Shown here: piece after piece, positions 1 to 50,076 of the stretch | Numbering within the stretch: position 1 is the stretch's first letter | How the letters are laid out: each line of letters starts with the position of its first letter | NCBI GenBank assembly: GCA_038870455.1 | Contig: JAWCPB010000003.1 | Location: forward strand, 1-50,076 | Direction of reading: 5' to 3' | Length of the DNA stretch: 50,076 nt | DNA from: Candidatus Micrarchaeia archaeon | Lineage (GTDB): Archaea; Micrarchaeota; Micrarchaeia; Burarchaeales; JACRGF01 | Made by a program: the position numbers and the translations under genes | Notes under the pieces: generated by a model | Seen by the model: only the letters and a program-made list of their open reading frames with translations | Told to the model about the DNA's origin: nothing | Database searches by the model: none

Positions 1-455
1 AGGTAGGGCTGGATGGGAAGTACGGCAGGACGGAGGAGGAGAGGGCGGGGCAGAGGGAGTGTTTCGAGGCGTTCGTCGAAAAAGCGCTGGAAAAAAACCT
101 GCCGCTCGTGATTCACTCCAGGCAGGCCGAGCGGGAAGTGCTGGAAGTGCTGGCCGAGAGGAGAGCGGAGAGGGTGCTCCTCCACTGCTTTTCCGGAAAG
201 GCGGAGCAGGCGCTGGAGGCGGCGGAGAGGGGATTCCTGTTCTCCATACCACCCGTGTCAAGCAAGGAAAGAAGGAAAATCGCGAGGGAGATTCCGCTCG
301 AAAAACTTCTGCTCGAGAGCGACGCGCCCTATCTCGGCAGGGAGCCGACAGATATATTAAAGAGCGCGCAGATTATCGCGGGAGAAAAAGGGCTGGAGGT
401 TGAGACGGTGGTCGCCGCCACCGCGGAAAACGCGCGGAGGTTCTACGGGCTGTGA
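1..455 (+). CDS. TatD-family metal-dependent hydrolase, 5' end cut by window edge
   Basis: The reading frame stays open from position 3. GLDGKY...ECFEAFVEKALEKNLPLVIHSRQAE, LHCFSG and LLLESDAPYLG are typical TatD/YcfH motifs. The track ORF 108..455 is only the GTG-initiated tail. Confidence 0.8.
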   Translation, partial: VGLDGKYGRTEEERAGQRECFEAFVEKALEKNLPLVIHSRQAEREVLEVLAERRAERVLLHCFSGKAEQALEAAERGFLFSIPPVSSKERRKIAREIPLEKLLLESDAPYLGREPTDILKSAQIIAGEKGLEVETVVAATAENARRFYGL

Positions 456-488
456 GGTGTTGCTCTGGTCATAGAGAGGCTCAAGCGA

Positions 489-920
489 ATGTTTTTGAGG
501 AGGGAGGAGAGGAACATCGCCCTGCTCGTCGACGGGCCGAACATAATAAGGAAGGAAATGAACATCGACCTCCTCGATGTCAAGAGGAAGGTGGAGAAGC
601 ACGGGAGGATAAAGGTGTGCAAGATTTTCCTTGACCAGTACGCGAGCGACAAGCTCATCGAGGCGATGGCGAACCAGGGGTTCGAGCCGGTCATAACAAC
701 GGGCGACGTGGATGTGACGATGGCCGTCGAGGCCATGGCGTGCGTGTTCAACCCGAACATCCATGCGCTCGCGCTCATGACGAGAGACATCGACTTCAGG
801 CCCGTGCTCGTGAGGGCCAAGGAAGCCGGAAAGGAGACGATAATAATAGGCGCCGAGCCTGGCTTCAGCGTCGCGCTCCGCAACACCGCGGACATCGTGA
901 TCATGGCGAGCCAGAGGTAG
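489..920 (+). CDS. NYN/LabA-like (DUF88) domain protein
   Basis: 143 aa. Contains NIALLVDGPNI...DVDVTMAVEAM...ALMTRDIDFRPVLVRAKEAGKETIIIG, the PIN-like NYN pattern of acidic residues. Confidence 0.6.
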   Translation: MFLRREERNIALLVDGPNIIRKEMNIDLLDVKRKVEKHGRIKVCKIFLDQYASDKLIEAMANQGFEPVITTGDVDVTMAVEAMACVFNPNIHALALMTRDIDFRPVLVRAKEAGKETIIIGAEPGFSVALRNTADIVIMASQR

Positions 921-922
921 CA

Positions 923-1198
<276 letters not shown>

Positions 1199-1200
1199 GC

Positions 1201-1728
1201 TCACTGCGCGACGGAAGGAGGAGGCGGGGGAGAGCGGGCCCTCTCGGCTTTTTCCGGCTTCACGTACTCCACGAGCGCGCCCTTCTCAAAAGCGCCCTCA
1301 ATGAGCTTGAACGAGCTGTCGCGGTCGTCCCAGTCAACGAGAATGGTGAGCGAGTCGTAGGAAGAGGAGACGCCGAGGATGTTGATGAACTTCTTGGCGA
1401 GCGGCTCGGTGAGGCGCACGAGCACGCCCGGCTGCTCGGCGACCTCGTCGCCCGTGATGGTTATCATGGCGACGTTCTCACGCATGGTCACGGCGTCGAA
1501 CGCGCAGTCCTTGATGATGACGTGAGAGAGCGCCTCGTGCGCGCGCTTGCCATCCGCCTGGTCGACCGCGAACGTGACGCTGTACTCGCCGGTGCCAACG
1601 CTGTAGATGTTAATCATCCTGTCGGCGAGAGCCTGCGAGAGACGCGCGAGCACGCCGGGCACGATGCGCACCTTCTCGCCCGTCACGGTGATGAGCGCGA
1701 TGGGGCGCTTGTACATCTTCAAGTCCAT
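1201..1728 (-). CDS. Tandem ACT-domain protein (aspartokinase C-terminal-like regulatory domains)
   Basis: Two repeats of the pattern IALITVTGEKV..PGVLARL / VAMITITGDEVAEQPGVLVRL. ATG at 1728 lies about 25 nt downstream of the box acttaaataac (1750-1760, minus strand), suggesting a leaderless mRNA. The track start at 1749 is TTG. Confidence 0.6.
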   Translation of the reverse strand: MDLKMYKRPIALITVTGEKVRIVPGVLARLSQALADRMINIYSVGTGEYSVTFAVDQADGKRAHEALSHVIIKDCAFDAVTMRENVAMITITGDEVAEQPGVLVRLTEPLAKKFINILGVSSSYDSLTILVDWDDRDSSFKLIEGAFEKGALVEYVKPEKAERARSPPPPPSVAQ

Positions 1729-1850
1729 GCAGTTTTTTAGGTGAAACAAGTTATTTAAGTTTGCGAAAGCCAGGTTTGCCTCGCATACGGCAGCAAACTA
1801 CGAGCTCACAAAGAAATAAATGGCTTGGCCGCCAAAATGTTTTTTGCTAT

Positions 1851-2004
1851 GGGCTCGTAGCTCAGTGGTAAACCCTTTTGCGCTGAGGCGCAAAAGCGTT
1901 TACGGAAAATGGTTCACTATAGAGCGCCCGCTTGGCGTGCGGGAGGCCAGGGGTTCGAAGCAAACTGCGACATTTCACAGTTTGTGAAAATCCCCTCGAG
2001 TCCA
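1851..2004 (+). tRNA. tRNA-Ala(GGC) interrupted by two non-canonical introns: D-loop about 1871-1920, T-loop about 1960-1990
   Basis: Exons assemble to GGGCTCG TA GCTC AGTGGTA(A) GAGC G CCCGC TTGGCGT GCGGG AGGCC AGGGG TTCGAAT CCCCT CGAGTCC A. All four stems pair, the G3:U70 alanine identity pair is present and the anticodon is GGC. Intron 1 contains the perfect hairpin CTTTTGCGC-TGAG-GCGCAAAAG. Intron 2 contains CAAACTG-N10-CAGTTTG. No CCA is encoded. Exact splice junctions are ambiguous by 1-2 nt. Confidence 0.8.
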
Positions 2005-2007
2005 TAA

Positions 2008-2093
2008 GACAAAGGGGGAAGTATCCCCCCTTCGTCCTAGACCTTCCCTAGACAAAGGGGGGAAGTATCCCCCCTTCGTCCTGGACCTTCCCC
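2008..2093. repeat. Tandem direct repeat, 2 units of about 43 nt, each folding into a G6/C6-rich hairpin
   Basis: Unit 1 is gacaaagggggaagtatccccccttcgtcctagaccttccc and unit 2 is gacaaaggggggaagtatccccccttcgtcctggaccttccc. Each contains GAC(A)AAGGGGG-AAGTAT-CCCCCTTCGTC, an 11-bp stem with one mismatch. Confidence 0.85.
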
Positions 2094-2118
2094 CCTCGGA
2101 TAAAGCATTGATGGAAAA

Positions 2119-2188
2119 GGGAGGGGTCAGGAGGAACCTCAAACCTAGGGGGAACCGAAGGTGCCCCCTGGGTTCGGAGCGGTTCGGA
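2119..2188. repeat. Copy A of a ~57-60 nt structured GC-rich element (copy B is at 46857-46913), followed by a short ggttcggag x2 duplication abutting tRNA-Val
   Basis: GGGAGGGGTCAGGAGGAACCT (2119-2139), hairpin AGGGGG-N11-CCCCCT (2147-2169), and GGTTCGG (2171-2177, repeated at 2181-2187). Confidence 0.6.
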
Positions 2189-2260
2189 GGGCTCGTAGTC
2201 GAATGGTAAGACGTCACCCTGACACGGTGAAGATTCGGTGTTCGATTCACCGCGAGCCCA
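2189..2260 (+). tRNA. tRNA-Val(GAC), intron-less
   Basis: GGGCTCG TA GTCG AATGGTAA GAC G TCACC CTGACAC GGTGA AGATT CGGTG TTCGATT CACCG CGAGCCC A. Good cloverleaf, 72 nt, no encoded CCA. No TATA box lies upstream, so it is probably co-transcribed with tRNA-Ala. Confidence 0.9.
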
Positions 2261-3925
2261 TCAGGAATACGCAATGTCCAGCAGGGCTGTTTTTCCGCGC
2301 ACGGCGCAGGCGGGCGTGGGAGGCGAGGCGGAGTAGTTCAGGGTGAGCAGGCGCACGCTCACTCCCTCGGCGAGAGGCAACATCCCTCCCTCGGCGAGGC
2401 GAGCTTCCCTCAGCGTTCCGGAAAAGTTCGTGCGCACGACGGCAGAGGGGGCGGAGACCACGCACTCGCCATCCCGCAGCGCGAGGGTCGCGTTCGCCGC
2501 GACGAACTCGAGTGAGAAGTCCGAAGAGATGCTTGCCGAAGAGCCAGCGGGCAAGGCGAGCGTGTTTGTCTGCGGGGCGCTGAGCTCGAGATGGGCGGAG
2601 GTGTTGACAACAGTGCAGGAGCCGAGCGTGGGAGGAGAGGTTTCCACGCGGATTTCCCTCACAAGAGCCGAGAGCGGGCCGACTGAGAGGGATTGCCCCT
2701 CAGCGAGCACTTGGGCGCGCCTCTCGAGCGGAGTGGCCAGCTGGAGGAGAACGCTTTTTTCAGAAACAGGGCAGGCCGAGGCCGGCGCGGTTATTTCGAG
2801 GGAAATTGACTGGGGAGAAGAGATGCACGCGCCAGTCGAGTGGTTGAGGAAAAACACTTGGTCGAGGTCGGCAACGTGCAGCGCGTGGCCTGGCCCCAGC
2901 TCGAGCCACTGCCCTTTTTCAACTGGGTAGGCGGTGGTCATCCTGCCGAAAGGCGTCACCTCGAGGGTGGCGCGCTCGCTGGCGTGGGAGCACGGGGCTG
3001 TTGAGGAATAGGTCAGCTCAACGCTCTCGCCCGTGGTCGTGCAGCCCCGCTGGTCCGGATTCACCGTCTCGCTGATTTTATTTACATAGATGAAAGCGCC
3101 TTCCGGGGAAACATAAGCCTGCTTCTCGCGCAGCGTGACCTCGCTTGTGCCGTACGGCGAGTGGATGGAGAGGGTCACTTCCTCATCCAACACGTTGCAC
3201 GACCAAGAGGGGTAGAGGGGGGTGGTGAGCGTGATGTCGAAGCCTGTCACCTTAATGGACTCGGAGCCGACCGAGACCGAGTCGCCCTCGCGCAGGGTCG
3301 AGCGCGAGAGCGATACCGCGAGCGCGTGCGAGATGTTCTGGGGAGGGAGATAAACGCGGTAAGAGCCGTTCGAGACAGAATAGGAAGAGCCGGCCGCGAG
3401 CGTCGTCTTCGTCATAACTGGAGCGGCGAGGCCGACCGTCTTACGAATTGACAGCACCGCCACAGAGCCACCGTCAAGCGAGAGCGCCGCGCCCTCGGCT
3501 AGAGAGGCGTTGCGCGGAAACCGCGCGGTGACGTTGAACACGGCACTCTCGGCGGAAAGAGAACACTCTCCAGTCCGCTCGGGAACCGCGTCGAGCGCCA
3601 CCCCGCGCAGGGTGATCGAAGCGCGGCCGAACAACGCAGTCTGGCCCTCGGCAAGCTGCAGGTCGGCCGGCCCGAGGCCCGGGGCTGTCGCCTGAAGCAG
3701 CATGCTCCCGCCCACCGCGGTGCAGGTGCGGTTGTCAGGTGAGAGCGATGGGGTTGCGCTGATGCGCACGGCCCTCAGCAGAAGGTCGCCCACCATGAGC
3801 GTGCCGCCCTCGCTGAGGTTGGCGCTCTGGAAAAGCGGGAAAGAATAGTTGGCTGAAGGGGGCGCAGGAGGGGCCGCGCAGCCGAAGAAGAGAGCTACAA
3901 TGAAAGCAAGCCAAAGGCCACGCAT
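2261..3925 (-). CDS. Secreted or lipid-anchored surface protein built from about 9 divergent ~55-aa repeats, each with one Cys; many N-glycosylation sequons
   Basis: The preferred start MRGLWLAFIVALFFGC (3925) gives a signal peptide with a lipobox-like FFGC. The repeat pattern L.EG..L...(10-15)...(V/I).(V/I)...C....A.L.(V/I) recurs, e.g. LQLAEGQTALFG..GECSLSAESAVFNV, QVLAEGQSLSVG..GSCTVVNTSAHLEL, ARLAEGGMLPLA..PACAVRGKTALLDI. At least 10 NxS/T sites. The stop codon abuts the tRNA-Val 3' end. Confidence 0.65.
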   Translation of the reverse strand: MRGLWLAFIVALFFGCAAPPAPPSANYSFPLFQSANLSEGGTLMVGDLLLRAVRISATPSLSPDNRTCTAVGGSMLLQATAPGLGPADLQLAEGQTALFGRASITLRGVALDAVPERTGECSLSAESAVFNVTARFPRNASLAEGAALSLDGGSVAVLSIRKTVGLAAPVMTKTTLAAGSSYSVSNGSYRVYLPPQNISHALAVSLSRSTLREGDSVSVGSESIKVTGFDITLTTPLYPSWSCNVLDEEVTLSIHSPYGTSEVTLREKQAYVSPEGAFIYVNKISETVNPDQRGCTTTGESVELTYSSTAPCSHASERATLEVTPFGRMTTAYPVEKGQWLELGPGHALHVADLDQVFFLNHSTGACISSPQSISLEITAPASACPVSEKSVLLQLATPLERRAQVLAEGQSLSVGPLSALVREIRVETSPPTLGSCTVVNTSAHLELSAPQTNTLALPAGSSASISSDFSLEFVAANATLALRDGECVVSAPSAVVRTNFSGTLREARLAEGGMLPLAEGVSVRLLTLNYSASPPTPACAVRGKTALLDIAYS

Positions 3926-3946
3926 GAAGAAAGATTTCCCTAGGGG

Positions 3947-3955
3947 TTTAAGAAA
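3947..3955. promoter_or_regulatory. Single A/T box (tttaagaaa) equidistant from two divergent start codons; putative shared bidirectional TATA
   Basis: The box lies 22-30 nt from ATG 3925 (minus) and 21-29 nt from ATG 3976 (plus). Both mRNAs would be leaderless. Confidence 0.4.
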
Positions 3956-3975
3956 CTGTTGGCTGAAACAAGAGC

Positions 3976-4302
3976 ATGCTCCTGGTTTTCGTCTCATTCG
4001 CAAGCGAAATGGAGGCGAGGAGGATTTGCGAGGCGCTCGTGAAGGAAAAACTGTGCGCGTGCGCCAGCCTCTACCCGGTTCGCTCGATTTACGGGTGGAA
4101 AGGCAAACTGGTCAAGGAAGGAGAGTGGGAGGCCGCGCTCAAGTGCAGCGAGAGAAAGTGGGGGAGGCTGCAGAGGCGCATCAAGGAACTGCACTCCTAT
4201 GAAGTGCCGCAGATCATCGCGGTGAAAGCGCGCGCTAATGCGGAGTATGCCCGGTGGGTTGAGGGGGCTAGCCCTCCTTTTCCCTCGCCTCTTCCGGTAT
4301 GA
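3976..4302 (+). CDS. cutA: Divalent-cation tolerance protein CutA
   Basis: 108 aa. Contains LVFVSFASEMEARRICEALVKEKLCACASLYPVRSIYGWKGKL...ELHSYEVPQIIA, the canonical CutA1 pattern. Confidence 0.85.
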   Translation: MLLVFVSFASEMEARRICEALVKEKLCACASLYPVRSIYGWKGKLVKEGEWEAALKCSERKWGRLQRRIKELHSYEVPQIIAVKARANAEYARWVEGASPPFPSPLPV

Positions 4303-4430
4303 GCGCCTGTAACATTTTCTTCAGCGAGAGGCCCAGCAGCGAGCCTTCGACGGATTCGACCGCGGCAGACGCTGTGCCCGCGATTTCTTCATCGGCCATG
4401 AGAAGGCTATGGCAAAAGGGAGTAATAAAG

Positions 4431-5489
4431 CTATCGCAGCAGGCCGGCGAACCAGATGTCGAGCAGGAAGAGAATGAGCCCGAACACGAGAAGGGTAGTG
4501 AAGATAAAGACGGGCAGGAGCTTGAAGCCCGCGCGCTTGCTGCCAGTCTGAATGATTGAGATGATGAGGGCTGCGCTCAGCGAGGTGAGCAGCGAGGCCG
4601 CGATCGCGAACACGAGGAAGTCGCCCGAGGAGATCGTGGGGGCCGAGGGGGTGAGCAGGCCGACGCTCGGAAGGCCCTTGAGAGGCGGAAGCTGAGCCCA
4701 AATAAACTCGAGCACCGAGACGAGCTTGTAGGAAACGGCGTACAGGAAGGGCGCGCCGGCCAGGCTGGCGAATGCTATGAAGATGATGTACATGAGCATC
4801 GAGGCGGAAACCTCCTTGTAGAGAATCTGCAGGTTCTTGATGTCGATACCTGTGCGCTCGAGAATCTCGCCCATCTCGCCGCCGCTCGCCATGCCCTGCT
4901 TTATGAGCACAATGGTGCGCGTGAGGTACTTGGAGTTGAAGCGCGCTGCGAGCTTGTCGAGCGAGGCGGCGAAGGGCTCGCCCCCGAAAGTCCTCTTGGC
5001 CGCCAGCTCAACCTCCTGCGACAGCAGGCCGAACTCAGGACGCGCGGCGTACCATAGCGACTGGTCGACGGGCATGCCGGCGCGCACGTTCGCGGCCGCG
5101 AGCTGCAGGAAGTCCGGCAGGTAGAGTTCGACGACGCGTTTGCGTGCATCGATGCGCAGCAGCAGAAATACATAGGCGAGAAGAATGATGATGCCGGAGA
5201 AGATGAGCAGGCAGGCGAGCAGGAGAATAACCACCGAGAGCGTGCCCGCGGTGGCCGAGAGCGACGGTGAGAGGGCCATGAGCAGGCGGCCGAGCTCCGG
5301 AACCGTTCGGGGAAGGAACTGCAGGATGGAGAAGAACGCGAGGACCGAGACGAGGATGCTTGAGAGCATGACGAAGCCCGCCGCGCTCTCGGCCGGCACA
5401 TCGAGGCCGGCCGCGCCCAGCGCCTCCTCTATCTGCCTCACGCGGCTTCTCGGAAGCAGCCGCCCGACAGCGGCGAAGGCGCCTGTCAT
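4431..5489 (-). CDS. Type II secretion system F-domain platform protein, TadC/EpdK-like (single T2SSF domain)
   Basis: Polytopic membrane protein with a cytoplasmic T2SSF-like helical domain (LPDFLQLAAANVRAGMPVDQSLWYAARPEFGLLSQEVELAAKR). ATG 5489 follows the upstream TAA stop by 1 nt. Confidence 0.75.
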   Translation of the reverse strand: MTGAFAAVGRLLPRSRVRQIEEALGAAGLDVPAESAAGFVMLSSILVSVLAFFSILQFLPRTVPELGRLLMALSPSLSATAGTLSVVILLLACLLIFSGIIILLAYVFLLLRIDARKRVVELYLPDFLQLAAANVRAGMPVDQSLWYAARPEFGLLSQEVELAAKRTFGGEPFAASLDKLAARFNSKYLTRTIVLIKQGMASGGEMGEILERTGIDIKNLQILYKEVSASMLMYIIFIAFASLAGAPFLYAVSYKLVSVLEFIWAQLPPLKGLPSVGLLTPSAPTISSGDFLVFAIAASLLTSLSAALIISIIQTGSKRAGFKLLPVFIFTTLLVFGLILFLLDIWFAGLLR

Positions 5490-5490
5490 G

Positions 5491-6411
5491 TTACACCTCA
5501 AACCTCGGCCTCGAGCTCTCTATCATCGACATGAAGATGAACTGCACGAGGCCCAGCAGCACGAAAGCGGCCGCGAGAATCTTCGCGTCGGCCGGCACAC
5601 TCAGGAAGGAGATGAGGATGATGGCAAGCGCCACGCCGAGGCTCGGGATGATGATGCCGAAAATCATGTAGAACATGGCGAGCGGGTTGAGCTTTTGGCC
5701 GTAGGACTTGATCTCGATGACCTGCTCGCGTGAAAGCTGGTCGAGGATGTTCTCGAGCGCGGCGGCCACGTCGCTGCCCGAGCGCAGCGAATTCACGAGC
5801 TGGAGGATGACGCGCCGCATGGCCGCTGACGGAACCTCCTCGCTGACGTCGTGCATGGCGACATCGGCCGGAACGCCCACGTTAATGCGCTCGAGAATGC
5901 GCGAGAAAATCCTGCTCACCTCGCCATAGTCTTTTGTTATGTGCAGCATGGCGTCGAAAAGAGGGACGCCAGCGTGCAGCTCGATGAGCAGGTGCCTGCC
6001 GGCGAACACCAGGTCCTTGTCGATCTCGCGCGCCTTCTGCTCCACCCTAACTCTCGGAACCTGAAGGCCGTACCAGAAGAACAGCGGAAAGGCGACAACT
6101 ACGACAGGCAGGAGTAGCAGCGTGCTGACGTTCGCGGTGACGAACACCATGAAAAGCAATACTATCACTATGGCGGTCAAAATGACAGCAGACGTGAAGG
6201 TCTTGGCGACAAAGGAAACGGGCTCGTCGGCCATGTCTGCCTGGCGCAGCCTCCTCTTCAGGTCGGGAAACCTCGCCGCAATGGAGGCGAGGAAAACGCG
6301 AAACGCGCTCGGCCCCTCGGCGGGAGCGAGCTTCGGGGGCGCGTGAGGCTCTCTCGCGAGGGCAGAGGGCCTGCGCTCTGGCTCAATCCGCTCCTTCCTC
6401 GGTTCAGCCAT
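5491..6411 (-). CDS. Type II secretion system F-domain platform protein, TadB/EpdJ-like
   Basis: Contains DLVFAGRHLLIELHAGVPLFDAMLHITKDYGEVSRIFSRILERINVGVP plus flanking TM helices. It is a paralogue of the downstream gene, giving the split platform seen in Tad/Epd systems. Confidence 0.75.
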   Translation of the reverse strand: MAEPRKERIEPERRPSALAREPHAPPKLAPAEGPSAFRVFLASIAARFPDLKRRLRQADMADEPVSFVAKTFTSAVILTAIVIVLLFMVFVTANVSTLLLLPVVVVAFPLFFWYGLQVPRVRVEQKAREIDKDLVFAGRHLLIELHAGVPLFDAMLHITKDYGEVSRIFSRILERINVGVPADVAMHDVSEEVPSAAMRRVILQLVNSLRSGSDVAAALENILDQLSREQVIEIKSYGQKLNPLAMFYMIFGIIIPSLGVALAIILISFLSVPADAKILAAAFVLLGLVQFIFMSMIESSRPRFEV

Positions 6412-6447
6412 GCCCAGCGCCTCGCTAATACCTCTTTTCCACGGTTT

Positions 6448-6843
6448 TTATTTCTTTGCGTTTGACGCGCCATTTCCCCCCTTGTCCTCTGTTCCCTTTA
6501 GACTCTTCTGCAGCGCCTTGAAGCCCTCTGCCCCCAGCCTAGGGCCGGCCAGCTCGGGCTTGGGCTTTCCCGCGCCGTAAACCGCCTCGGCAAGCCGCAG
6601 CGCCCGCACCTTGTTTATCTTGGCTATCTCGTTGAGAGCGTCCCAGTAGCTCATTCCGGCTATGTCAGGCGGAGAAGGATCGACGAAGCGCAGCTCGCCC
6701 GCCACGGCGAGCACAGCGGGCTTCGGCGGAAGCGCCTTCCGCTCAAGACCCCTCACCTCCTTGACAAGGTCAAGAAAAGACTTCGCGGCCGGTCTGGCAG
6801 CCTCAGGCTTGGCTTCGGGCTTGGCGGGCTCAGGCATTTTCAT
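6448..6843 (-). CDS. Hypothetical soluble protein in the pilus-machinery operon (Pro/Lys/Ala-rich ends)
   Basis: ATGA overlap with the ATPase stop. No TM segment, no class III signal peptide and no recognisable domain. Confidence 0.5.
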   Translation of the reverse strand: MKMPEPAKPEAKPEAARPAAKSFLDLVKEVRGLERKALPPKPAVLAVAGELRFVDPSPPDIAGMSYWDALNEIAKINKVRALRLAEAVYGAGKPKPELAGPRLGAEGFKALQKSLKGTEDKGGNGASNAKK

Positions 6844-8333
6844 CCCTCGAAAGGCTTATCGGCGCGCACGAGCTCCAGAATCTCCTGCGTGGAGGAGTAG
6901 TAGCGCGCGACGACCGCGCCCACGGCATCCACATCCTTGATGCCGTGCCTCACCATCCAGGCCAGCACGCTGGCCTTCTCGGCGATGTCGTCTTCCACTT
7001 CCTTGGCGGTCATGCCGGCGTACAGGGTGAGCGTATCCACGAGCGAGCTCATGGCGTTCACCTCCCTCAGCGCGTCGGCCTTGACGTCCCACCTGTACAG
7101 CACGCTGGCATCGCCGCTCTTCAGCACCTCGGCGAACTCGAGCGTGCGGCGTATGCCGAGCTTGCGGTTGCGGTACTGGACGACGATGGCCGAGAGCGCG
7201 GACAGCACTGACTTGGGCATGTCGATGGGAGGGGAGGTGAGGCGCGTGATGGTCTCGGCCGCGTTGTCGGCGTGAAGCGTGGCGTACACGGCGTGGCCCG
7301 TGTGCATGGCCTCGAAAAGGATCTCGGCCTCGCGCTGCTTCCTCACCTCGCCGACCACTATGCGGTCCGGCCTCATCCTCAGGCTGTTCACCATGAGGTC
7401 GAGCATGGTCACCTCGCCCTTGCCCTCGGGATTCGGCTCGCGCGTGGAGAGCGCCACCCACTGCAGGAACCTGGGCAGGGTGATCTCCCGCGTGTCCTCG
7501 ATGCTGATGACCCTCTGGGTGGGCGGGAAAAAGCAGGCGATGGCGTTGAGGAAGGAGGTCTTGCCCGAGCCCGAGCCGCCGCTGATGAGCAGGGACAGCT
7601 CGTTCTGGATGCACGTCCAGATGAGGCCGGCGACGCGCGTGTCGATCGTCTTCAGCTCGATGAGCGTGGGAATCGTCCAGGGGTTGCGCGAGAATTTGCG
7701 GATGGTGAGCGTGTTGCCGAATGAGGATATGGGGAACAGCGTGGCGTTCACGCGGTCGCCAGTGGCGAGGTGGGCGTCCATGAGGGGGTTGAGGATGTTG
7801 AGCTGCTTGCCCACCCTCCTGCCGATCATGCTGGAATAATCGAACACCGCGTCATCCGTCTTGAGGTTGATGTTGGTCTTGCACCAGCCAAAGCTCTTGT
7901 GATAAACCCACACGGGCTCCTTGCCCGAATTCACCACGACCTCCTCAAGGTTCTCGTCGTGCATGGGCGCCTCGAGCTCGCCGAGCCCCAGCGTGTTCAT
8001 GAGAAGGTACGACGCGAGCACGCGGCGCGAGGCCGCGTCGAGGGTGGGAAAGTGCCGCTCGAGCAGGCGGGCGCTCTTCTCCTCAAATTTTTTCTTCACC
8101 GCCAGCGCCTGCTTGGGGTCCACTATCTCGCTGATGTCGAGCTTGACTTCGGTGATGAGCTCGCCCCTTATCTGGGTGTTGAGCACGAGCTTGGTGCCCT
8201 CGGCGAGACCGGGAATGCTCACATCGTAGAGCGGCACGAACTCGCCCGGCCTCCGCACGATGCGCACGTTGACCGGCATGCCCTCTGCATCGAATGAATA
8301 GGTTGCAAGCGTTTGCTCTTGCATGATGCTCAC
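6840..8333 (-). CDS. Type II/IV secretion-family ATPase (archaeal PilB/ArlI/EpdL/TadA-like, GspE superfamily)
   Basis: Walker A LLISGGSGSGKTSFLNA. Also contains RVISIEDTREI, RMRPDRIVVGEVR and FEAMHTGHAVYATLHA (Asp and His boxes). The start is GTG 8333 (GTGA overlap) or ATG 8324. Confidence 0.9.
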   Translation of the reverse strand: MSIMQEQTLATYSFDAEGMPVNVRIVRRPGEFVPLYDVSIPGLAEGTKLVLNTQIRGELITEVKLDISEIVDPKQALAVKKKFEEKSARLLERHFPTLDAASRRVLASYLLMNTLGLGELEAPMHDENLEEVVVNSGKEPVWVYHKSFGWCKTNINLKTDDAVFDYSSMIGRRVGKQLNILNPLMDAHLATGDRVNATLFPISSFGNTLTIRKFSRNPWTIPTLIELKTIDTRVAGLIWTCIQNELSLLISGGSGSGKTSFLNAIACFFPPTQRVISIEDTREITLPRFLQWVALSTREPNPEGKGEVTMLDLMVNSLRMRPDRIVVGEVRKQREAEILFEAMHTGHAVYATLHADNAAETITRLTSPPIDMPKSVLSALSAIVVQYRNRKLGIRRTLEFAEVLKSGDASVLYRWDVKADALREVNAMSSLVDTLTLYAGMTAKEVEDDIAEKASVLAWMVRHGIKDVDAVGAVVARYYSSTQEILELVRADKPFEG

Positions 8334-16729: not shown

Positions 16730-17410
16730 ATGGTGAGAAAAGCAAGCATCGAGAGAAAGACGAGGGAAACGAGCATACGGCTGGAGCTCAACCTTGATGG
16801 AAGGGGAAACGCGAGCATAGCCACGGGCATTCGGTTCATGGACCACATGCTCGAGAGCCTCGCGCGTCACGCGCTGTTCGACCTCAGAATAAAGGCCAAG
16901 GGGGACATTGACGTGGATGAGCACCACCTCGTCGAAGACCTGGGCATATGCCTGGGCAAATGCCTAGCCAAGGCGCTCGGCGAGAAGAAGGGAATACGCC
17001 GGTTCGGCAATGCCATAGTTCCGATGGACGAGGCTGTTGCAACTGTGGGCTTGGACGCGAGCGGACGTGGGTATCTCGTGCTAGATTTTGGAAGCGCGCC
17101 CTGGCCCAGAGCGCCGTGGGGCGGCCCCATGACGCTCCCGCTCTACAAACCGACGGCTGAAAAGATGATTATTCGAAGGTTGGCGCGGCCGAGGGGAGTG
17201 AGAGTCGGCGACGTCGCGGTCGAGAACATAGAGCACTTCCTCGACACCCTGGCCAGAAACGCTGGACTCAACATAAACGCGAGAGTCGAAGGAAAAAACG
17301 CCCACCACATGGCCGAGGCGCTGTTCAAGGCGCTCGCGCTTTCCCTCCGCGAGGCTGTGCGAGTGGAGGGGGAGGACATTCCGAGCACGAAAGGGAGGTT
17401 GGGTGATTGA
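16730..17410 (+). CDS. hisB: Imidazoleglycerol-phosphate dehydratase (monofunctional), with an internal insertion of ~30 or more aa
   Basis: Contains RKTRETSI, GIRFMDHML, DEHHLVEDLGI, NAHHMAEALFKA and IPSTKG motifs. Extra segment at aa ~121-158. Confidence 0.9.
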   Translation: MVRKASIERKTRETSIRLELNLDGRGNASIATGIRFMDHMLESLARHALFDLRIKAKGDIDVDEHHLVEDLGICLGKCLAKALGEKKGIRRFGNAIVPMDEAVATVGLDASGRGYLVLDFGSAPWPRAPWGGPMTLPLYKPTAEKMIIRRLARPRGVRVGDVAVENIEHFLDTLARNAGLNINARVEGKNAHHMAEALFKALALSLREAVRVEGEDIPSTKGRLGD

Positions 17411-18275
17411 GATGGTGCGCTTGGCCATTCCAAACAAGGGAAGGCTTTTCGAGCCCACGCTCGAGCTGCTGCGCAAAGCCGGAGTGGATATAATAGACTC
17501 CGGCGAGCGCGCGCTGTTCGGAACCACCAGCAACCCAGACATTCAGGCGCTGTTCGTGAGGGCGGACGACATTCCGCGCTACGTTGAGGTGGGTGCGGCC
17601 GATGCGGGCATAACCGGCTATGACCTCATCGAAGAAGAGGCGGCGGACGTGGCGATACTGGCGAGGCTGCCTTACGGGGTATGCAGGCTGTCGCTCGCCG
17701 CGCCTGCCGGGAGCGGGATAAACAACGCGCGGGACTTGCAGGGAAAGAGGGTGGCGACAAAGTACGTGCAGAGCGCCAAGAGGTTCCTGCAAAAAAAGGG
17801 CGTGAGGTGCGAGGTCATCGAAATAGCCGGCGCTGCCGAGATAGCGCCCTTCCTCGGCATCAGCGACGCGATAATAGACCTGGTGAGCACAGGCACGACA
17901 CTCGCTGTGCACAAGATGAAGGAAGTCGAGGTGCTGCTGGAGAGCAGCGCGTGCTTTGTGGCAAACAAGAAGAGTTTAAAGGAGGCGAGGAAAGCGGAGT
18001 TGCTCAAAGAGCTCGCGCTGTCATTCGAGGGAAGCAGGCTCGCCGAAAGCAGGAGGTACCTCATGGTCAACGCCCCGAGCCAGGCGGTGCTCGACAAGGT
18101 GGTGAGGATAATACCGAGCATGGAGTCGCCCACAGTGCTCAAGCTCGCCAGGGAAGGCGAGTACGCGGTGCACGCCGTGGTGGAGGAAAAACGGGTTCCT
18201 GCTGTGATAAGGAGGCTCAAGGAAGCCGGCGCCAAAGACATCCTCGTGCTGCACATGGAGAGGGTAGTGCCGTAA
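17403..18275 (+). CDS. hisG: ATP phosphoribosyltransferase, long form with C-terminal regulatory domain
   Basis: Contains LAIPNKGRL and DLVSTGTTL. The C-terminal HisG_C domain is YLMVNAP...AVHAVVEE...LKEAGAKDILVL. Confidence 0.9.
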   Translation: MIEMVRLAIPNKGRLFEPTLELLRKAGVDIIDSGERALFGTTSNPDIQALFVRADDIPRYVEVGAADAGITGYDLIEEEAADVAILARLPYGVCRLSLAAPAGSGINNARDLQGKRVATKYVQSAKRFLQKKGVRCEVIEIAGAAEIAPFLGISDAIIDLVSTGTTLAVHKMKEVEVLLESSACFVANKKSLKEARKAELLKELALSFEGSRLAESRRYLMVNAPSQAVLDKVVRIIPSMESPTVLKLAREGEYAVHAVVEEKRVPAVIRRLKEAGAKDILVLHMERVVP

Positions 18276-18284
18276 AGGGAGAGC

Positions 18285-18887
18285 ATGCCCCCCACCATCG
18301 CCCTCGTCGATTATGGTGCAGGAAACCTGCTCAGCATAGCGAATGCTGTGAAAAGGGTTGGAGGAAAGGCGAGGCTGGCCCGCGGCGCGAGCGGGCTCGG
18401 CAAATGCGATGCGCTCATACTCCCTGGGGTGGGGAGTTTCGCGCTTGTGAAAAGGCTTGCCGGAATGCGCGGGGAATTGCTGAAGCAAGTCGAGAGCGGC
18501 AAGCCCTACCTCGGAATCTGCCTGGGGATGCAGGTCCTGTTCGAGCAGAGCGAGGAGGCGCGGGGAATGGGATTCGCGGTGTTCGAGGGAAGAGTGGAGA
18601 GGCTGCCGCGCGGAGTCAAGATGCCGCACATCGGCTGGAACCAAGTCGAGAAAACAGGCTCATGCGCGCTGTTCAAGGGCATTCCGGACAATTCATTTTT
18701 CTACTTCGACCACTCGTACTATGCGAAGCCGAAGGACAAGAGCATCGTCGTTGGGAGAACGGGCTATGGGGTCAGGTTTGCCTCCGCCATTGCCTGCAAA
18801 AACGTTTTCGGCGTGCAGTTCCACCCTGAGAGAAGCGGGGTAGTGGGGCTGCGCGTGATGAAAAACTTCATCGAGCTGGCGAGATGA
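18285..18887 (+). CDS. hisH: Imidazole glycerol phosphate synthase, glutaminase subunit
   Basis: Class I amidotransferase: ILPGVGSF, GICLGMQ, VQFHPERS. Confidence 0.9.
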   Translation: MPPTIALVDYGAGNLLSIANAVKRVGGKARLARGASGLGKCDALILPGVGSFALVKRLAGMRGELLKQVESGKPYLGICLGMQVLFEQSEEARGMGFAVFEGRVERLPRGVKMPHIGWNQVEKTGSCALFKGIPDNSFFYFDHSYYAKPKDKSIVVGRTGYGVRFASAIACKNVFGVQFHPERSGVVGLRVMKNFIELAR

Positions 18888-18891
18888 AAAA

Positions 18892-19614
18892 ATGATCGTC
18901 ATACCCGCGGTAGACATTCTGGAAGGAAAATGCGTGAGGCTCGCTGGCGGGGACTTTGGCCGAAGCGAGGTTTTCCTCGACGACCCTGTCATGGCGGCGA
19001 AAGGCTGGGCGAGGCAGGGAGCCGAGCTCCTGCACGTGGTTGATCTGGACGGCGCGAGAAGCGGCCGCATGGCGAACTACGAGATCGTGAAAAGAATTGC
19101 CCAAGAGGCCGGCGTTCCCGTGCAGGTCGGGGGAGGGATAAGGAGCGGCGAGGATGCGAGGAGAATACTCGGGCTGGGGGACGATGTGAGAGTGGTTCTC
19201 GGAACCGCCGCGATAGAAAAGCCCGGCCTTGCGAGCGAGCTTGCGGGCGAGTTCGGCGGCGACAGGGTGGTCATCGCGCTGGACTGCCGGGGCGGCGAAG
19301 TCGTGCTCAGGGGATGGCTGGCGAGCGCGAGCATCGGGCTGACTGATGCGCTTCGGAAGTTTGAGCCGGAATGGGGGGCGGGTTTCCTGCTGGTCACGGC
19401 GGTTGAGAGGGACGGGATGCTCGGCGGGCCCGATGCAGGACTGGTGGAGGAAGTTGCCAGGGCAACAAAAATGAAAGTCATTGCGAGCGGTGGCATAACA
19501 AGGCTTGAGGATGTCGTGGCGGTAAAGCAGACGGGCGCGTGGGGGTGCATCATAGGCAAGGCGCTTTACAAGGGGCTGCTGCGCTTCCGCGACGTGGCCG
19601 CGGCGGCGAGGTAG
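18892..19614 (+). CDS. hisA: ProFAR isomerase
   Basis: Contains IIPAVDILEGKCVRL, LHVVDLDGA, VQVGGGIRS and ASGGI. Confidence 0.9.
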   Translation: MIVIPAVDILEGKCVRLAGGDFGRSEVFLDDPVMAAKGWARQGAELLHVVDLDGARSGRMANYEIVKRIAQEAGVPVQVGGGIRSGEDARRILGLGDDVRVVLGTAAIEKPGLASELAGEFGGDRVVIALDCRGGEVVLRGWLASASIGLTDALRKFEPEWGAGFLLVTAVERDGMLGGPDAGLVEEVARATKMKVIASGGITRLEDVVAVKQTGAWGCIIGKALYKGLLRFRDVAAAAR

Positions 19615-19617
19615 AAC

Positions 19618-20427
19618 ATGCTGGCAAAAAGAATCATTCCCTGCCTCGACTGCGACCTTTCGGTTCCACAGGGCAGGGTGGTCAAGGGCGTGCGGTTCAA
19701 GCAAATCAGGTACGCGGGCGTTCCGTGGGAGCTCGCAGCAAAGTACAGTAGGCAGGGCGCGGACGAAATCGTTTTCCTCGACATCACCGCGAGCGCGGAG
19801 AAGCGGGAGACGATGGTCGAGGTCATCAGGAGGACGTGCGAGGAGGTTTTCGTTCCGCTCACTGTGGGCGGAGGGATAAGGAACGTTGAGGATGCCTCCA
19901 GGGTGTTCCGCGCAGGCGCGGACAAGGTGAGCATAAACACCGCCGCGATAAGGAGGCCGCGGCTCATCACCGAGATAAGCGCGCACTTCGGCGCGCAGGC
20001 GTGCGTGCTGGCGATAGACTGCACGAGGAGAAAAAGTGGGAGAGGAAAAAGGTGGGTAGAAACAAGCGAGGGAAAGGTCTGGTTTGAATGCTCGATTTAC
20101 GGGGGAAGGCAATTCACTGGCATCGATGCGCTCGCTTGGGCAGAAAGAGGCGCCGAGCTGGGCGCCGGCGAGATTCTGCTCACGAGCATGGACAGGGACG
20201 GAACCAACTTGGGGTACGACATTGAGCTCACGAGGGCGGTCAGCGAGGCGGTTGGCATTCCCGTGATCGCGAGCGGCGGGCTGGGGAGGGCGGAGCACGC
20301 GCTCGAAGTGCTCACGAGGGGAAAGGCGGACGCCGCGCTGCTGGCGGGACAGCTGCACTTCGGAAGGCTGAGCATCAGGGAGATAAAACAGTTGCTTGCA
20401 AAAAACAACGTGCCGGTGAGGCTGTGA
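19618..20427 (+). CDS. hisF: Imidazole glycerol phosphate synthase, cyclase subunit
   Basis: Contains [40 protein letters not shown] and IASGG. Confidence 0.9.
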
Positions 20428-21038
20428 AACTGAACAGAAAAGAGGCAGAAAAGTTCGCCCGCTCGCTCGACTACCGCAAGGGAGGCGGGCTCGTGGCCGC
20501 AATCGCCCAGAGCGAGGAGGGCGAGGTGCTCATGCAGGCCTTCCAGAACCGCGAGGCTGTGGCGAGGACGCTAGAAAGCGGGAAAATGCACTACTACTCG
20601 AGGGAAATGGCGAGGCTGTGGAGGAAAGGCGAGGAAAGCGGCAACGAGCAGACGCTGCTCGCATTCTACCCGGACTGCGACCGCGATGCCGTGCTGTACG
20701 TGGTCAGTCAGAAGGGAGTGGCCTGCCACACGGGCGCGCGCACGTGCTTCCGCCAGCCCGCCAGGTTCGGGCTGAGGCAGCTGTTCAGGGTAATACAGGA
20801 AAGAAAGAAAAAAGCGCCGGCCGGCTCCTACACGAGAAAGCTGCTGCGGAACAAGCGGCTCGCACTGGCCAAGCTCAGGGAAGAGGCGGAGGAATTTGCC
20901 GAAGCCGTTGAGAGGAAAGGAAAGCGGGCTGTTGTATGGGAGGCGGCGGACCTTGCCTATCACGTTCTTGTCGGCTTGGCCTCAAGGGGGCTGTCGCTGG
21001 AGGACGTGGAAAAAGAGCTTGCGAGGAGGAGGAAGTAG
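20424..21038 (+). CDS. hisI: Bifunctional phosphoribosyl-AMP cyclohydrolase / phosphoribosyl-ATP pyrophosphatase
   Basis: The N-terminal half is HisI (LVAAIAQ...[20 protein letters not shown]...DCDRDAVLY...[10 protein letters not shown]). The C-terminal half is HisE (SYTRKLL...[12 protein letters not shown]...[11 protein letters not shown]). GTGA overlap with hisF. Confidence 0.9.
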
Positions 21039-21040
21039 GG

Positions 21041-21053
21041 ATTTAATTAATTT
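21041..21053 (+). promoter_or_regulatory. Putative TATA box (atttaattaattt)
   Basis: A/T island 18-30 nt upstream of ATG 21071. Confidence 0.4.
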
Positions 21054-21070
21054 GAATGAGAAACGATGAC

Positions 21071-21229
21071 ATGCCGATAACGAGCGACGACATGATAAAG
21101 AACTGCGCGGCGTGCTTTCAGGAAAAAGGGTGGGCGGTGAGGCTCGAGGCCGACGGGCCTTTCTTCGTGTGCCCGCGCGACAAGAGCCACAGGTACGTCA
21201 TACACCGGGGGTATTTGAGGAGAGTGTGA
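21071..21229 (+). CDS. Small (52 aa) putative zinc-ribbon protein; not in the ORF track because it is under 60 aa
   Basis: Own translation: MPITSDDMIKNCAACFQEKGWAVRLEADGPFFVCPRDKSHRYVIHRGYLRRV. C12xxC15...C34...H40 form a knuckle. Its TGA overlaps the next ATG (TGATG). Confidence 0.4.
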   Translation: MPITSDDMIKNCAACFQEKGWAVRLEADGPFFVCPRDKSHRYVIHRGYLRRV

Positions 21230-21726
21230 TGGCAACAGATGTAAAGAGGGACATACAGAAGCTCACTGACGAGACCATTGCGGAAGGCGGGGTGCTGGCG
21301 CTCCTCTACTTTGACGTGCACGGCGCGAGCGCAGAGGAGGTGAGGAACAAGATGGTCGAGTTCGTTTCGCGCATAAACATGGAACCTGGCGTGGTCACCT
21401 GCTACGGGGAGATAAAGGAGCCCATCCAGAGCGAGGACATGTATTCGACTGCCGCTGAAGTGAAGGTACTCACCAAGGACTTCAACACGCTGCTCACGCT
21501 CGGCATGCGTTACGGACCCATCAGCGCGGAAATCCTCAGGCCTGAAGTGCTCAAGATCAGGATGGGAGAGGCGGCGACGATGATCACGAACGTGGCAAAC
21601 ACGAGCCACCAGTTCTCCACGTTCATACTCAACAGAGTGCTTTCGAAGGAAGAGCTCGCCAAGTTCCAGAAGACGATGAAGCAGAGGGAAGAGATCGGCA
21701 AGAAGCTGATTGAAGAAAAAAAGTGA
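21229..21726 (+). CDS. Hypothetical 165-aa protein upstream of the KaiC-like ATPase
   Basis: ATG 21229 is preferred over track start 21112, whose extension is Arg-rich and overlaps the Zn-ribbon ORF out of frame. Codon usage is good. No domain recognised. Confidence 0.55.
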   Translation: MATDVKRDIQKLTDETIAEGGVLALLYFDVHGASAEEVRNKMVEFVSRINMEPGVVTCYGEIKEPIQSEDMYSTAAEVKVLTKDFNTLLTLGMRYGPISAEILRPEVLKIRMGEAATMITNVANTSHQFSTFILNRVLSKEELAKFQKTMKQREEIGKKLIEEKK

Positions 21727-22460
21727 TGGGCGTGTTCCCGAGAATCAGGATAAGCAAGGTGGAGAAGGCCAAGACGGGCATCCCTGGCCTCGACGAGCTC
21801 ATTGAGGGCGGAATCAACCGGGGCAGCGTCGTCAGCGTGACGGGCGAGACGGGCACTGGCAAGACCACTTTTGCCACGCAGTTCCTGTACAAGGGCGCGG
21901 CGGAATACGGCGAGCCGGGGCTGTTCATCTCGTTTGAAGAAAGCAAGGGAATCCTGTACAGGAACATGGCGCGCTTCGGCTGGGACCTTGACGAGCTCGA
22001 GAGAAAGAGGAAGTTCGTGTTCATCGAATACCCGCTGACCGAAGTCGAGCAGTTCGCCGCGCAGGAGAACGTCATCAGGAATCTGGTGGATACCATTGGG
22101 GTGGAGCGCATCGCAATCGATTCCATTTCCGCGCTCGCGCTCACGTGGGAAAGCGAGAAGGACAGGAGGCAGGGGCTGTTGAAGATAATGGACAGGCTCA
22201 GGAAATGGGGCTGCACGAGCATCGTAACGGCGGAGAGCGAGGGGGAGGTGGCCACGGGCACGCCCAGGACAAAGCACGGCGCGGAGTGGCTCAGCGATGG
22301 CCTCATTCACCTTTACAACATAAGAAAGGGGAACTACAGGGAGAGAGCGCTCGAAGTCGTCAAGCTCCGCGGGGTGAGCCACGAGTGCAAGATAATTCCG
22401 ATGAGCTTTACTTCCAAGGGCCTCGCGCTGCACCCCACGAAACTGTTTTACAGCGAGTGA
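21726..22460 (+). CDS. Single-domain KaiC/RecA-superfamily ATPase
   Basis: Contains GIPGLDELIEGGINRGSVVSVTGETGTGKTTFATQFL (Walker A), FISFEE, and IAIDSISAL (Walker B-like). Confidence 0.8.
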   Translation: MGVFPRIRISKVEKAKTGIPGLDELIEGGINRGSVVSVTGETGTGKTTFATQFLYKGAAEYGEPGLFISFEESKGILYRNMARFGWDLDELERKRKFVFIEYPLTEVEQFAAQENVIRNLVDTIGVERIAIDSISALALTWESEKDRRQGLLKIMDRLRKWGCTSIVTAESEGEVATGTPRTKHGAEWLSDGLIHLYNIRKGNYRERALEVVKLRGVSHECKIIPMSFTSKGLALHPTKLFYSE

Positions 22461-22464
22461 GCAC

Positions 22465-23559
22465 ATGCGCATGGACCCTTGGGGAAACGAGCTGCTCGAA
22501 GACTACGAGCACCTGTTCAGCGAGTTCGGCATGCAGAGAGTGGATGACGGCCTGCTCGCGAGGATGAAGAATCCGGGCAGGCTGTTCAGCAGGGGGATAA
22601 TTTTCGGGCACAGGGACTTCGACAAGTGGCTGGCGGACTGGCAGGAGAAAAAGCCCGTGGCCGTGATGAGCGGCATAAAGCCCACGGGAGACTTTCACTT
22701 GGGAAGCAAGCTGACCGCCGAAGAGCTCGTCTTTTTCCAGAAAGAGTTCGGCGCGAAAGTATTCTACTCCATAGCCGACTTGGAGGCGTGGGCGGACAAC
22801 GGCGTACCGCTCGCCCAGAGCCACGCCATCGCGGTGAGCAACGTGGCCGACCTGCTCGCGCTCGGGCTGGACGAGAAGAACGCGTACATCTACAAGCAGA
22901 GCGAGGAGAAGAGGGTGATGAACCTCGCGTACGTGTTTGCGAGGAAAACAACGCACGCCACGCTGGAAGCGCTGTATGGAGAGAGGAACATCGGCCTCTA
23001 CTTTTCAGTGCTCACCCAGGCGGGCGACATCCTGCTGCCCCAGCTGGAGGAGTTCGGCGGGCCCAAGCGGGTGCTCGTGCCTGTCGGCGCTGACCAGGAT
23101 CCGCACATTCGCTTCGCGCGGGACATCGCCCAGAAGTTCAACCCGGAGTACGGCTTTATCGAGCCCGCGGCGACTTTCCACAAGTTCTTCAGGAGCCTCA
23201 GCGGGCAGAGCAAGATGAGCAAGCGCGAGCCCATGGACGTGCTGACGCTCGCGGACGCGCCCGAGCTTGTGAAGGAAAAAATAAGCCGCTGCCTCACCGG
23301 AGGCAGGGCGACCGTGGAGGAGCAGAAGAAGCTGGGCGCGGAGTGGTGGAAGTGCGTGAATTACGAGCTGGCCCTGTTCCACTTCGAGAAAGGGGAAAAA
23401 GAGCTGGCGAGGAGAAGGGAGGCATGCCAGAGCGGCAAGCTGTTGTGCGGGCCGTGCAAAGAGGAGGTCATCGCGCTCGCGCAGAAGCTCGTCAAAGAAC
23501 ACCAGGAGAAGAAAAAGAGGATGATGTCCAAGGCCGCAAAGCTCCTTTCCAGGGCATAG
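22465..23559 (+). CDS. trpS: Tryptophanyl-tRNA synthetase, archaeal type
   Basis: Has the MDPWGNELLEDYEHLFSEFGMQ N-terminus. GIKPTGDFHLGS is the HIGH-like motif. GADQDPHIRFARDIA is present. SKMSKRE is the KMSKS motif. Confidence 0.85.
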   Translation: MRMDPWGNELLEDYEHLFSEFGMQRVDDGLLARMKNPGRLFSRGIIFGHRDFDKWLADWQEKKPVAVMSGIKPTGDFHLGSKLTAEELVFFQKEFGAKVFYSIADLEAWADNGVPLAQSHAIAVSNVADLLALGLDEKNAYIYKQSEEKRVMNLAYVFARKTTHATLEALYGERNIGLYFSVLTQAGDILLPQLEEFGGPKRVLVPVGADQDPHIRFARDIAQKFNPEYGFIEPAATFHKFFRSLSGQSKMSKREPMDVLTLADAPELVKEKISRCLTGGRATVEEQKKLGAEWWKCVNYELALFHFEKGEKELARRREACQSGKLLCGPCKEEVIALAQKLVKEHQEKKKRMMSKAAKLLSRA

Positions 23560-24532
23560 CGCGCGCAATTCTTGGAACGAAAGCCATTTCCATGGCCTGC
23601 GCGACCATGTCGGGCCGGGCGGCGAGGCCTCCTGAAATCCTTCCCAAAACCCCCTCCCGCCTGCCGATGTGTTTTTCGCCGGTCATCTTCTCAAACGCCT
23701 CGCTCAAGTCCATCCCTTTTTTTGCGAGCCCCGCCAACTCCCCCGGAATCTCGAAGCCCATGCTGCACCCGAAGGAGGAGGTCCTGCCATCGAACACACA
23801 GCACCACAGCAAGTCGTAGAGCCTGCCGCCAAAACGGAAGAGCCCGCTCTCCAGCCCGATGCCGTAATCGCAGCCCCTCGTCCTTGCGAAAGCAAGCCGC
23901 GCGCGCTCTTCCGCCCAGGCAATCGTCTGTTTTCCAAAAGGCTGTTTGGGGGCGTTTTTTTTCACAGGAACGGTGGAAACGCGCAGCGGAATTTTCCCGA
24001 AGATTTTTTCTGCGGTTGGTTGAATCGGCTTGAGCTTGGCGGGATTGCTCGTGCCGACCGCGAGCAGCAGAGGCGTGATGCGCTTTCCATTCAGGTCGAT
24101 TTTTCCCTGCCTTATCCTCTCGCAGGAAATGGGCTGGAGGTCCTGGGCGAAAATGGTCGGGATGATGATGAGGCGCAGGGGCTTGAGCCTTCTGCGCCTG
24201 CGAATCGCGTTGATGCGCTGTGCTGCTGGTTTTGTTTCCTCGCTCGCCACGAGCGCGTCGAGCCCCCTCATCGAGGCGGCCGGTTCAGTCGCAGACTCGA
24301 GCCGGAACACCTCGCACTTTCCGTTCCTGTGGGCGAGAAGGGCGGAGAGAAGCCGCTTTCTTTCCTCGAAGGGCGCGACGCTGGCGTGCCTGCGCTTTTT
24401 CGCGAACTCATCCGAGCTCAGCCCTATCAGCACGCGTCGTCCGCTCGCCAGCGCGGCCGCCAGCAACCTAGCGTGGCCCCTGTGAAGACAGTCGAAAGTC
24501 CCGGCGACCAGCACGGTGCCAAAGGGCTTCAT
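23492..24532 (-). CDS. Fusion protein: archaeal phosphopantetheine adenylyltransferase (N-terminal) plus YjjX/DUF84-type ITP/XTP NTPase (C-terminal)
   Basis: N-terminal part: VLVAGTFDCLHRGHARLL...GLSSDEFA...DALVASEETKPAAQRINAIRRRRRLKPL...ISCERIRQGKID. C-terminal part: LLAVGTSNPAKL...PKQPFGKQTI..A..RA...CDYGIGLESGL...WCCVFDG...EIPGEL. ATG 24532 is preferred over GTG 24547. Confidence 0.75.
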   Translation of the reverse strand: MKPFGTVLVAGTFDCLHRGHARLLAAALASGRRVLIGLSSDEFAKKRRHASVAPFEERKRLLSALLAHRNGKCEVFRLESATEPAASMRGLDALVASEETKPAAQRINAIRRRRRLKPLRLIIIPTIFAQDLQPISCERIRQGKIDLNGKRITPLLLAVGTSNPAKLKPIQPTAEKIFGKIPLRVSTVPVKKNAPKQPFGKQTIAWAEERARLAFARTRGCDYGIGLESGLFRFGGRLYDLLWCCVFDGRTSSFGCSMGFEIPGELAGLAKKGMDLSEAFEKMTGEKHIGRREGVLGRISGGLAARPDMVAQAMEMAFVPRIARAMPWKGALRPWTSSSFSSPGVL

Positions 24533-24543
24533 CCAATCTCCCT

Positions 24544-25119
24544 TCACCTGTAGTGCTCGATGAAGTTTTCGAGAATCTGCTTGCCCGCCTTTGTGAGCAC
24601 GCTCTCTGGGTGGAACTGCACGCCCTCAATCGGGGAATTCCTGTGGCGCACGGCCATGACGGTTCCGCGCTCGTCCGGGCTGAGCTCCGTGGCGCTGACC
24701 TCAAGGGGAGGCCTGACGTCCTCGACAACGAGCGAATGGTAGCGCGTTGCCGGAAAAGGATTGGGGATGCCCTTGAAAATTGTCTTGCCGTCGTGCTGGA
24801 TGGAGCCGAGCTTGCCGTGCATTATTTTTTTTGCGCGCACTACTTTTGCTCCGAAGGCTAAGCCGATGGCCTGGTGGCCAAGGCAGACTCCAAAAATGGG
24901 GGTGCGCGCGCCAAACTCCTGAATGACCGGAACGAAGTTTGCGTCCTCGGGCCTGCCGGGCCCGGGCGACAGCACGATGTAGTCCGGATCGAAGGAGTGG
25001 ATGTCCTGAAGGGAAAATGCGTTGCACCTCGCAACCTTGAGGGACGCGCCCATCGCCCCCAGGTACTGGTAGAGCATATACACGAAAGAGTCGAACGCGT
25101 CGATGACGAAAACTTTCAT
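24544..25119 (-). CDS. trpG: Glutamine amidotransferase, anthranilate/aminodeoxychorismate synthase component II
   Basis: Contains MKVFVIDAFDSFVYMLYQYL, LSPGPGRP, GVCLGHQAI and VQFHPES. Confidence 0.85.
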   Translation of the reverse strand: MKVFVIDAFDSFVYMLYQYLGAMGASLKVARCNAFSLQDIHSFDPDYIVLSPGPGRPEDANFVPVIQEFGARTPIFGVCLGHQAIGLAFGAKVVRAKKIMHGKLGSIQHDGKTIFKGIPNPFPATRYHSLVVEDVRPPLEVSATELSPDERGTVMAVRHRNSPIEGVQFHPESVLTKAGKQILENFIEHYR

Positions 25120-25120
25120 G

Positions 25121-26593
25121 CTATGCCTCCTCGAGCTCGCTGCCGGTGAGCGCCTTGACGCACGCGTTGGCCTTCCTCCTGGTCTCAATCCATTCTCCTC
25201 TGGGAGTGGAGTCGAGCACGATGCCCGCGCCAGCCTGGACGAACGCCCTGCCTTTTTTCATGAGCACAGCCCGGATGGCGATGCACGTGTCCATGTTTCC
25301 CTTGAGGTCGAAGTACCCCACCGCGCCGCCGTAAGGCCCCCTCCTCTTTTTTTCCAGTTCCTCTATTATCTCCATCGCCCTGACTTTCGGCGCGCCCGTG
25401 ACGGTGCCGGCTGGGAAAGTCGCCCTGAAGACATCGAACGTGTCGGTTTCCTCGCGCAGCCTCCCTGTGACGTGCGAGACGAGGTGCTGCACGTGCGAGT
25501 ACTTCTCGACGACGAGCAGGTCCGGCACGCGCACGCTGCCGAACTTCGCAACCCTGCCAACGTCGTTCCGGCACAGGTCGACGAGCATGATGTGCTCGGC
25601 CAGCTCCTTCTCGTTCCGCGACAGCTCGAGCGCGATGCGTGCCTCCTCGGCGGCGTCCCTGCCCCTCCCGCGCGTGCCCGCGATCGGCCTCATCTCAATC
25701 AAGCCGTTCTCGAGCCTCACGTGAACTTCTGGAGAGGCGCCCAGGAAATGAAAATCGCCGAAATCGAGGTAGAACAGATAGGGGGAGGGGTTGATTTCGC
25801 GCAGGTCGAAGTAAACGGCGAGCGGATCACGCGCCGTGGTCACCTCCATCCTGCGCGATAGGACGACCTGGAATATGTCGCCCGCCCTGATGCGCTCCTG
25901 CGCGCGGGCGATCGCCCGCGCGAACTCGCCTTCGGAGACGTTGCTGCGTGCGATTGATTTCGGGATGGAGGCATCGAGCGCGAGCTCCCTGCCGCTCCTC
26001 AGCACGCCAACCAGCTTTTCCAGCGAACCGCCCTTTCCCCCGCCGGAGTGCGACACGACGTGCACGCGGTTGGCCTCGTGGTCGAAAATCACGGCATTGC
26101 GGTGGATGACAAAAAAAGTGTCCGGCAGGCGCAGGTCGTCAGGAAGCTTTTCGGGCAGCTTTTCCAAAAAGCGCACGAAATCGTATGCCACATAGCCGAT
26201 GGGGCCGAAGGAAAAGCGCGAGACGCCGGCCTCAACAGAAAGACAGGACATGACTGCCTTGAGGAAGTGAAGAGGGTCTTTTCCTTTGGGCAGGAGAAAA
26301 GCGCGCCCGCTTTCCTTGAATTCCCTTCCAACGCGCTTTTCCACCTCGGCGACAACCGCGCGTTCGCCAGCGATTTCGCATCTCCTTCCCCTGCTCTTTA
26401 CTGCCAGGATGGGCTCGCACACGATGATGGAGAGGCGCGAGAAGCGCTTGCTGAGCTCGGTGGCCCTTGGGTCGAAAATGGATTCGAGGAAGAAGGTGTA
26501 CTTCCGGCCGAAGGCCTCGGCTATGCGCAGGAAAGCCTGCGTGGGCGCCAGCCCGTCCGCGGGAAATTCGGTGACGTGAGCGCTGAACTCCAC
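25121..26593 (-). CDS. trpE: Anthranilate synthase component I family (TrpE/PabB)
   Basis: Contains SPYLFYLDFGDFHFLGASPE, RPIAGTRGRG, EHIMLVDLCRND, ATFPAGTVTGAPKVRAMEII, RGPYGGAVGY and AGAGIVLDS. Confidence 0.85.
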   Translation of the reverse strand: MEFSAHVTEFPADGLAPTQAFLRIAEAFGRKYTFFLESIFDPRATELSKRFSRLSIIVCEPILAVKSRGRRCEIAGERAVVAEVEKRVGREFKESGRAFLLPKGKDPLHFLKAVMSCLSVEAGVSRFSFGPIGYVAYDFVRFLEKLPEKLPDDLRLPDTFFVIHRNAVIFDHEANRVHVVSHSGGGKGGSLEKLVGVLRSGRELALDASIPKSIARSNVSEGEFARAIARAQERIRAGDIFQVVLSRRMEVTTARDPLAVYFDLREINPSPYLFYLDFGDFHFLGASPEVHVRLENGLIEMRPIAGTRGRGRDAAEEARIALELSRNEKELAEHIMLVDLCRNDVGRVAKFGSVRVPDLLVVEKYSHVQHLVSHVTGRLREETDTFDVFRATFPAGTVTGAPKVRAMEIIEELEKKRRGPYGGAVGYFDLKGNMDTCIAIRAVLMKKGRAFVQAGAGIVLDSTPRGEWIETRRKANACVKALTGSELEEA

Positions 26594-26646
26594 AATAAAA
26601 CCACTTCTCCAAATGATTTAAATCAAAACAAATTTAATAGGTGGGC

Positions 26647-26889
26647 ATGGCCGGCAAGAGCGAGAGACAACGCATCCTCAGCGACATCAGGGAATTCGAG
26701 GAGAATGCAGAACGCGTTGCCGAAACTTCTGAAAACGCGGGCGTGCTCGACCTGGCCAAGAGGTACGCGCACGACGCGGAGTACTTTCTCGCCAAGGGCG
26801 ATGCTTTCACTGCATGGGGATGCATCAACTACGCGCATGGCCTGATTGACGCCTTGAGGAATTTGAGATCACGCCAGAAGCGCGGGTAG
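26647..26889 (+). CDS. Small helical protein, DUF357-like
   Basis: Contains AKRYAHDAEYFLAKGDAFTAWGCINYAHGLIDAL, which resembles the archaeal DUF357 pattern recalled from memory and not verified. TATA-like boxes lie at 26620-26640. Confidence 0.45.
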   Translation: MAGKSERQRILSDIREFEENAERVAETSENAGVLDLAKRYAHDAEYFLAKGDAFTAWGCINYAHGLIDALRNLRSRQKRG

Positions 26890-28136
26890 CTTTTCGCCAC
26901 GCACTCGGCTCCGCGGATGGTTGTTTTTCCTTGCGCGCGCAGGGCGGCGACCGCCAGGCTCATTGCGATGCGGTGGTCGGCGTGGGAATCGACGACCGCG
27001 CCGTGAAGAGCACACGGCCCTTTCACGACAAGGCCGTCTCTGGTTTCCCTAATGCCCGCGCCCATTTTCGACAGCTCGGTCGCCATGGCCGCCAGGCGGT
27101 TGCTTTCCTTCAAGCGAAGACGCCCTGCGTGGGTTATGCGCGTCGTGCCCTCTGCGAAACATGCGAGCACAGCGAGGATGGGAACGAGGTCCGGGATGTT
27201 GGCCGCGTTGATTGTTGCCGCGCGCAGGGCAGAGGGAAGGGCGAGCAAGGCTTTTCCCTTCCAGAAAACTTCTCCCCCCATTCTTTTGATAACGTCGTAG
27301 ATCGCGCTGTCTCCTTGTTTTGTTTTTTTCTCGAGCCCCAGCACGCGCACTCCCTTCTTTCCTCCAGCGAGTGTTCCGGCGGCCAACAGGAAGGCGGCGT
27401 TCGACCAGTCTCCTTCGACAACAAACCTGGCCGGCCTGTACTGCTGTGGGGAAACGCGGAAACTCCGGAAGTCCCTGCTCGCCTTCACCCTGACGCCGAA
27501 TTTGCGCATTGCTTCAAGCGTCAGCTCCACGTAAGGCTTTGACTCGAGCGGGGTTGTGAGAGTGATGGCGGTCGGCGAGGCCGCGAGCGGTGCTGCAAAC
27601 AACAGGCCGCTCACGAACTGGCTGCTCACATCACCCCTCAGCGCACATTTCCCACCGGGAATGCTGCCGAAGCCGCGCACGGTGACAGGCGGAAATCCCC
27701 CAGTCGTCTCGCACGAGACTCCGAGCTGGTGAAGCGCGTGGGCGAGCTCGCCCATCGGCCTCCGCAGCAGGGAGCCCTCTCCGGTGAGGGTGACGCGCCC
27801 GTCCGCGAGCGCGGCGAGGGGAATGATAAAGCGGATGGTCGAGCCCGAGAGGCCGCAGTTGATGGGAGCGGAGGGAACCCGGAGGGGGAGGGTGGCTCCC
27901 CTTATCTCGACCGCGCCCTGTTTTCTCGTTATGCGTGCTCCAAAGGCCTTGAGCGCCTCGGCCGTGGCGTTTGTATCATCGCTGTCGAGAAAATTCCTGA
28001 CGGTGCTTTTCCCTCCTGCGAGTGCGGCGCACACGAGCGCGCGGTGCGAAATGGCCTTGGAGGAGGGCGCGCGCACAGAGCCCGTGACGACAGAGGGCAG
28101 TATGCCAACGTTCATGCGCCTGCTTTGTCTGCCCAC
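26829..28136 (-). CDS. aroA: 3-phosphoshikimate 1-carboxyvinyltransferase (EPSP synthase)
   Basis: Contains VRAPSSKAISHRALVCAALA, GLSGSTIRF, LRRPMGEL, LKESNRL and DHRIAMSLAVAAL. An alternative start is at 28115. Confidence 0.9.
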   Translation of the reverse strand: MGRQSRRMNVGILPSVVTGSVRAPSSKAISHRALVCAALAGGKSTVRNFLDSDDTNATAEALKAFGARITRKQGAVEIRGATLPLRVPSAPINCGLSGSTIRFIIPLAALADGRVTLTGEGSLLRRPMGELAHALHQLGVSCETTGGFPPVTVRGFGSIPGGKCALRGDVSSQFVSGLLFAAPLAASPTAITLTTPLESKPYVELTLEAMRKFGVRVKASRDFRSFRVSPQQYRPARFVVEGDWSNAAFLLAAGTLAGGKKGVRVLGLEKKTKQGDSAIYDVIKRMGGEVFWKGKALLALPSALRAATINAANIPDLVPILAVLACFAEGTTRITHAGRLRLKESNRLAAMATELSKMGAGIRETRDGLVVKGPCALHGAVVDSHADHRIAMSLAVAALRAQGKTTIRGAECVAKSYPRFWRDLKFLKASIRPCA

Positions 28137-28170
28137 CCTTTTTATTCTTATTCAAGCCGAATGAAAGAGC

Positions 28171-29244
28171 ATGATGGTGCGGGAGGGCGCAGCATGCATC
28201 TCGCTCGGCAAAAGAGTTTTCTTCAACCCGGAGATGGAGCTCTGCAGGGACGTGAGCTCGCTCGCTGTGGGCACGCTCGAAGGGAAGCTGAACCTCCTTG
28301 ACGGGCTGTGTGCGACAGGAGTTCGGGGAATCAGATACGCGCTCGAGAATGAGAACGTGTGGCGCGTTCATTTCGTTGATTCGAGCGAGGAGGCGATCGC
28401 GCTCGCCAGAAAGAATGCCGAGGCGAACAAAATCAAGCGCGCTTCCTTCACAACCGCCGATTTCAACAAGTTCGTTTTCTCTCGCTCTTTCGACTTTGTT
28501 GAGCTCGACCCATTCGGCTCGCCCGTTCCTTTCCTGTATCACGCGCTCCGTTCTTTCCGGGCAAAGAAAGCCGGCTTTCTGTCCGTCACCGCCACCGACA
28601 CGGCCGTGCTGTGCGGCGCCGAGTTCACGGCCTGCATCAAAAACTATGGCGCGCGGCCTCTGCACAACGAGCTCTGCCACGAAGCCGGAGCGCGCATTCT
28701 TCTCGGCAAAATAGCCCGAACCGCAAGCGAATTCAATCTGGGGACAACCCCCCTCTTTACTCTCTCGAGGCAACACTTCATCAAAGTACTGGTGAGGCTT
28801 GAGCAGGGCGCTGAGGTCGCAGTCGATAGCGCCAAGAGCGCGCTTGCCTTTCTATTCTATTGCCCCAAGTGCCTGCATTCCGAGAGCGCGCGCCGCCCGC
28901 TCGCCTCCGCTTGCCCTTCCTGCGGCTTCAAGGAGAGAGAATGGTCTGGTCCTCTGTGGGTTGGCGAGCTGCATGACAGACAAATGCTCGAGCGCATGCG
29001 GGAACTGAACGGGCAGCGCGCTTACAGGAAACGCAGGGAAATTGACGCGCTTCTGTCGCTCATGCTCGGCGAGGTTGGCTTTCCACCCGGCTTCATTGAC
29101 CTGCATGTGCTCGGGAAAATAAGAGGGGAGGGGCCCAAAAAAGTTGAGGAGTTCATTCGCGAGATGGAGGCTGAGTGCTGGCGGGCGGCCAGAACGCACT
29201 TCAGGAGCACTGGGGTGAAACTGGCAAAATCCGATGTGCATTAA
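28171..29244 (+). CDS. trm1: tRNA (guanine26-N2)-dimethyltransferase Trm1
   Basis: Contains VFFNPEMELCRD, LDGLCATGVRGIRYALE, VELDPFGSPVPFL, LSVTATDTAVLCG and a C-terminal Cys4 cluster (CPKC...CPSC). Confidence 0.85.
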   Translation: MMVREGAACISLGKRVFFNPEMELCRDVSSLAVGTLEGKLNLLDGLCATGVRGIRYALENENVWRVHFVDSSEEAIALARKNAEANKIKRASFTTADFNKFVFSRSFDFVELDPFGSPVPFLYHALRSFRAKKAGFLSVTATDTAVLCGAEFTACIKNYGARPLHNELCHEAGARILLGKIARTASEFNLGTTPLFTLSRQHFIKVLVRLEQGAEVAVDSAKSALAFLFYCPKCLHSESARRPLASACPSCGFKEREWSGPLWVGELHDRQMLERMRELNGQRAYRKRREIDALLSLMLGEVGFPPGFIDLHVLGKIRGEGPKKVEEFIREMEAECWRAARTHFRSTGVKLAKSDVH

Positions 29245-29757
29245 ATTCTTCGGAGCACAAACAGTTCTCCTGCTCCATGCCTGACTCGAGGAAAAGTATG
29301 TATTTGGGCTTTTAAGAGATAGCGCGAGGCTGGAATGCGTTTGGAGAAGAAATAGGCATCAGCCAAAAAGGGTACAGCGAAAGTCGTCTCGTTTTCTTTT
29401 GTGTGTGCGCTGACGTACGCTGCTTCCTCAAGCAGAACTGGCGACGCATCCACCCCGGGAACCAATAGAGCCGCAGCCAAAAGCCCGGTGAGAAACAGCG
29501 GGCTGAAGACGACGCACCCTGCCACAACCCCTTGGAGGATGGGCGCGCGCGACAGCGTGGTGTGCGGTGCCCGAACGAGCATAGGCGCGGCCATAGCCTT
29601 GAGGGGGCTGGTTGATGACGCGCACCCCGAGCTTTCTGGCGATGTGTGGCGTGCGGTCCGTGCTCGAGTCACAGATCACTATTTCTGCGGATGGAGCGAC
29701 GCGTCGGATGGCACGCACGACAAGGGGGAGAGCCTTCTCTTCGTTTCGAGTGGCCAT
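29241..29757 (-). pseudogene. Decayed family-2 glycosyltransferase remnant
   Basis: Only ~60 aa of GT2 N-terminal signature survive in one frame: ATRNEEKALPLVV...AEIVICDSSTDRTPHIARKLGVRVINQPPQGYG. The first beta-strand lacks a start codon upstream, and the DxD and acceptor regions are absent. The reading frame breaks into two overlapping ORFs (29428..29757 and 29241..29672). Confidence 0.4.
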
Positions 29758-29803
29758 ACAACGGACAGTTTTGGCGCCACAACAGAAAATGATAATCGAA
29801 GTT

Positions 29804-30709
29804 TTAAAGCGCTATTTTCAGCCCCAGTTCTTTCTTGAGCTCCCTGTACCGGTTGCGTATGGTGACTTCGGTCACTCCAGCTACGTCCGCAACTTCCTTC
29901 TGCGTTCTTCTTTCTCCGACCATCGCGCTCGCGATGTACACCGCGGCCGCGGCGACGCCCGTGGGCCCCCTGCCCGAGATGAGGCCCTTGCTGATCGCCT
30001 TCTTGAGCAGCTCGATGGCCTTCTCCTGAACCTCGCCGCTGAGCTTGAGCGCGGTCGAAAAGCGTGGCACGTAGTGCGTGGGATCGGTGAGCGGAACGCG
30101 CAGGCCCAGCTCGTGCGCGATGAAGCGGTAGGTGCGGCCGATTTCCTTTTTCTCGATGCCGCTCTGCTCGGATATCTCGTCGAGCGTGCGCGGGATGCCG
30201 TAGTCCCTGCAGATCGCGTACAGCACGGCGGCCACGACGTTCTCGATGAGCCTGCCCCTGATGAGGCCCTTCTCGATGCACTTGCGGTAGAGCAGGGCGG
30301 CCGACTCGCGGATGTTCTCGGGCAGGCCCAGGTAGGAGGCGATGCGGTCGAGCTCGCTGAGCGCAATGGCCAGGTTCCTCTCCATCGAGGAGGCTATGGA
30401 CGCGCGCTTGTGCCACTTGCGCATGCGGAAGAGCTGCGCCTGTTTCTTGCTGGGGATCTTGGCCCCCCTGATGTCGCGGTTATACTGGTCGATCTCGGTC
30501 ACGAGCCCCTTGTTGGGCCTCATGTACTTGATGGGCGCTCCTCCCCGCACACGCTTCTCCCTCTGCTCGGCGTCGAAAGCGCGCCACTCGGGGCCCGAGT
30601 CGAGGATGTTCTCGGCCACAATGAGCCCGCACTCGTTGCAGATGAGCTCGCCGCGCTCATAATCGCGCGTGAGTTTTTTGTTTCCACATTCGGGACATTT
30701 TTCGCCCAT
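29804..30709 (-). CDS. tfb: Transcription initiation factor B (TFB)
   Basis: N-terminal Zn ribbon CPECGNKKL...ICNECG, B-reader SGPEWRAFD, two cyclin repeats and a C-terminal HTH. Confidence 0.95.
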
Positions 30710-30736
30710 GACACCACTCCTCGGAGGACAAGAAGG

Positions 30737-30745
30737 TTTTTAAAC
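30737..30745 (-). promoter_or_regulatory. Putative TATA box of tfb
   Basis: tttttaaac lies about 28 nt from ATG 30709 on the minus strand. Confidence 0.45.
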
Positions 30746-30761
30746 AGAACGTGGGGAGGGT

Positions 30762-30769
30762 ATTTAAAT
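30762..30769 (+). promoter_or_regulatory. Putative TATA box of the GT-C / GT2-MT / pilin transcription unit
   Basis: atttaaat lies 22-29 nt upstream of ATG 30791. Confidence 0.45.
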
Positions 30770-30790
30770 TTTTTCCTAGCGCATGAGATT

Positions 30791-32239
30791 ATGGAGTGGT
30801 GGAAGCGGGAGGGCACCTGGTTAGTCACGCTGGTCCTCACAGCGTTCGTTTTCCGCTACCCGTTCATCTACACCCTACCGCTCAGGATGGACGAGCCGCT
30901 TTACGCCGAGCACATCGAGGAGTTCATAGAAAAGCCCGGCCTCGTCCCTGTTTTCTACAACACACTCGCGACCTGGAAGCCCATCCTCGCCTTCGCCGCG
31001 TACGCGCCGTTTGTGCTCCTGTTCAAAAGCCTAGGCGTGAGCGAGCCTGACGTGCTTTACAGGCTTCCGGCGGTTTTCTTCGGCGTGCTGAATGCGGTTG
31101 TGATGTATTTCCTGTTGATGAGGATTGATTTTGAAAAACCGCGGCGGGAAGTCGCGTTCCTCGGCGCGCTGATATACGCGACCATGCCGCTGTCCATGGA
31201 GACGGAGAGGTTGCTGCTCACGGACGCGTTCTTCGTTTTCCTCATAAACCTCGCCATGCTCTCATACACAAACGCGAAGAGCCTGAAGTGGCTGGCGGCA
31301 GCGGCGTTCCTCTCGTTCCTTGCCGCATGGACAAAGACCCTCGCAGCGCTGATGATTCCCCTTCTGGCAGTTGCGTACTGGCTCTGGAGGGAGAAAAATT
31401 TCGTGAAAAACCCGCTTTTTCTGGCGTCGCTGGCTGGCGCCCCGCTGGGAATCGCCTCCTATCTGGCGCTCACATGGAATATCCAAGGAATGCGTGGGCA
31501 GGTCGTTTACGACGTCGTGGGGAGGCTCGCCTCATATGGGGGGATGGCCCCGCTCACCGCTATGCAGTTTGTCTCGCTGACTCTCCCTTGGAACGCGTTC
31601 GGCGCGCTCGGGGCTTGGAGGTTCTGGAGAAAAAACGCGTTCTGCTCGCTCTGGCTCGCGCTCGCGGCGCCGCTCTCGCTGCTGGCCTACTTCATGCACT
31701 GGTACTTTCTGCCTGTCATTCCGGCCGTGGCTTGGTTCGCCGCGAAATACCTGGCGCACCCGCGCGTTGATCGGCTAACCGGTTTCGTGGTGGTGTTGTT
31801 GGCGTGCGTGATTTTCCTAGCGGCCACGGTCAACACGCTGATTCCAAACAGGGTCTTTGAGGAACAGAAGGAGATCGGCGTCTACCTGCAGGGAAAAAAC
31901 AAGCTGCTCTACTTCGGCGACTACGCCTCCACGCTCGTGTTCTACGCGCTGCTGGAAAACAAGTCAAAGGATTACAGGATAGTCTATGCGAGAAGCCAGC
32001 AGCTCAACGAGAGCTTGGTGGGGAACGTGACGCGCGGAAACGAGTACCAGTCGGTGGGGATGAACGAGGGGTGGTTCTCGAAAAGCCCGGTCTCCTGGGG
32101 AACGTGGAGGGGCGCTTACGAGTACATCGCTACCCAGCCGGCGGTGTGGGGGAACTACTCCAAATTCTTCGGGGAATACGAGCTCGCCAAGAACTCTTCT
32201 GAAGGTTCATACCAGGTGTTCAGGCGCACGCATGCTTAA
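30791..32239 (+). CDS. GT-C fold membrane glycosyltransferase (ArnT/PMT_2, GT39/GT83-like)
   Basis: About 11-12 TM helices. The first-loop acidic motif is LRMDEPLYAEH. There is a C-terminal soluble domain. Only the C-terminal 482 codons of track ORF 29612..32239 are real, because the upstream part is antisense to tfb. Confidence 0.75.
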   Translation: MEWWKREGTWLVTLVLTAFVFRYPFIYTLPLRMDEPLYAEHIEEFIEKPGLVPVFYNTLATWKPILAFAAYAPFVLLFKSLGVSEPDVLYRLPAVFFGVLNAVVMYFLLMRIDFEKPRREVAFLGALIYATMPLSMETERLLLTDAFFVFLINLAMLSYTNAKSLKWLAAAAFLSFLAAWTKTLAALMIPLLAVAYWLWREKNFVKNPLFLASLAGAPLGIASYLALTWNIQGMRGQVVYDVVGRLASYGGMAPLTAMQFVSLTLPWNAFGALGAWRFWRKNAFCSLWLALAAPLSLLAYFMHWYFLPVIPAVAWFAAKYLAHPRVDRLTGFVVVLLACVIFLAATVNTLIPNRVFEEQKEIGVYLQGKNKLLYFGDYASTLVFYALLENKSKDYRIVYARSQQLNESLVGNVTRGNEYQSVGMNEGWFSKSPVSWGTWRGAYEYIATQPAVWGNYSKFFGEYELAKNSSEGSYQVFRRTHA

Positions 32240-32265
32240 AAAATGCCGCGAGAAAAAAAAGCCTG

Positions 32266-33702
32266 ATGGCCGAAAAAGTCACGCTGGTGCTGCCGGTCTA
32301 TAACGAGGAGCACGCGCTCGAGCACGCGGTGAAGAGCCTAAAGAAGGAGGCTCGGAAGCTGGGCAGACCCTTTGAGATAATAATCGCTGAGGACGGCTCG
32401 GTGGATGGAACATATGGGGTGGCGAAGAGACTGACCCAAGGAAACGTCAGGATGCTGCACTCAAGAAAGAGGCTGGGAAGAGGCGCGGCACTATCCAGGG
32501 CGATTGAAAAAGCGGACTCCGACATAGTCGCCTACATCGACGTGGATCTGGCCTCCAGCCTAGCAGGCCTGCGCAGACTGGTGAGGAGCGTAGAGAAAGG
32601 CGAGGCTATATCGACCGGCTCGAGGATGCTCCCAGGCGCGGCGGTGAAGCGGAGCGCCATGCGGGAAATCGCGAGCAGGGCGTATAATCTCCTCGTTCGC
32701 CTGCTGTTCGGCTCCCGCATTCACGACCACCAGTGCGGTTTCAAGGCTTTTCGCAGAAGCGCTGTGCTGCCCCTGCTCGAAGAAGTTGAGGACAGGCACT
32801 GGTTCTGGGACACGGAGCTACTCGTGCGCGCGCAGGCGAACGGCCTGCGGGTGAATGAATTCCCAATCACATGGAAGGAGGGGGAGGGCTCGAAGGTGAG
32901 GCTGTGGGCGGACGCCACGTACATGCTCGGCAGGCTCATCGCTCTCTGCTTCAAGAAACTGAAGTCGGAAAAAATCAAAGCGGGAAGAAGATTTCCTTCG
33001 CCGAGGGCCTTCCGCGAGTGGAACGAACAGATGTTCAAAAAGTTTAACACCGAGAGGCTCTATCGCCATCCAAACCCGTTTGTGGCGTGGGTGGAGAATG
33101 AAAGGGTGAGGAGAGTGGCCGCGGAAGTTGCCGGAGAGGGAAGCGTGCTCGATGTGGGCTGCGGTGGGGGGGTGATTTTAGAGAAAATTGGTGCCGAGAA
33201 AGCGGTAGGGCTGGATTTATCGAGAGAGGCACTTAGACAGGCGAGGGCAAGGGTGCCAGAAGCAAGGCTGACTTACGGCGACGCGCAAAGGCTCCCCTTC
33301 AGGGATAGCTCGTTCGACGCCGTGGTGTGCTCGGAAATAATCGAACACGTGCCGAGGCCGCGAAGAGTGTTGGAGGAAGCGGCGAGGGTGGCAAAGCCGA
33401 ACGGGAGGGTGATCGTGACGATTCCGGAGGAAAAAAACATCAACAGGGTGAAGGGTTTCCTCAAGCGTCTTGGGCTGTTCAACCTCCTGCTCCCGAATGT
33501 GCCGGAAAGGATGGAGAGCGAGTGGCACCTCCATGCGTTCAGTCTTGAGCTGTTAAAGAAAATCCTGCCGGGAGAGTTGCGTGTAGAAAAAATATTGGAC
33601 ATTCCTCCCCTTTATCCCATCCGAAGAGTTGTGGTTTTCCGAGTGCGAAAAGCTTTTAAATGGAGTGGATGTAATCCTGTTGCCAGAGGTGGTGTTGGAT
33701 GA
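32266..33702 (+). CDS. Fusion: GT2 polyprenyl-phosphate glycosyltransferase (DPM/DPG synthase/ArnC-like) plus class I SAM-dependent methyltransferase
   Basis: GT2 half: LVLPVYNEE, IIIAEDGSVDGT, YIDVDL and HDHQCGFKAF. Methyltransferase half: VLDVGCGGGVILEKIG, and LPFRDSSFDAVVCSEIIEHV. Confidence 0.85.
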   Translation: MAEKVTLVLPVYNEEHALEHAVKSLKKEARKLGRPFEIIIAEDGSVDGTYGVAKRLTQGNVRMLHSRKRLGRGAALSRAIEKADSDIVAYIDVDLASSLAGLRRLVRSVEKGEAISTGSRMLPGAAVKRSAMREIASRAYNLLVRLLFGSRIHDHQCGFKAFRRSAVLPLLEEVEDRHWFWDTELLVRAQANGLRVNEFPITWKEGEGSKVRLWADATYMLGRLIALCFKKLKSEKIKAGRRFPSPRAFREWNEQMFKKFNTERLYRHPNPFVAWVENERVRRVAAEVAGEGSVLDVGCGGGVILEKIGAEKAVGLDLSREALRQARARVPEARLTYGDAQRLPFRDSSFDAVVCSEIIEHVPRPRRVLEEAARVAKPNGRVIVTIPEEKNINRVKGFLKRLGLFNLLLPNVPERMESEWHLHAFSLELLKKILPGELRVEKILDIPPLYPIRRVVVFRVRKAFKWSGCNPVARGGVG

Positions 33703-34040
33703 GTCGGAATACCAGACTGCTTGTCTTGGTGTGCCTGCTGGTGTTCACCCAGGTGGCGGCAGCGCAAATTGTTTCAGCGCTGCAAAACATGTGCCAGACG
33801 ATCAAAGCGATCGTGCCCATGGTGGCCCTGCTGATGTTCATTATTGCAGGAGCAGTGTACGCTGCGGGCCAGGTCATGGGCGCCGAGACGAGGGCGAGGG
33901 CGAACGTGTGGAGCACTGCCATGCTTGTTGGAGGCATTATCGGCCTCATCATAGCAGCGAGCGCGCCGTACTTTGTCCAGATTTTCAGCCAGTTCTCGCT
34001 GGGAAGCACGGCGACGAGTTTCTCCTCAGTGTCCTGCTGA
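33699..34040 (+). CDS. VirB2/TrbC-type (CedA1/TedC-like) candidate pilin: Sec signal peptide plus helix-loop-helix hairpin plus Ser/Thr-rich tail
   Basis: Signal peptide MSRNTRLLVLVCLLVFTQVAAA|Q. Hydrophobic helix 1 is IKAIVPMVALLMFIIAGAVYAAG. The short basic loop is QVMGAETRARANV. Helix 2 is WSTAMLVGGIIGLIIAASAPYF. The tail is SLGSTATSFSSVSC. ATGA overlap with the GT2-MT stop. The call rests on architecture only; no sequence search was done. Confidence 0.55.
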   Translation: MSRNTRLLVLVCLLVFTQVAAAQIVSALQNMCQTIKAIVPMVALLMFIIAGAVYAAGQVMGAETRARANVWSTAMLVGGIIGLIIAASAPYFVQIFSQFSLGSTATSFSSVSC

Positions 34041-34041
34041 G

Positions 34042-34067
34042 TTTTTTCTTTCCCTCTTTTTTTCTTT
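34042..34067 (+). terminator. T-rich archaeal-type terminator/attenuator directly after the pilin gene
   Basis: ttttttctttccctctttttttcttt, followed by a small hairpin AGCCC-CCAGC-GGGCT. Confidence 0.45.
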
Positions 34068-34100
34068 CACAGCCCCCAGCGGGCTTCTTCTCTGAGTTAT

Positions 34101-34111
34101 GTTTAAAAAGG
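34101..34111 (+). promoter_or_regulatory. Putative TATA box of the ATPase/membrane-protein operon
   Basis: gtttaaaaagg lies about 26-36 nt upstream of ATG 34137. Confidence 0.4.
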
Positions 34112-34136
34112 AGCGCAGCGAAGTAGGCTCGAGAGC

Positions 34137-34949
34137 ATGGCCGTCGAGATTCCAACAAAATACTGGGCTTTCGGCTGCATGGGCGCGGGCCTCATGGCGC
34201 TCCTCGTGGGATTTACGAACTCCGGCACGAGCGCAGCGCTCGCGGCCATAGGAGCCGGCTTTTTCTTCTTCCTCAGCTTTGCATTCTACAAGTGGGGATA
34301 CATCCTCGTGCCGCTCATCACGACAGGCTCTAGAGTGGTTGAGGTGCATGAGGGAGGGTACGAGATTCCGCCCACGCAGGACGCCGTGCTGCGCGAGATA
34401 AAGGGCATCTACTACGCCAGCAAGTTCCTGCTCGTGAGAATATACGAGAGCATGACGGAGAAGAGCGAGGAGGAGAAGGCGCAGTACACCGAGTTCTTCG
34501 AGAGGGCCATCACATCGGTCAAGTACGTGACCAAGTTCTGCATGCTCGTTTATGTGAAGGACCTCACCAAGTACAGGGAACAAATCGAGACAAAGAGAAT
34601 GGAGGCGCAGCTCCGCCTCTCAAGGGAAATGGAGAAGCCCGAGCCGGACGTGCTGAAGGTGGACAGGTACGAGAGGGAAAAGGGAATGTGGGACGCCATG
34701 CTCCAGAGGCTCATGAGTGGAGTCAGGCCAATGGGAAGCGTCTGCTACGTCATGACGACAGCGACGGGCGTGACGAAAGACGCCGCGCTGGCGGCCGCGC
34801 GCGCGCAGGCGAACGAGCTGCGGGCGACGATTGCCAACGCGCTGAACGTTGAGGTGGTGCCGCTCACCGGCGAGGACATGAAGAGGTGCTTTGACTGGGA
34901 ATTCACGCTGCCGCCGACAGTGAAGGAGCTTGAGGAACAGATTTCCTAG
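34137..34949 (+). CDS. Membrane protein with an N-terminal 2-TM hairpin and ~200-aa cytoplasmic domain; candidate VirB3 / VirB4-N-terminal-domain equivalent
   Basis: TM1 is WAFGCMGAGLMALLVGF and TM2 is AALAAIGAGFFFFLSFAFY. A soluble alpha/beta plus coiled segment follows. The stop lies 8 nt before the ATPase ATG. Confidence 0.5.
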   Translation: MAVEIPTKYWAFGCMGAGLMALLVGFTNSGTSAALAAIGAGFFFFLSFAFYKWGYILVPLITTGSRVVEVHEGGYEIPPTQDAVLREIKGIYYASKFLLVRIYESMTEKSEEEKAQYTEFFERAITSVKYVTKFCMLVYVKDLTKYREQIETKRMEAQLRLSREMEKPEPDVLKVDRYEREKGMWDAMLQRLMSGVRPMGSVCYVMTTATGVTKDAALAAARAQANELRATIANALNVEVVPLTGEDMKRCFDWEFTLPPTVKELEEQIS

Positions 34950-34957
34950 GTGAAGGG

Positions 34958-36526
34958 ATGGGCAGAATAAAGATTACAGACATTCACAGCGACAAGCTGG
35001 CGGCCAGAAACATTTTCGTCAGGCCCCCTGAGCCGCCTGAGGAGTACCTCATGGGAAACCCGGCGGACAGCATCTACATCGGCAAGACGAAGATTTTTCA
35101 CGTGCCGTTTCACTGGAGCTTCCGCAACATCACAAACCCGCACATCTGCGTCATCGGCATAACGGGATCCGGCAAGAGCTACTTCGTCAAGACCTTCCTC
35201 ACGAGAGCGAGTTTTGTGTGGGGCACCAACGCGTTCATCATTGATTGGGCGGGCGAGTACAGGGATTGGGTGAAGCAGACGGGCGGCCGGGTCATTGCGC
35301 TCGGCAAGGGAAGCTACATCAACCTGCTGGACACGGCTGGCATGAAGCCCATCGACAGGATAAAGCAGATAATCAGGACGCTCGAGATACTCACGGACAT
35401 CGGCCAGTACCCAGAGCAGAGGAGGCTCACCGAAATAGCGATTGAAGAGGCGTACGTGCGGGCCGGCTTCAAGATGGCTGAAAAGATTCAGAGGGATGCG
35501 CTGGGAAACCCGCTCAAGCCCCCGACGCTCAAGGACGTGCAGAGAATACTAGAGGAAAAGCTCGCTGCTGGCACGTACGAGTTTCCGGCAGAGCTCGAGA
35601 ACGCGATATACAGGATAAAGAAATTCACCAGAGAGGGCGAGGACTTCTTTGCCGAGCAGAGCACGGTCAATCTCGAGGAGCTGACCAAGGCGGGCCTGGT
35701 CGACCTGGACCTCAGCGGGCTGCCGGACGAGGTTTTCAGAGGCCTCGCAGGTCTGTCCATGCTGCAGTTCCTGAAGGAAAAAATGAGGGAGGAAGGCTGG
35801 TCGCCTACAAAGGGGCTCAAACTGCTCGTTGTGCTTGACGAGGCGTGGAAAATAGCCAAGGACGACAACTCCGATGCCGTGATGATTGTCAGGGAGGGCA
35901 GAAAGTACCAGTTCGGGCTCATCGTGGCCAGCCAGAACCCCACTGACATCAGTGAGGCCATCTTCAGCAACGTGGGCACGACTTTCATTCTCCGCATCAA
36001 ATTCGAGAGGTTCCTGGACTATGTGCAGGCGAGCCTGAACTTCAGCGACTATATGAGGAATGAGATAAGCAGGTTCGGGGTCGGGCAGGCGGCGGTGAAC
36101 ATGGCATTCCAGACCGCCACGCCCTTCGCCGAGACGTTCCTGCTGGAGAAGGTGGAGGGCGAGGAGCCTCTCGTGGAATATTTCCTGGACATGGAGAGCG
36201 TGACAGGACCGGGGGAGGTGGAGGGCGTGGCGAAGACCTACTCGTTCGAGAAAAACGACCTCAAGAGGAGGCTGAGGAACTTCGGGCTCGAGGACGCGAG
36301 AGTTGAGGAGATCACGACGCTGTTTGACAAGAAGAACCGCCACATCGACGTGGTGTCCTTCGTTGTGCTGCTGGAGAGGTACGGCGTGATTCGCACGCAC
36401 ATCACGCAGTTCCTCAAAGACATTGGCATGGACGACCCGACCATAATAACGGTGTTCAGCAAGGCGGACTTCAAGAAGCTCGGGCTCGAGGACAGGGACA
36501 TAACCGAGGTCATACTGCAGGAGTGA
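34958..36526 (+). CDS. VirB4/TrbE/CedB-like ATPase of the FtsK-HerA superfamily (DUF87/AAA_10-like)
   Basis: Walker A is ICVIGITGSGKSY (35156-35179). Walker B is LLVVLDEAWKIA with the VirB4-typical DEAW (35837-35848). REGRKYQFGLIVASQNPTDI is present. The C-terminal extension carries two (F)GLED....EI helical repeats. Confidence 0.75.
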   Translation: MGRIKITDIHSDKLAARNIFVRPPEPPEEYLMGNPADSIYIGKTKIFHVPFHWSFRNITNPHICVIGITGSGKSYFVKTFLTRASFVWGTNAFIIDWAGEYRDWVKQTGGRVIALGKGSYINLLDTAGMKPIDRIKQIIRTLEILTDIGQYPEQRRLTEIAIEEAYVRAGFKMAEKIQRDALGNPLKPPTLKDVQRILEEKLAAGTYEFPAELENAIYRIKKFTREGEDFFAEQSTVNLEELTKAGLVDLDLSGLPDEVFRGLAGLSMLQFLKEKMREEGWSPTKGLKLLVVLDEAWKIAKDDNSDAVMIVREGRKYQFGLIVASQNPTDISEAIFSNVGTTFILRIKFERFLDYVQASLNFSDYMRNEISRFGVGQAAVNMAFQTATPFAETFLLEKVEGEEPLVEYFLDMESVTGPGEVEGVAKTYSFEKNDLKRRLRNFGLEDARVEEITTLFDKKNRHIDVVSFVVLLERYGVIRTHITQFLKDIGMDDPTIITVFSKADFKKLGLEDRDITEVILQE

Positions 36527-36530
36527 TGAC

Positions 36531-36890
36531 ATGCCCAAAACGGTTTGCATAATCTGTGGCCGGCGGAGGGCGGGCGCGCCCGTGGTGGACGATGCGGTGA
36601 TACGGACCATCCGGTGGGCCAAGCGCAAGCTCGGCGTGGCGCAGGGAAACAAGCTTGTGGTATGCCCCGAGGACATGGAGGAGCACCTGAAGAGAAGGCA
36701 ACGGTTCGAGAAGCGCCTGATCCAGTACGGCGCGCTGTTCTTTGTGCTGGCGGTCGCCATGCTCCTGCTGTCCGGCTCGCTGGCGGGCGTGCTGGTGATT
36801 GTGCTCATGGCCGCCTTCATCATGGCGCTGGTGATCGCTGTGAACTACACCCCGCATGTTAGAAAGACAGGGAGGGAAAGGCGTGGCTGA
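36531..36890 (+). CDS. Small membrane protein with an N-terminal Cys-rich (CxxC...C) domain and 2 TM helices
   Basis: Contains VCIICGRRRAG...VVCPEDMEEH, then ALFFVLAVAMLLLSGSLAGVLVIVLMAAFIMALVIAV. It starts 4 nt after the ATPase stop. Confidence 0.55.
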   Translation: MPKTVCIICGRRRAGAPVVDDAVIRTIRWAKRKLGVAQGNKLVVCPEDMEEHLKRRQRFEKRLIQYGALFFVLAVAMLLLSGSLAGVLVIVLMAAFIMALVIAVNYTPHVRKTGRERRG

Positions 36891-37617
36891 GGAAAAAACG
36901 CCGGAAGCGCTCGAGCCGAGAGTTGACGGCTTCCGCTTCGCCGCGAAGAGGAAGAAGGGGGTGGAGGAGGTTACCAAGGCGCTCTCGCCGCTTTCGTTCC
37001 TGGAAGTCGCCCCGGAGGGGGACGTGGTCGCGCTCATCAACGTCGAGTCAAGGGATATTTCGAAAAACCCGTACTCTTTCACGCTCACTTACCTCAAGCC
37101 CGAGAGCATAGAGCTCATGTACACGATACCCCCGGGCACGAGCCCGCGCAAGAGGCGCGTGGATGTCTTCCGCTTCCTCCTCAACCTCCTCACGCTGCTC
37201 GACGAGTGCTATGAGGTCGACCGCAAGGAGTTCTACCAGCTCATCGACGCGGCGTTTAAGGGAGTCGGCGAGTACGTGTCCTCGTCGTACGACGAGATTT
37301 TCGCGAAGTACGATGCGTGCAGGAGCGAGAACGAGATTCTCAGGAAGAGGGTGGAGAGCCTGCAGTCCACCAACGACCGCCTCGGAAAGGACAACATGGA
37401 GCTCAAGGAAAAGAACGACGCCCTCGCCCTCAGGCTGCGCGAGCTCGAGAGCTACAGCGACGACGTGCTCATGCTCAAGATACAGGAGTGGCTGCTGGAG
37501 CACAAGAACGAGATAAACATAGGCGAGTTCAGCAAAGTGCATAAGGTGCGCGAGCAGAGGGTGGAGCAGGTGCTGAACAGGATGGTGACCGAGGGGCTGC
37601 TAGCGGTCCGGGAGTAG
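36856..37617 (+). CDS. Soluble protein: N-terminal domain, central coiled coil, C-terminal winged helix
   Basis: The coiled coil is ENEILRKRVESLQSTNDRLGKDNMELKEKNDALALRLRELE. The C-terminal wHTH is INIGEFSKVHKVREQRVEQVLNRMVTEGLLAV. The alternative start GTG 36883 is preceded by GGAGG (36871-36875). Confidence 0.6.
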   Translation: MLERQGGKGVAEEKTPEALEPRVDGFRFAAKRKKGVEEVTKALSPLSFLEVAPEGDVVALINVESRDISKNPYSFTLTYLKPESIELMYTIPPGTSPRKRRVDVFRFLLNLLTLLDECYEVDRKEFYQLIDAAFKGVGEYVSSSYDEIFAKYDACRSENEILRKRVESLQSTNDRLGKDNMELKEKNDALALRLRELESYSDDVLMLKIQEWLLEHKNEINIGEFSKVHKVREQRVEQVLNRMVTEGLLAVRE

Positions 37618-37622
37618 GTGAC

Positions 37623-40253
37623 ATGCCCCGGAGGAATGAGAGGGACATCCTGAGCGCGAAGCCGGCCAAGAAGTCCTTCGTATTCGAGGTCAGGAAGAGG
37701 TTCGCGCACGTGAGAAAGTTCATCCCGGCCGCGCCCCCGAAGCTCGACGCATCCACGATAGCCGGCCTGCTCGGCGCGTACCTGAGGCGGAGGCGGGGCG
37801 ACAGGCAGGCTGAGGAGGAGTTCCGCCACCGCACTGCGCCCATGACGAAAGTGCTGCTGGGGCGGCTCATGTTCATCCTCATCGCGCTCTTCGTCATAGC
37901 CCTGCTCCTCGTGGGGGCTTTCTTCTTCATCGTCCTCAGTGCCCCCCCGCCCCCGCCTCCCCAGCCGGTGGTGGTGGCGCCCACCGTGAGCTACAGCGTG
38001 CAGAAGTACGACGTGCTGTCGTTCGGGCCAGGCAGCGAGTACGCCGCGTTTGCGACCGTGCCCATGCAGGGAAGGGACGTGCAGGAAGTGAGGCTCCACC
38101 TCGACCTGTTCGCCGACGAGGTGCCGCAGGACATCTTCCTGCTAAAGTCGCGCAGGGAACAGGCCACGCAGTACGCGGAGTTCAAGAAGTATCTGGAGGC
38201 CGAGCTGGCCAAGCAGGGCCTCAGGGCCAACGAACTGCACATAGACCAGCTGAGGAGGCTGCCCAGGGAAAGCAGGGCGGTAATAATAGTGCCCTCGGGC
38301 TTCTTCCCCGCAGTTTTCCTCGGCCTCGTCGACCCGGATTTCGACGTGCGCACGCTGCTCGGCCAGGGAAACGTCATCATCTACATGGGCCACGGGTTCG
38401 ACAGGGGAGCGATTTTCGAGCGGGAGGGCAGGGTGAGGGTGAACGCTGATGCCGCGGCAAAACGCCTTGGATTCGGCATCGGCCCGCCCACCGGAGCACA
38501 CAGCGAAGACGGGTACAACCTCAGGGACCCGCAGTACAGCATAGTGCCCGTAGAGAGGGAGCTGCCCCTGGCTTCGGTGCACGGCTCGATGTACAGCGTG
38601 AACATCGGCAGCGGCTACATGCTTTTCCTGCCCCAGCCTCTTGACAGCGGATGGCTGAACGGCGCGCAGGCTGCGCAGGATGTTGCTAGGCTCATTCAGG
38701 AGGCCGCGTGGCAGAGGGCGTTCAGGGGTAAGCTCGTGGCCGTGGGAGAGAAAAGGGTGGCAGCGGCGAATGGCTCGGTGTCGGCCAATCCGCTCCTGCT
38801 CTCCACGCCTTATCCCAAGCAGAATGCATGGGGAAGGCTTCAGGTCAGCGTGGTGGGGCTCGACAACAGAACTTACGGGCGGACCATCTTCCTGAAGTAC
38901 GACAACGTGGTGAGAGGCCAGCTCAGGCACTCCACCTCGGCGCTTCCCACCGAACTGAGCGGGCAGAGGCTGACGGTGAGCGGTGAGTTCAATGAGCCGG
39001 AGAGCGTGTGGAGGCTCCGCAAGCCAGTGAATGTCTATCTCGTGTTCTACAACTCGACCTCGCGCGTTTCGTCGCGCCTCATGCAGGCCGAGCCGGTCAT
39101 CCCGACCGCGCTCTATCCCATCTCGGCGGACGTGGAAATCACGGTGCCCAGCGGAGACTATTACCTGAGAGTGGAGGACGAGGATGGGAACGTGTTTGCC
39201 CAGAGCTACCTCAGAGTTCCGGAGATAAACATCACGAAGGAAGTGCAGAACTTCGGCGCGGGGTATTTCTCCTTCGACGTGAAGGCGGACGGAGTGCCCG
39301 CGGACTTGAGGAACGTGCGCGTGTCGCTCGACGGACTGCAGGAGACCGTGCTGGCAACGCGCGAATCGAGGGTGACGAGCGGGGCCAGGGTGCTCGAGTA
39401 TGTTTTCCAAGGAAGGATAGGCGAGGGCGAGCACGCTTTCCTCATAGAGTACGCCGGACAGAAGACGACCATCACCGGGACTTACACGTTTCCGAAAAAC
39501 TGGTGGGACAACCCGCTCATGCAGGTGGGGCTCGTCTTCACCGCAATAATATTCGTTATGGGCGTGCTGCTGCGCAGGCCCGAGCCCGTGATGTACGGCA
39601 TTGACGTGCCCGACTTCCCGCCCACGGCCAAGGTGCTCATCCCGCTGCCGCCAAAAACGGTCACCGACCTTTTCGACACGCTCGAGGCCGAGTACGGCTG
39701 GAAGTACATGCCGCTCGAGCCGAGGGAGCTCAAGAACGGATTCAGGAAAGTCGTTTACAAAGGAAGGGGCATTCTCATCGGCGACTACAACCTCGAAAAG
39801 CTGCTCGAGAAGCTCGAGGCCAAGGGCCTGGTGGAGAGCGCGCTGGGACTGTGGGGTCTCAAAAAGTGGGTGCAGGAAAGCAGGAAGAGCATGAGGTACC
39901 TCGCCGTATTCAGGAAGCTCAGGACTATTTTCGTGAACAACGCGGTCAAGTTCACGGACTTCGGCGAAAGGCAGGACTGCGACACGGCGATAAGCATTCC
40001 CGAAACCGTTTTCGTGCACATCTACGACGGCGACGCCGTACTGCCGAGAGTGCTGGCGAGCGCGCAGAAGGGCGCGAGCGTGCTCGTGTTCGCGGACAAC
40101 CTCGAGAGGGAGGTTTTCAAGCGAAAGCTCTACTCGCCAGAGCCCCTGCTCGTCGCGCTCAAGCTCATGAAGGACCAGGGAAGGCTCGTCCTCACAGACA
40201 CCGAGTGGTTCGAGAGAAAGATAATAAAGAAGGAAAAGGCAGGCAGGAGCTAA
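37623..40253 (+). CDS. 876-aa bitopic membrane protein: cytoplasmic N-tail, TM, ~520-aa extracellular domain, TM, ~230-aa cytoplasmic C-domain
   Basis: TM1 is LLGRLMFILIALFVIALLLVGAFFFIVL, followed by a PPPPPPPQP linker. The exodomain carries sequons (NGS, NRT, NST, NIT). TM2 is LMQVGLVFTAIIFVMGVLL. No recognisable family. Confidence 0.65.
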   Translation: MPRRNERDILSAKPAKKSFVFEVRKRFAHVRKFIPAAPPKLDASTIAGLLGAYLRRRRGDRQAEEEFRHRTAPMTKVLLGRLMFILIALFVIALLLVGAFFFIVLSAPPPPPPQPVVVAPTVSYSVQKYDVLSFGPGSEYAAFATVPMQGRDVQEVRLHLDLFADEVPQDIFLLKSRREQATQYAEFKKYLEAELAKQGLRANELHIDQLRRLPRESRAVIIVPSGFFPAVFLGLVDPDFDVRTLLGQGNVIIYMGHGFDRGAIFEREGRVRVNADAAAKRLGFGIGPPTGAHSEDGYNLRDPQYSIVPVERELPLASVHGSMYSVNIGSGYMLFLPQPLDSGWLNGAQAAQDVARLIQEAAWQRAFRGKLVAVGEKRVAAANGSVSANPLLLSTPYPKQNAWGRLQVSVVGLDNRTYGRTIFLKYDNVVRGQLRHSTSALPTELSGQRLTVSGEFNEPESVWRLRKPVNVYLVFYNSTSRVSSRLMQAEPVIPTALYPISADVEITVPSGDYYLRVEDEDGNVFAQSYLRVPEINITKEVQNFGAGYFSFDVKADGVPADLRNVRVSLDGLQETVLATRESRVTSGARVLEYVFQGRIGEGEHAFLIEYAGQKTTITGTYTFPKNWWDNPLMQVGLVFTAIIFVMGVLLRRPEPVMYGIDVPDFPPTAKVLIPLPPKTVTDLFDTLEAEYGWKYMPLEPRELKNGFRKVVYKGRGILIGDYNLEKLLEKLEAKGLVESALGLWGLKKWVQESRKSMRYLAVFRKLRTIFVNNAVKFTDFGERQDCDTAISIPETVFVHIYDGDAVLPRVLASAQKGASVLVFADNLEREVFKRKLYSPEPLLVALKLMKDQGRLVLTDTEWFERKIIKKEKAGRS

Positions 40254-40957
40254 CGCACCAGCGCGTAGTCCTCAACCGGTTTCCCGAACAGGTAATGCCT
40301 TATGCCGGCAGACCAGTAGCGCAGGGCCTCGCGGAAATAGCCAAAGCGGCGGAAGCGCCTCGGCGAAGCCGCCACAGTCAAGCGGCTGTCGAACACAACT
40401 CGGCCGAACCCCTTCATCCTGTTGGCCAGCTCGTTGTCCTCGATGGCGAGCAGGGTCTCGCTGAATCCGCCGGCGCGCTCGAAAGCCTTTTTCCTCACGG
40501 CAAGGTTTGAGCCGTGGAAGGAATAGAAGCCGGCGAGAGAGGCAAGTCGAGGGAACCAGTCGCTGAAAAGCGCGTAGAAAAACCTGTCAGGCAAGCCGCC
40601 GTCGGTGGGCGAGAGCGGGCCGCCGACGCAGACAACGCTGGGGTCGCGGAAGCAGGAGGTTATGCGCTCCAGCCAATCGCTGTCCGGAAGAGAGTCCGCG
40701 TCCGTGAAAGCGAGAATGCTGCCTCTTGCCAAGGACGCGCCGGCGTTCCTGGCCGCGCCCGCCCCTCTGCGCTTTTTTTCAACGATGACGCGAGCGCCGC
40801 CCGACCTCGCGGCAGCGACTGTCCCGTCAGTGCTGCCGCCATCGACAACAATTATTTCGATGGGGGAAAGCGTTTGTTTGCGCAGGCTCCGGATGCACGC
40901 GCCGATGTTCTCCTTTTCGTTGAAGGCCGGGATGACCACGCTGATGGTGTTTTCCAA
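40250..40957 (-). CDS. Family-2 glycosyltransferase
   Basis: Contains ISVVIPAFNEKENI, IEIIVVDGGSTDGT and ILAFTDADS. Confidence 0.85.
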   Translation of the reverse strand: MENTISVVIPAFNEKENIGACIRSLRKQTLSPIEIIVVDGGSTDGTVAAARSGGARVIVEKKRRGAGAARNAGASLARGSILAFTDADSLPDSDWLERITSCFRDPSVVCVGGPLSPTDGGLPDRFFYALFSDWFPRLASLAGFYSFHGSNLAVRKKAFERAGGFSETLLAIEDNELANRMKGFGRVVFDSRLTVAASPRRFRRFGYFREALRYWSAGIRHYLFGKPVEDYALVR

Positions 40958-42094
40958 CTACAGCACCTCGGCGTAGATTTTCAGCAGGCGTGCGGTGCAT
41001 CGCTGTATGGAGTATTTCTCGGCCGTGGCCCGGGCGTTTCCGGCGAGCGCGCGCCTTCTCCTGAGGCACTGCAGCACCGCCCTGGCACAATCGTCAGGCG
41101 AGTCCGGCTCGAATAGAAAGCCATTGCGATTGTCCCTGACCAGCTCGCTGATGGCCAAGTAGTCCGCGCCCGCGACAGGCTTTCCGCACGCCATGGCCTC
41201 GAGCGCGGCGAGCCCCTGCGTCTCAAACTTGCTGGGAAAGGCGAACACGTCGCACGCTGCATAATGGGCGGGAAGCTCGGTGTCAGGCACGAAGCCGGTG
41301 AAGACAAAGCTCCTGGCCACCCCCTCCCGCTCGGCCAGCTTCCGGTAGTAGTCGAGCGCAGGGCCGGCTCCGGCTATGACGAAGCGCGCGTCAGGCTCTT
41401 CCTCTTGGATGAGCAGCGCACTGCGAATGAGCACCTCGAGGTTCTTCTCGAGCGCGACCCTGCCAACGTGCAGGATGAGCGGGTTGGCCTCGAGGCCGAG
41501 CCTCGCCCTCACGGGCCTTCCGTCCACGCGCGGGTTGAACCTATTCACGTCAATTCCGTTCGGGGCGGTGCGGAGGTTGCGGAAGCCGTGCCCGGCGAGC
41601 AGCCTCGCGATGGCGCTGCTGGGCGCGATGGTGCGGTCGCACTGATTGTAGTACCACCGCACGTAGTTCCAGGCAATGCGCTGGGTGAGGCGCCTCACGG
41701 CACCCGCACGCGAGATGTAGTGCGTGGCCTCGGGCACGAGCGTGTGGAAAGAGCCCACCAAGGGGAGGCCGTGAGCGCGAGACACCGCCAGCGCGGCGAG
41801 GCCCATGGTCGCCATGCCGTGAGAGTGAATGAGCTCGCAGCCCAGCTTTGTGACCCTGCTCTCGCTGAAGAAGGGAAACAACGCAATTTTGTACTCGGGA
41901 TAAGGCTGGAACGGGGCTGCCGTGTGGTAGAACACGCGCGCGTCCCTGTTTTCCCTCCTCGCCCGCAGCGAGCCGGGGCAGAACACGAAAACCTCATGCC
42001 CCCTCCTCTCGAGCTCGGCCCGCGTGTTGAGGATGCTGCTGACCACGCCATCGCGCGTCGGAAGGTACGTGTCGGTGAAGAAGGCAATGCGCAT
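40958..42094 (-). CDS. GT-B fold glycosyltransferase (GT4 family)
   Basis: Contains MRIAFFTDTYLPTRDGV, HSHG, and the C-terminal FPSKFETQGLAALEAMACGKPV (EX7E motif). Confidence 0.85.
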   Translation of the reverse strand: MRIAFFTDTYLPTRDGVVSSILNTRAELERRGHEVFVFCPGSLRARRENRDARVFYHTAAPFQPYPEYKIALFPFFSESRVTKLGCELIHSHGMATMGLAALAVSRAHGLPLVGSFHTLVPEATHYISRAGAVRRLTQRIAWNYVRWYYNQCDRTIAPSSAIARLLAGHGFRNLRTAPNGIDVNRFNPRVDGRPVRARLGLEANPLILHVGRVALEKNLEVLIRSALLIQEEEPDARFVIAGAGPALDYYRKLAEREGVARSFVFTGFVPDTELPAHYAACDVFAFPSKFETQGLAALEAMACGKPVAGADYLAISELVRDNRNGFLFEPDSPDDCARAVLQCLRRRRALAGNARATAEKYSIQRCTARLLKIYAEVL

Positions 42095-42138
42095 CGGCTA
42101 ATCAATGGGAGAAATAAAAATAAAAGAGGGGAGGGAAG

Positions 42139-42657
42139 CTACTTGAGCTTCAGCACGGCAGCCCCGTACGCCGCCCCGCCGATGCCGCCCAGCACGGCGC
42201 CCATCACGATGTTGAGGGGAAGCATGCAGACAAAGCCGAGCCCGCCCACCACGCCGGACAGGAGGCCGCCAAACGCAGCGCCGGCCGCTCCGCCTCCGGC
42301 CGCTCCGCCCGCGATGCCCAGCCCCACGCCGAGCCCGAAATTGAGAAACTGCCAGACGAGCATGGCGACTGCGCCCGCCACCGCGCCGCCGATTGCGGAG
42401 TCAGCAAGAGACTTGAGCGTGCCCCGGGCGAGCGCGGCAGTCGCCGCGCCCGAAGCCGCCACGAGCACATAGCTGAGAATGCAGATGGGTATGCCGAGAA
42501 TGCACCCGGCGGTCGCGGTGAAAGCCGCCACGAGGCTTCCAATGGCCGGAATGAGTCTGGCTATGAAAGTGAGGATGCCGAAAATGTTTCCGAGAACGGC
42601 ATTCACAACGCCGACGACAACACCCGTGCCAGCGCCTGCAACAAACTTGTCAGTCAT
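42139..42657 (-). CDS. Gly/Ala-rich glycine-zipper polytopic membrane protein, unknown function
   Basis: 172 aa from ATG 42657. Contains repeated GxxxG/AxxxG runs (GLGVGLGIAGGAAGGGAAGAAFGGLLSGVVGGLG). Confidence 0.5.
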   Translation of the reverse strand: MTDKFVAGAGTGVVVGVVNAVLGNIFGILTFIARLIPAIGSLVAAFTATAGCILGIPICILSYVLVAASGAATAALARGTLKSLADSAIGGAVAGAVAMLVWQFLNFGLGVGLGIAGGAAGGGAAGAAFGGLLSGVVGGLGFVCMLPLNIVMGAVLGGIGGAAYGAAVLKLK

Positions 42658-42679
42658 CCAAACAACACCCCCGTGTCTT

Positions 42680-42736
42680 TGCGGGAACAACGCCTTTCCT
42701 GCTTTTAAACTTATCTAACCGGCTTCTGTTCCCGCA
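42680..42736. repeat. Perfect 10-bp inverted repeat TGCGGGAACA ... TGTTCCCGCA bracketing an A/T box (gcttttaaactta)
   Basis: The arms are at 42680-42689 and 42727-42736. They lie in the 232-bp divergent intergenic region between the Gly-zipper gene and the XRE regulator gene. Confidence 0.6.
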
Positions 42737-42857
42737 CGTCGGTTTTCACGCCCGCCTTTCTCTCTGTCTTCCCGATGTTCTTGCCGATCACAGCCGCGAG
42801 GTTACGTCCCGAATAAAGCCTACTCGCTTCGTCAGAAAACGAATGCGGGTTCGATAT

Positions 42858-42870
42858 CTTTATAAAATAT
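42858..42870 (+). promoter_or_regulatory. Putative TATA box of the XRE-regulator/mevalonate operon
   Basis: ctttataaaatat lies 20-32 nt upstream of ATG 42890. Confidence 0.45.
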
Positions 42871-42889
42871 GTCAGACTGAAATCTTCCC

Positions 42890-43576
42890 ATGAGCGAAAA
42901 GCTCGCCCTCAAGATAGCGGGCGAAATCGCGCTGTCAGACACGCCGGGCGGCACGATGAAGAAATGGAGGGAAATATTCGGCATAACGCAGGCAGAGCTC
43001 GGCGAGTTCTTGGGCATCTCGCCCTCGACAATCAGCGACTATGAGGGAGACAGGCGCAAGAGCCCGGGCATAGGAGTGGTGAAGAGGTTCATCGACGCGC
43101 TCATTAAAATAGACGCCCAGAAGGGCGGGAGCGTTGCGGCGCGGTTCAAGGAAGAGGCGCAGGAAAACTTTTTCGACGTGCACGAGTTTGCGGCGAGCAT
43201 AAGCGGAACCGATTTCGCGAAAGTCATTGAAGCAAAGCCCATCGCAAACGAAGAGCTGCTGCCGAAGAAGAAAGTTTATGGCTACACGCTCATCAACAGC
43301 ATCAAGGTCATTCTCGACATGCCGAGCACCGAGTTCCCCAAGCTGTACGGGGCGATGAGCGAGAGGGCTTTCATCTTCACTCAAGTCTCGACAGGCAGAT
43401 CGCCCATGGTGGTCATAAGAATTTCTCCCATGAAGCCAAGCATCGTAGTGCTGCACGAGCTCGATGAGAAGAACGTTGACAAGCTGGCGCTCAAGATAGC
43501 CCAGAAGGAACAGATTCCACTCCTTACGACGAGCTTGAGCTTAAAAAAGATAAGCGAGGAACTGAAAAAGATTTGA
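42890..43576 (+). CDS. XRE-family HTH transcriptional regulator with a C-terminal ~150-aa domain
   Basis: Contains [38 protein letters not shown] overlap with the HMG-CoA synthase gene. Confidence 0.75.
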
Positions 43577-44628
43577 GGGATGCTTTGGCTGGCATAGTGG
43601 GTTACGGGGTCTATGTTCCCCGCTACAGGATAAAGGCCGAGGAGATAACAAAGATTTGGGGAGAGGAGGCCAGGCGCATAAAAGAGGGGCTGAGCATCTT
43701 CGAGAAAAGCGTGCCGGACCTTGACGAGGACACGGCAACGATGGCGGTCGAGGCGAGCAGGAACGCCGTTTTTCACGCAGGCATAAACGCGGGCGAGATA
43801 GGAGCGGTTTTCGTCGGAAGCGAGTCGCACCCTTACGCGGTAAAGCCGACGGCGAGCATCGTGGCCGAGGCGATCGGCGCAACGCCGCAGCTCACCGCGG
43901 CCGATTTTGAGTTCGCGTGCAAGGCAGGCACGACAGCCATCCAGTGCTGCATGGGAATGGTCGAGAGCGGAATGATTTCGTTCGGGCTGGCAGTGGGAAG
44001 CGATACCAGCCAGGGAAGACCCGGCGACGCACTCGAGTACAGCGCCGGGGCGGGCGCCGGGGCATTTATTATAGGCAAGAAGGGGGGCGTGATCGCCGAG
44101 ATAGAGGGGACTTTCTCATTCACCACCGACACGCCTGACTTCTGGAGGAGGCCGGGCGCGGACTTTCCCAGCCATGGCGGGCGATTCACGGGCGGGCCGG
44201 CTTACTTCAAGCACGTGGTGAGCGCTGCACAGGGACTGCTGCAGAAGACGGGCTTGAAGCCGGCTGACTTTGATTACGCGGTGTTCCACCAGCCGAATGG
44301 AAAGTTCCCGCTGCAGGCTGGCAGGATGCTCGGGCTGGAGGCTGGGAAGATAAGGCCGGGGCTCGTGACGCCGCTCATAGGCAACACGTACTCCGGCGCG
44401 AGCCTCATCGGCCTCGCGGCTGTGCTCGATGTCGCAAAGCCGGGCCAGCGCATCCTCGTGACTTCGTTCGGAAGCGGGGCCGGAAGCGATGCGTTCAGCA
44501 TCCGGGTCACCGATGAGATTGAAGCGAAGAGAGGGAGGGTGAAGAGCGTTGCCGCTTACATCGCCGAGAAAGAGTACATTGACTACGGCATCTACGTGAA
44601 GCACAGGAGGAAGCTGAAGAGCTTGTGA
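43573..44628 (+). CDS. Hydroxymethylglutaryl-CoA synthase, archaeal type
   Basis: Contains [31 protein letters not shown], the catalytic Cys region FEFACKAGT, and FHQPNGKF. The start is uncertain: TTG 43573 with no in-frame ATG nearby. Confidence 0.85.
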
Positions 44629-44638
44629 GGCGTTGACG

Positions 44639-45802
44639 ATGAGGCGGGTCGCGATTGTTGGAGTAGGGATGAGCCGGTTCGGCGAAATCTGGGAAAAGGG
44701 ATTCCGCGAGCTGATTATAGAGGCGGGCGTTGCCGCGCTCGAGGACGCGGGCATTCACGGCGAAGAGATTGACGCGCTGTACGGTGGGACGATGGCGGGA
44801 GGCAGGCTCATCGGCCAGGAGCACATCACCGCGCTCATAGCGGACTACATGGGGCTGAATCCCATTCCGGCAACGCGCGTGGAGGCAGCGTGCGCGAGCG
44901 GTGGCGTTGCGCTGCGCGCGGGGTACATGGCCGTGGCGAGCGGGCTGCACGACGTTGTTGTTGTCGGCGGAGCAGAGAAGATGACCGATGTGGGAGTGAG
45001 CGAGGCGGTGAGCGCGCTCGGCGGAGCGGGGGACCAGGAGTGGGAGCTGTTCATGGGGGCGACCTTCCCCGCGCTTTACGCGCTCATCGCGAGGCGGCAC
45101 ATGTTTGAGTACGGAACGACCGAGGAGCAGATGGCTGCCGTGAGCGTCAAGAACCACGCGAATGCGGCCAAGAACCCGTTTGCCCAGTTCAGGAAAGAAA
45201 TCAGCCTCAAGGACGTGCTGGAGAGCAAGCCTGTCGCGGCACCGCTCAAAGTGCTCGACTGCTCGCCGATAACAGACGGTGCTGCGGCGGTTATTCTCGC
45301 CCCCCTTGAGAAAGCACGCGAATACACGGACACGCCCGTGGAGATTGTTGCGAGCGGACAGGCGTCCGACGCGCTCGCGCTGCACTCGAGGAGCTCGCTG
45401 ACCACGCTGAATGCGACGGTTGGGGCTGCCCGAAAGGCGTTCGCGCAGGCGCGCCTCAAGCCATCCGACATTGATGTCGCCGAGGTGCATGACTGCTTTA
45501 CGATAGCCGAGATCATCGCGACAGAGGATATTGGATTTTTCAGGAAAGGAGAGGGAGGAAAGGCGGTCGCCGAAGGCCTCACCGCGCTGAATGGAAAAAT
45601 AAGCATAAACACGAGCGGAGGGCTCAAGGGATGCGGCCACCCGGTCGGAGCGACGGGCGTGAAGCAGGCTGTGGAGCTCACGTGGCAGCTGAGGGGAGAG
45701 GCGGGGAAAAGGCAGGTCAGCGGCGCCGAAGTGGGACTGAGCCACAATGTCGGTGGAAGCGGCGCGACCGCGGTTATCCACATTTATAGGAGGGCGGATT
45801 AG
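44639..45802 (+). CDS. Acetyl-CoA acetyltransferase (thiolase)
   Basis: Contains [13 protein letters not shown], the active Cys in [17 protein letters not shown], and [14 protein letters not shown]. Confidence 0.9.
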
Positions 45803-46213
45803 ATGCGTGGAGGACTAGCGCTGAGCTGGAGAAAGATTCCAGAGAGGTACAGGCTCGAGGGAAGCAGGTGCGAAACATGCGGGACGAACTATTTTCCCTC
45901 GCGCATCGTCTGCCCAAAGTGCAGGAGGAAAGGAAAAATCGTCGATGCGTTCTTTTCCGGTGAGGGAAGGATCTATTCCTATACGACAGTGTATTCGCCT
46001 CCGGCCGGCTTCGAGCTCGCCGCGCCCTATGTGCTGGCCATCGTCGAGCTGGCCGAGGGTCCGCGCCTGACCAGCCAGATAGTCGCAAAGCATGGGGAGA
46101 TTGACATCGGCACGCCGGTGAGAGTGGTGTTCAGGAAAATACAGGAGGACGGGGCAGAGGGGCTCATCCACTACGGGTTCAAGTTCAAACCCGTTCAGGC
46201 AAAGCAGGACTAG
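45803..46213 (+). CDS. DUF35 OB-fold/zinc-ribbon protein (scaffold of the archaeal thiolase/HMGCS complex)
   Basis: Contains CETCGTNYFPSRIVCPKCRRKG followed by an OB fold (YSYTTVY...LAIVELAEGPRLTSQI). Confidence 0.85.
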   Translation: MRGGLALSWRKIPERYRLEGSRCETCGTNYFPSRIVCPKCRRKGKIVDAFFSGEGRIYSYTTVYSPPAGFELAAPYVLAIVELAEGPRLTSQIVAKHGEIDIGTPVRVVFRKIQEDGAEGLIHYGFKFKPVQAKQD

Positions 46214-46848
46214 ACCCTGACGACGTAAGTAACGCGGTAGGTTCTTTTTCCGCCTCTCACTCCGGCGAGTTTGAACGATGGCTTGAGCACATAGCCGAAG
46301 CCCGCAAGGACCTGCTGGAGGGCGCTTCTCGAGCCCACGTAGAGGTCGATGCCTTCCCTCAGCTCCTCTGTTTTCGCGATGAAAGTGCTCCTCTCCAGCG
46401 CGGCGGCGAGTTTTTTGCGCGCGCGCTCGACCGCGGCGGCGCTTCCCCTCAGCTGCAGGATGGCCTCGTAGTAGCCGCTTCTCGTCCTGCGGCAGTCGCA
46501 GCACATCGTCTCCTCCCGCTTGACGCGGGCCTCCCTCTCCACCTCGACGAAGGAAGAATCCGCCTTTACCAGCAGAATGATTTTGGCCGGCTCGCCGAAT
46601 TTTACTCTCGCCGAGATTATTTCTGCCGGGCTCCTGCACCTCGCCGTGATGAAATCGCCGAGCTCGCGCTCGGAGGCCACGCGCCACTCGCCCTTCAGCC
46701 TGAAGCGCCCGCACGCCCGACAGCGCTGGAGGATTACCTCATCCGGACAGGTCACGGATAGCGTGGCGGCAAAGCACTTCTCGCACAGGCTGCCGACGAA
46801 ATTGCGCCGCGTGTTGGTGATGCCGCAGCGTGGGCAGATTTTTTCCAT
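46210..46848 (-). CDS. nmd3: NMD3-family ribosome biogenesis protein homologue
   Basis: Four Cys pairs: CPRCG, CEKC, CRACG and CCDC. Also GYYEAILQLRG. Confidence 0.8.
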   Translation of the reverse strand: MEKICPRCGITNTRRNFVGSLCEKCFAATLSVTCPDEVILQRCRACGRFRLKGEWRVASERELGDFITARCRSPAEIISARVKFGEPAKIILLVKADSSFVEVEREARVKREETMCCDCRRTRSGYYEAILQLRGSAAAVERARKKLAAALERSTFIAKTEELREGIDLYVGSRSALQQVLAGFGYVLKPSFKLAGVRGGKRTYRVTYVVRV

Positions 46849-46939
46849 AACACCACGGGGAGGGTCAGGAGGAGCCTGGAACTGGGGAGGGGCGAAGCCC
46901 CTCCGCGGTTCGGGCCGCAGCGTGGGCAGATTTTTTCCA
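46822..46939. repeat. Perfect 26-bp direct repeat (46822-46847 and 46914-46939) duplicating the nmd3 start, flanking copy B of the structured element (46857-46913)
   Basis: gccgcagcgtgggcagattttttcca occurs twice, 92 bp apart. Between the copies lie GGGGAGGGTCAGGAGGAGCCT, the hairpin GGAGGGGC-GAA-GCCCCTCC and GGTTCGG, which resemble 2119-2177. Confidence 0.85.
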
Positions 46940-46992
46940 CGGAATGCTGAGATGGTGCAAGGTTTAAATTCATTGGCGAATTCAATCCACTC

Positions 46993-47190
46993 GTGTATGA
47001 GGAGGACGCAGCTGGCATAAACTCGGAGATGCGCTACATCACGCTCGAGCTCATGAAGCTCGCGGCCAAGAGGAACAAGCCGTTCGAACAGGTCGCCGCC
47101 GAGTTCATCACAAACGTTTATGCGGTGAGGCGGCTCATCAAGCGGCGCGTGCAGGCGAGGGGAAGAAAGCCGAGTTCTGCGAGAGAGTGA
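46993..47190 (+). CDS. Hypothetical small basic protein
   Basis: 65-aa ORF (GTG start; internal ATG at 47029). A TATA-like gtttaaatt lies at 46962-46970. No recognisable domain. Confidence 0.3.
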   Translation: MYEEDAAGINSEMRYITLELMKLAAKRNKPFEQVAAEFITNVYAVRRLIKRRVQARGRKPSSARE

Positions 47191-47197
47191 AAATTAG

Positions 47198-48994
47198 TTG
47201 GTTCTGATGGACTTCCGTTCCGAAGAGAGGGCGGTGAGGCTGACGAGAGTGCTCGTGGCGCTGCCGCCCGCGGGATTGAGCTTCCTGTACATCCTCGTTT
47301 TCGGGCTTGCCTTCGGGGTGCTCGCGGCCGCGCTGCAGGGCAAAACCGGAGTGCTCGAGCTCGCCGAAGGAGGAGGGAACGGGCTCTTCCTCATCGCCGT
47401 GCCCGCGCTGCTCAGCGCGATAACGACAACGCTGCTGAAGAGGGAGCTGGTCCTCAGGAGAGTGGCCTTCCTGGCGTTCGCAGGCTCGGTCGTGTATGCG
47501 CTGTTCTACCTCGCCTACATACTCCTCGCCCCCTACAACCTGCCGCTCGTCGGGGACGGGCGGAACCTCATCTACGTCGCTTTCGGAGTTGTGTTCTGCG
47601 TGTGGCTCGTCATCGCGCAGCTCGTGTTCGGCCTGCGCTGGTCGAGCTTCCTGTTCGCGCTCGTACAGCTGTTTTACAACGCGATAGTCCTGCTCGCCAA
47701 CAAGACGATCATGGTGGGGACCGACCCGTATTCACTGCTGGCCCGCGTGTATTTCTCCTCGCTCGCCTTCCTGGCGGCGACCTACGCCGTGTTCACGCTG
47801 CTCAACGCGCCCATGAGGAGAGCCTTCGGGGTGAGCGGAACCGAGGCCATCCGCCTCTTTCTCGCCCAGTGGATGGCCCGCAGCAAGGAAATGGAGGAGG
47901 TTTTCGAAAGCGTCGGGGAAAAGGTCAGGACGCTGCTGTCGGTCGCCGCGTTCAGGAGCAGGGGAAGGCTGCGCGCCGTCTTCGTCATCCCGTACATTCA
48001 CTTCGGGCCGTTCGGAAACCTCGGGGGAAGCGAGTTTCCCGAAATTCTCGGAAGGAGGCTCGAAAAGCTTGCGCGCGCTCCGGTCTTCGTGTTCCACGGG
48101 ACCGCCACACACGACTTCAATCCGGTGGCGAGCGGGGCCGCGGGCGAGCTCACCGCCGCCGCAAGGGAAGCGCTCGCCGGCCTGCGGTTCAACAAAGCTC
48201 GGGGGCTCTTCAGCGTGGGGCGGGCCGGCGGCAGCAGGGCGCTCGCGGTGCGGCTGAACAAAGACGCGCTCGTCTTCCTCACGCGCGCCCCGAGGACAAC
48301 CGAGGACATTGACTTCAGCCTCGGGCTGGCGCTGCGCAACCACGCGCGGGCGCTGGGTGTCAGGGAGGCCGTGGTGATTGACAGCCACAACGCGGAGACC
48401 GGCGAGATTTTCAGGATAGACAGCGGCAATCCCATTGGGTTCGAGTTCATGAAGGCGATTGAAGACGCGTTGAAGAACAGGCGGCTGGCCCCCATTAGGG
48501 CAGGGTTTGCGGCCAAGGACTTTCCGGAGGTCGGAAAGCGCGAGGGAATCGGCGGCAACGGCCTCAGGGTGGCGGCGTTCGGCTTCGGGAAAAAGACTTT
48601 CTGCCTCCTGCTGTTCGATGCCAACGGGGTGACGCCGGCGTTCAGGAGGGAACTGCTCGACCTCGCCAGGAAAAATGGCGTGGAGGCCGAGGTGGCGACC
48701 ACGGACACGCACGCGGTCAATGTAGTGAGCGGCGTGCTCAATCCCCTCGGAAAGGCCGGCAGGGAGGTCATCCTGGCAAAGACGGAGGAAGCGCTGAAGG
48801 CCGCGCTCGCGGGCATGGAGAGCGTGGAAGTCGGGATGGCCACGAGGGAGATTGAGGTGAGCGTCATCGGACCCAAGAGCGCCAGCGAGCTCATGGGAAC
48901 GCTGAACGCCATGGTCGCCATGCTGCGCATACTCCTGCCGCTCATCATACTCGCCACCGTGCTGTTCGTGCTGTGGGGCGTGACGAGGCTTTAG
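47198..48994 (+). CDS. Polytopic membrane protein with a large C-terminal soluble domain, DUF2070-like
   Basis: About 6 N-terminal TM helices. The conserved-looking core is VFVIPYIHFGPFGNLGGSEFP...VFHGTATHDFNPV...TTDTHAVN, followed by a C-terminal TM. The family assignment is from memory and unverified. ATG 47207 is an alternative start. Confidence 0.55.
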   Translation: MVLMDFRSEERAVRLTRVLVALPPAGLSFLYILVFGLAFGVLAAALQGKTGVLELAEGGGNGLFLIAVPALLSAITTTLLKRELVLRRVAFLAFAGSVVYALFYLAYILLAPYNLPLVGDGRNLIYVAFGVVFCVWLVIAQLVFGLRWSSFLFALVQLFYNAIVLLANKTIMVGTDPYSLLARVYFSSLAFLAATYAVFTLLNAPMRRAFGVSGTEAIRLFLAQWMARSKEMEEVFESVGEKVRTLLSVAAFRSRGRLRAVFVIPYIHFGPFGNLGGSEFPEILGRRLEKLARAPVFVFHGTATHDFNPVASGAAGELTAAAREALAGLRFNKARGLFSVGRAGGSRALAVRLNKDALVFLTRAPRTTEDIDFSLGLALRNHARALGVREAVVIDSHNAETGEIFRIDSGNPIGFEFMKAIEDALKNRRLAPIRAGFAAKDFPEVGKREGIGGNGLRVAAFGFGKKTFCLLLFDANGVTPAFRRELLDLARKNGVEAEVATTDTHAVNVVSGVLNPLGKAGREVILAKTEEALKAALAGMESVEVGMATREIEVSVIGPKSASELMGTLNAMVAMLRILLPLIILATVLFVLWGVTRL

Positions 48995-49002
48995 GTGGGG
49001 GA

Positions 49003-49617
49003 ATGCTCTGCAGGCTGAGCGAGAGCTTCGAAGAGTGTGTGAGCAGAGCAAAGCGCGTGTTGGCACGCGGCGGGCTCATCATCTATCCCACCGACACGCT
49101 GTACGGCATCGGGGCGAACGCGCTGGATGCCGAGGCTGTCGAAAAGGTCTTTCTGCTGAAGAGGAGGGAGGCCAAGCCCATCTCCATCCTCGTGCACGGG
49201 CTGGCGGATATCGAGAAGTACTGCGTGATTGGCGGATGGCGGAGGGAATTCCTCCAAAAAATCCTCCCGGGCCCCTACACGGTTGTGCTGGTAAAAAAAG
49301 TCGAATTCCCCCAGAGAATAAGCATGACAGAAAAAATCGGCGTGCGCGTGCCTGATCATTTTTTTGCCAGAGCGCTTTCAAAGGAGCTCGGCTTTCCCAT
49401 CACGAGCACGAGCGCCAATTTGTCTGGAAAAAAAGCTCCCGTGAGCGCTGAAGAGATTGAGGAAGAGACCGCTGGTGGCGTCGAGTTGGTCATCGATGGG
49501 GGGAGGACCGCGCACGCGAGGGAGAGCACGGTGATCGACTTGACTGGAGAAAAGCCCGTTGTGTTGAGGAAAGGGGCTGGTTACGATGAGCTCGCCGAAA
49601 TGACAACACTTATATAG
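49003..49617 (+). CDS. tsaC: L-threonylcarbamoyladenylate synthase (TsaC/YrdC/Sua5 family, single domain)
   Basis: Contains GGLIIYPTDTLYGIGANA, KRREAKPISILV, PGPYTVVL, IGVRVPDH, ITSTSANLSG and STVIDLT. Confidence 0.85.
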   Translation: MLCRLSESFEECVSRAKRVLARGGLIIYPTDTLYGIGANALDAEAVEKVFLLKRREAKPISILVHGLADIEKYCVIGGWRREFLQKILPGPYTVVLVKKVEFPQRISMTEKIGVRVPDHFFARALSKELGFPITSTSANLSGKKAPVSAEEIEEETAGGVELVIDGGRTAHARESTVIDLTGEKPVVLRKGAGYDELAEMTTLI

Positions 49618-49754
49618 AACATTGAGCTTACTTGCTGTGTGTTCCTCTTTCAGCTGATGCAAGCAACGAAACGCGGGCCTCAAGAAGTCGCCCGTCTGCT
49701 TGACCCAAAAAACAAATACAATCTTGAAATAACGCTCAAATCGCCAACCTGATT

Positions 49755-49967
49755 GTGAAGGCTGGCAAGACGAAAGAGCTTGACAACTTTCGCAAAGCGC
49801 TCGAGGAAATCGCAAAACTAGATGCGTTATATGCGCTGGAAAACGAGAATATTGCGAAGTTGTTTGTTGAAAAACCGGAAATGGTTGTTAAAGCGTTTGA
49901 GAGGATAGCGGAATTTGCAGGGAAAGAGGCCTTCTGGGGGCTTGGGAGTTTAACATTACATCCATGA
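49755..49967 (+). CDS. Hypothetical ORF in a lower-GC tail; coding-like sequence continues in the same frame after its TGA
   Basis: 70-aa ORF with a GTG start. After TGA 49965-49967 the same frame reads ...LDGANTQKWGPADVVVLGGHGEPQRIQLGAG to the window edge. Confidence 0.3.
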   Translation: MKAGKTKELDNFRKALEEIAKLDALYALENENIAKLFVEKPEMVVKAFERIAEFAGKEAFWGLGSLTLHP

Positions 49968-50076
49968 GGAAGAATTTTTGCATTGGATGGAGCAAATACA
50001 CAAAAGTGGGGGCCGGCGGATGTTGTCGTGCTGGGCGGGCATGGGGAACCGCAAAGGATTCAATTGGGGGCTGGTG

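What the first reader, a model, noticed from the sequence alone, without database searches (positions are those of the whole stretch)
33699..40253. Chromosomal VirB2-like pilin plus VirB4-like ATPase cluster: candidate archaeal conjugation-type (Ced/Ted-like) pilus or DNA-transfer machine
Six co-oriented, tightly packed genes combine the two hallmark parts of conjugative type IV secretion pili. (i) A 113-aa Sec-signal protein whose mature part is a hydrophobic helix, short basic loop, hydrophobic helix hairpin, the VirB2/TrbC/TraA architecture. (ii) An FtsK-HerA superfamily ATPase with the VirB4-typical Walker B DEAW and an RxGRKY...SQ box, preceded 8 nt upstream by a 2-TM protein in the position VirB3 usually occupies. 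Three further proteins have no recognisable family: a Zn-ribbon membrane protein, a coiled-coil wHTH protein and an 876-aa bitopic protein. In Archaea, VirB2-like pili with VirB4/HerA-like ATPases are established for the crenarchaeal Ced and Ted DNA-import systems and for conjugative plasmids. Here the cluster lies among core genes in a chromosome with the same GC-rich codon style by eye. No relaxase, VirD4 coupling protein, integrase or att-like repeats are in the window, and the accessory gene set does not resemble anything I recognise. That makes it a plausible undescribed variant, for DNA uptake or exchange, cell-cell contact or adhesion.
Basis: partly seen in the sequence, partly recalled or inferred. 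Interest (0 to 1): 0.85.

Follow-up and report, generated by a model that had tools for sequence, protein, structure and literature searches.

The report
Conjugation-like pilus machine in tiny archaea
A chromosome of a tiny symbiotic archaeon (Micrarchaeota, DPANN) carries a conjugation-type pilin gene next to a five-gene membrane ATPase operon that is conserved across the phylum and descends from archaeal DNA-transfer machines; I found no description of it, and it may be how these cells exchange material with their hosts.

Summary
Six tightly packed + strand genes lie at 33699-40253.

- **Pilin (g1).** It passes Pfam's own threshold for T4SS_pilin. It has a signal peptide, two hydrophobic helices and a basic loop.
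- **ATPase (g3).** It is a catalytically intact HerA/VirB4-branch ATPase. Its nearest named relatives are CedB/CedD.
- **Organism.** The window is a Micrarchaeota (DPANN) chromosome.

Three details need correcting.

1. The conserved unit is five genes, g2-g6. Order, orientation and sizes are the same in all 54 Micrarchaeota loci with enough DNA. The pilin is a separate, multi-copy gene. It lies next to the operon in only about a fifth of loci.
2. g2 is not just a VirB3-like stub. It is the membrane anchor plus N-terminal domain of a CedB/VirB4-type ATPase, split from the motor (hhalign 91%).
3. The ATPase is CedB-like, not a canonical VirB4.

Micrarchaeota also carry two paralogous modules. 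Type B reads pilin, polytopic membrane protein, g2', ATPase', g5', and its pilin is homologous to g1 (98.4%).

g4, g5 and g6 match no known family, and the g6 model failed.

The cluster is not a HerA-NurA repair system, a plasmid or integrative element, or a known defence system.

Best reading: a domesticated Ced/Ted-type type IV secretion derivative. Its function is untested. [quoted passage not shown]

The parts
33654..33661 (+). TTTTAAAT, a possible TATA box for the pilin gene. It lies inside the 3' end of the upstream GT2-methyltransferase gene, 38-45 nt before the g1 ATG.
   Evidence: Read from the sequence. Inference only; not tested.
33699..34040 (+). g1: VirB2/T4SS-type pilin precursor, 113 aa. 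It has a signal peptide (cleavage predicted after VAAA, residue 22), helix 1 (~38-60), a basic loop AETRARANVW (62-71), helix 2 (~72-96) and a Ser/Thr-rich tail ending in Cys113.
   Evidence: Pfam T4SS_pilin 29.6 bits against a cut-off of 26.6, covering 3-71 of 71 profile positions; TrbC/VirB2 26.0 bits against 27.9. 7 of 13 family members match T4SS_pilin and 5 of 13 match TrbC. C32, E63 and W71 are invariant and C113 nearly so. The family is homologous to the 81-aa pilins of type B modules (hhalign 98.4%).
34042..34068 (+). T-rich tract just after the g1 stop codon. It is a probable archaeal oligo-T transcription terminator.
   Evidence: Read from the sequence. Inference.
34102..34109 (+). 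TTTAAAAA, a probable TATA box of the g2-g6 operon, 28-35 nt upstream of the g2 ATG.
   Evidence: Read from the sequence. It fits the pilin being absent upstream of g2 in most relatives. Inference.
34137..34949 (+). g2: membrane anchor (two N-terminal TM helices) plus a cytoplasmic N-terminal domain of CedB/VirB4 type. It is the split-off front half of the ATPase.
   Evidence: Found in 77 of 80 loci and 37-61% identical to the window protein in all but one of 23 aligned orthologues (23% in L079). hhalign of the whole family against the N-terminus (columns 19-271) of ~880-aa CedB-like proteins: 88.6%, E 2.6e-6. Soluble domain alone against their N-terminal domain: 91.1%, P 1e-6, with controls at 0.1-0.2%. 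No Pfam, NCBIfam or PDB sequence match of its own.
34958..36526 (+). g3: soluble ATPase of the HerA/VirB4 branch of the FtsK-HerA superfamily, 522 aa. There is no HAS-barrel. [quoted passage not shown]
   Evidence: Pfam DUF87, AAA_10 and P-loop_TraG are above their cut-offs. Best NCBIfam matches are CedD 73.6 and CedB 70.0 bits, far below the cut-offs. More than 1100 homologues were found; the best 120 are 65-97% identical over 95-100% of the query. AlphaFold pLDDT is 79.4. By Foldseek the best TM-scores are to the VirB4 C-terminal domain 4ag5/4ag6 (TMt 0.74-0.76), then DndH 7es4 (0.72) and HerA 4d2i (0.54-0.56). Catalytic residues are invariant.
36531..36890 (+). g4: small membrane protein, 119 aa. 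It has an N-terminal Cys-rich (zinc-ribbon-like) basic cytoplasmic part and two TM helices. It occurs only in type A modules.
   Evidence: Found in 70 of 80 loci. C6 is invariant; C9 (65 of 70) and C45 (64 of 70) are nearly so. Family HMM hits occur only next to type A ATPases. No significant Pfam or NCBIfam match.
36856..37617 (+). g5: soluble partner protein, 253 aa. It has an N-terminal alpha/beta domain, a coiled coil (~140-200) and a probable C-terminal winged helix. A homologue follows the ATPase in all three paralogous module types.
   Evidence: Found in 69 of 80 type A loci and in 60 of 63 type B, C and D loci. The family profile against PDB gives coiled-coil matches and the CdvB winged helix 2xvc at E 0.0028. 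Weak Pfam matches to EAP30 and MarR_2. The winged-helix assignment is tentative.
37623..40253 (+). g6: 876-aa bitopic envelope protein. It has a basic cytoplasmic N-terminus, TM1 (~76-106), a Pro-rich linker, a ~520-aa ectodomain, TM2 (~630-653) and a well-conserved ~220-aa cytoplasmic C-terminal domain. It occurs only in type A modules.
   Evidence: Found in 63 of 80 loci; missing mainly where the contig ends. 18-43% identical among orthologues. No Pfam or PDB match; only weak Ig-like hints at 484-600. The AlphaFold model is unusable (pLDDT 31.9 from a 3-sequence alignment).

Best explanation
The window is a chromosomal stretch of a Micrarchaeota (DPANN) archaeon. It encodes a domesticated derivative of the archaeal Ced/Ted branch of type IV secretion (conjugation) machinery.

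**Anatomy (shown).**
- The motor is a CedB/VirB4-type ATPase split into two genes. g2 supplies two TM helices and the N-terminal domain. g3 supplies the catalytic domain.
- g2 and g3 are co-transcribed with three lineage-specific partners: g4 (Cys-rich 2-TM protein), g5 (coiled coil with a probable winged helix) and g6 (large bitopic envelope protein).
- A VirB2-type pilin gene, g1, lies just upstream under its own promoter.

**Mechanism (inferred).**
- A g3 hexamer docks on the membrane through g2.
- The TM helices of g2, g4 and g6 form the membrane platform or channel.
- The g6 ectodomain is the only large extracellular part. It would span the space to or through the S-layer.
- ATP hydrolysis would pull Sec-inserted, signal-peptide-cleaved pilin out of the membrane to build a hollow VirB2-type pilus, move a substrate through the complex, or both.
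- The substrate is most likely DNA. The nearest characterised relatives, Ced and Ted, import DNA, and g5 may bind nucleic acid.

Because these organisms are host-dependent, the machine probably works at the contact with a host or sister cell.
For: **Identity of the parts**
- The pilin passes the Pfam T4SS_pilin threshold. It meets the same criterion used to call VirB2-like pilins in Patescibacteria.
- The best curated matches of the ATPase are CedD and CedB, then monoderm VirB4 families. The same holds for ten of its more distant relatives.
- The g2 soluble domain aligns to the N-terminal domain of ~880-aa CedB-like ATPases at 91% probability, with clean negative controls.
- The ATPase model superposes best on the VirB4 C-terminal domain (TMt 0.75, rmsd ~4 A).

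**Context**
- g2-g6 are syntenic in 54 of 54 informative loci from at least four named lineages: Anstonellales, Burarchaeum, Gugararchaeum and Micrarchaeum.
- A paralogous module in the same phylum reads pilin, polytopic membrane protein, g2', ATPase', g5'. Its 81-aa pilin is homologous to g1 (98.4%, E 6e-15). Two paralogous motors therefore each sit beside paralogous pilins.
- The full-length thaumarchaeal relative has the Ced-like layout: small 2-helix protein, polytopic protein, ATPase.
- Types A, B and C form one clade (99 of 100 bootstraps).
- At least 32 assemblies hold both a type A module and pilin genes (tables).

**Chromosomal, not mobile.**
Against: - Type A has no VirB6/CedA-like polytopic channel protein. 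None occurs in the window either.
- The pilin is unlinked in about 78% of loci and has its own promoter and terminator. Its tie to this particular module is statistical, not physical.
- g4, g5 and g6 have no counterpart in any known type IV secretion system.
- The g6 model failed. No pilin model could be made.
- By sequence the ATPase domain scores about as well against defence-type HerA (72 bits) as against CedB/CedD.
- All curated family cut-offs are missed by a factor of roughly ten.
- 63-97% identity across a phylum is unusually high for a conjugation or host-contact system. It fits a housekeeping role better.
- No expression or functional data exist for any gene in the cluster.
Confidence: 0.55

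Rival explanations
1. It is a housekeeping membrane-anchored DNA pump. The g2-g6 complex would act like FtsK in chromosome segregation, septum clearance or another essential internal task. The neighbouring pilin gene would be an unrelated surface protein that happens to lie nearby in some lineages.
For: - The ATPase is extremely conserved: 63-97% identity, with very short type A branches.
- The module is present in every informative locus.
- Inteins sit at the P-loop and Walker B sites, which is typical of indispensable enzymes.
- The partner g5 has a coiled coil and a probable winged helix reminiscent of the CdvB/ESCRT winged helix.
- The pilin is unlinked in most genomes and separately transcribed.
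- Type A has no VirB6-like channel.
Against: - The paralogous type B motor is directly flanked by a homologous pilin and a polytopic membrane protein.
- All nearest relatives are CedB-like and associated with pilin and channel genes.
- The pilin sits immediately upstream on the same strand in about 12-15 divergent loci. That is far more than chance for a ~1 Mb genome.
- The 520-aa ectodomain of g6 is hard to explain for a purely internal DNA pump.
Confidence: 0.2
2. It is a host-interaction conduit whose cargo is not DNA. As proposed for the Patescibacteria type IV secretion system, the machine would build a pilus or channel for attachment and for taking up or delivering proteins, lipids, nucleotides or other metabolites at the host interface.
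For: - Micrarchaeota are host-dependent DPANN archaea.
- Pilins occur as tandem arrays of 2-4 divergent copies at several loci per genome. Patescibacteria likewise carry VirB2 arrays of 2-11 genes, one of which is reported as essential in Ca. S. epibionticum ML1.
- No relaxase or coupling protein was seen.
- The g6 ectodomain evolves fast (18-43% identity), as expected for a surface-exposed contact protein.
- Nanohaloarchaeal SPEARE proteins also combine a giant ectodomain with a VirB4-like ATPase.
Against: - The only experimentally characterised close relatives, Ced and Ted, move DNA.
- The g5 winged helix hints at nucleic-acid binding.
- This window encodes Trp and aromatic amino-acid biosynthesis genes, so this organism is not extremely reduced.
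- There is no direct evidence for any cargo.
Confidence: 0.2
3. It is a HerA-type DNA-repair helicase operon (HerA-NurA-like end resection), as some database records name the ATPase.
For: - Some source annotations read 'DNA double-strand break repair helicase HerA'.
- DUF87 is the top Pfam match.
- HerA structures top the PDB sequence search.
Against: - There is no room for the HAS-barrel. The P-loop starts at residue 67 and the model shows only short strands before it.
- HerA matches are local, covering about residues 190-380.
- NCBIfam HerA models score 48-51 bits against cut-offs of 800-970.
- All the neighbours are membrane proteins, with no NurA, Mre11 or Rad50 among g1-g6 or the ten flanking window ORFs scanned; neighbours in the other loci were not scanned.
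- g2 supplies a CedB-type TM anchor and N-terminal domain.
Confidence: 0.02
4. It is part of an integrated conjugative element or plasmid remnant, or a HerA-based anti-phage defence island, rather than a core cellular system.
For: - Type IV secretion genes are usually mobile.
- The best Foldseek E-value is to the DndH/DptH C-domain.
- PADLOC HerA and DndH models hit the ATPase.
Against: - The gene order is the same across the phylum, and ATPase divergence tracks lineages.
- GC content equals that of the flanks.
- The flanks are TFB, Trm1, aromatic amino-acid and glycosyltransferase genes.
- There are no att-like repeats and no second FtsK/VirD4-like ATPase in the window.
- Plasmid relatives are at most 28% identical. 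Nothing close occurs in IMG/VR.
- No PADLOC hit falls on any partner protein.
Confidence: 0.03

Closest known systems
Ced system of Sulfolobales and Aeropyrum (CedA, the pilin CedA1, CedA2, CedB, plus CedD/CedE): chromosomal DNA import
   Same: - It is chromosomal and domesticated, with no relaxase or coupling protein.
- It has a VirB2-like two-helix pilin.
- Its ATPase has a TM anchor, a VirB4-like N-terminal domain and a HerA-clade catalytic domain. CedD and CedB are the best curated matches to g3 and to its relatives.
- The idea that the N-terminal domain function can be divided between polypeptides has a precedent in CedB plus CedD (PMC11868833).
   Different: - Scores are about ten times below the CedB and CedD cut-offs.
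- The N-terminal domain and the ATPase are separate genes.
- The type A module has no CedA-like polytopic channel.
- The pilin has a cleavable signal peptide, which CedA1 lacks.
- g4, g5 and g6 have no Ced counterparts.
- The host lineage is DPANN, not Thermoproteota.
- There is no evidence of UV induction or DNA import.
Ted system of Thermoproteales (TedA, TedB, TedC)
   Same: - It has a signal-peptide-processed VirB2-like pilin (TedC), like g1.
- It has a VirB4-like ATPase and is chromosomal.
- Its components can be dispersed over distal loci (PMC9905601), as the Micrarchaeota pilins are.
   Different: - No TedA/VirB6-like protein occurs here.
- No ParA/VirC1, HerA or Rad50 genes are nearby.
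- Sequence relatedness to TedB and TedC could not be tested, because no reference sequences were available.
[quoted passage not shown]
   Same: - It is a chromosomal system conserved across the phylum in an ultra-small, host-dependent lineage.
- It lacks a relaxase.
- Its VirB2-like pilins are detected by the same Pfam models and occur in tandem arrays of divergent copies, often away from virB4.
   Different: - It is bacterial. It has canonical full-length VirB4 plus VirB3, VirB6, VirB8 and VirD4 homologues.
- The Micrarchaeota motor is CedB-like and split, and its accessory set is unrelated.
- The resemblance is functional and ecological. Common descent has not been shown.
Nanohaloarchaeal SPEARE-type giant proteins with a VirB4/TraG-like ATPase domain
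   Same: It is a DPANN system that couples a large membrane-anchored ectodomain protein to a VirB4-family ATPase. It is proposed to act at the host interface (PMC10266531).
   Different: - There, the ectodomain and the ATPase are fused in one giant protein.
- No pilin is reported there.
- No sequence relation to g6 was tested.
Canonical bacterial VirB4 (TrwK, TraC, the MPF-FATA members PrgJ/TraE) with VirB2, VirB3, VirB6 and VirB8
   Same: - The fold of the catalytic domain matches: the best TM-score is to 4ag5/4ag6.
- The Pfam families AAA_10 and P-loop_TraG, both built on conjugative VirB4-type ATPases, are above their cut-offs.
- It is associated with a VirB2-family pilin.
   Different: - TIGR00929 VirB4_CagE scores 29 bits against a cut-off of 643.
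- It is not a single ~800-aa polypeptide.
- No VirB3, VirB6, VirB8 or VirB1 homologues were found.

Membership tests
VirB2/TrbC/T4SS_pilin family (conjugative pilins) | A match to the family profile at or above the curated threshold | tested here: met
   PF18895 T4SS_pilin scores 29.6 bits against a cut-off of 26.6, covering 3-71 of 71 profile positions. PF04956 TrbC/VirB2 scores 26.0, just under 27.9. 7 of 13 family members match PF18895. The PDB profile search found TrwL only at E 1.1, which is not significant.
VirB2/TrbC/T4SS_pilin family (conjugative pilins) | A small protein with an N-terminal leader followed by two hydrophobic helices joined by a short basic loop | tested here: met
   Hydrophobic segments at 4-29 (signal), 30-62 and 68-97. 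The loop AETRARANVW is conserved.
VirB2/TrbC/T4SS_pilin family (conjugative pilins) | Helical-hairpin 3-D structure that assembles with lipid into a hollow pilus | not tested
Filament assembly needs cryo-EM.
Canonical VirB4 ATPase | A single polypeptide with N-terminal and C-terminal domains that reaches the curated VirB4 model cut-offs | tested here: not met
   TIGR00929 scores 29 bits against 643.1, TraC 47.7 against 567, and CD1110 51.3 against 325. The protein starts about 55 residues before the P-loop.
Canonical VirB4 ATPase | Fold of the catalytic C-terminal domain | tested here: met
   Foldseek against 4ag5/4ag6: E ~2e-12, TMq 0.55-0.56, TMt 0.74-0.76, rmsd 3.9-4.3 A. These are the highest TM-scores in the list. 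HerA and DndH match with similar E-values, so this test is not exclusive.
Canonical VirB4 ATPase | Neighbouring VirB3, VirB6 and VirB8 homologues | tested here: not met
   g2, g4, g5 and g6 have no such Pfam or NCBIfam matches. No polytopic protein occurs in the type A operon.
Ced system (CedB/CedD ATPase with CedA and CedA1) | NCBIfam equivalog cut-offs for CedB or CedD | tested here: not met
   CedD scores 73.6 against 600 and CedB 70.0 against 700. They are nonetheless the top-ranked families for g3. CedB ranks first for eight of ten distant relatives and second to fourth for the other two.
Ced system (CedB/CedD ATPase with CedA and CedA1) | Architecture of TM anchor, VirB4-like N-terminal domain and HerA-clade ATPase domain | tested here: met
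   Met in split form. g2 (2 TM plus N-terminal domain) aligns to the N-terminus of ~880-aa proteins (88.6% and 91.1%). The best curated match of two of those proteins scanned (P0161, P0168) is CedB over profile positions 13-587 and 75-587 of 590. That the N-terminal part of that match is itself significant is an inference.
Ced system (CedB/CedD ATPase with CedA and CedA1) | A CedA/VirB6-like polytopic channel protein in the system | tested here: not met
   It is absent from the window and from type A loci. The paralogous type B module has a 310-330-aa protein with 5-6 TM helices in that position. Its homology to CedA or VirB6 was not detected (CedA E 0.48).
Ced system (CedB/CedD ATPase with CedA and CedA1) | DNA-damage-induced import of chromosomal DNA | not testable with these tools
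   This needs genetics or transfer assays in a co-culture.
HerA-NurA DNA-repair helicase | N-terminal HAS-barrel, a neighbouring NurA/Mre11/Rad50 gene, and the curated HerA cut-offs | tested here: not met
   HerA models score 48-51 bits against 800-970, with local matches only. The P-loop is at residue 67. All operon partners are membrane or coiled-coil proteins.
Conjugative plasmid or integrative conjugative element | Relaxase, VirD4 coupling protein, integrase and att repeats; variable presence; deviant composition | tested here: not met
   There is no second FtsK/VirD4-like ATPase in the window and no flanking repeats. GC is uniform, chromosomal synteny is conserved, and no close plasmid or viral relatives exist. 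Relaxase and integrase were not searched for in every window ORF, because only 10 flanking ORFs were scanned.
HerA-based anti-phage defence systems (Sir2-HerA, DUF4297-HerA, Dnd/DptH) | A HerA-family ATPase paired with a known effector or partner model | tested here: not met
   PADLOC gives generic HerA, DndH and mad8 hits (at most 72 bits) on g3 only. g1, g2, g4, g5 and g6 have none.

The most novel reading that the evidence does not exclude
[quoted passage not shown] It would be an envelope-spanning conduit through which Micrarchaeota dock to and draw DNA, nucleotides or other material from host archaea. Oligomers of the novel g6 protein would form the envelope platform. They could correspond to the ~21-nm barrel seen by cryo-ET in the envelope of the cultured Micrarchaeon ARM-1, where intercellular nanotubes dock (PMC11329633). 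On this reading the two great radiations of ultra-small symbionts independently domesticated conjugation machinery for a host-dependent life.
Probability: 0.25. Interest if true: 0.9.

Novelty: new variant of a known kind. Interest (0 to 1): 0.75.

Why it matters
How DPANN archaea physically obtain what they need from their hosts is an open question. Cryo-ET has shown intercellular tubes and envelope barrels in a Micrarchaeota co-culture, with no genes assigned to them.

This cluster gives a concrete, phylum-wide candidate gene set:
- a split CedB/VirB4-type motor;
- three unknown partner proteins;
- multi-copy VirB2-type pilins.

These genes can be tested directly in the existing co-cultures.

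The finding also extends the known range of domesticated, conjugation-derived machines in Archaea from Thermoproteota (Ced, Ted) to DPANN. It reveals three paralogous modules in one phylum. It offers a striking parallel to the essential type IV secretion system and pilin arrays of the bacterial ultra-small symbionts, the Patescibacteria.

For type IV secretion evolution it adds two points:
- a natural case in which the VirB4-type N-terminal domain and the ATPase are separate genes;
- a module that appears to work without a VirB6-like channel.

Tried and rejected
**Approaches that failed or gave nothing**
- g6 homologue searches, both single-sequence and 25-sequence profile, returned only three near-identical proteins. 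The AlphaFold model of g6 was therefore useless (pLDDT 31.9), and I did not run a fold search on it.
g2 and g1 could therefore not be modelled.
- Profile searches of the g2, g6 and type B polytopic families against PDB sequences found nothing.
- The pilin profile found TrwL only at E 1.1.
- Pfam and NCBIfam gave nothing significant for g2, g4, g5, g6, the ATPase C-terminal domain, or the type B and thaumarchaeal polytopic proteins.
- No component families are homologous to each other. This includes pilin against the polytopic protein, the relation reported for CedA1 and CedA.
- A first tree script timed out and a second crashed. The third worked.

**Hypotheses considered and rejected**
- HerA-NurA repair.
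- Integrative conjugative element or plasmid.
- Known defence system.
- Virus-borne module.

**Literature**
- Searches for DPANN or Micrarchaeota together with VirB4, T4SS, Ced or HerA found no description of this system.
- That covers only the open-access library that could be searched.

Full report
**1. What is in the sequence**

ORF listing confirms six co-oriented + strand genes at 33699-40253, with gaps of 96, 8, 4, -35 and 5 nt.
- Composition is uniform with the rest of the window (GC 0.56-0.63).
- The flanks are ordinary chromosomal genes. Upstream lie TrpE, EPSP synthase, Trm1, TFB, a PMT-like membrane glycosyltransferase and a GT2-methyltransferase fusion. Downstream lie GT2, GT4, an HTH protein and DUF2070.
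- No long direct repeats bracket the cluster.
- The ATPase has more than 1100 database homologues. The best 120 are 65-97% identical over 95-100% of the query. Wherever they carry a name, it is Micrarchaeota, Micrarchaeia, Anstonellales or Gugararchaeum, apart from two 'uncultured archaeon' records and one 'Asgardarchaeia' bin (P0106).
- The window is therefore a chromosome of a DPANN archaeon of that phylum. NCBI now calls the phylum Microcaldota.

**2. The parts**

*g1 (113 aa)*
- It scores above Pfam's gathering threshold for T4SS_pilin (29.6 against 26.6, full profile coverage). It falls just below the threshold for TrbC/VirB2 (26.0 against 27.9).
- It has a signal peptide with an A-x-A site, two hydrophobic helices and a conserved basic loop, AETRARANVW.
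- It has an invariant Cys near the mature N-terminus and a nearly invariant C-terminal Cys.
- It meets the criterion used to call VirB2-like pilins in Patescibacteria.

*g3 (522 aa)*
- It has invariant Walker A, Walker B and RxGRKY...SQ motifs.
- It passes the cut-offs of DUF87, AAA_10 and P-loop_TraG.
- Its best curated matches are CedD (73.6 bits) and CedB (70.0), then monoderm VirB4 families. HerA models match only locally. Every score is far below the family cut-off.
- Its AlphaFold model (pLDDT 79.4) gives the highest TM-scores with the VirB4 C-terminal domain 4ag5/4ag6 (TMt 0.74-0.76). DndH (0.72) and HerA (0.54-0.56) follow with similar E-values.
- There is no room for a HerA HAS-barrel, because the P-loop begins at residue 67.

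*g2 (270 aa)*
- It has two N-terminal TM helices and a ~205-residue soluble domain. It has no database family.
- A full HMMER scan of 1.8 billion representative proteins with g3 found ~880-aa relatives, 28-34% identical in the ATPase domain. In the two scanned (P0161, P0168), the best curated match is CedB, over profile positions 13-587 and 75-587 of 590.
- The g2 family aligns collinearly with the N-terminal ~270 residues of those proteins (hhalign 88.6%, E 2.6e-6).
- Without the TM helices the match holds (91.1%, P 1e-6). Controls against their ATPase and C-terminal regions give 0.1-0.2%. All other pairings among the cluster's families give below 4%, apart from one 9-column TM match.
- g2 plus g3 is therefore a split TM-anchored CedB/VirB4-type ATPase.

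*g4 (119 aa)*: a conserved Cys-rich N-terminal part (C6, C9, C45) and two TM helices.

*g5 (253 aa)*: an alpha/beta domain, a coiled coil and a probable C-terminal winged helix (weak matches only).

*g6 (876 aa)*
- It runs cytoplasmic N-terminus, TM, Pro-rich linker, ~520-aa ectodomain, TM, then a conserved ~220-aa cytoplasmic domain.
- It matches nothing known, and its model failed.

**3. Conservation and operon structure**

- Eighty species-level Micrarchaeota genomes hold an ATPase 53-97% identical to g3.
- In all 54 loci with enough DNA, g2-g3-g4-g5-g6 recur in the same order and orientation with the same sizes.
- By contrast, a pilin homologue lies just upstream in only about 12 loci. Most loci have no small two-TM ORF within 3.5 kb upstream.
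- In the window, a T-rich tract follows the g1 stop codon. TTTAAAAA lies 28-35 nt before the g2 start. g1 therefore looks like a separate transcription unit. This is an inference.

The pilin family itself:
- It was found in 79 loci. All are titled Micrarchaeota or a lineage within it (Micrarchaeia, Anstonellaceae, Bilamarchaeum, Micrarchaeum), except about ten titled only 'archaeon' or 'uncultured archaeon' and four titled 'ainarchaeum'.
- 108 pilin ORFs fall in 74 of these loci, often as tandem sets of 2-4 and at several loci per genome.
- About 15 loci adjoin a g2-g6 operon.
- At least 32 assemblies hold both the operon and pilins. At least 20 of these have the two unlinked (tables).

**4. 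Paralogous modules strengthen the type IV secretion link**

Searching with more distant relatives showed that the same genomes carry further modules. ATPases cluster into types A (the window's), B and C, about 41-45% identical between types.
- Each type is monophyletic (100 of 100 bootstraps). Together they form one clade (99 of 100) apart from other relatives (NJ tree).
- Type B reads: 81-aa two-helix protein, 310-330-aa protein with 5-6 TM helices, g2-like, ATPase, g5-like.
- Type C is ATPase plus g5-like only.
- The 81-aa proteins are homologous to the window's pilin family over the whole mature pilin (hhalign 98.4%, E 6e-15). They lack a signal peptide, as CedA1 does.
- The full-length thaumarchaeal relative sits behind an 84-aa two-helix protein and a 290-aa polytopic protein. 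That is the Ced/Ted layout described in PMC9905601.
- Two paralogous motors each lie beside paralogous pilins, so the pilin-ATPase association is not coincidental.
- g4 and g6 are specific to type A. The polytopic protein is specific to type B, and its homology to CedA or VirB6 could not be shown.

**5. What it is not**

- It is not HerA-NurA: there is no HAS-barrel, no nuclease partner, and only local HerA matches.
- It is not a plasmid or an integrative conjugative element. Synteny is phylum-wide, composition is uniform and there are no repeats. The best plasmid relatives are 24-28% identical DUF87 or TraC proteins. Nothing close occurs in IMG/VR.
- It is not a known defence system. PADLOC hits only the ATPase, generically.

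One caution applies. By sequence, CedB-type catalytic domains, including the thaumarchaeal ones, lie nearer to HerA than to bacterial VirB4. The Ced literature says the same. 'VirB4-like' should therefore be read as 'CedB-like member of the HerA/VirB4 branch'.

**6. Mechanism**

*Shown:* the homologies, topologies, synteny and paralogy described above.

*Inferred:*
- A g3 hexamer is tethered by g2 to a membrane platform made of the TM helices of g2, g4 and g6.
- The g6 ectodomain is the sole large extracellular element.
- ATP-driven extraction of processed pilin builds a VirB2-type pilus, moves a substrate through the complex, or both.
- The substrate is most likely DNA, by analogy with Ced and Ted and because of the g5 winged helix.

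*Main rival:* a housekeeping DNA pump. It is favoured by the extreme conservation of the ATPase, by inteins at its P-loop and Walker B sites in some orthologues, and by the loose pilin linkage.

*Second alternative:* a non-DNA host-contact conduit, as proposed for Patescibacteria.

**7. Novelty**

- The Ced/Ted paper never mentions DPANN.
- The December 2025 type IV secretion review lists only Sulfolobus plasmids and pT33-3 under Archaea.
- A cryo-ET study of a Micrarchaeota co-culture reports nanotubes and a 21-nm envelope barrel without assigning genes.
- A nanohaloarchaeal study notes VirB4-like domains in SPEARE proteins.
- Other searches found nothing.

Within the searchable literature, this Micrarchaeota system is undescribed. 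I rate it a new variant of a known kind, of high interest because it is directly testable in existing co-cultures. The function remains unproven.

Noticed in passing
L073:2665-5829 (+); also proteins P0124 and P0125: Some orthologues of the type A ATPase are interrupted in frame by inteins with LAGLIDADG homing endonucleases. The inteins sit at two different sites: the P-loop (P0124) and Walker B (P0125, L073).
   Followed up: yes
e.g. L012:9587-9901, L018:9604-9912, L030:9956-10246 (+): In 24 of 80 type A loci, an extra small gene right after the ATPase encodes a stand-alone copy (36-60% identical) of the ATPase's C-terminal ~100-residue helical domain (residues 416-520). That domain has no known family.
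   Followed up: partly
e.g. L224:6037-10135, L205:5971-10078, L179:6009-10119 (type B); L164:7995-10277 (type C): Micrarchaeota genomes hold two further paralogous modules. Type B reads 81-aa pilin, 5-6-TM protein, g2-like, ATPase, g5-like, and is often followed by purD and a secreted transglutaminase-like protein. Type C is ATPase plus g5-like only. At least 25 assemblies have type A together with B or C.
   Followed up: yes
window 30791-32239 and 32266-33702 (+); pilin loci L081-L159: The pilin gene overlaps the stop codon of a GT2-methyltransferase gene, which follows a PMT-like (protein O-mannosyltransferase family) membrane protein. GT2 and PMT-like genes recur next to unlinked pilin genes (22 and 18 of 79 loci). 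The pilins have a Ser/Thr-rich tail and a conserved Cys pair. Together these suggest O-glycosylation and a disulfide linking the pilin's ends.
   Followed up: partly
L008:16943-17500 (+): One pilin homologue carries a ~90-residue, extremely Cys-rich C-terminal extension.
   Followed up: no
L232:4666-8727 (+); also L231: Thaumarchaeota/Nitrosopumilales MAGs encode an 84-aa two-helix protein, a 290-aa polytopic protein and a 913-aa TM, N-terminal domain, ATPase and C-terminal-extension protein. This is a Ced/Ted-like set, and its ATPase is the closest full-length relative of g2 plus g3. Neighbouring winged-helix genes hint at an integrated element.
   Followed up: partly
L039, L144, L147, L155, L197: A few loci with the same operon or pilins come from bins titled 'Candidatus ainarchaeum sp.' (presumably Iainarchaeum). 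Either the bins are mislabelled or the system extends to a second DPANN phylum.
   Followed up: no
window 42139-42690 (-): A 183-aa Gly/Ala-rich, very hydrophobic ORF with no Pfam match lies just downstream of the glycosyltransferase genes.
   Followed up: no
window 46822-46847 and 46914-46939: An exact 26-nt direct repeat (GCCGCAGCGTGGGCAGATTTTTTCCA), with the two copies starting 92 nt apart. The first copy lies at the 5' end of the - strand ORF 46210-46848 and the second in the spacer before the + strand ORF at 46993.
   Followed up: no

What the first reader, a model, noticed from the sequence alone, without database searches (positions are those of the whole stretch)
33699..34067. Candidate pilin is translationally coupled to a glycosyltransferase-methyltransferase gene, carries a Ser/Thr-rich C-terminal tail ending in Cys, and is followed by a T-rich terminator
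The pilin ATG overlaps the stop of the GT2-MT fusion gene (ATGA at 33699-33702). Immediately after its stop comes a 26-nt T-rich tract, and a fresh TATA-like box (34101-34111) precedes the machinery genes. This is the layout expected for a highly expressed structural subunit with read-through attenuation into the assembly genes. The tail SLGSTATSFSSVSC is a plausible O-glycosylation or processing segment. Bacterial VirB2/TrbC pilins are C-terminally processed or cyclised, and archaeal conjugation-like pili are lipid-associated. The genetic link to polyprenyl-phosphate sugar enzymes suggests a modified pilin.
Basis: partly seen in the sequence, partly recalled or inferred. Interest (0 to 1): 0.65.

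Follow-up and report, generated by a model that had tools for sequence, protein, structure and literature searches.

The report
Cysteine-stapled conjugative-type pilin in Micrarchaeota
This small gene encodes the subunit of a conjugation-type (VirB2-like) pilus in a tiny symbiotic archaeon. Its overlap with the sugar-transferase gene is a recent accident, while its odd C-terminal cysteine is one half of a family-wide cysteine pair that probably pins the exposed tail to the subunit by a disulfide bond.

Summary
ORF 33699-34040 (113 aa) shares ATGA with the stop of the GT2-methyltransferase gene. It ends in SLGSTATSFSSVSC and is followed by a 26-nt pyrimidine tract (20 T). TTTAAAAA lies 28 nt before the next gene.

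The protein passes Pfam's threshold for T4SS_pilin (PF18895). It heads a module with a VirB4/CedB/HerA-like ATPase that recurs in at least eight Micrarchaeota (DPANN) loci.

Three points change the interpretation:
- **The ATGA overlap is not conserved.** The closest relative has TGA where the window has TGG (33661-33663), so the overlap is a 13-codon read-through. The pilin has its own TATA-like box and Shine-Dalgarno sequence.
- **The terminator and downstream promoter are conserved.** The T-tract after the pilin stop and the TATA box before the machinery genes occur in all nine module loci.
- **The terminal Cys pairs with Cys32.** Of 256 pilin domains, 244 have both cysteines, 9 have neither and 3 have one. 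Extracellular Cys counts are even in 215 of 230. This points to a disulfide stapling the N-segment to the tail, and argues against removal of the tail.

PMT-like GT-C genes cluster near pilin genes (11 of 12 within 2.5 kb; 5.1 expected). Glycosylation of the tail is therefore plausible but unproven. No RNA data exist.

The parts
30791..32239 (+). PMT-like GT-C glycosyltransferase, 482 aa, about 8 TM segments. The listed 875-aa TTG ORF from 29612 is an over-extension.
   Evidence: Pfam PF02366 PMT, 33 bits against cutoff 22.7. 93% identical to the 482-aa gene of L001. TM scan.
32266..33702 (+). GT2 (AglD/ArnC/DPMS-like polyprenyl-phosphate hexose synthase type) fused to a class I SAM methyltransferase. 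The last 13 codons (33661-33699) are a read-through extension.
   Evidence: Pfam and NCBIfam. PDB best matches are ArnC and Dol-P-Man synthase. About 50% identity to archaeal AglD / Dol-P-glucose synthase GT2 domains. C-termini of homologues.
33661..33663 (+). TGG codon (Trp466 of GT2-MT). The closest relative has the stop TGA here. This single-base difference creates the ATGA overlap.
   Evidence: DNA alignment A2. L001 protein is 465 aa against 478 aa in the window.
33654..33661 (+). TTTTAAAT, a TATA-like box 37 nt before the pilin ATG. Inferred to be the pilin's own promoter.
   Evidence: One of 52 A/T runs of 8 or more in 50 kb. Pilin genes of five other module loci have TATA-like boxes upstream, and three of them (L002, L012, L013) also a GGAGG; L002, L011 and L012 have no GT gene directly upstream. 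Inference only; no RNA data.
33686..33694 (+). GAGGTGGTG, a Shine-Dalgarno-like sequence 4 nt before the pilin ATG.
   Evidence: Read from the sequence.
33699..34040 (+). Pilin precursor, 113 aa. Signal peptide is residues 1-22 (cleavage ..VAAA|QIV inferred). Helix 1 contains Cys32 (33792-33794). Invariant loop is GAETRARAN (33879-33905). Helix 2 follows, then the G/S/T-rich tail at residues 97-113 (33987-34037), ending in Cys113 (34035-34037).
   Evidence: Pfam PF18895 above cutoff; TrbC 26.0 against cutoff 27.9. AF2 helical hairpin H3-59 and H62-100, pLDDT 81.5. Alignment A1. Cys statistics.
34025..34067 (+). Hairpin (34025-34041) plus 26-nt pyrimidine tract (34042-34067). Inferred to be an archaeal oligo-T terminator of the pilin transcript.
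   Evidence: Pattern scan. T-tract directly after the stop in 9 of 9 module loci. Family-wide enrichment, p = 4e-10.
34102..34109 (+). TTTAAAAA, a TATA-like box 28 nt before ATG 34137. Inferred promoter of the machinery operon, giving a leaderless or near-leaderless mRNA.
   Evidence: A TTTAAA-type box precedes the p270 homologue in all 9 module loci.
34137..34949 (+). 270-aa protein with an N-terminal TM region and a soluble domain. Conserved first gene of the machinery operon.
   Evidence: Syntenic in 8 loci at 56-93% identity. No family match.
34958..36526 (+). VirB4/CedB/CedD/HerA-like FtsK-HerA superfamily ATPase, 522 aa.
   Evidence: Pfam DUF87, AAA_10 and P-loop_TraG. NCBIfam CedD, CedB and VirB4 models match, all below their cutoffs. 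PDB matches are HerA and the VirB4 C-terminal domain 4ag5.
36531..40253 (+). Three further conserved module genes: 119 aa (Cys-rich N-terminus plus TM), 253 aa (coiled coil), and 876 aa (2-3 TM segments, large exodomain).
   Evidence: Synteny in 6-8 loci. No family match. TM scan.
40250..42094 (-). Convergent GT2 (40250-40957) and GT4 (40958-42094) genes. The GT4 is syntenic with the module in every module locus long enough to show it.
   Evidence: Pfam. GT4 follows the module in L001, L002, L011, L012, L013, L028 and L084.

Best explanation
ORF 33699-34040 encodes the structural subunit (VirB2/TrbC-type, Pfam T4SS_pilin) of a chromosomal, Ced/Ted-like conjugation-type pilus system of a hot-spring Micrarchaeota (DPANN) archaeon.

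Shown:
- Family membership.
- Helical-hairpin architecture with an N-terminal signal peptide.
- Conserved synteny of pilin(s), a 270-aa protein, a VirB4-like ATPase, and proteins of 119, about 250 and about 876 aa.
- A conserved T-tract directly after the pilin stop and a conserved TATA box before the 270-aa gene.
- A cysteine pair that is near-universal and co-varies.

Inferred mechanism:
- The pilin is transcribed from its own promoter (TTTTAAAT 33654-61, SD GAGGTG), which lies in what is now the 3' end of the GT2-MT gene. Transcription ends at the oligo-T tract 34042-67. The machinery operon starts afresh at TTTAAAAA 34102-09.
- The ATGA overlap arose when the GT2-MT stop (TGA in the closest relative) became TGG, adding 13 codons. 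It is incidental and is not a coupling device.
- The precursor is exported by Sec and cleaved after AAA22. It sits in the membrane N-out/C-out, with the invariant basic loop GAETRARAN in the cytoplasm. The ATPase module polymerises it so that the loop lines the lumen and both termini face outward.
- Cys32, ten residues into the mature protein, forms a disulfide with the C-terminal Cys113. This staples the variable G/S/T-rich tail to helix 1. It would be a non-peptide functional analogue of the head-to-tail cyclisation of TrbC and TrhA pilins.
- The tail is retained and surface-exposed. It is the most likely site of any O-glycosylation by the neighbouring PMT-like GT-C enzyme, using Dol-P-hexose made by the GT2 domain. 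That last step is a hypothesis only.
For: Family:
- PF18895 scores 29.6 bits against cutoff 26.6, and TrbC has E = 1e-5.
- 28 of 39 aligned relatives match PF18895 and 21 of 39 match TrbC.

Fold:
- AF2 predicts two long helices, 3-59 and 62-100, with a disordered tail.
- There are three hydrophobic segments: the signal peptide, TM1 and TM2.

Synteny:
- The module recurs in L001, L002, L011, L012, L013, L015, L028, L052 and L084.

Regulation:
- The T-tract and downstream TATA box are present in 9 of 9 loci.
- At least 55% T after the stop occurs in 27% of 97 pilin ORFs against 2% of 975 other long ORFs, Mann-Whitney p = 4e-10.
- A/T octamers are rare in the window.

Stop loss:
- TGA in L001 against TGG in the window.
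- L001's GT2-MT is 465 aa and ends 35 nt before the pilin.
- Two of the four remoter GT2-MT fusions (P0132, P0136) end at the same alignment position as L001's; none has the window's extension sequence.
- L002, L011 and L012 have no GT gene directly upstream.

Cysteine pair:
- 117 of 119 close homologues have both cysteines, and the two exceptions are truncated.
- Over 256 domains including remote representatives: both 244, neither 9, one only 3; Fisher p = 5e-14.
- Extracellular Cys totals are even in 215 of 230. Among proteins with more than two, 56 of 70 are even.
- A second Cys next to the N-Cys (LCCGL) comes with a second Cys next to the tail Cys (CTC, CTNC) in 13 proteins.
- In 51 of 116 proteins the Cys is the last residue.

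Termini can meet on the pilus surface:
- TrhA Gly1-Asp69 cyclisation is surface-exposed (PMC13031515, PMC12037004).
- TrbC is cyclic (PMC13434634).

GT link:
- PMT-like genes lie within 2.5 kb of a pilin in 11 of 12 cases against 5.1 expected, p = 3.5e-4.
- A conserved second locus type has a pilin array, a GT2 and two or three GT-C genes.
Against: - No transcript, protein or filament data exist. The only metatranscriptome of the study holds nothing from this organism.
- I could not obtain model coordinates, so no Cys-Cys distance was measured. With helix 2 running to residue 100, the tail must fold back about 15 A to reach Cys32.
- An intermolecular disulfide would fit the covariation equally well.
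- The covariation statistics are not corrected for phylogeny. The 9 'neither' domains come from about two lineages.
- No thiol-oxidising enzyme was identified, and many Micrarchaeota live in anoxic water.
- Foldseek and HMM searches of the PDB give no significant match to any solved pilin. The best is TrwL at E = 1.5.
- The module has no VirB6/CedA/TedA-like polytopic protein.
- The promoter inside the GT2-MT 3' end is a single 8-nt motif, with a chance of about 4% for a 30-nt target.
- In the window and L001, the pilin may also be co-transcribed with the GT genes.
Confidence: 0.65

Rival explanations
1. The pilin is translationally coupled to the GT2-MT gene so that pilin and its modifying enzymes are made together. 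The S/T tail is a processing or cyclisation segment, as in TrbC/VirB2.
For: - The ATGA overlap exists.
- PMT, GT2-MT and pilin are co-oriented and tightly packed in the window and in L001.
- GT-C genes are enriched near pilins.
Against: - The overlap is absent in the closest relative. There the stop is 35 nt upstream, one base different.
- L002, L011 and L012 have no GT gene directly upstream of the pilin.
- The pilin has its own TATA-like box and strong SD.
- The terminal Cys is conserved and co-varies with Cys32, so the tail is kept rather than removed.
- No TraF-like peptidase was seen in the module.
Confidence: 0.1
2. The same pilin, but the cysteine pair forms intermolecular disulfides. 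Cys32 of one subunit bonds to the tail Cys of a neighbour, covalently cross-linking the filament. This would aid stability in hot or acidic water.
For: - The co-variation and even-number rule fit any N-segment-to-tail pairing, within or between subunits.
- The tail is long and flexible (pLDDT about 55).
- The sample is a hot spring.
Against: - Tails as short as 3 residues past TM2 leave little reach to a neighbouring subunit.
- Nothing here distinguishes the two geometries.
Confidence: 0.2
3. The protein is not polymerised into an extracellular pilus. It stays a membrane-embedded part of the ATPase-driven channel, with the VirB2-like hairpin acting as a channel lining. The paralogue arrays would be variants of that part.
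For: - The module lacks a VirB6-like pore protein, so another membrane protein must form the channel.
- Beltran et al. (PMC9905601) argue that pilins derive from bona fide membrane proteins related to VirB6.
- No filament has been observed.
Against: - Family membership is with pilins.
- Variable, Cys-rich or very long C-terminal extensions sit on an otherwise invariant core. This is what a surface-displayed filament subunit looks like.
- A strong terminator and separate promoter fit a subunit made in excess.
Confidence: 0.12
4. The neighbouring GT genes have nothing to do with the pilin. They serve S-layer or lipid glycosylation and merely cluster with other envelope genes in a compact genome.
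For: - GT2 genes in general are not closer to pilins than chance: 6 of 16 against 5.2 expected.
- Most pilin loci (about 84%) show no PMT-like gene in the DNA fetched.
- The AglD/AglS-type pair works on N-glycans of S-layer proteins in Haloferax (my own knowledge).
Against: - PMT-like genes are positionally enriched, p = 3.5e-4.
- The pilin-GT2-GT-C arrangement is conserved between distant Micrarchaeota lineages.
- GT4 follows the module in all 7 loci where that region can be seen.
Confidence: 0.4

Closest known systems
Pfam PF18895 T4SS_pilin, the VirB2-like pilins described in Patescibacteria/CPR T4SS (PMC12102498)
   Same: - Scores above the family's curated cutoff.
- Small protein with a signal peptide and two TM helices.
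- Encoded near a VirB4-like ATPase.
- The host organism is an ultra-small episymbiont.
   Different: - Archaeal rather than bacterial.
- The partner genes (270, 119, 253 and 876 aa) match no known T4SS component.
- The near-universal Cys pair and Cys-ended tail are not mentioned for the CPR proteins. The CPR paper uses the word cysteine only for a peptidase domain.
TedC pilin / Ted system of Thermoproteales and CedA1 / Ced system of Sulfolobales (PMC9905601)
   Same: - Chromosomal, apparently domesticated conjugation-type system of archaea.
- Like TedC, a signal-peptidase-I type signal (AVA|QA there, AAA|QI here) and a two-helix hairpin.
- The ATPase matches the NCBIfam CedB/CedD models weakly.
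   Different: - No detectable sequence similarity to any solved pilin chain, by phmmer or profile.
- No 7-TM VirB6/CedA/TedA-like gene in the module.
- No HerA/Rad50/ParA neighbours.
- A Cys pair is present.
- Pilin paralogue arrays occur in relatives.
- GT-C, GT2 and GT4 genes are neighbours.
Cyclic conjugative pilins TrbC (RP4) and TrhA (R27) (PMC13434634, PMC12037004, PMC13031515)
   Same: - VirB2-family hairpin. TrbC Pfam E = 1e-5, just under the cutoff.
- N- and C-termini are joined on the outer face of the pilus. There the join is a peptide bond; here it is inferred to be a disulfide.
   Different: - No sign of C-terminal trimming and no TraF-like cyclase nearby.
- The link is a side-chain disulfide and leaves a 3-22 residue loop exposed.
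- The bond is inferred and not demonstrated.
Type IV pilins with a C-terminal disulfide loop and an adjacent pilin glycosyltransferase (P. aeruginosa PilA with TfpO/PilO or the GT-C enzyme TfpW). From my own knowledge; not tested here.
   Same: - A pilin gene sits next to a membrane GT that uses a polyprenyl-linked sugar.
- Ser/Thr near the C-terminus is modified.
- A Cys pair stabilises the exposed C-terminal region.
   Different: - Unrelated fold and assembly machine (type IV filament against T4SS).
- Analogy only.
AglD (Dol-P-hexose synthase) plus AglS (GT-C Dol-P-Man mannosyltransferase) of Haloferax volcanii. From my own knowledge.
   Same: - The GT2 domain is about 50% identical to archaeal AglD / Dol-P-glucose synthase type enzymes.
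- It is paired with a PMT-family GT-C gene.
   Different: - Here the GT2 lacks TM or flippase-like domains and is fused to a SAM methyltransferase. This fusion is rare, with only five homologues found.
- The acceptor is unknown.

Membership tests
Pfam PF18895 T4SS_pilin | Score at or above the curated gathering cutoff | tested here: met
   29.6 bits against 26.6, E = 7.6e-7, residues 22-96 on profile positions 3-71 of 71. 28 of 39 aligned relatives match at E < 0.01.
Pfam PF04956 TrbC/VirB2 | Score at or above the curated gathering cutoff | tested here: not met
   26.0 bits against 27.9, E = 1.1e-5. 21 of 39 relatives match at E < 0.01. Related to the family, but just below the line.
VirB2-type conjugative pilin (general) | Cleavable N-terminal signal, then two hydrophobic helices joined by a short charged loop | tested here: met
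   The n-region is MSRNTR, the h-region residues 7-21, and AAA|Q is conserved as AxA in the alignment. AF2 gives helices 3-59 and 62-100. Hydropathy profile. Cleavage itself is inferred.
VirB2-type conjugative pilin (general) | Genetic association with a VirB4-class ATPase | tested here: met
   The ATPase lies 918 nt downstream. The same order occurs in at least eight loci.
VirB2-type conjugative pilin (general) | Forms an extracellular, lipid-containing helical filament | not testable with these tools
   Needs cryo-EM or MS of filaments.
Ced/Ted DNA-import systems | VirB6-like polytopic (about 7 TM) CedA/TedA protein encoded with the pilin | tested here: not met
   No module protein has more than 3 TM-like segments and none matches a family. 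The rest of the genome could not be searched because the genome search was shut.
Ced/Ted DNA-import systems | Sequence similarity of the pilin to CedA1 or TedC | tested here: not met
   phmmer and the A1 profile against all PDB chains give no pilin hit except TrwL at E = 1.5.
Ced/Ted DNA-import systems | CedB/TedB-type ATPase | tested here: inconclusive
   NCBIfam CedD scores 73.6 bits (cutoff 600) and CedB 70 bits (cutoff 700). VirB4 and HerA models score similarly.
Cyclic pilins (TrbC/TrhA type) | C-terminal trimming and head-to-tail peptide bond made by a TraF-like peptidase | tested here: not met
   No peptidase in the module. The last residue (Cys) is conserved and co-varies with Cys32, which argues against trimming. 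The chemistry itself is not testable here.
Disulfide-stapled pilin (proposed here) | Two extracellular Cys that co-occur, are lost together and are gained in pairs | tested here: met
   Both 244, neither 9, one only 3. Even totals in 215 of 230. Paired CC...CxC gains. The bond itself is not testable here.
O-glycosylated pilin | Glycan on Ser/Thr of the tail, dependent on the PMT-like enzyme | not testable with these tools
   Only the composition (G 15%, T 15%, S 13% in tails) and gene neighbourhood could be tested.

The most novel reading that the evidence does not exclude
Micrarchaeota, and perhaps other DPANN archaea, build a conjugation-type pilus with three unusual properties.
- Its subunits are closed by an N-segment-to-tail disulfide instead of a peptide bond.
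- Its variable, disulfide-tethered tails (G/S/T-rich, Cys-knot-like, or adhesin-sized) are O-glycosylated by a dedicated PMT-like GT-C enzyme plus a Dol-P-hexose synthase.
- It serves as the host-contact or uptake organelle of these episymbionts.

This would also give archaeal protein O-glycosylation its first candidate enzymes.
Probability: 0.15. Interest if true: 0.8.

Novelty: new variant of a known kind. Interest (0 to 1): 0.55.

Why it matters
Micrarchaeota are genome-reduced archaea that depend on a host cell. How they take DNA, lipids or metabolites from it is an open question.

A conserved, chromosomal VirB2/VirB4-type module with expanded and diversified pilin paralogues is a concrete candidate for that interface. 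I found no paper describing it.

The cysteine pair gives a simple, testable structural prediction. It would be a second, chemically different way of closing a conjugative pilin, next to the peptide cyclisation of TrbC and TrhA.

The recurrent PMT-like and GT2 neighbours give a testable candidate pathway for archaeal O-glycosylation. To my knowledge, the enzymes of that pathway are still unidentified.

For annotation, the case shows that a 4-nt ATGA overlap can be a one-base accident and should not be read as designed coupling without comparison.

Tried and rejected
- **RNA evidence.** A search for runs holding the pilin found only DNA runs of one hot-spring study. The study's one metatranscriptome (X5) laid no contig on 30700-37700. 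Transcript ends and abundance therefore remain untested.
- **Structure comparison.** Foldseek of the AF2 model against the PDB gave only generic helical hairpins, E > 1. A two-helix model that still carries its signal peptide is uninformative.
- **Sequence and profile against the PDB.** No TedC, CedA1, VirB2 or TraA hit was found. Spurious proteasome matches to the loop motif and TrwL at E = 1.5 were the best results.
- **Cys-Cys distance.** The prediction tool returns no coordinates, so the distance could not be measured.
- **Whole-genome searches** for VirB6-like, DsbA-like, TraF-like genes and further pilin paralogues. The genome search and the fetch from genomes were shut. The window itself has no second pilin copy.
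- **PHROGs.** Nothing useful for the module proteins.
- **Class III (type IV pilin) signal.** Considered and rejected: there is no K/R-G/A cleavage motif before the hydrophobic stretch, and the Pfam hits are to VirB2-type families.
- **Prenylation or lipidation of the terminal Cys.** Considered and rejected: the tail is extracellular by the positive-inside rule, and up to 7 or more residues may follow the Cys.
- **Lanthionine-type chemistry in the S/T/C tail.** Considered and rejected: no dehydratase or cyclase lies nearby, and the Cys partner is clearly another Cys.
- **GT2 adjacency as a general rule.** Not supported statistically. Only the PMT-like GT-C genes are enriched.


Full report
**Observation**

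- ORF 33699-34040 encodes 113 residues: MSRNTRLLVLVCLLVFTQVAAAQIVSALQNMCQTIKAIVPMVALLMFIIAGAVYAAGQVMGAETRARANVWSTAMLVGGIIGLIIAASAPYFVQIFSQFSLGSTATSFSSVSC.
- Its ATG (33699-33701) shares ATGA with the TGA (33700-33702) of ORF 32266-33702.
- After the stop comes TTTTTTCTTTCCCTCTTTTTTTCTTT (34042-34067; 20 T, 6 C), preceded by a 7-pair hairpin at 34025-34041.
- TTTAAAAA (34102-34109) lies 28 nt before ATG 34137.

The window is 60% G+C and 18% T. Only three + strand places reach 18 or more T in 30 nt, and only 52 A/T runs of 8 or more exist in 50 kb. These elements are therefore not background.

**What the protein is**

- It passes Pfam's curated cutoff for T4SS_pilin (PF18895, 29.6 against 26.6 bits). 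It falls just short for TrbC/VirB2 (26.0 against 27.9).
- Of 39 aligned relatives, 28 match PF18895 and 21 match TrbC.
- AlphaFold2 on the alignment gives two long helices (3-59 and 62-100) and a disordered tail, with mean pLDDT 81.5.
- Hydropathy shows a signal h-region and two TM segments.
- The c-region AAA|Q is conserved as an AxA-type site in the alignment. This resembles TedC's AVA|QA (PMC9905601).
- Searches of solved structures found no pilin. The family link therefore rests on the Pfam profiles and on context.

**Context**

- Downstream lie a 270-aa membrane protein, a 522-aa FtsK-HerA-class ATPase, and proteins of 119, 253 and 876 aa without family matches.
- The ATPase matches Pfam DUF87, AAA_10 and TraG P-loop. 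Its NCBIfam matches to CedD, CedB and VirB4 are all weak. Its PDB matches are HerA and the VirB4 C-terminal domain.
- The order pilin(s), 270, ATPase, 119, about 250, about 876 recurs in L001, L002, L011, L012, L013, L015, L028, L052 and L084. All are Micrarchaeota MAGs.
- No module protein is a 6-7 TM VirB6/CedA/TedA-like protein.
- The source sample is a hot-spring metagenome.
- The pilin family is large and lineage-specific:
  - 169 close homologues;
  - 212 tblastn matches in species-representative genomes, with every kept locus whose record names a lineage labelled Micrarchaeota-lineage or, in one case, Ca. ainarchaeum;
  - 517 representatives at 50% clustering.
- Many genomes carry tandem arrays and several loci.

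**The ATGA overlap is a recent accident**

- In the closest relative (L001), the region from the PMT gene through the module and beyond (window 30774-42761) is collinear at 87% nucleotide identity and the pilin is 85% identical. There the GT2-MT gene is 465 aa and stops 35 nt before the pilin ATG.
- The DNA alignment shows AAATGA in L001 against AAATGG in the window. Window codon 33661-33663 is Trp466, and 12 further codons (SGCNPVARGGVG) run into the pilin start.
- Two of the four remoter GT2-MT fusions (P0132, P0136) end at the same alignment position as L001's protein, and none carries the window's extension sequence.
- In L002, L011 and L012 the genes upstream of the pilin are a transposase fragment, an ABC transporter, and housekeeping genes plus a second pilin paralogue. 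They are not GT genes.

**The pilin's own signals**

- TTTTAAAT (33654-33661) lies 37 nt before the ATG. It is followed by GAGGTGGTG, 4 nt before the ATG.
- Pilin genes of L002, L011, L012, L013 and L015 have TATA-like boxes upstream, and L002, L012 and L013 also show GGAGG.
- In L001 the same octamer ends at the GT2-MT stop codon.
- I infer an independent pilin promoter that now lies inside the extended GT2-MT reading frame. Co-transcription with the GT genes is not excluded.

**Terminator and downstream promoter**

- In all nine module loci a T-rich tract begins within a few bases of the pilin stop. The distance to the next gene varies from 92 to 248 nt, and the rest of the spacer is not conserved. 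The tract is therefore anchored to the pilin 3' end.
- Across relatives, at least 55% T in the 30 nt after the stop occurs in 27% of 97 pilin ORFs against 2% of 975 other long ORFs. A T-run of 5 or more occurs in 45% against 12%. Mann-Whitney p = 4e-10.
- In several tandem arrays (L002, L024, L027, L038) the last paralogue listed carries the tract.
- A TTTAAA-type box precedes the 270-aa gene in all nine loci.
It does so by comparison only.
- No RNA could be found. Abundance and read-through remain untested.

**The C-terminal cysteine**

This is the most informative result.
- In alignment A1, Cys32 is invariant and the C-terminal Cys is nearly so.
- Of 119 close homologues, 117 have both. The two exceptions are truncated.
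- The N-Cys sits exactly 31 residues before the loop Glu. The tail Cys follows a variable stretch of 3-22 residues, rich in G, T and S at 15%, 15% and 13%. It is the last residue in 51 of 116 proteins.
- Over 256 pilin domains including remote representatives, 244 have both cysteines, 9 have neither, 2 have only the N-Cys and 1 has only the tail Cys. Fisher p = 5e-14, not corrected for phylogeny. The 'neither' class comes from about two lineages.
- Counting Cys in the two extracellular segments gives even totals in 215 of 230 proteins. Among proteins with more than two, 56 of 70 are even.
- The commonest elaboration is a paired gain: LCCGL at the N-site together with CTC, CTNC or CxC at the tail site, in 13 proteins.
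- By the positive-inside rule, both segments are outside. The loop GAETRARAN is the only charged stretch between the TM helices.

I therefore propose a disulfide between the N-segment of helix 1 and the tail. In cyclic pilins the two termini are joined on the pilus surface by a peptide bond (TrhA Gly1-Asp69, PMC13031515 and PMC12037004; TrbC, PMC13434634). A disulfide would achieve a similar closure by different chemistry, while leaving a variable loop exposed.

Whether the bond is within or between subunits cannot be decided here.

**Link to glycosyltransferases**

- The upstream genes are a PMT-family GT-C enzyme (PF02366; 30791-32239) and a GT2 fused to a methyltransferase.
- The GT2 half is about 50% identical to archaeal AglD / Dol-P-glucose synthase type domains. 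Its closest solved structures are ArnC and Dol-P-Man synthase.
- This exact pair precedes the pilin only in the window and L001.
- PMT-like genes detectable with the window's protein lie within 2.5 kb of a pilin gene in 11 of 12 loci, against 5.1 expected from random placement (p = 3.5e-4).
- A second locus type is conserved between distant Micrarchaeota (L003/L004 and L085). It combines three or four pilin paralogues, a GT2, two or three PMT-like GT-C proteins and a GspE/VirB11-like ATPase.
- A GT4 gene follows the module in all seven loci where that region is visible.
- GT2 genes in general are not enriched.

The association of pilins with GT-C enzymes is thus real but partial. Glycosylation of the S/T-rich tail is a reasonable hypothesis and not a finding. 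Beltran et al. saw diffuse peripheral density consistent with glycosylation on the Ced and Ted pili (PMC9905601).

**Comparison and novelty**

- The protein is a member of Pfam T4SS_pilin and works like a VirB2-type pilin.
- It is not a demonstrable member of the Ced or Ted families. It has no sequence similarity to their pilins and the module has no VirB6-like partner.
- It is not a TrbC-type cyclic pilin.
- I found no publication on VirB2-like pilins or T4SS-like modules in Micrarchaeota. The related work covers Patescibacteria (PMC12102498) and Crenarchaeota (PMC9905601).
- I rate it a new variant of a known kind. The new elements are the co-varying cysteine pair, the tethered variable tail, and the recurrent GT-C neighbourhood.

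**Verdict**

It is a pilin, and the terminator and second promoter are supported by comparison.
- Designed translational coupling and C-terminal processing are not supported.
- Pilin glycosylation remains open.

Confidence in the overall explanation is 0.65. Interest is 0.55.

Noticed in passing
window 29241-29672 (- strand), compared with L001 2598-5924: Relative to the closest relative, the window lacks about 2.65 kb (L001 3080-5727). That stretch holds most of a PMT_2 gene, an amine-oxidase gene and most of a GT2 gene. The window's 143-aa 'GT2 remnant' ORF is the deletion scar, joining the GT2 5' end to the PMT_2 3' end.
   Followed up: partly
L002 2680-5829: The VirB4-like ATPase of this relative is 1049 aa because it carries an intein with a LAGLIDADG homing-endonuclease domain (Pfam Intein_splicing). 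The window's copy (522 aa) has none.
   Followed up: no
proteins P0346, P0361, P0381, P0383 (900-1276 aa) and P0277, P0292, P0325 (340-430 aa): Some relatives have the complete pilin domain at the N-terminus of a very long protein, in most of them (not P0325) with a Cys-rich linker at about +40 to +73 after the loop. These are possible tip or adhesin pilins.
   Followed up: no
proteins such as P0076, P0271, P0281, P0308, P0356: Many pilin paralogues replace the short G/S/T tail by a 40-90 residue extension with 7, 9, 11 or 13 cysteines. The count is usually odd in the tail, so the total is even. This suggests small disulfide-knotted domains displayed on the pilus.
   Followed up: partly
proteins P0355, P0358, P0372, P0385: A subfamily has two pilin domains in tandem in one polypeptide, and each domain lacks both conserved cysteines.
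   Followed up: no
L003/L004 9276-16863 and L085 167-8642: A second conserved pilin locus type contains three or four pilin paralogues, a GT2, two or three PMT-like GT-C proteins and a 760-780 aa GspE/CpaF/VirB11-like ATPase (P0127; PDB 2oap E = 1e-5). The VirB4-like module is absent from this locus.
   Followed up: partly
window 40212-40242: This stretch is A-rich on the + strand, so T-rich on the - strand. It lies directly after the stop of the convergent GT2 gene (40250) and overlaps the last codons of the 876-aa gene. It is probably the terminator of the GT4-GT2 operon.
   Followed up: no
window 29612-32239: The 875-aa TTG ORF listed mechanically is an over-extension across the divergent tfb promoter region. 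The real PMT-like gene starts at ATG 30791 (482 aa), as in L001.
   Followed up: yes
window 32236-32260: Two A/T runs (TTAAAAAAT and AAAAAAAA) fill the 26-nt gap between the PMT-like gene and the GT2-MT gene. The GT2-MT gene may therefore also have its own promoter.
   Followed up: no
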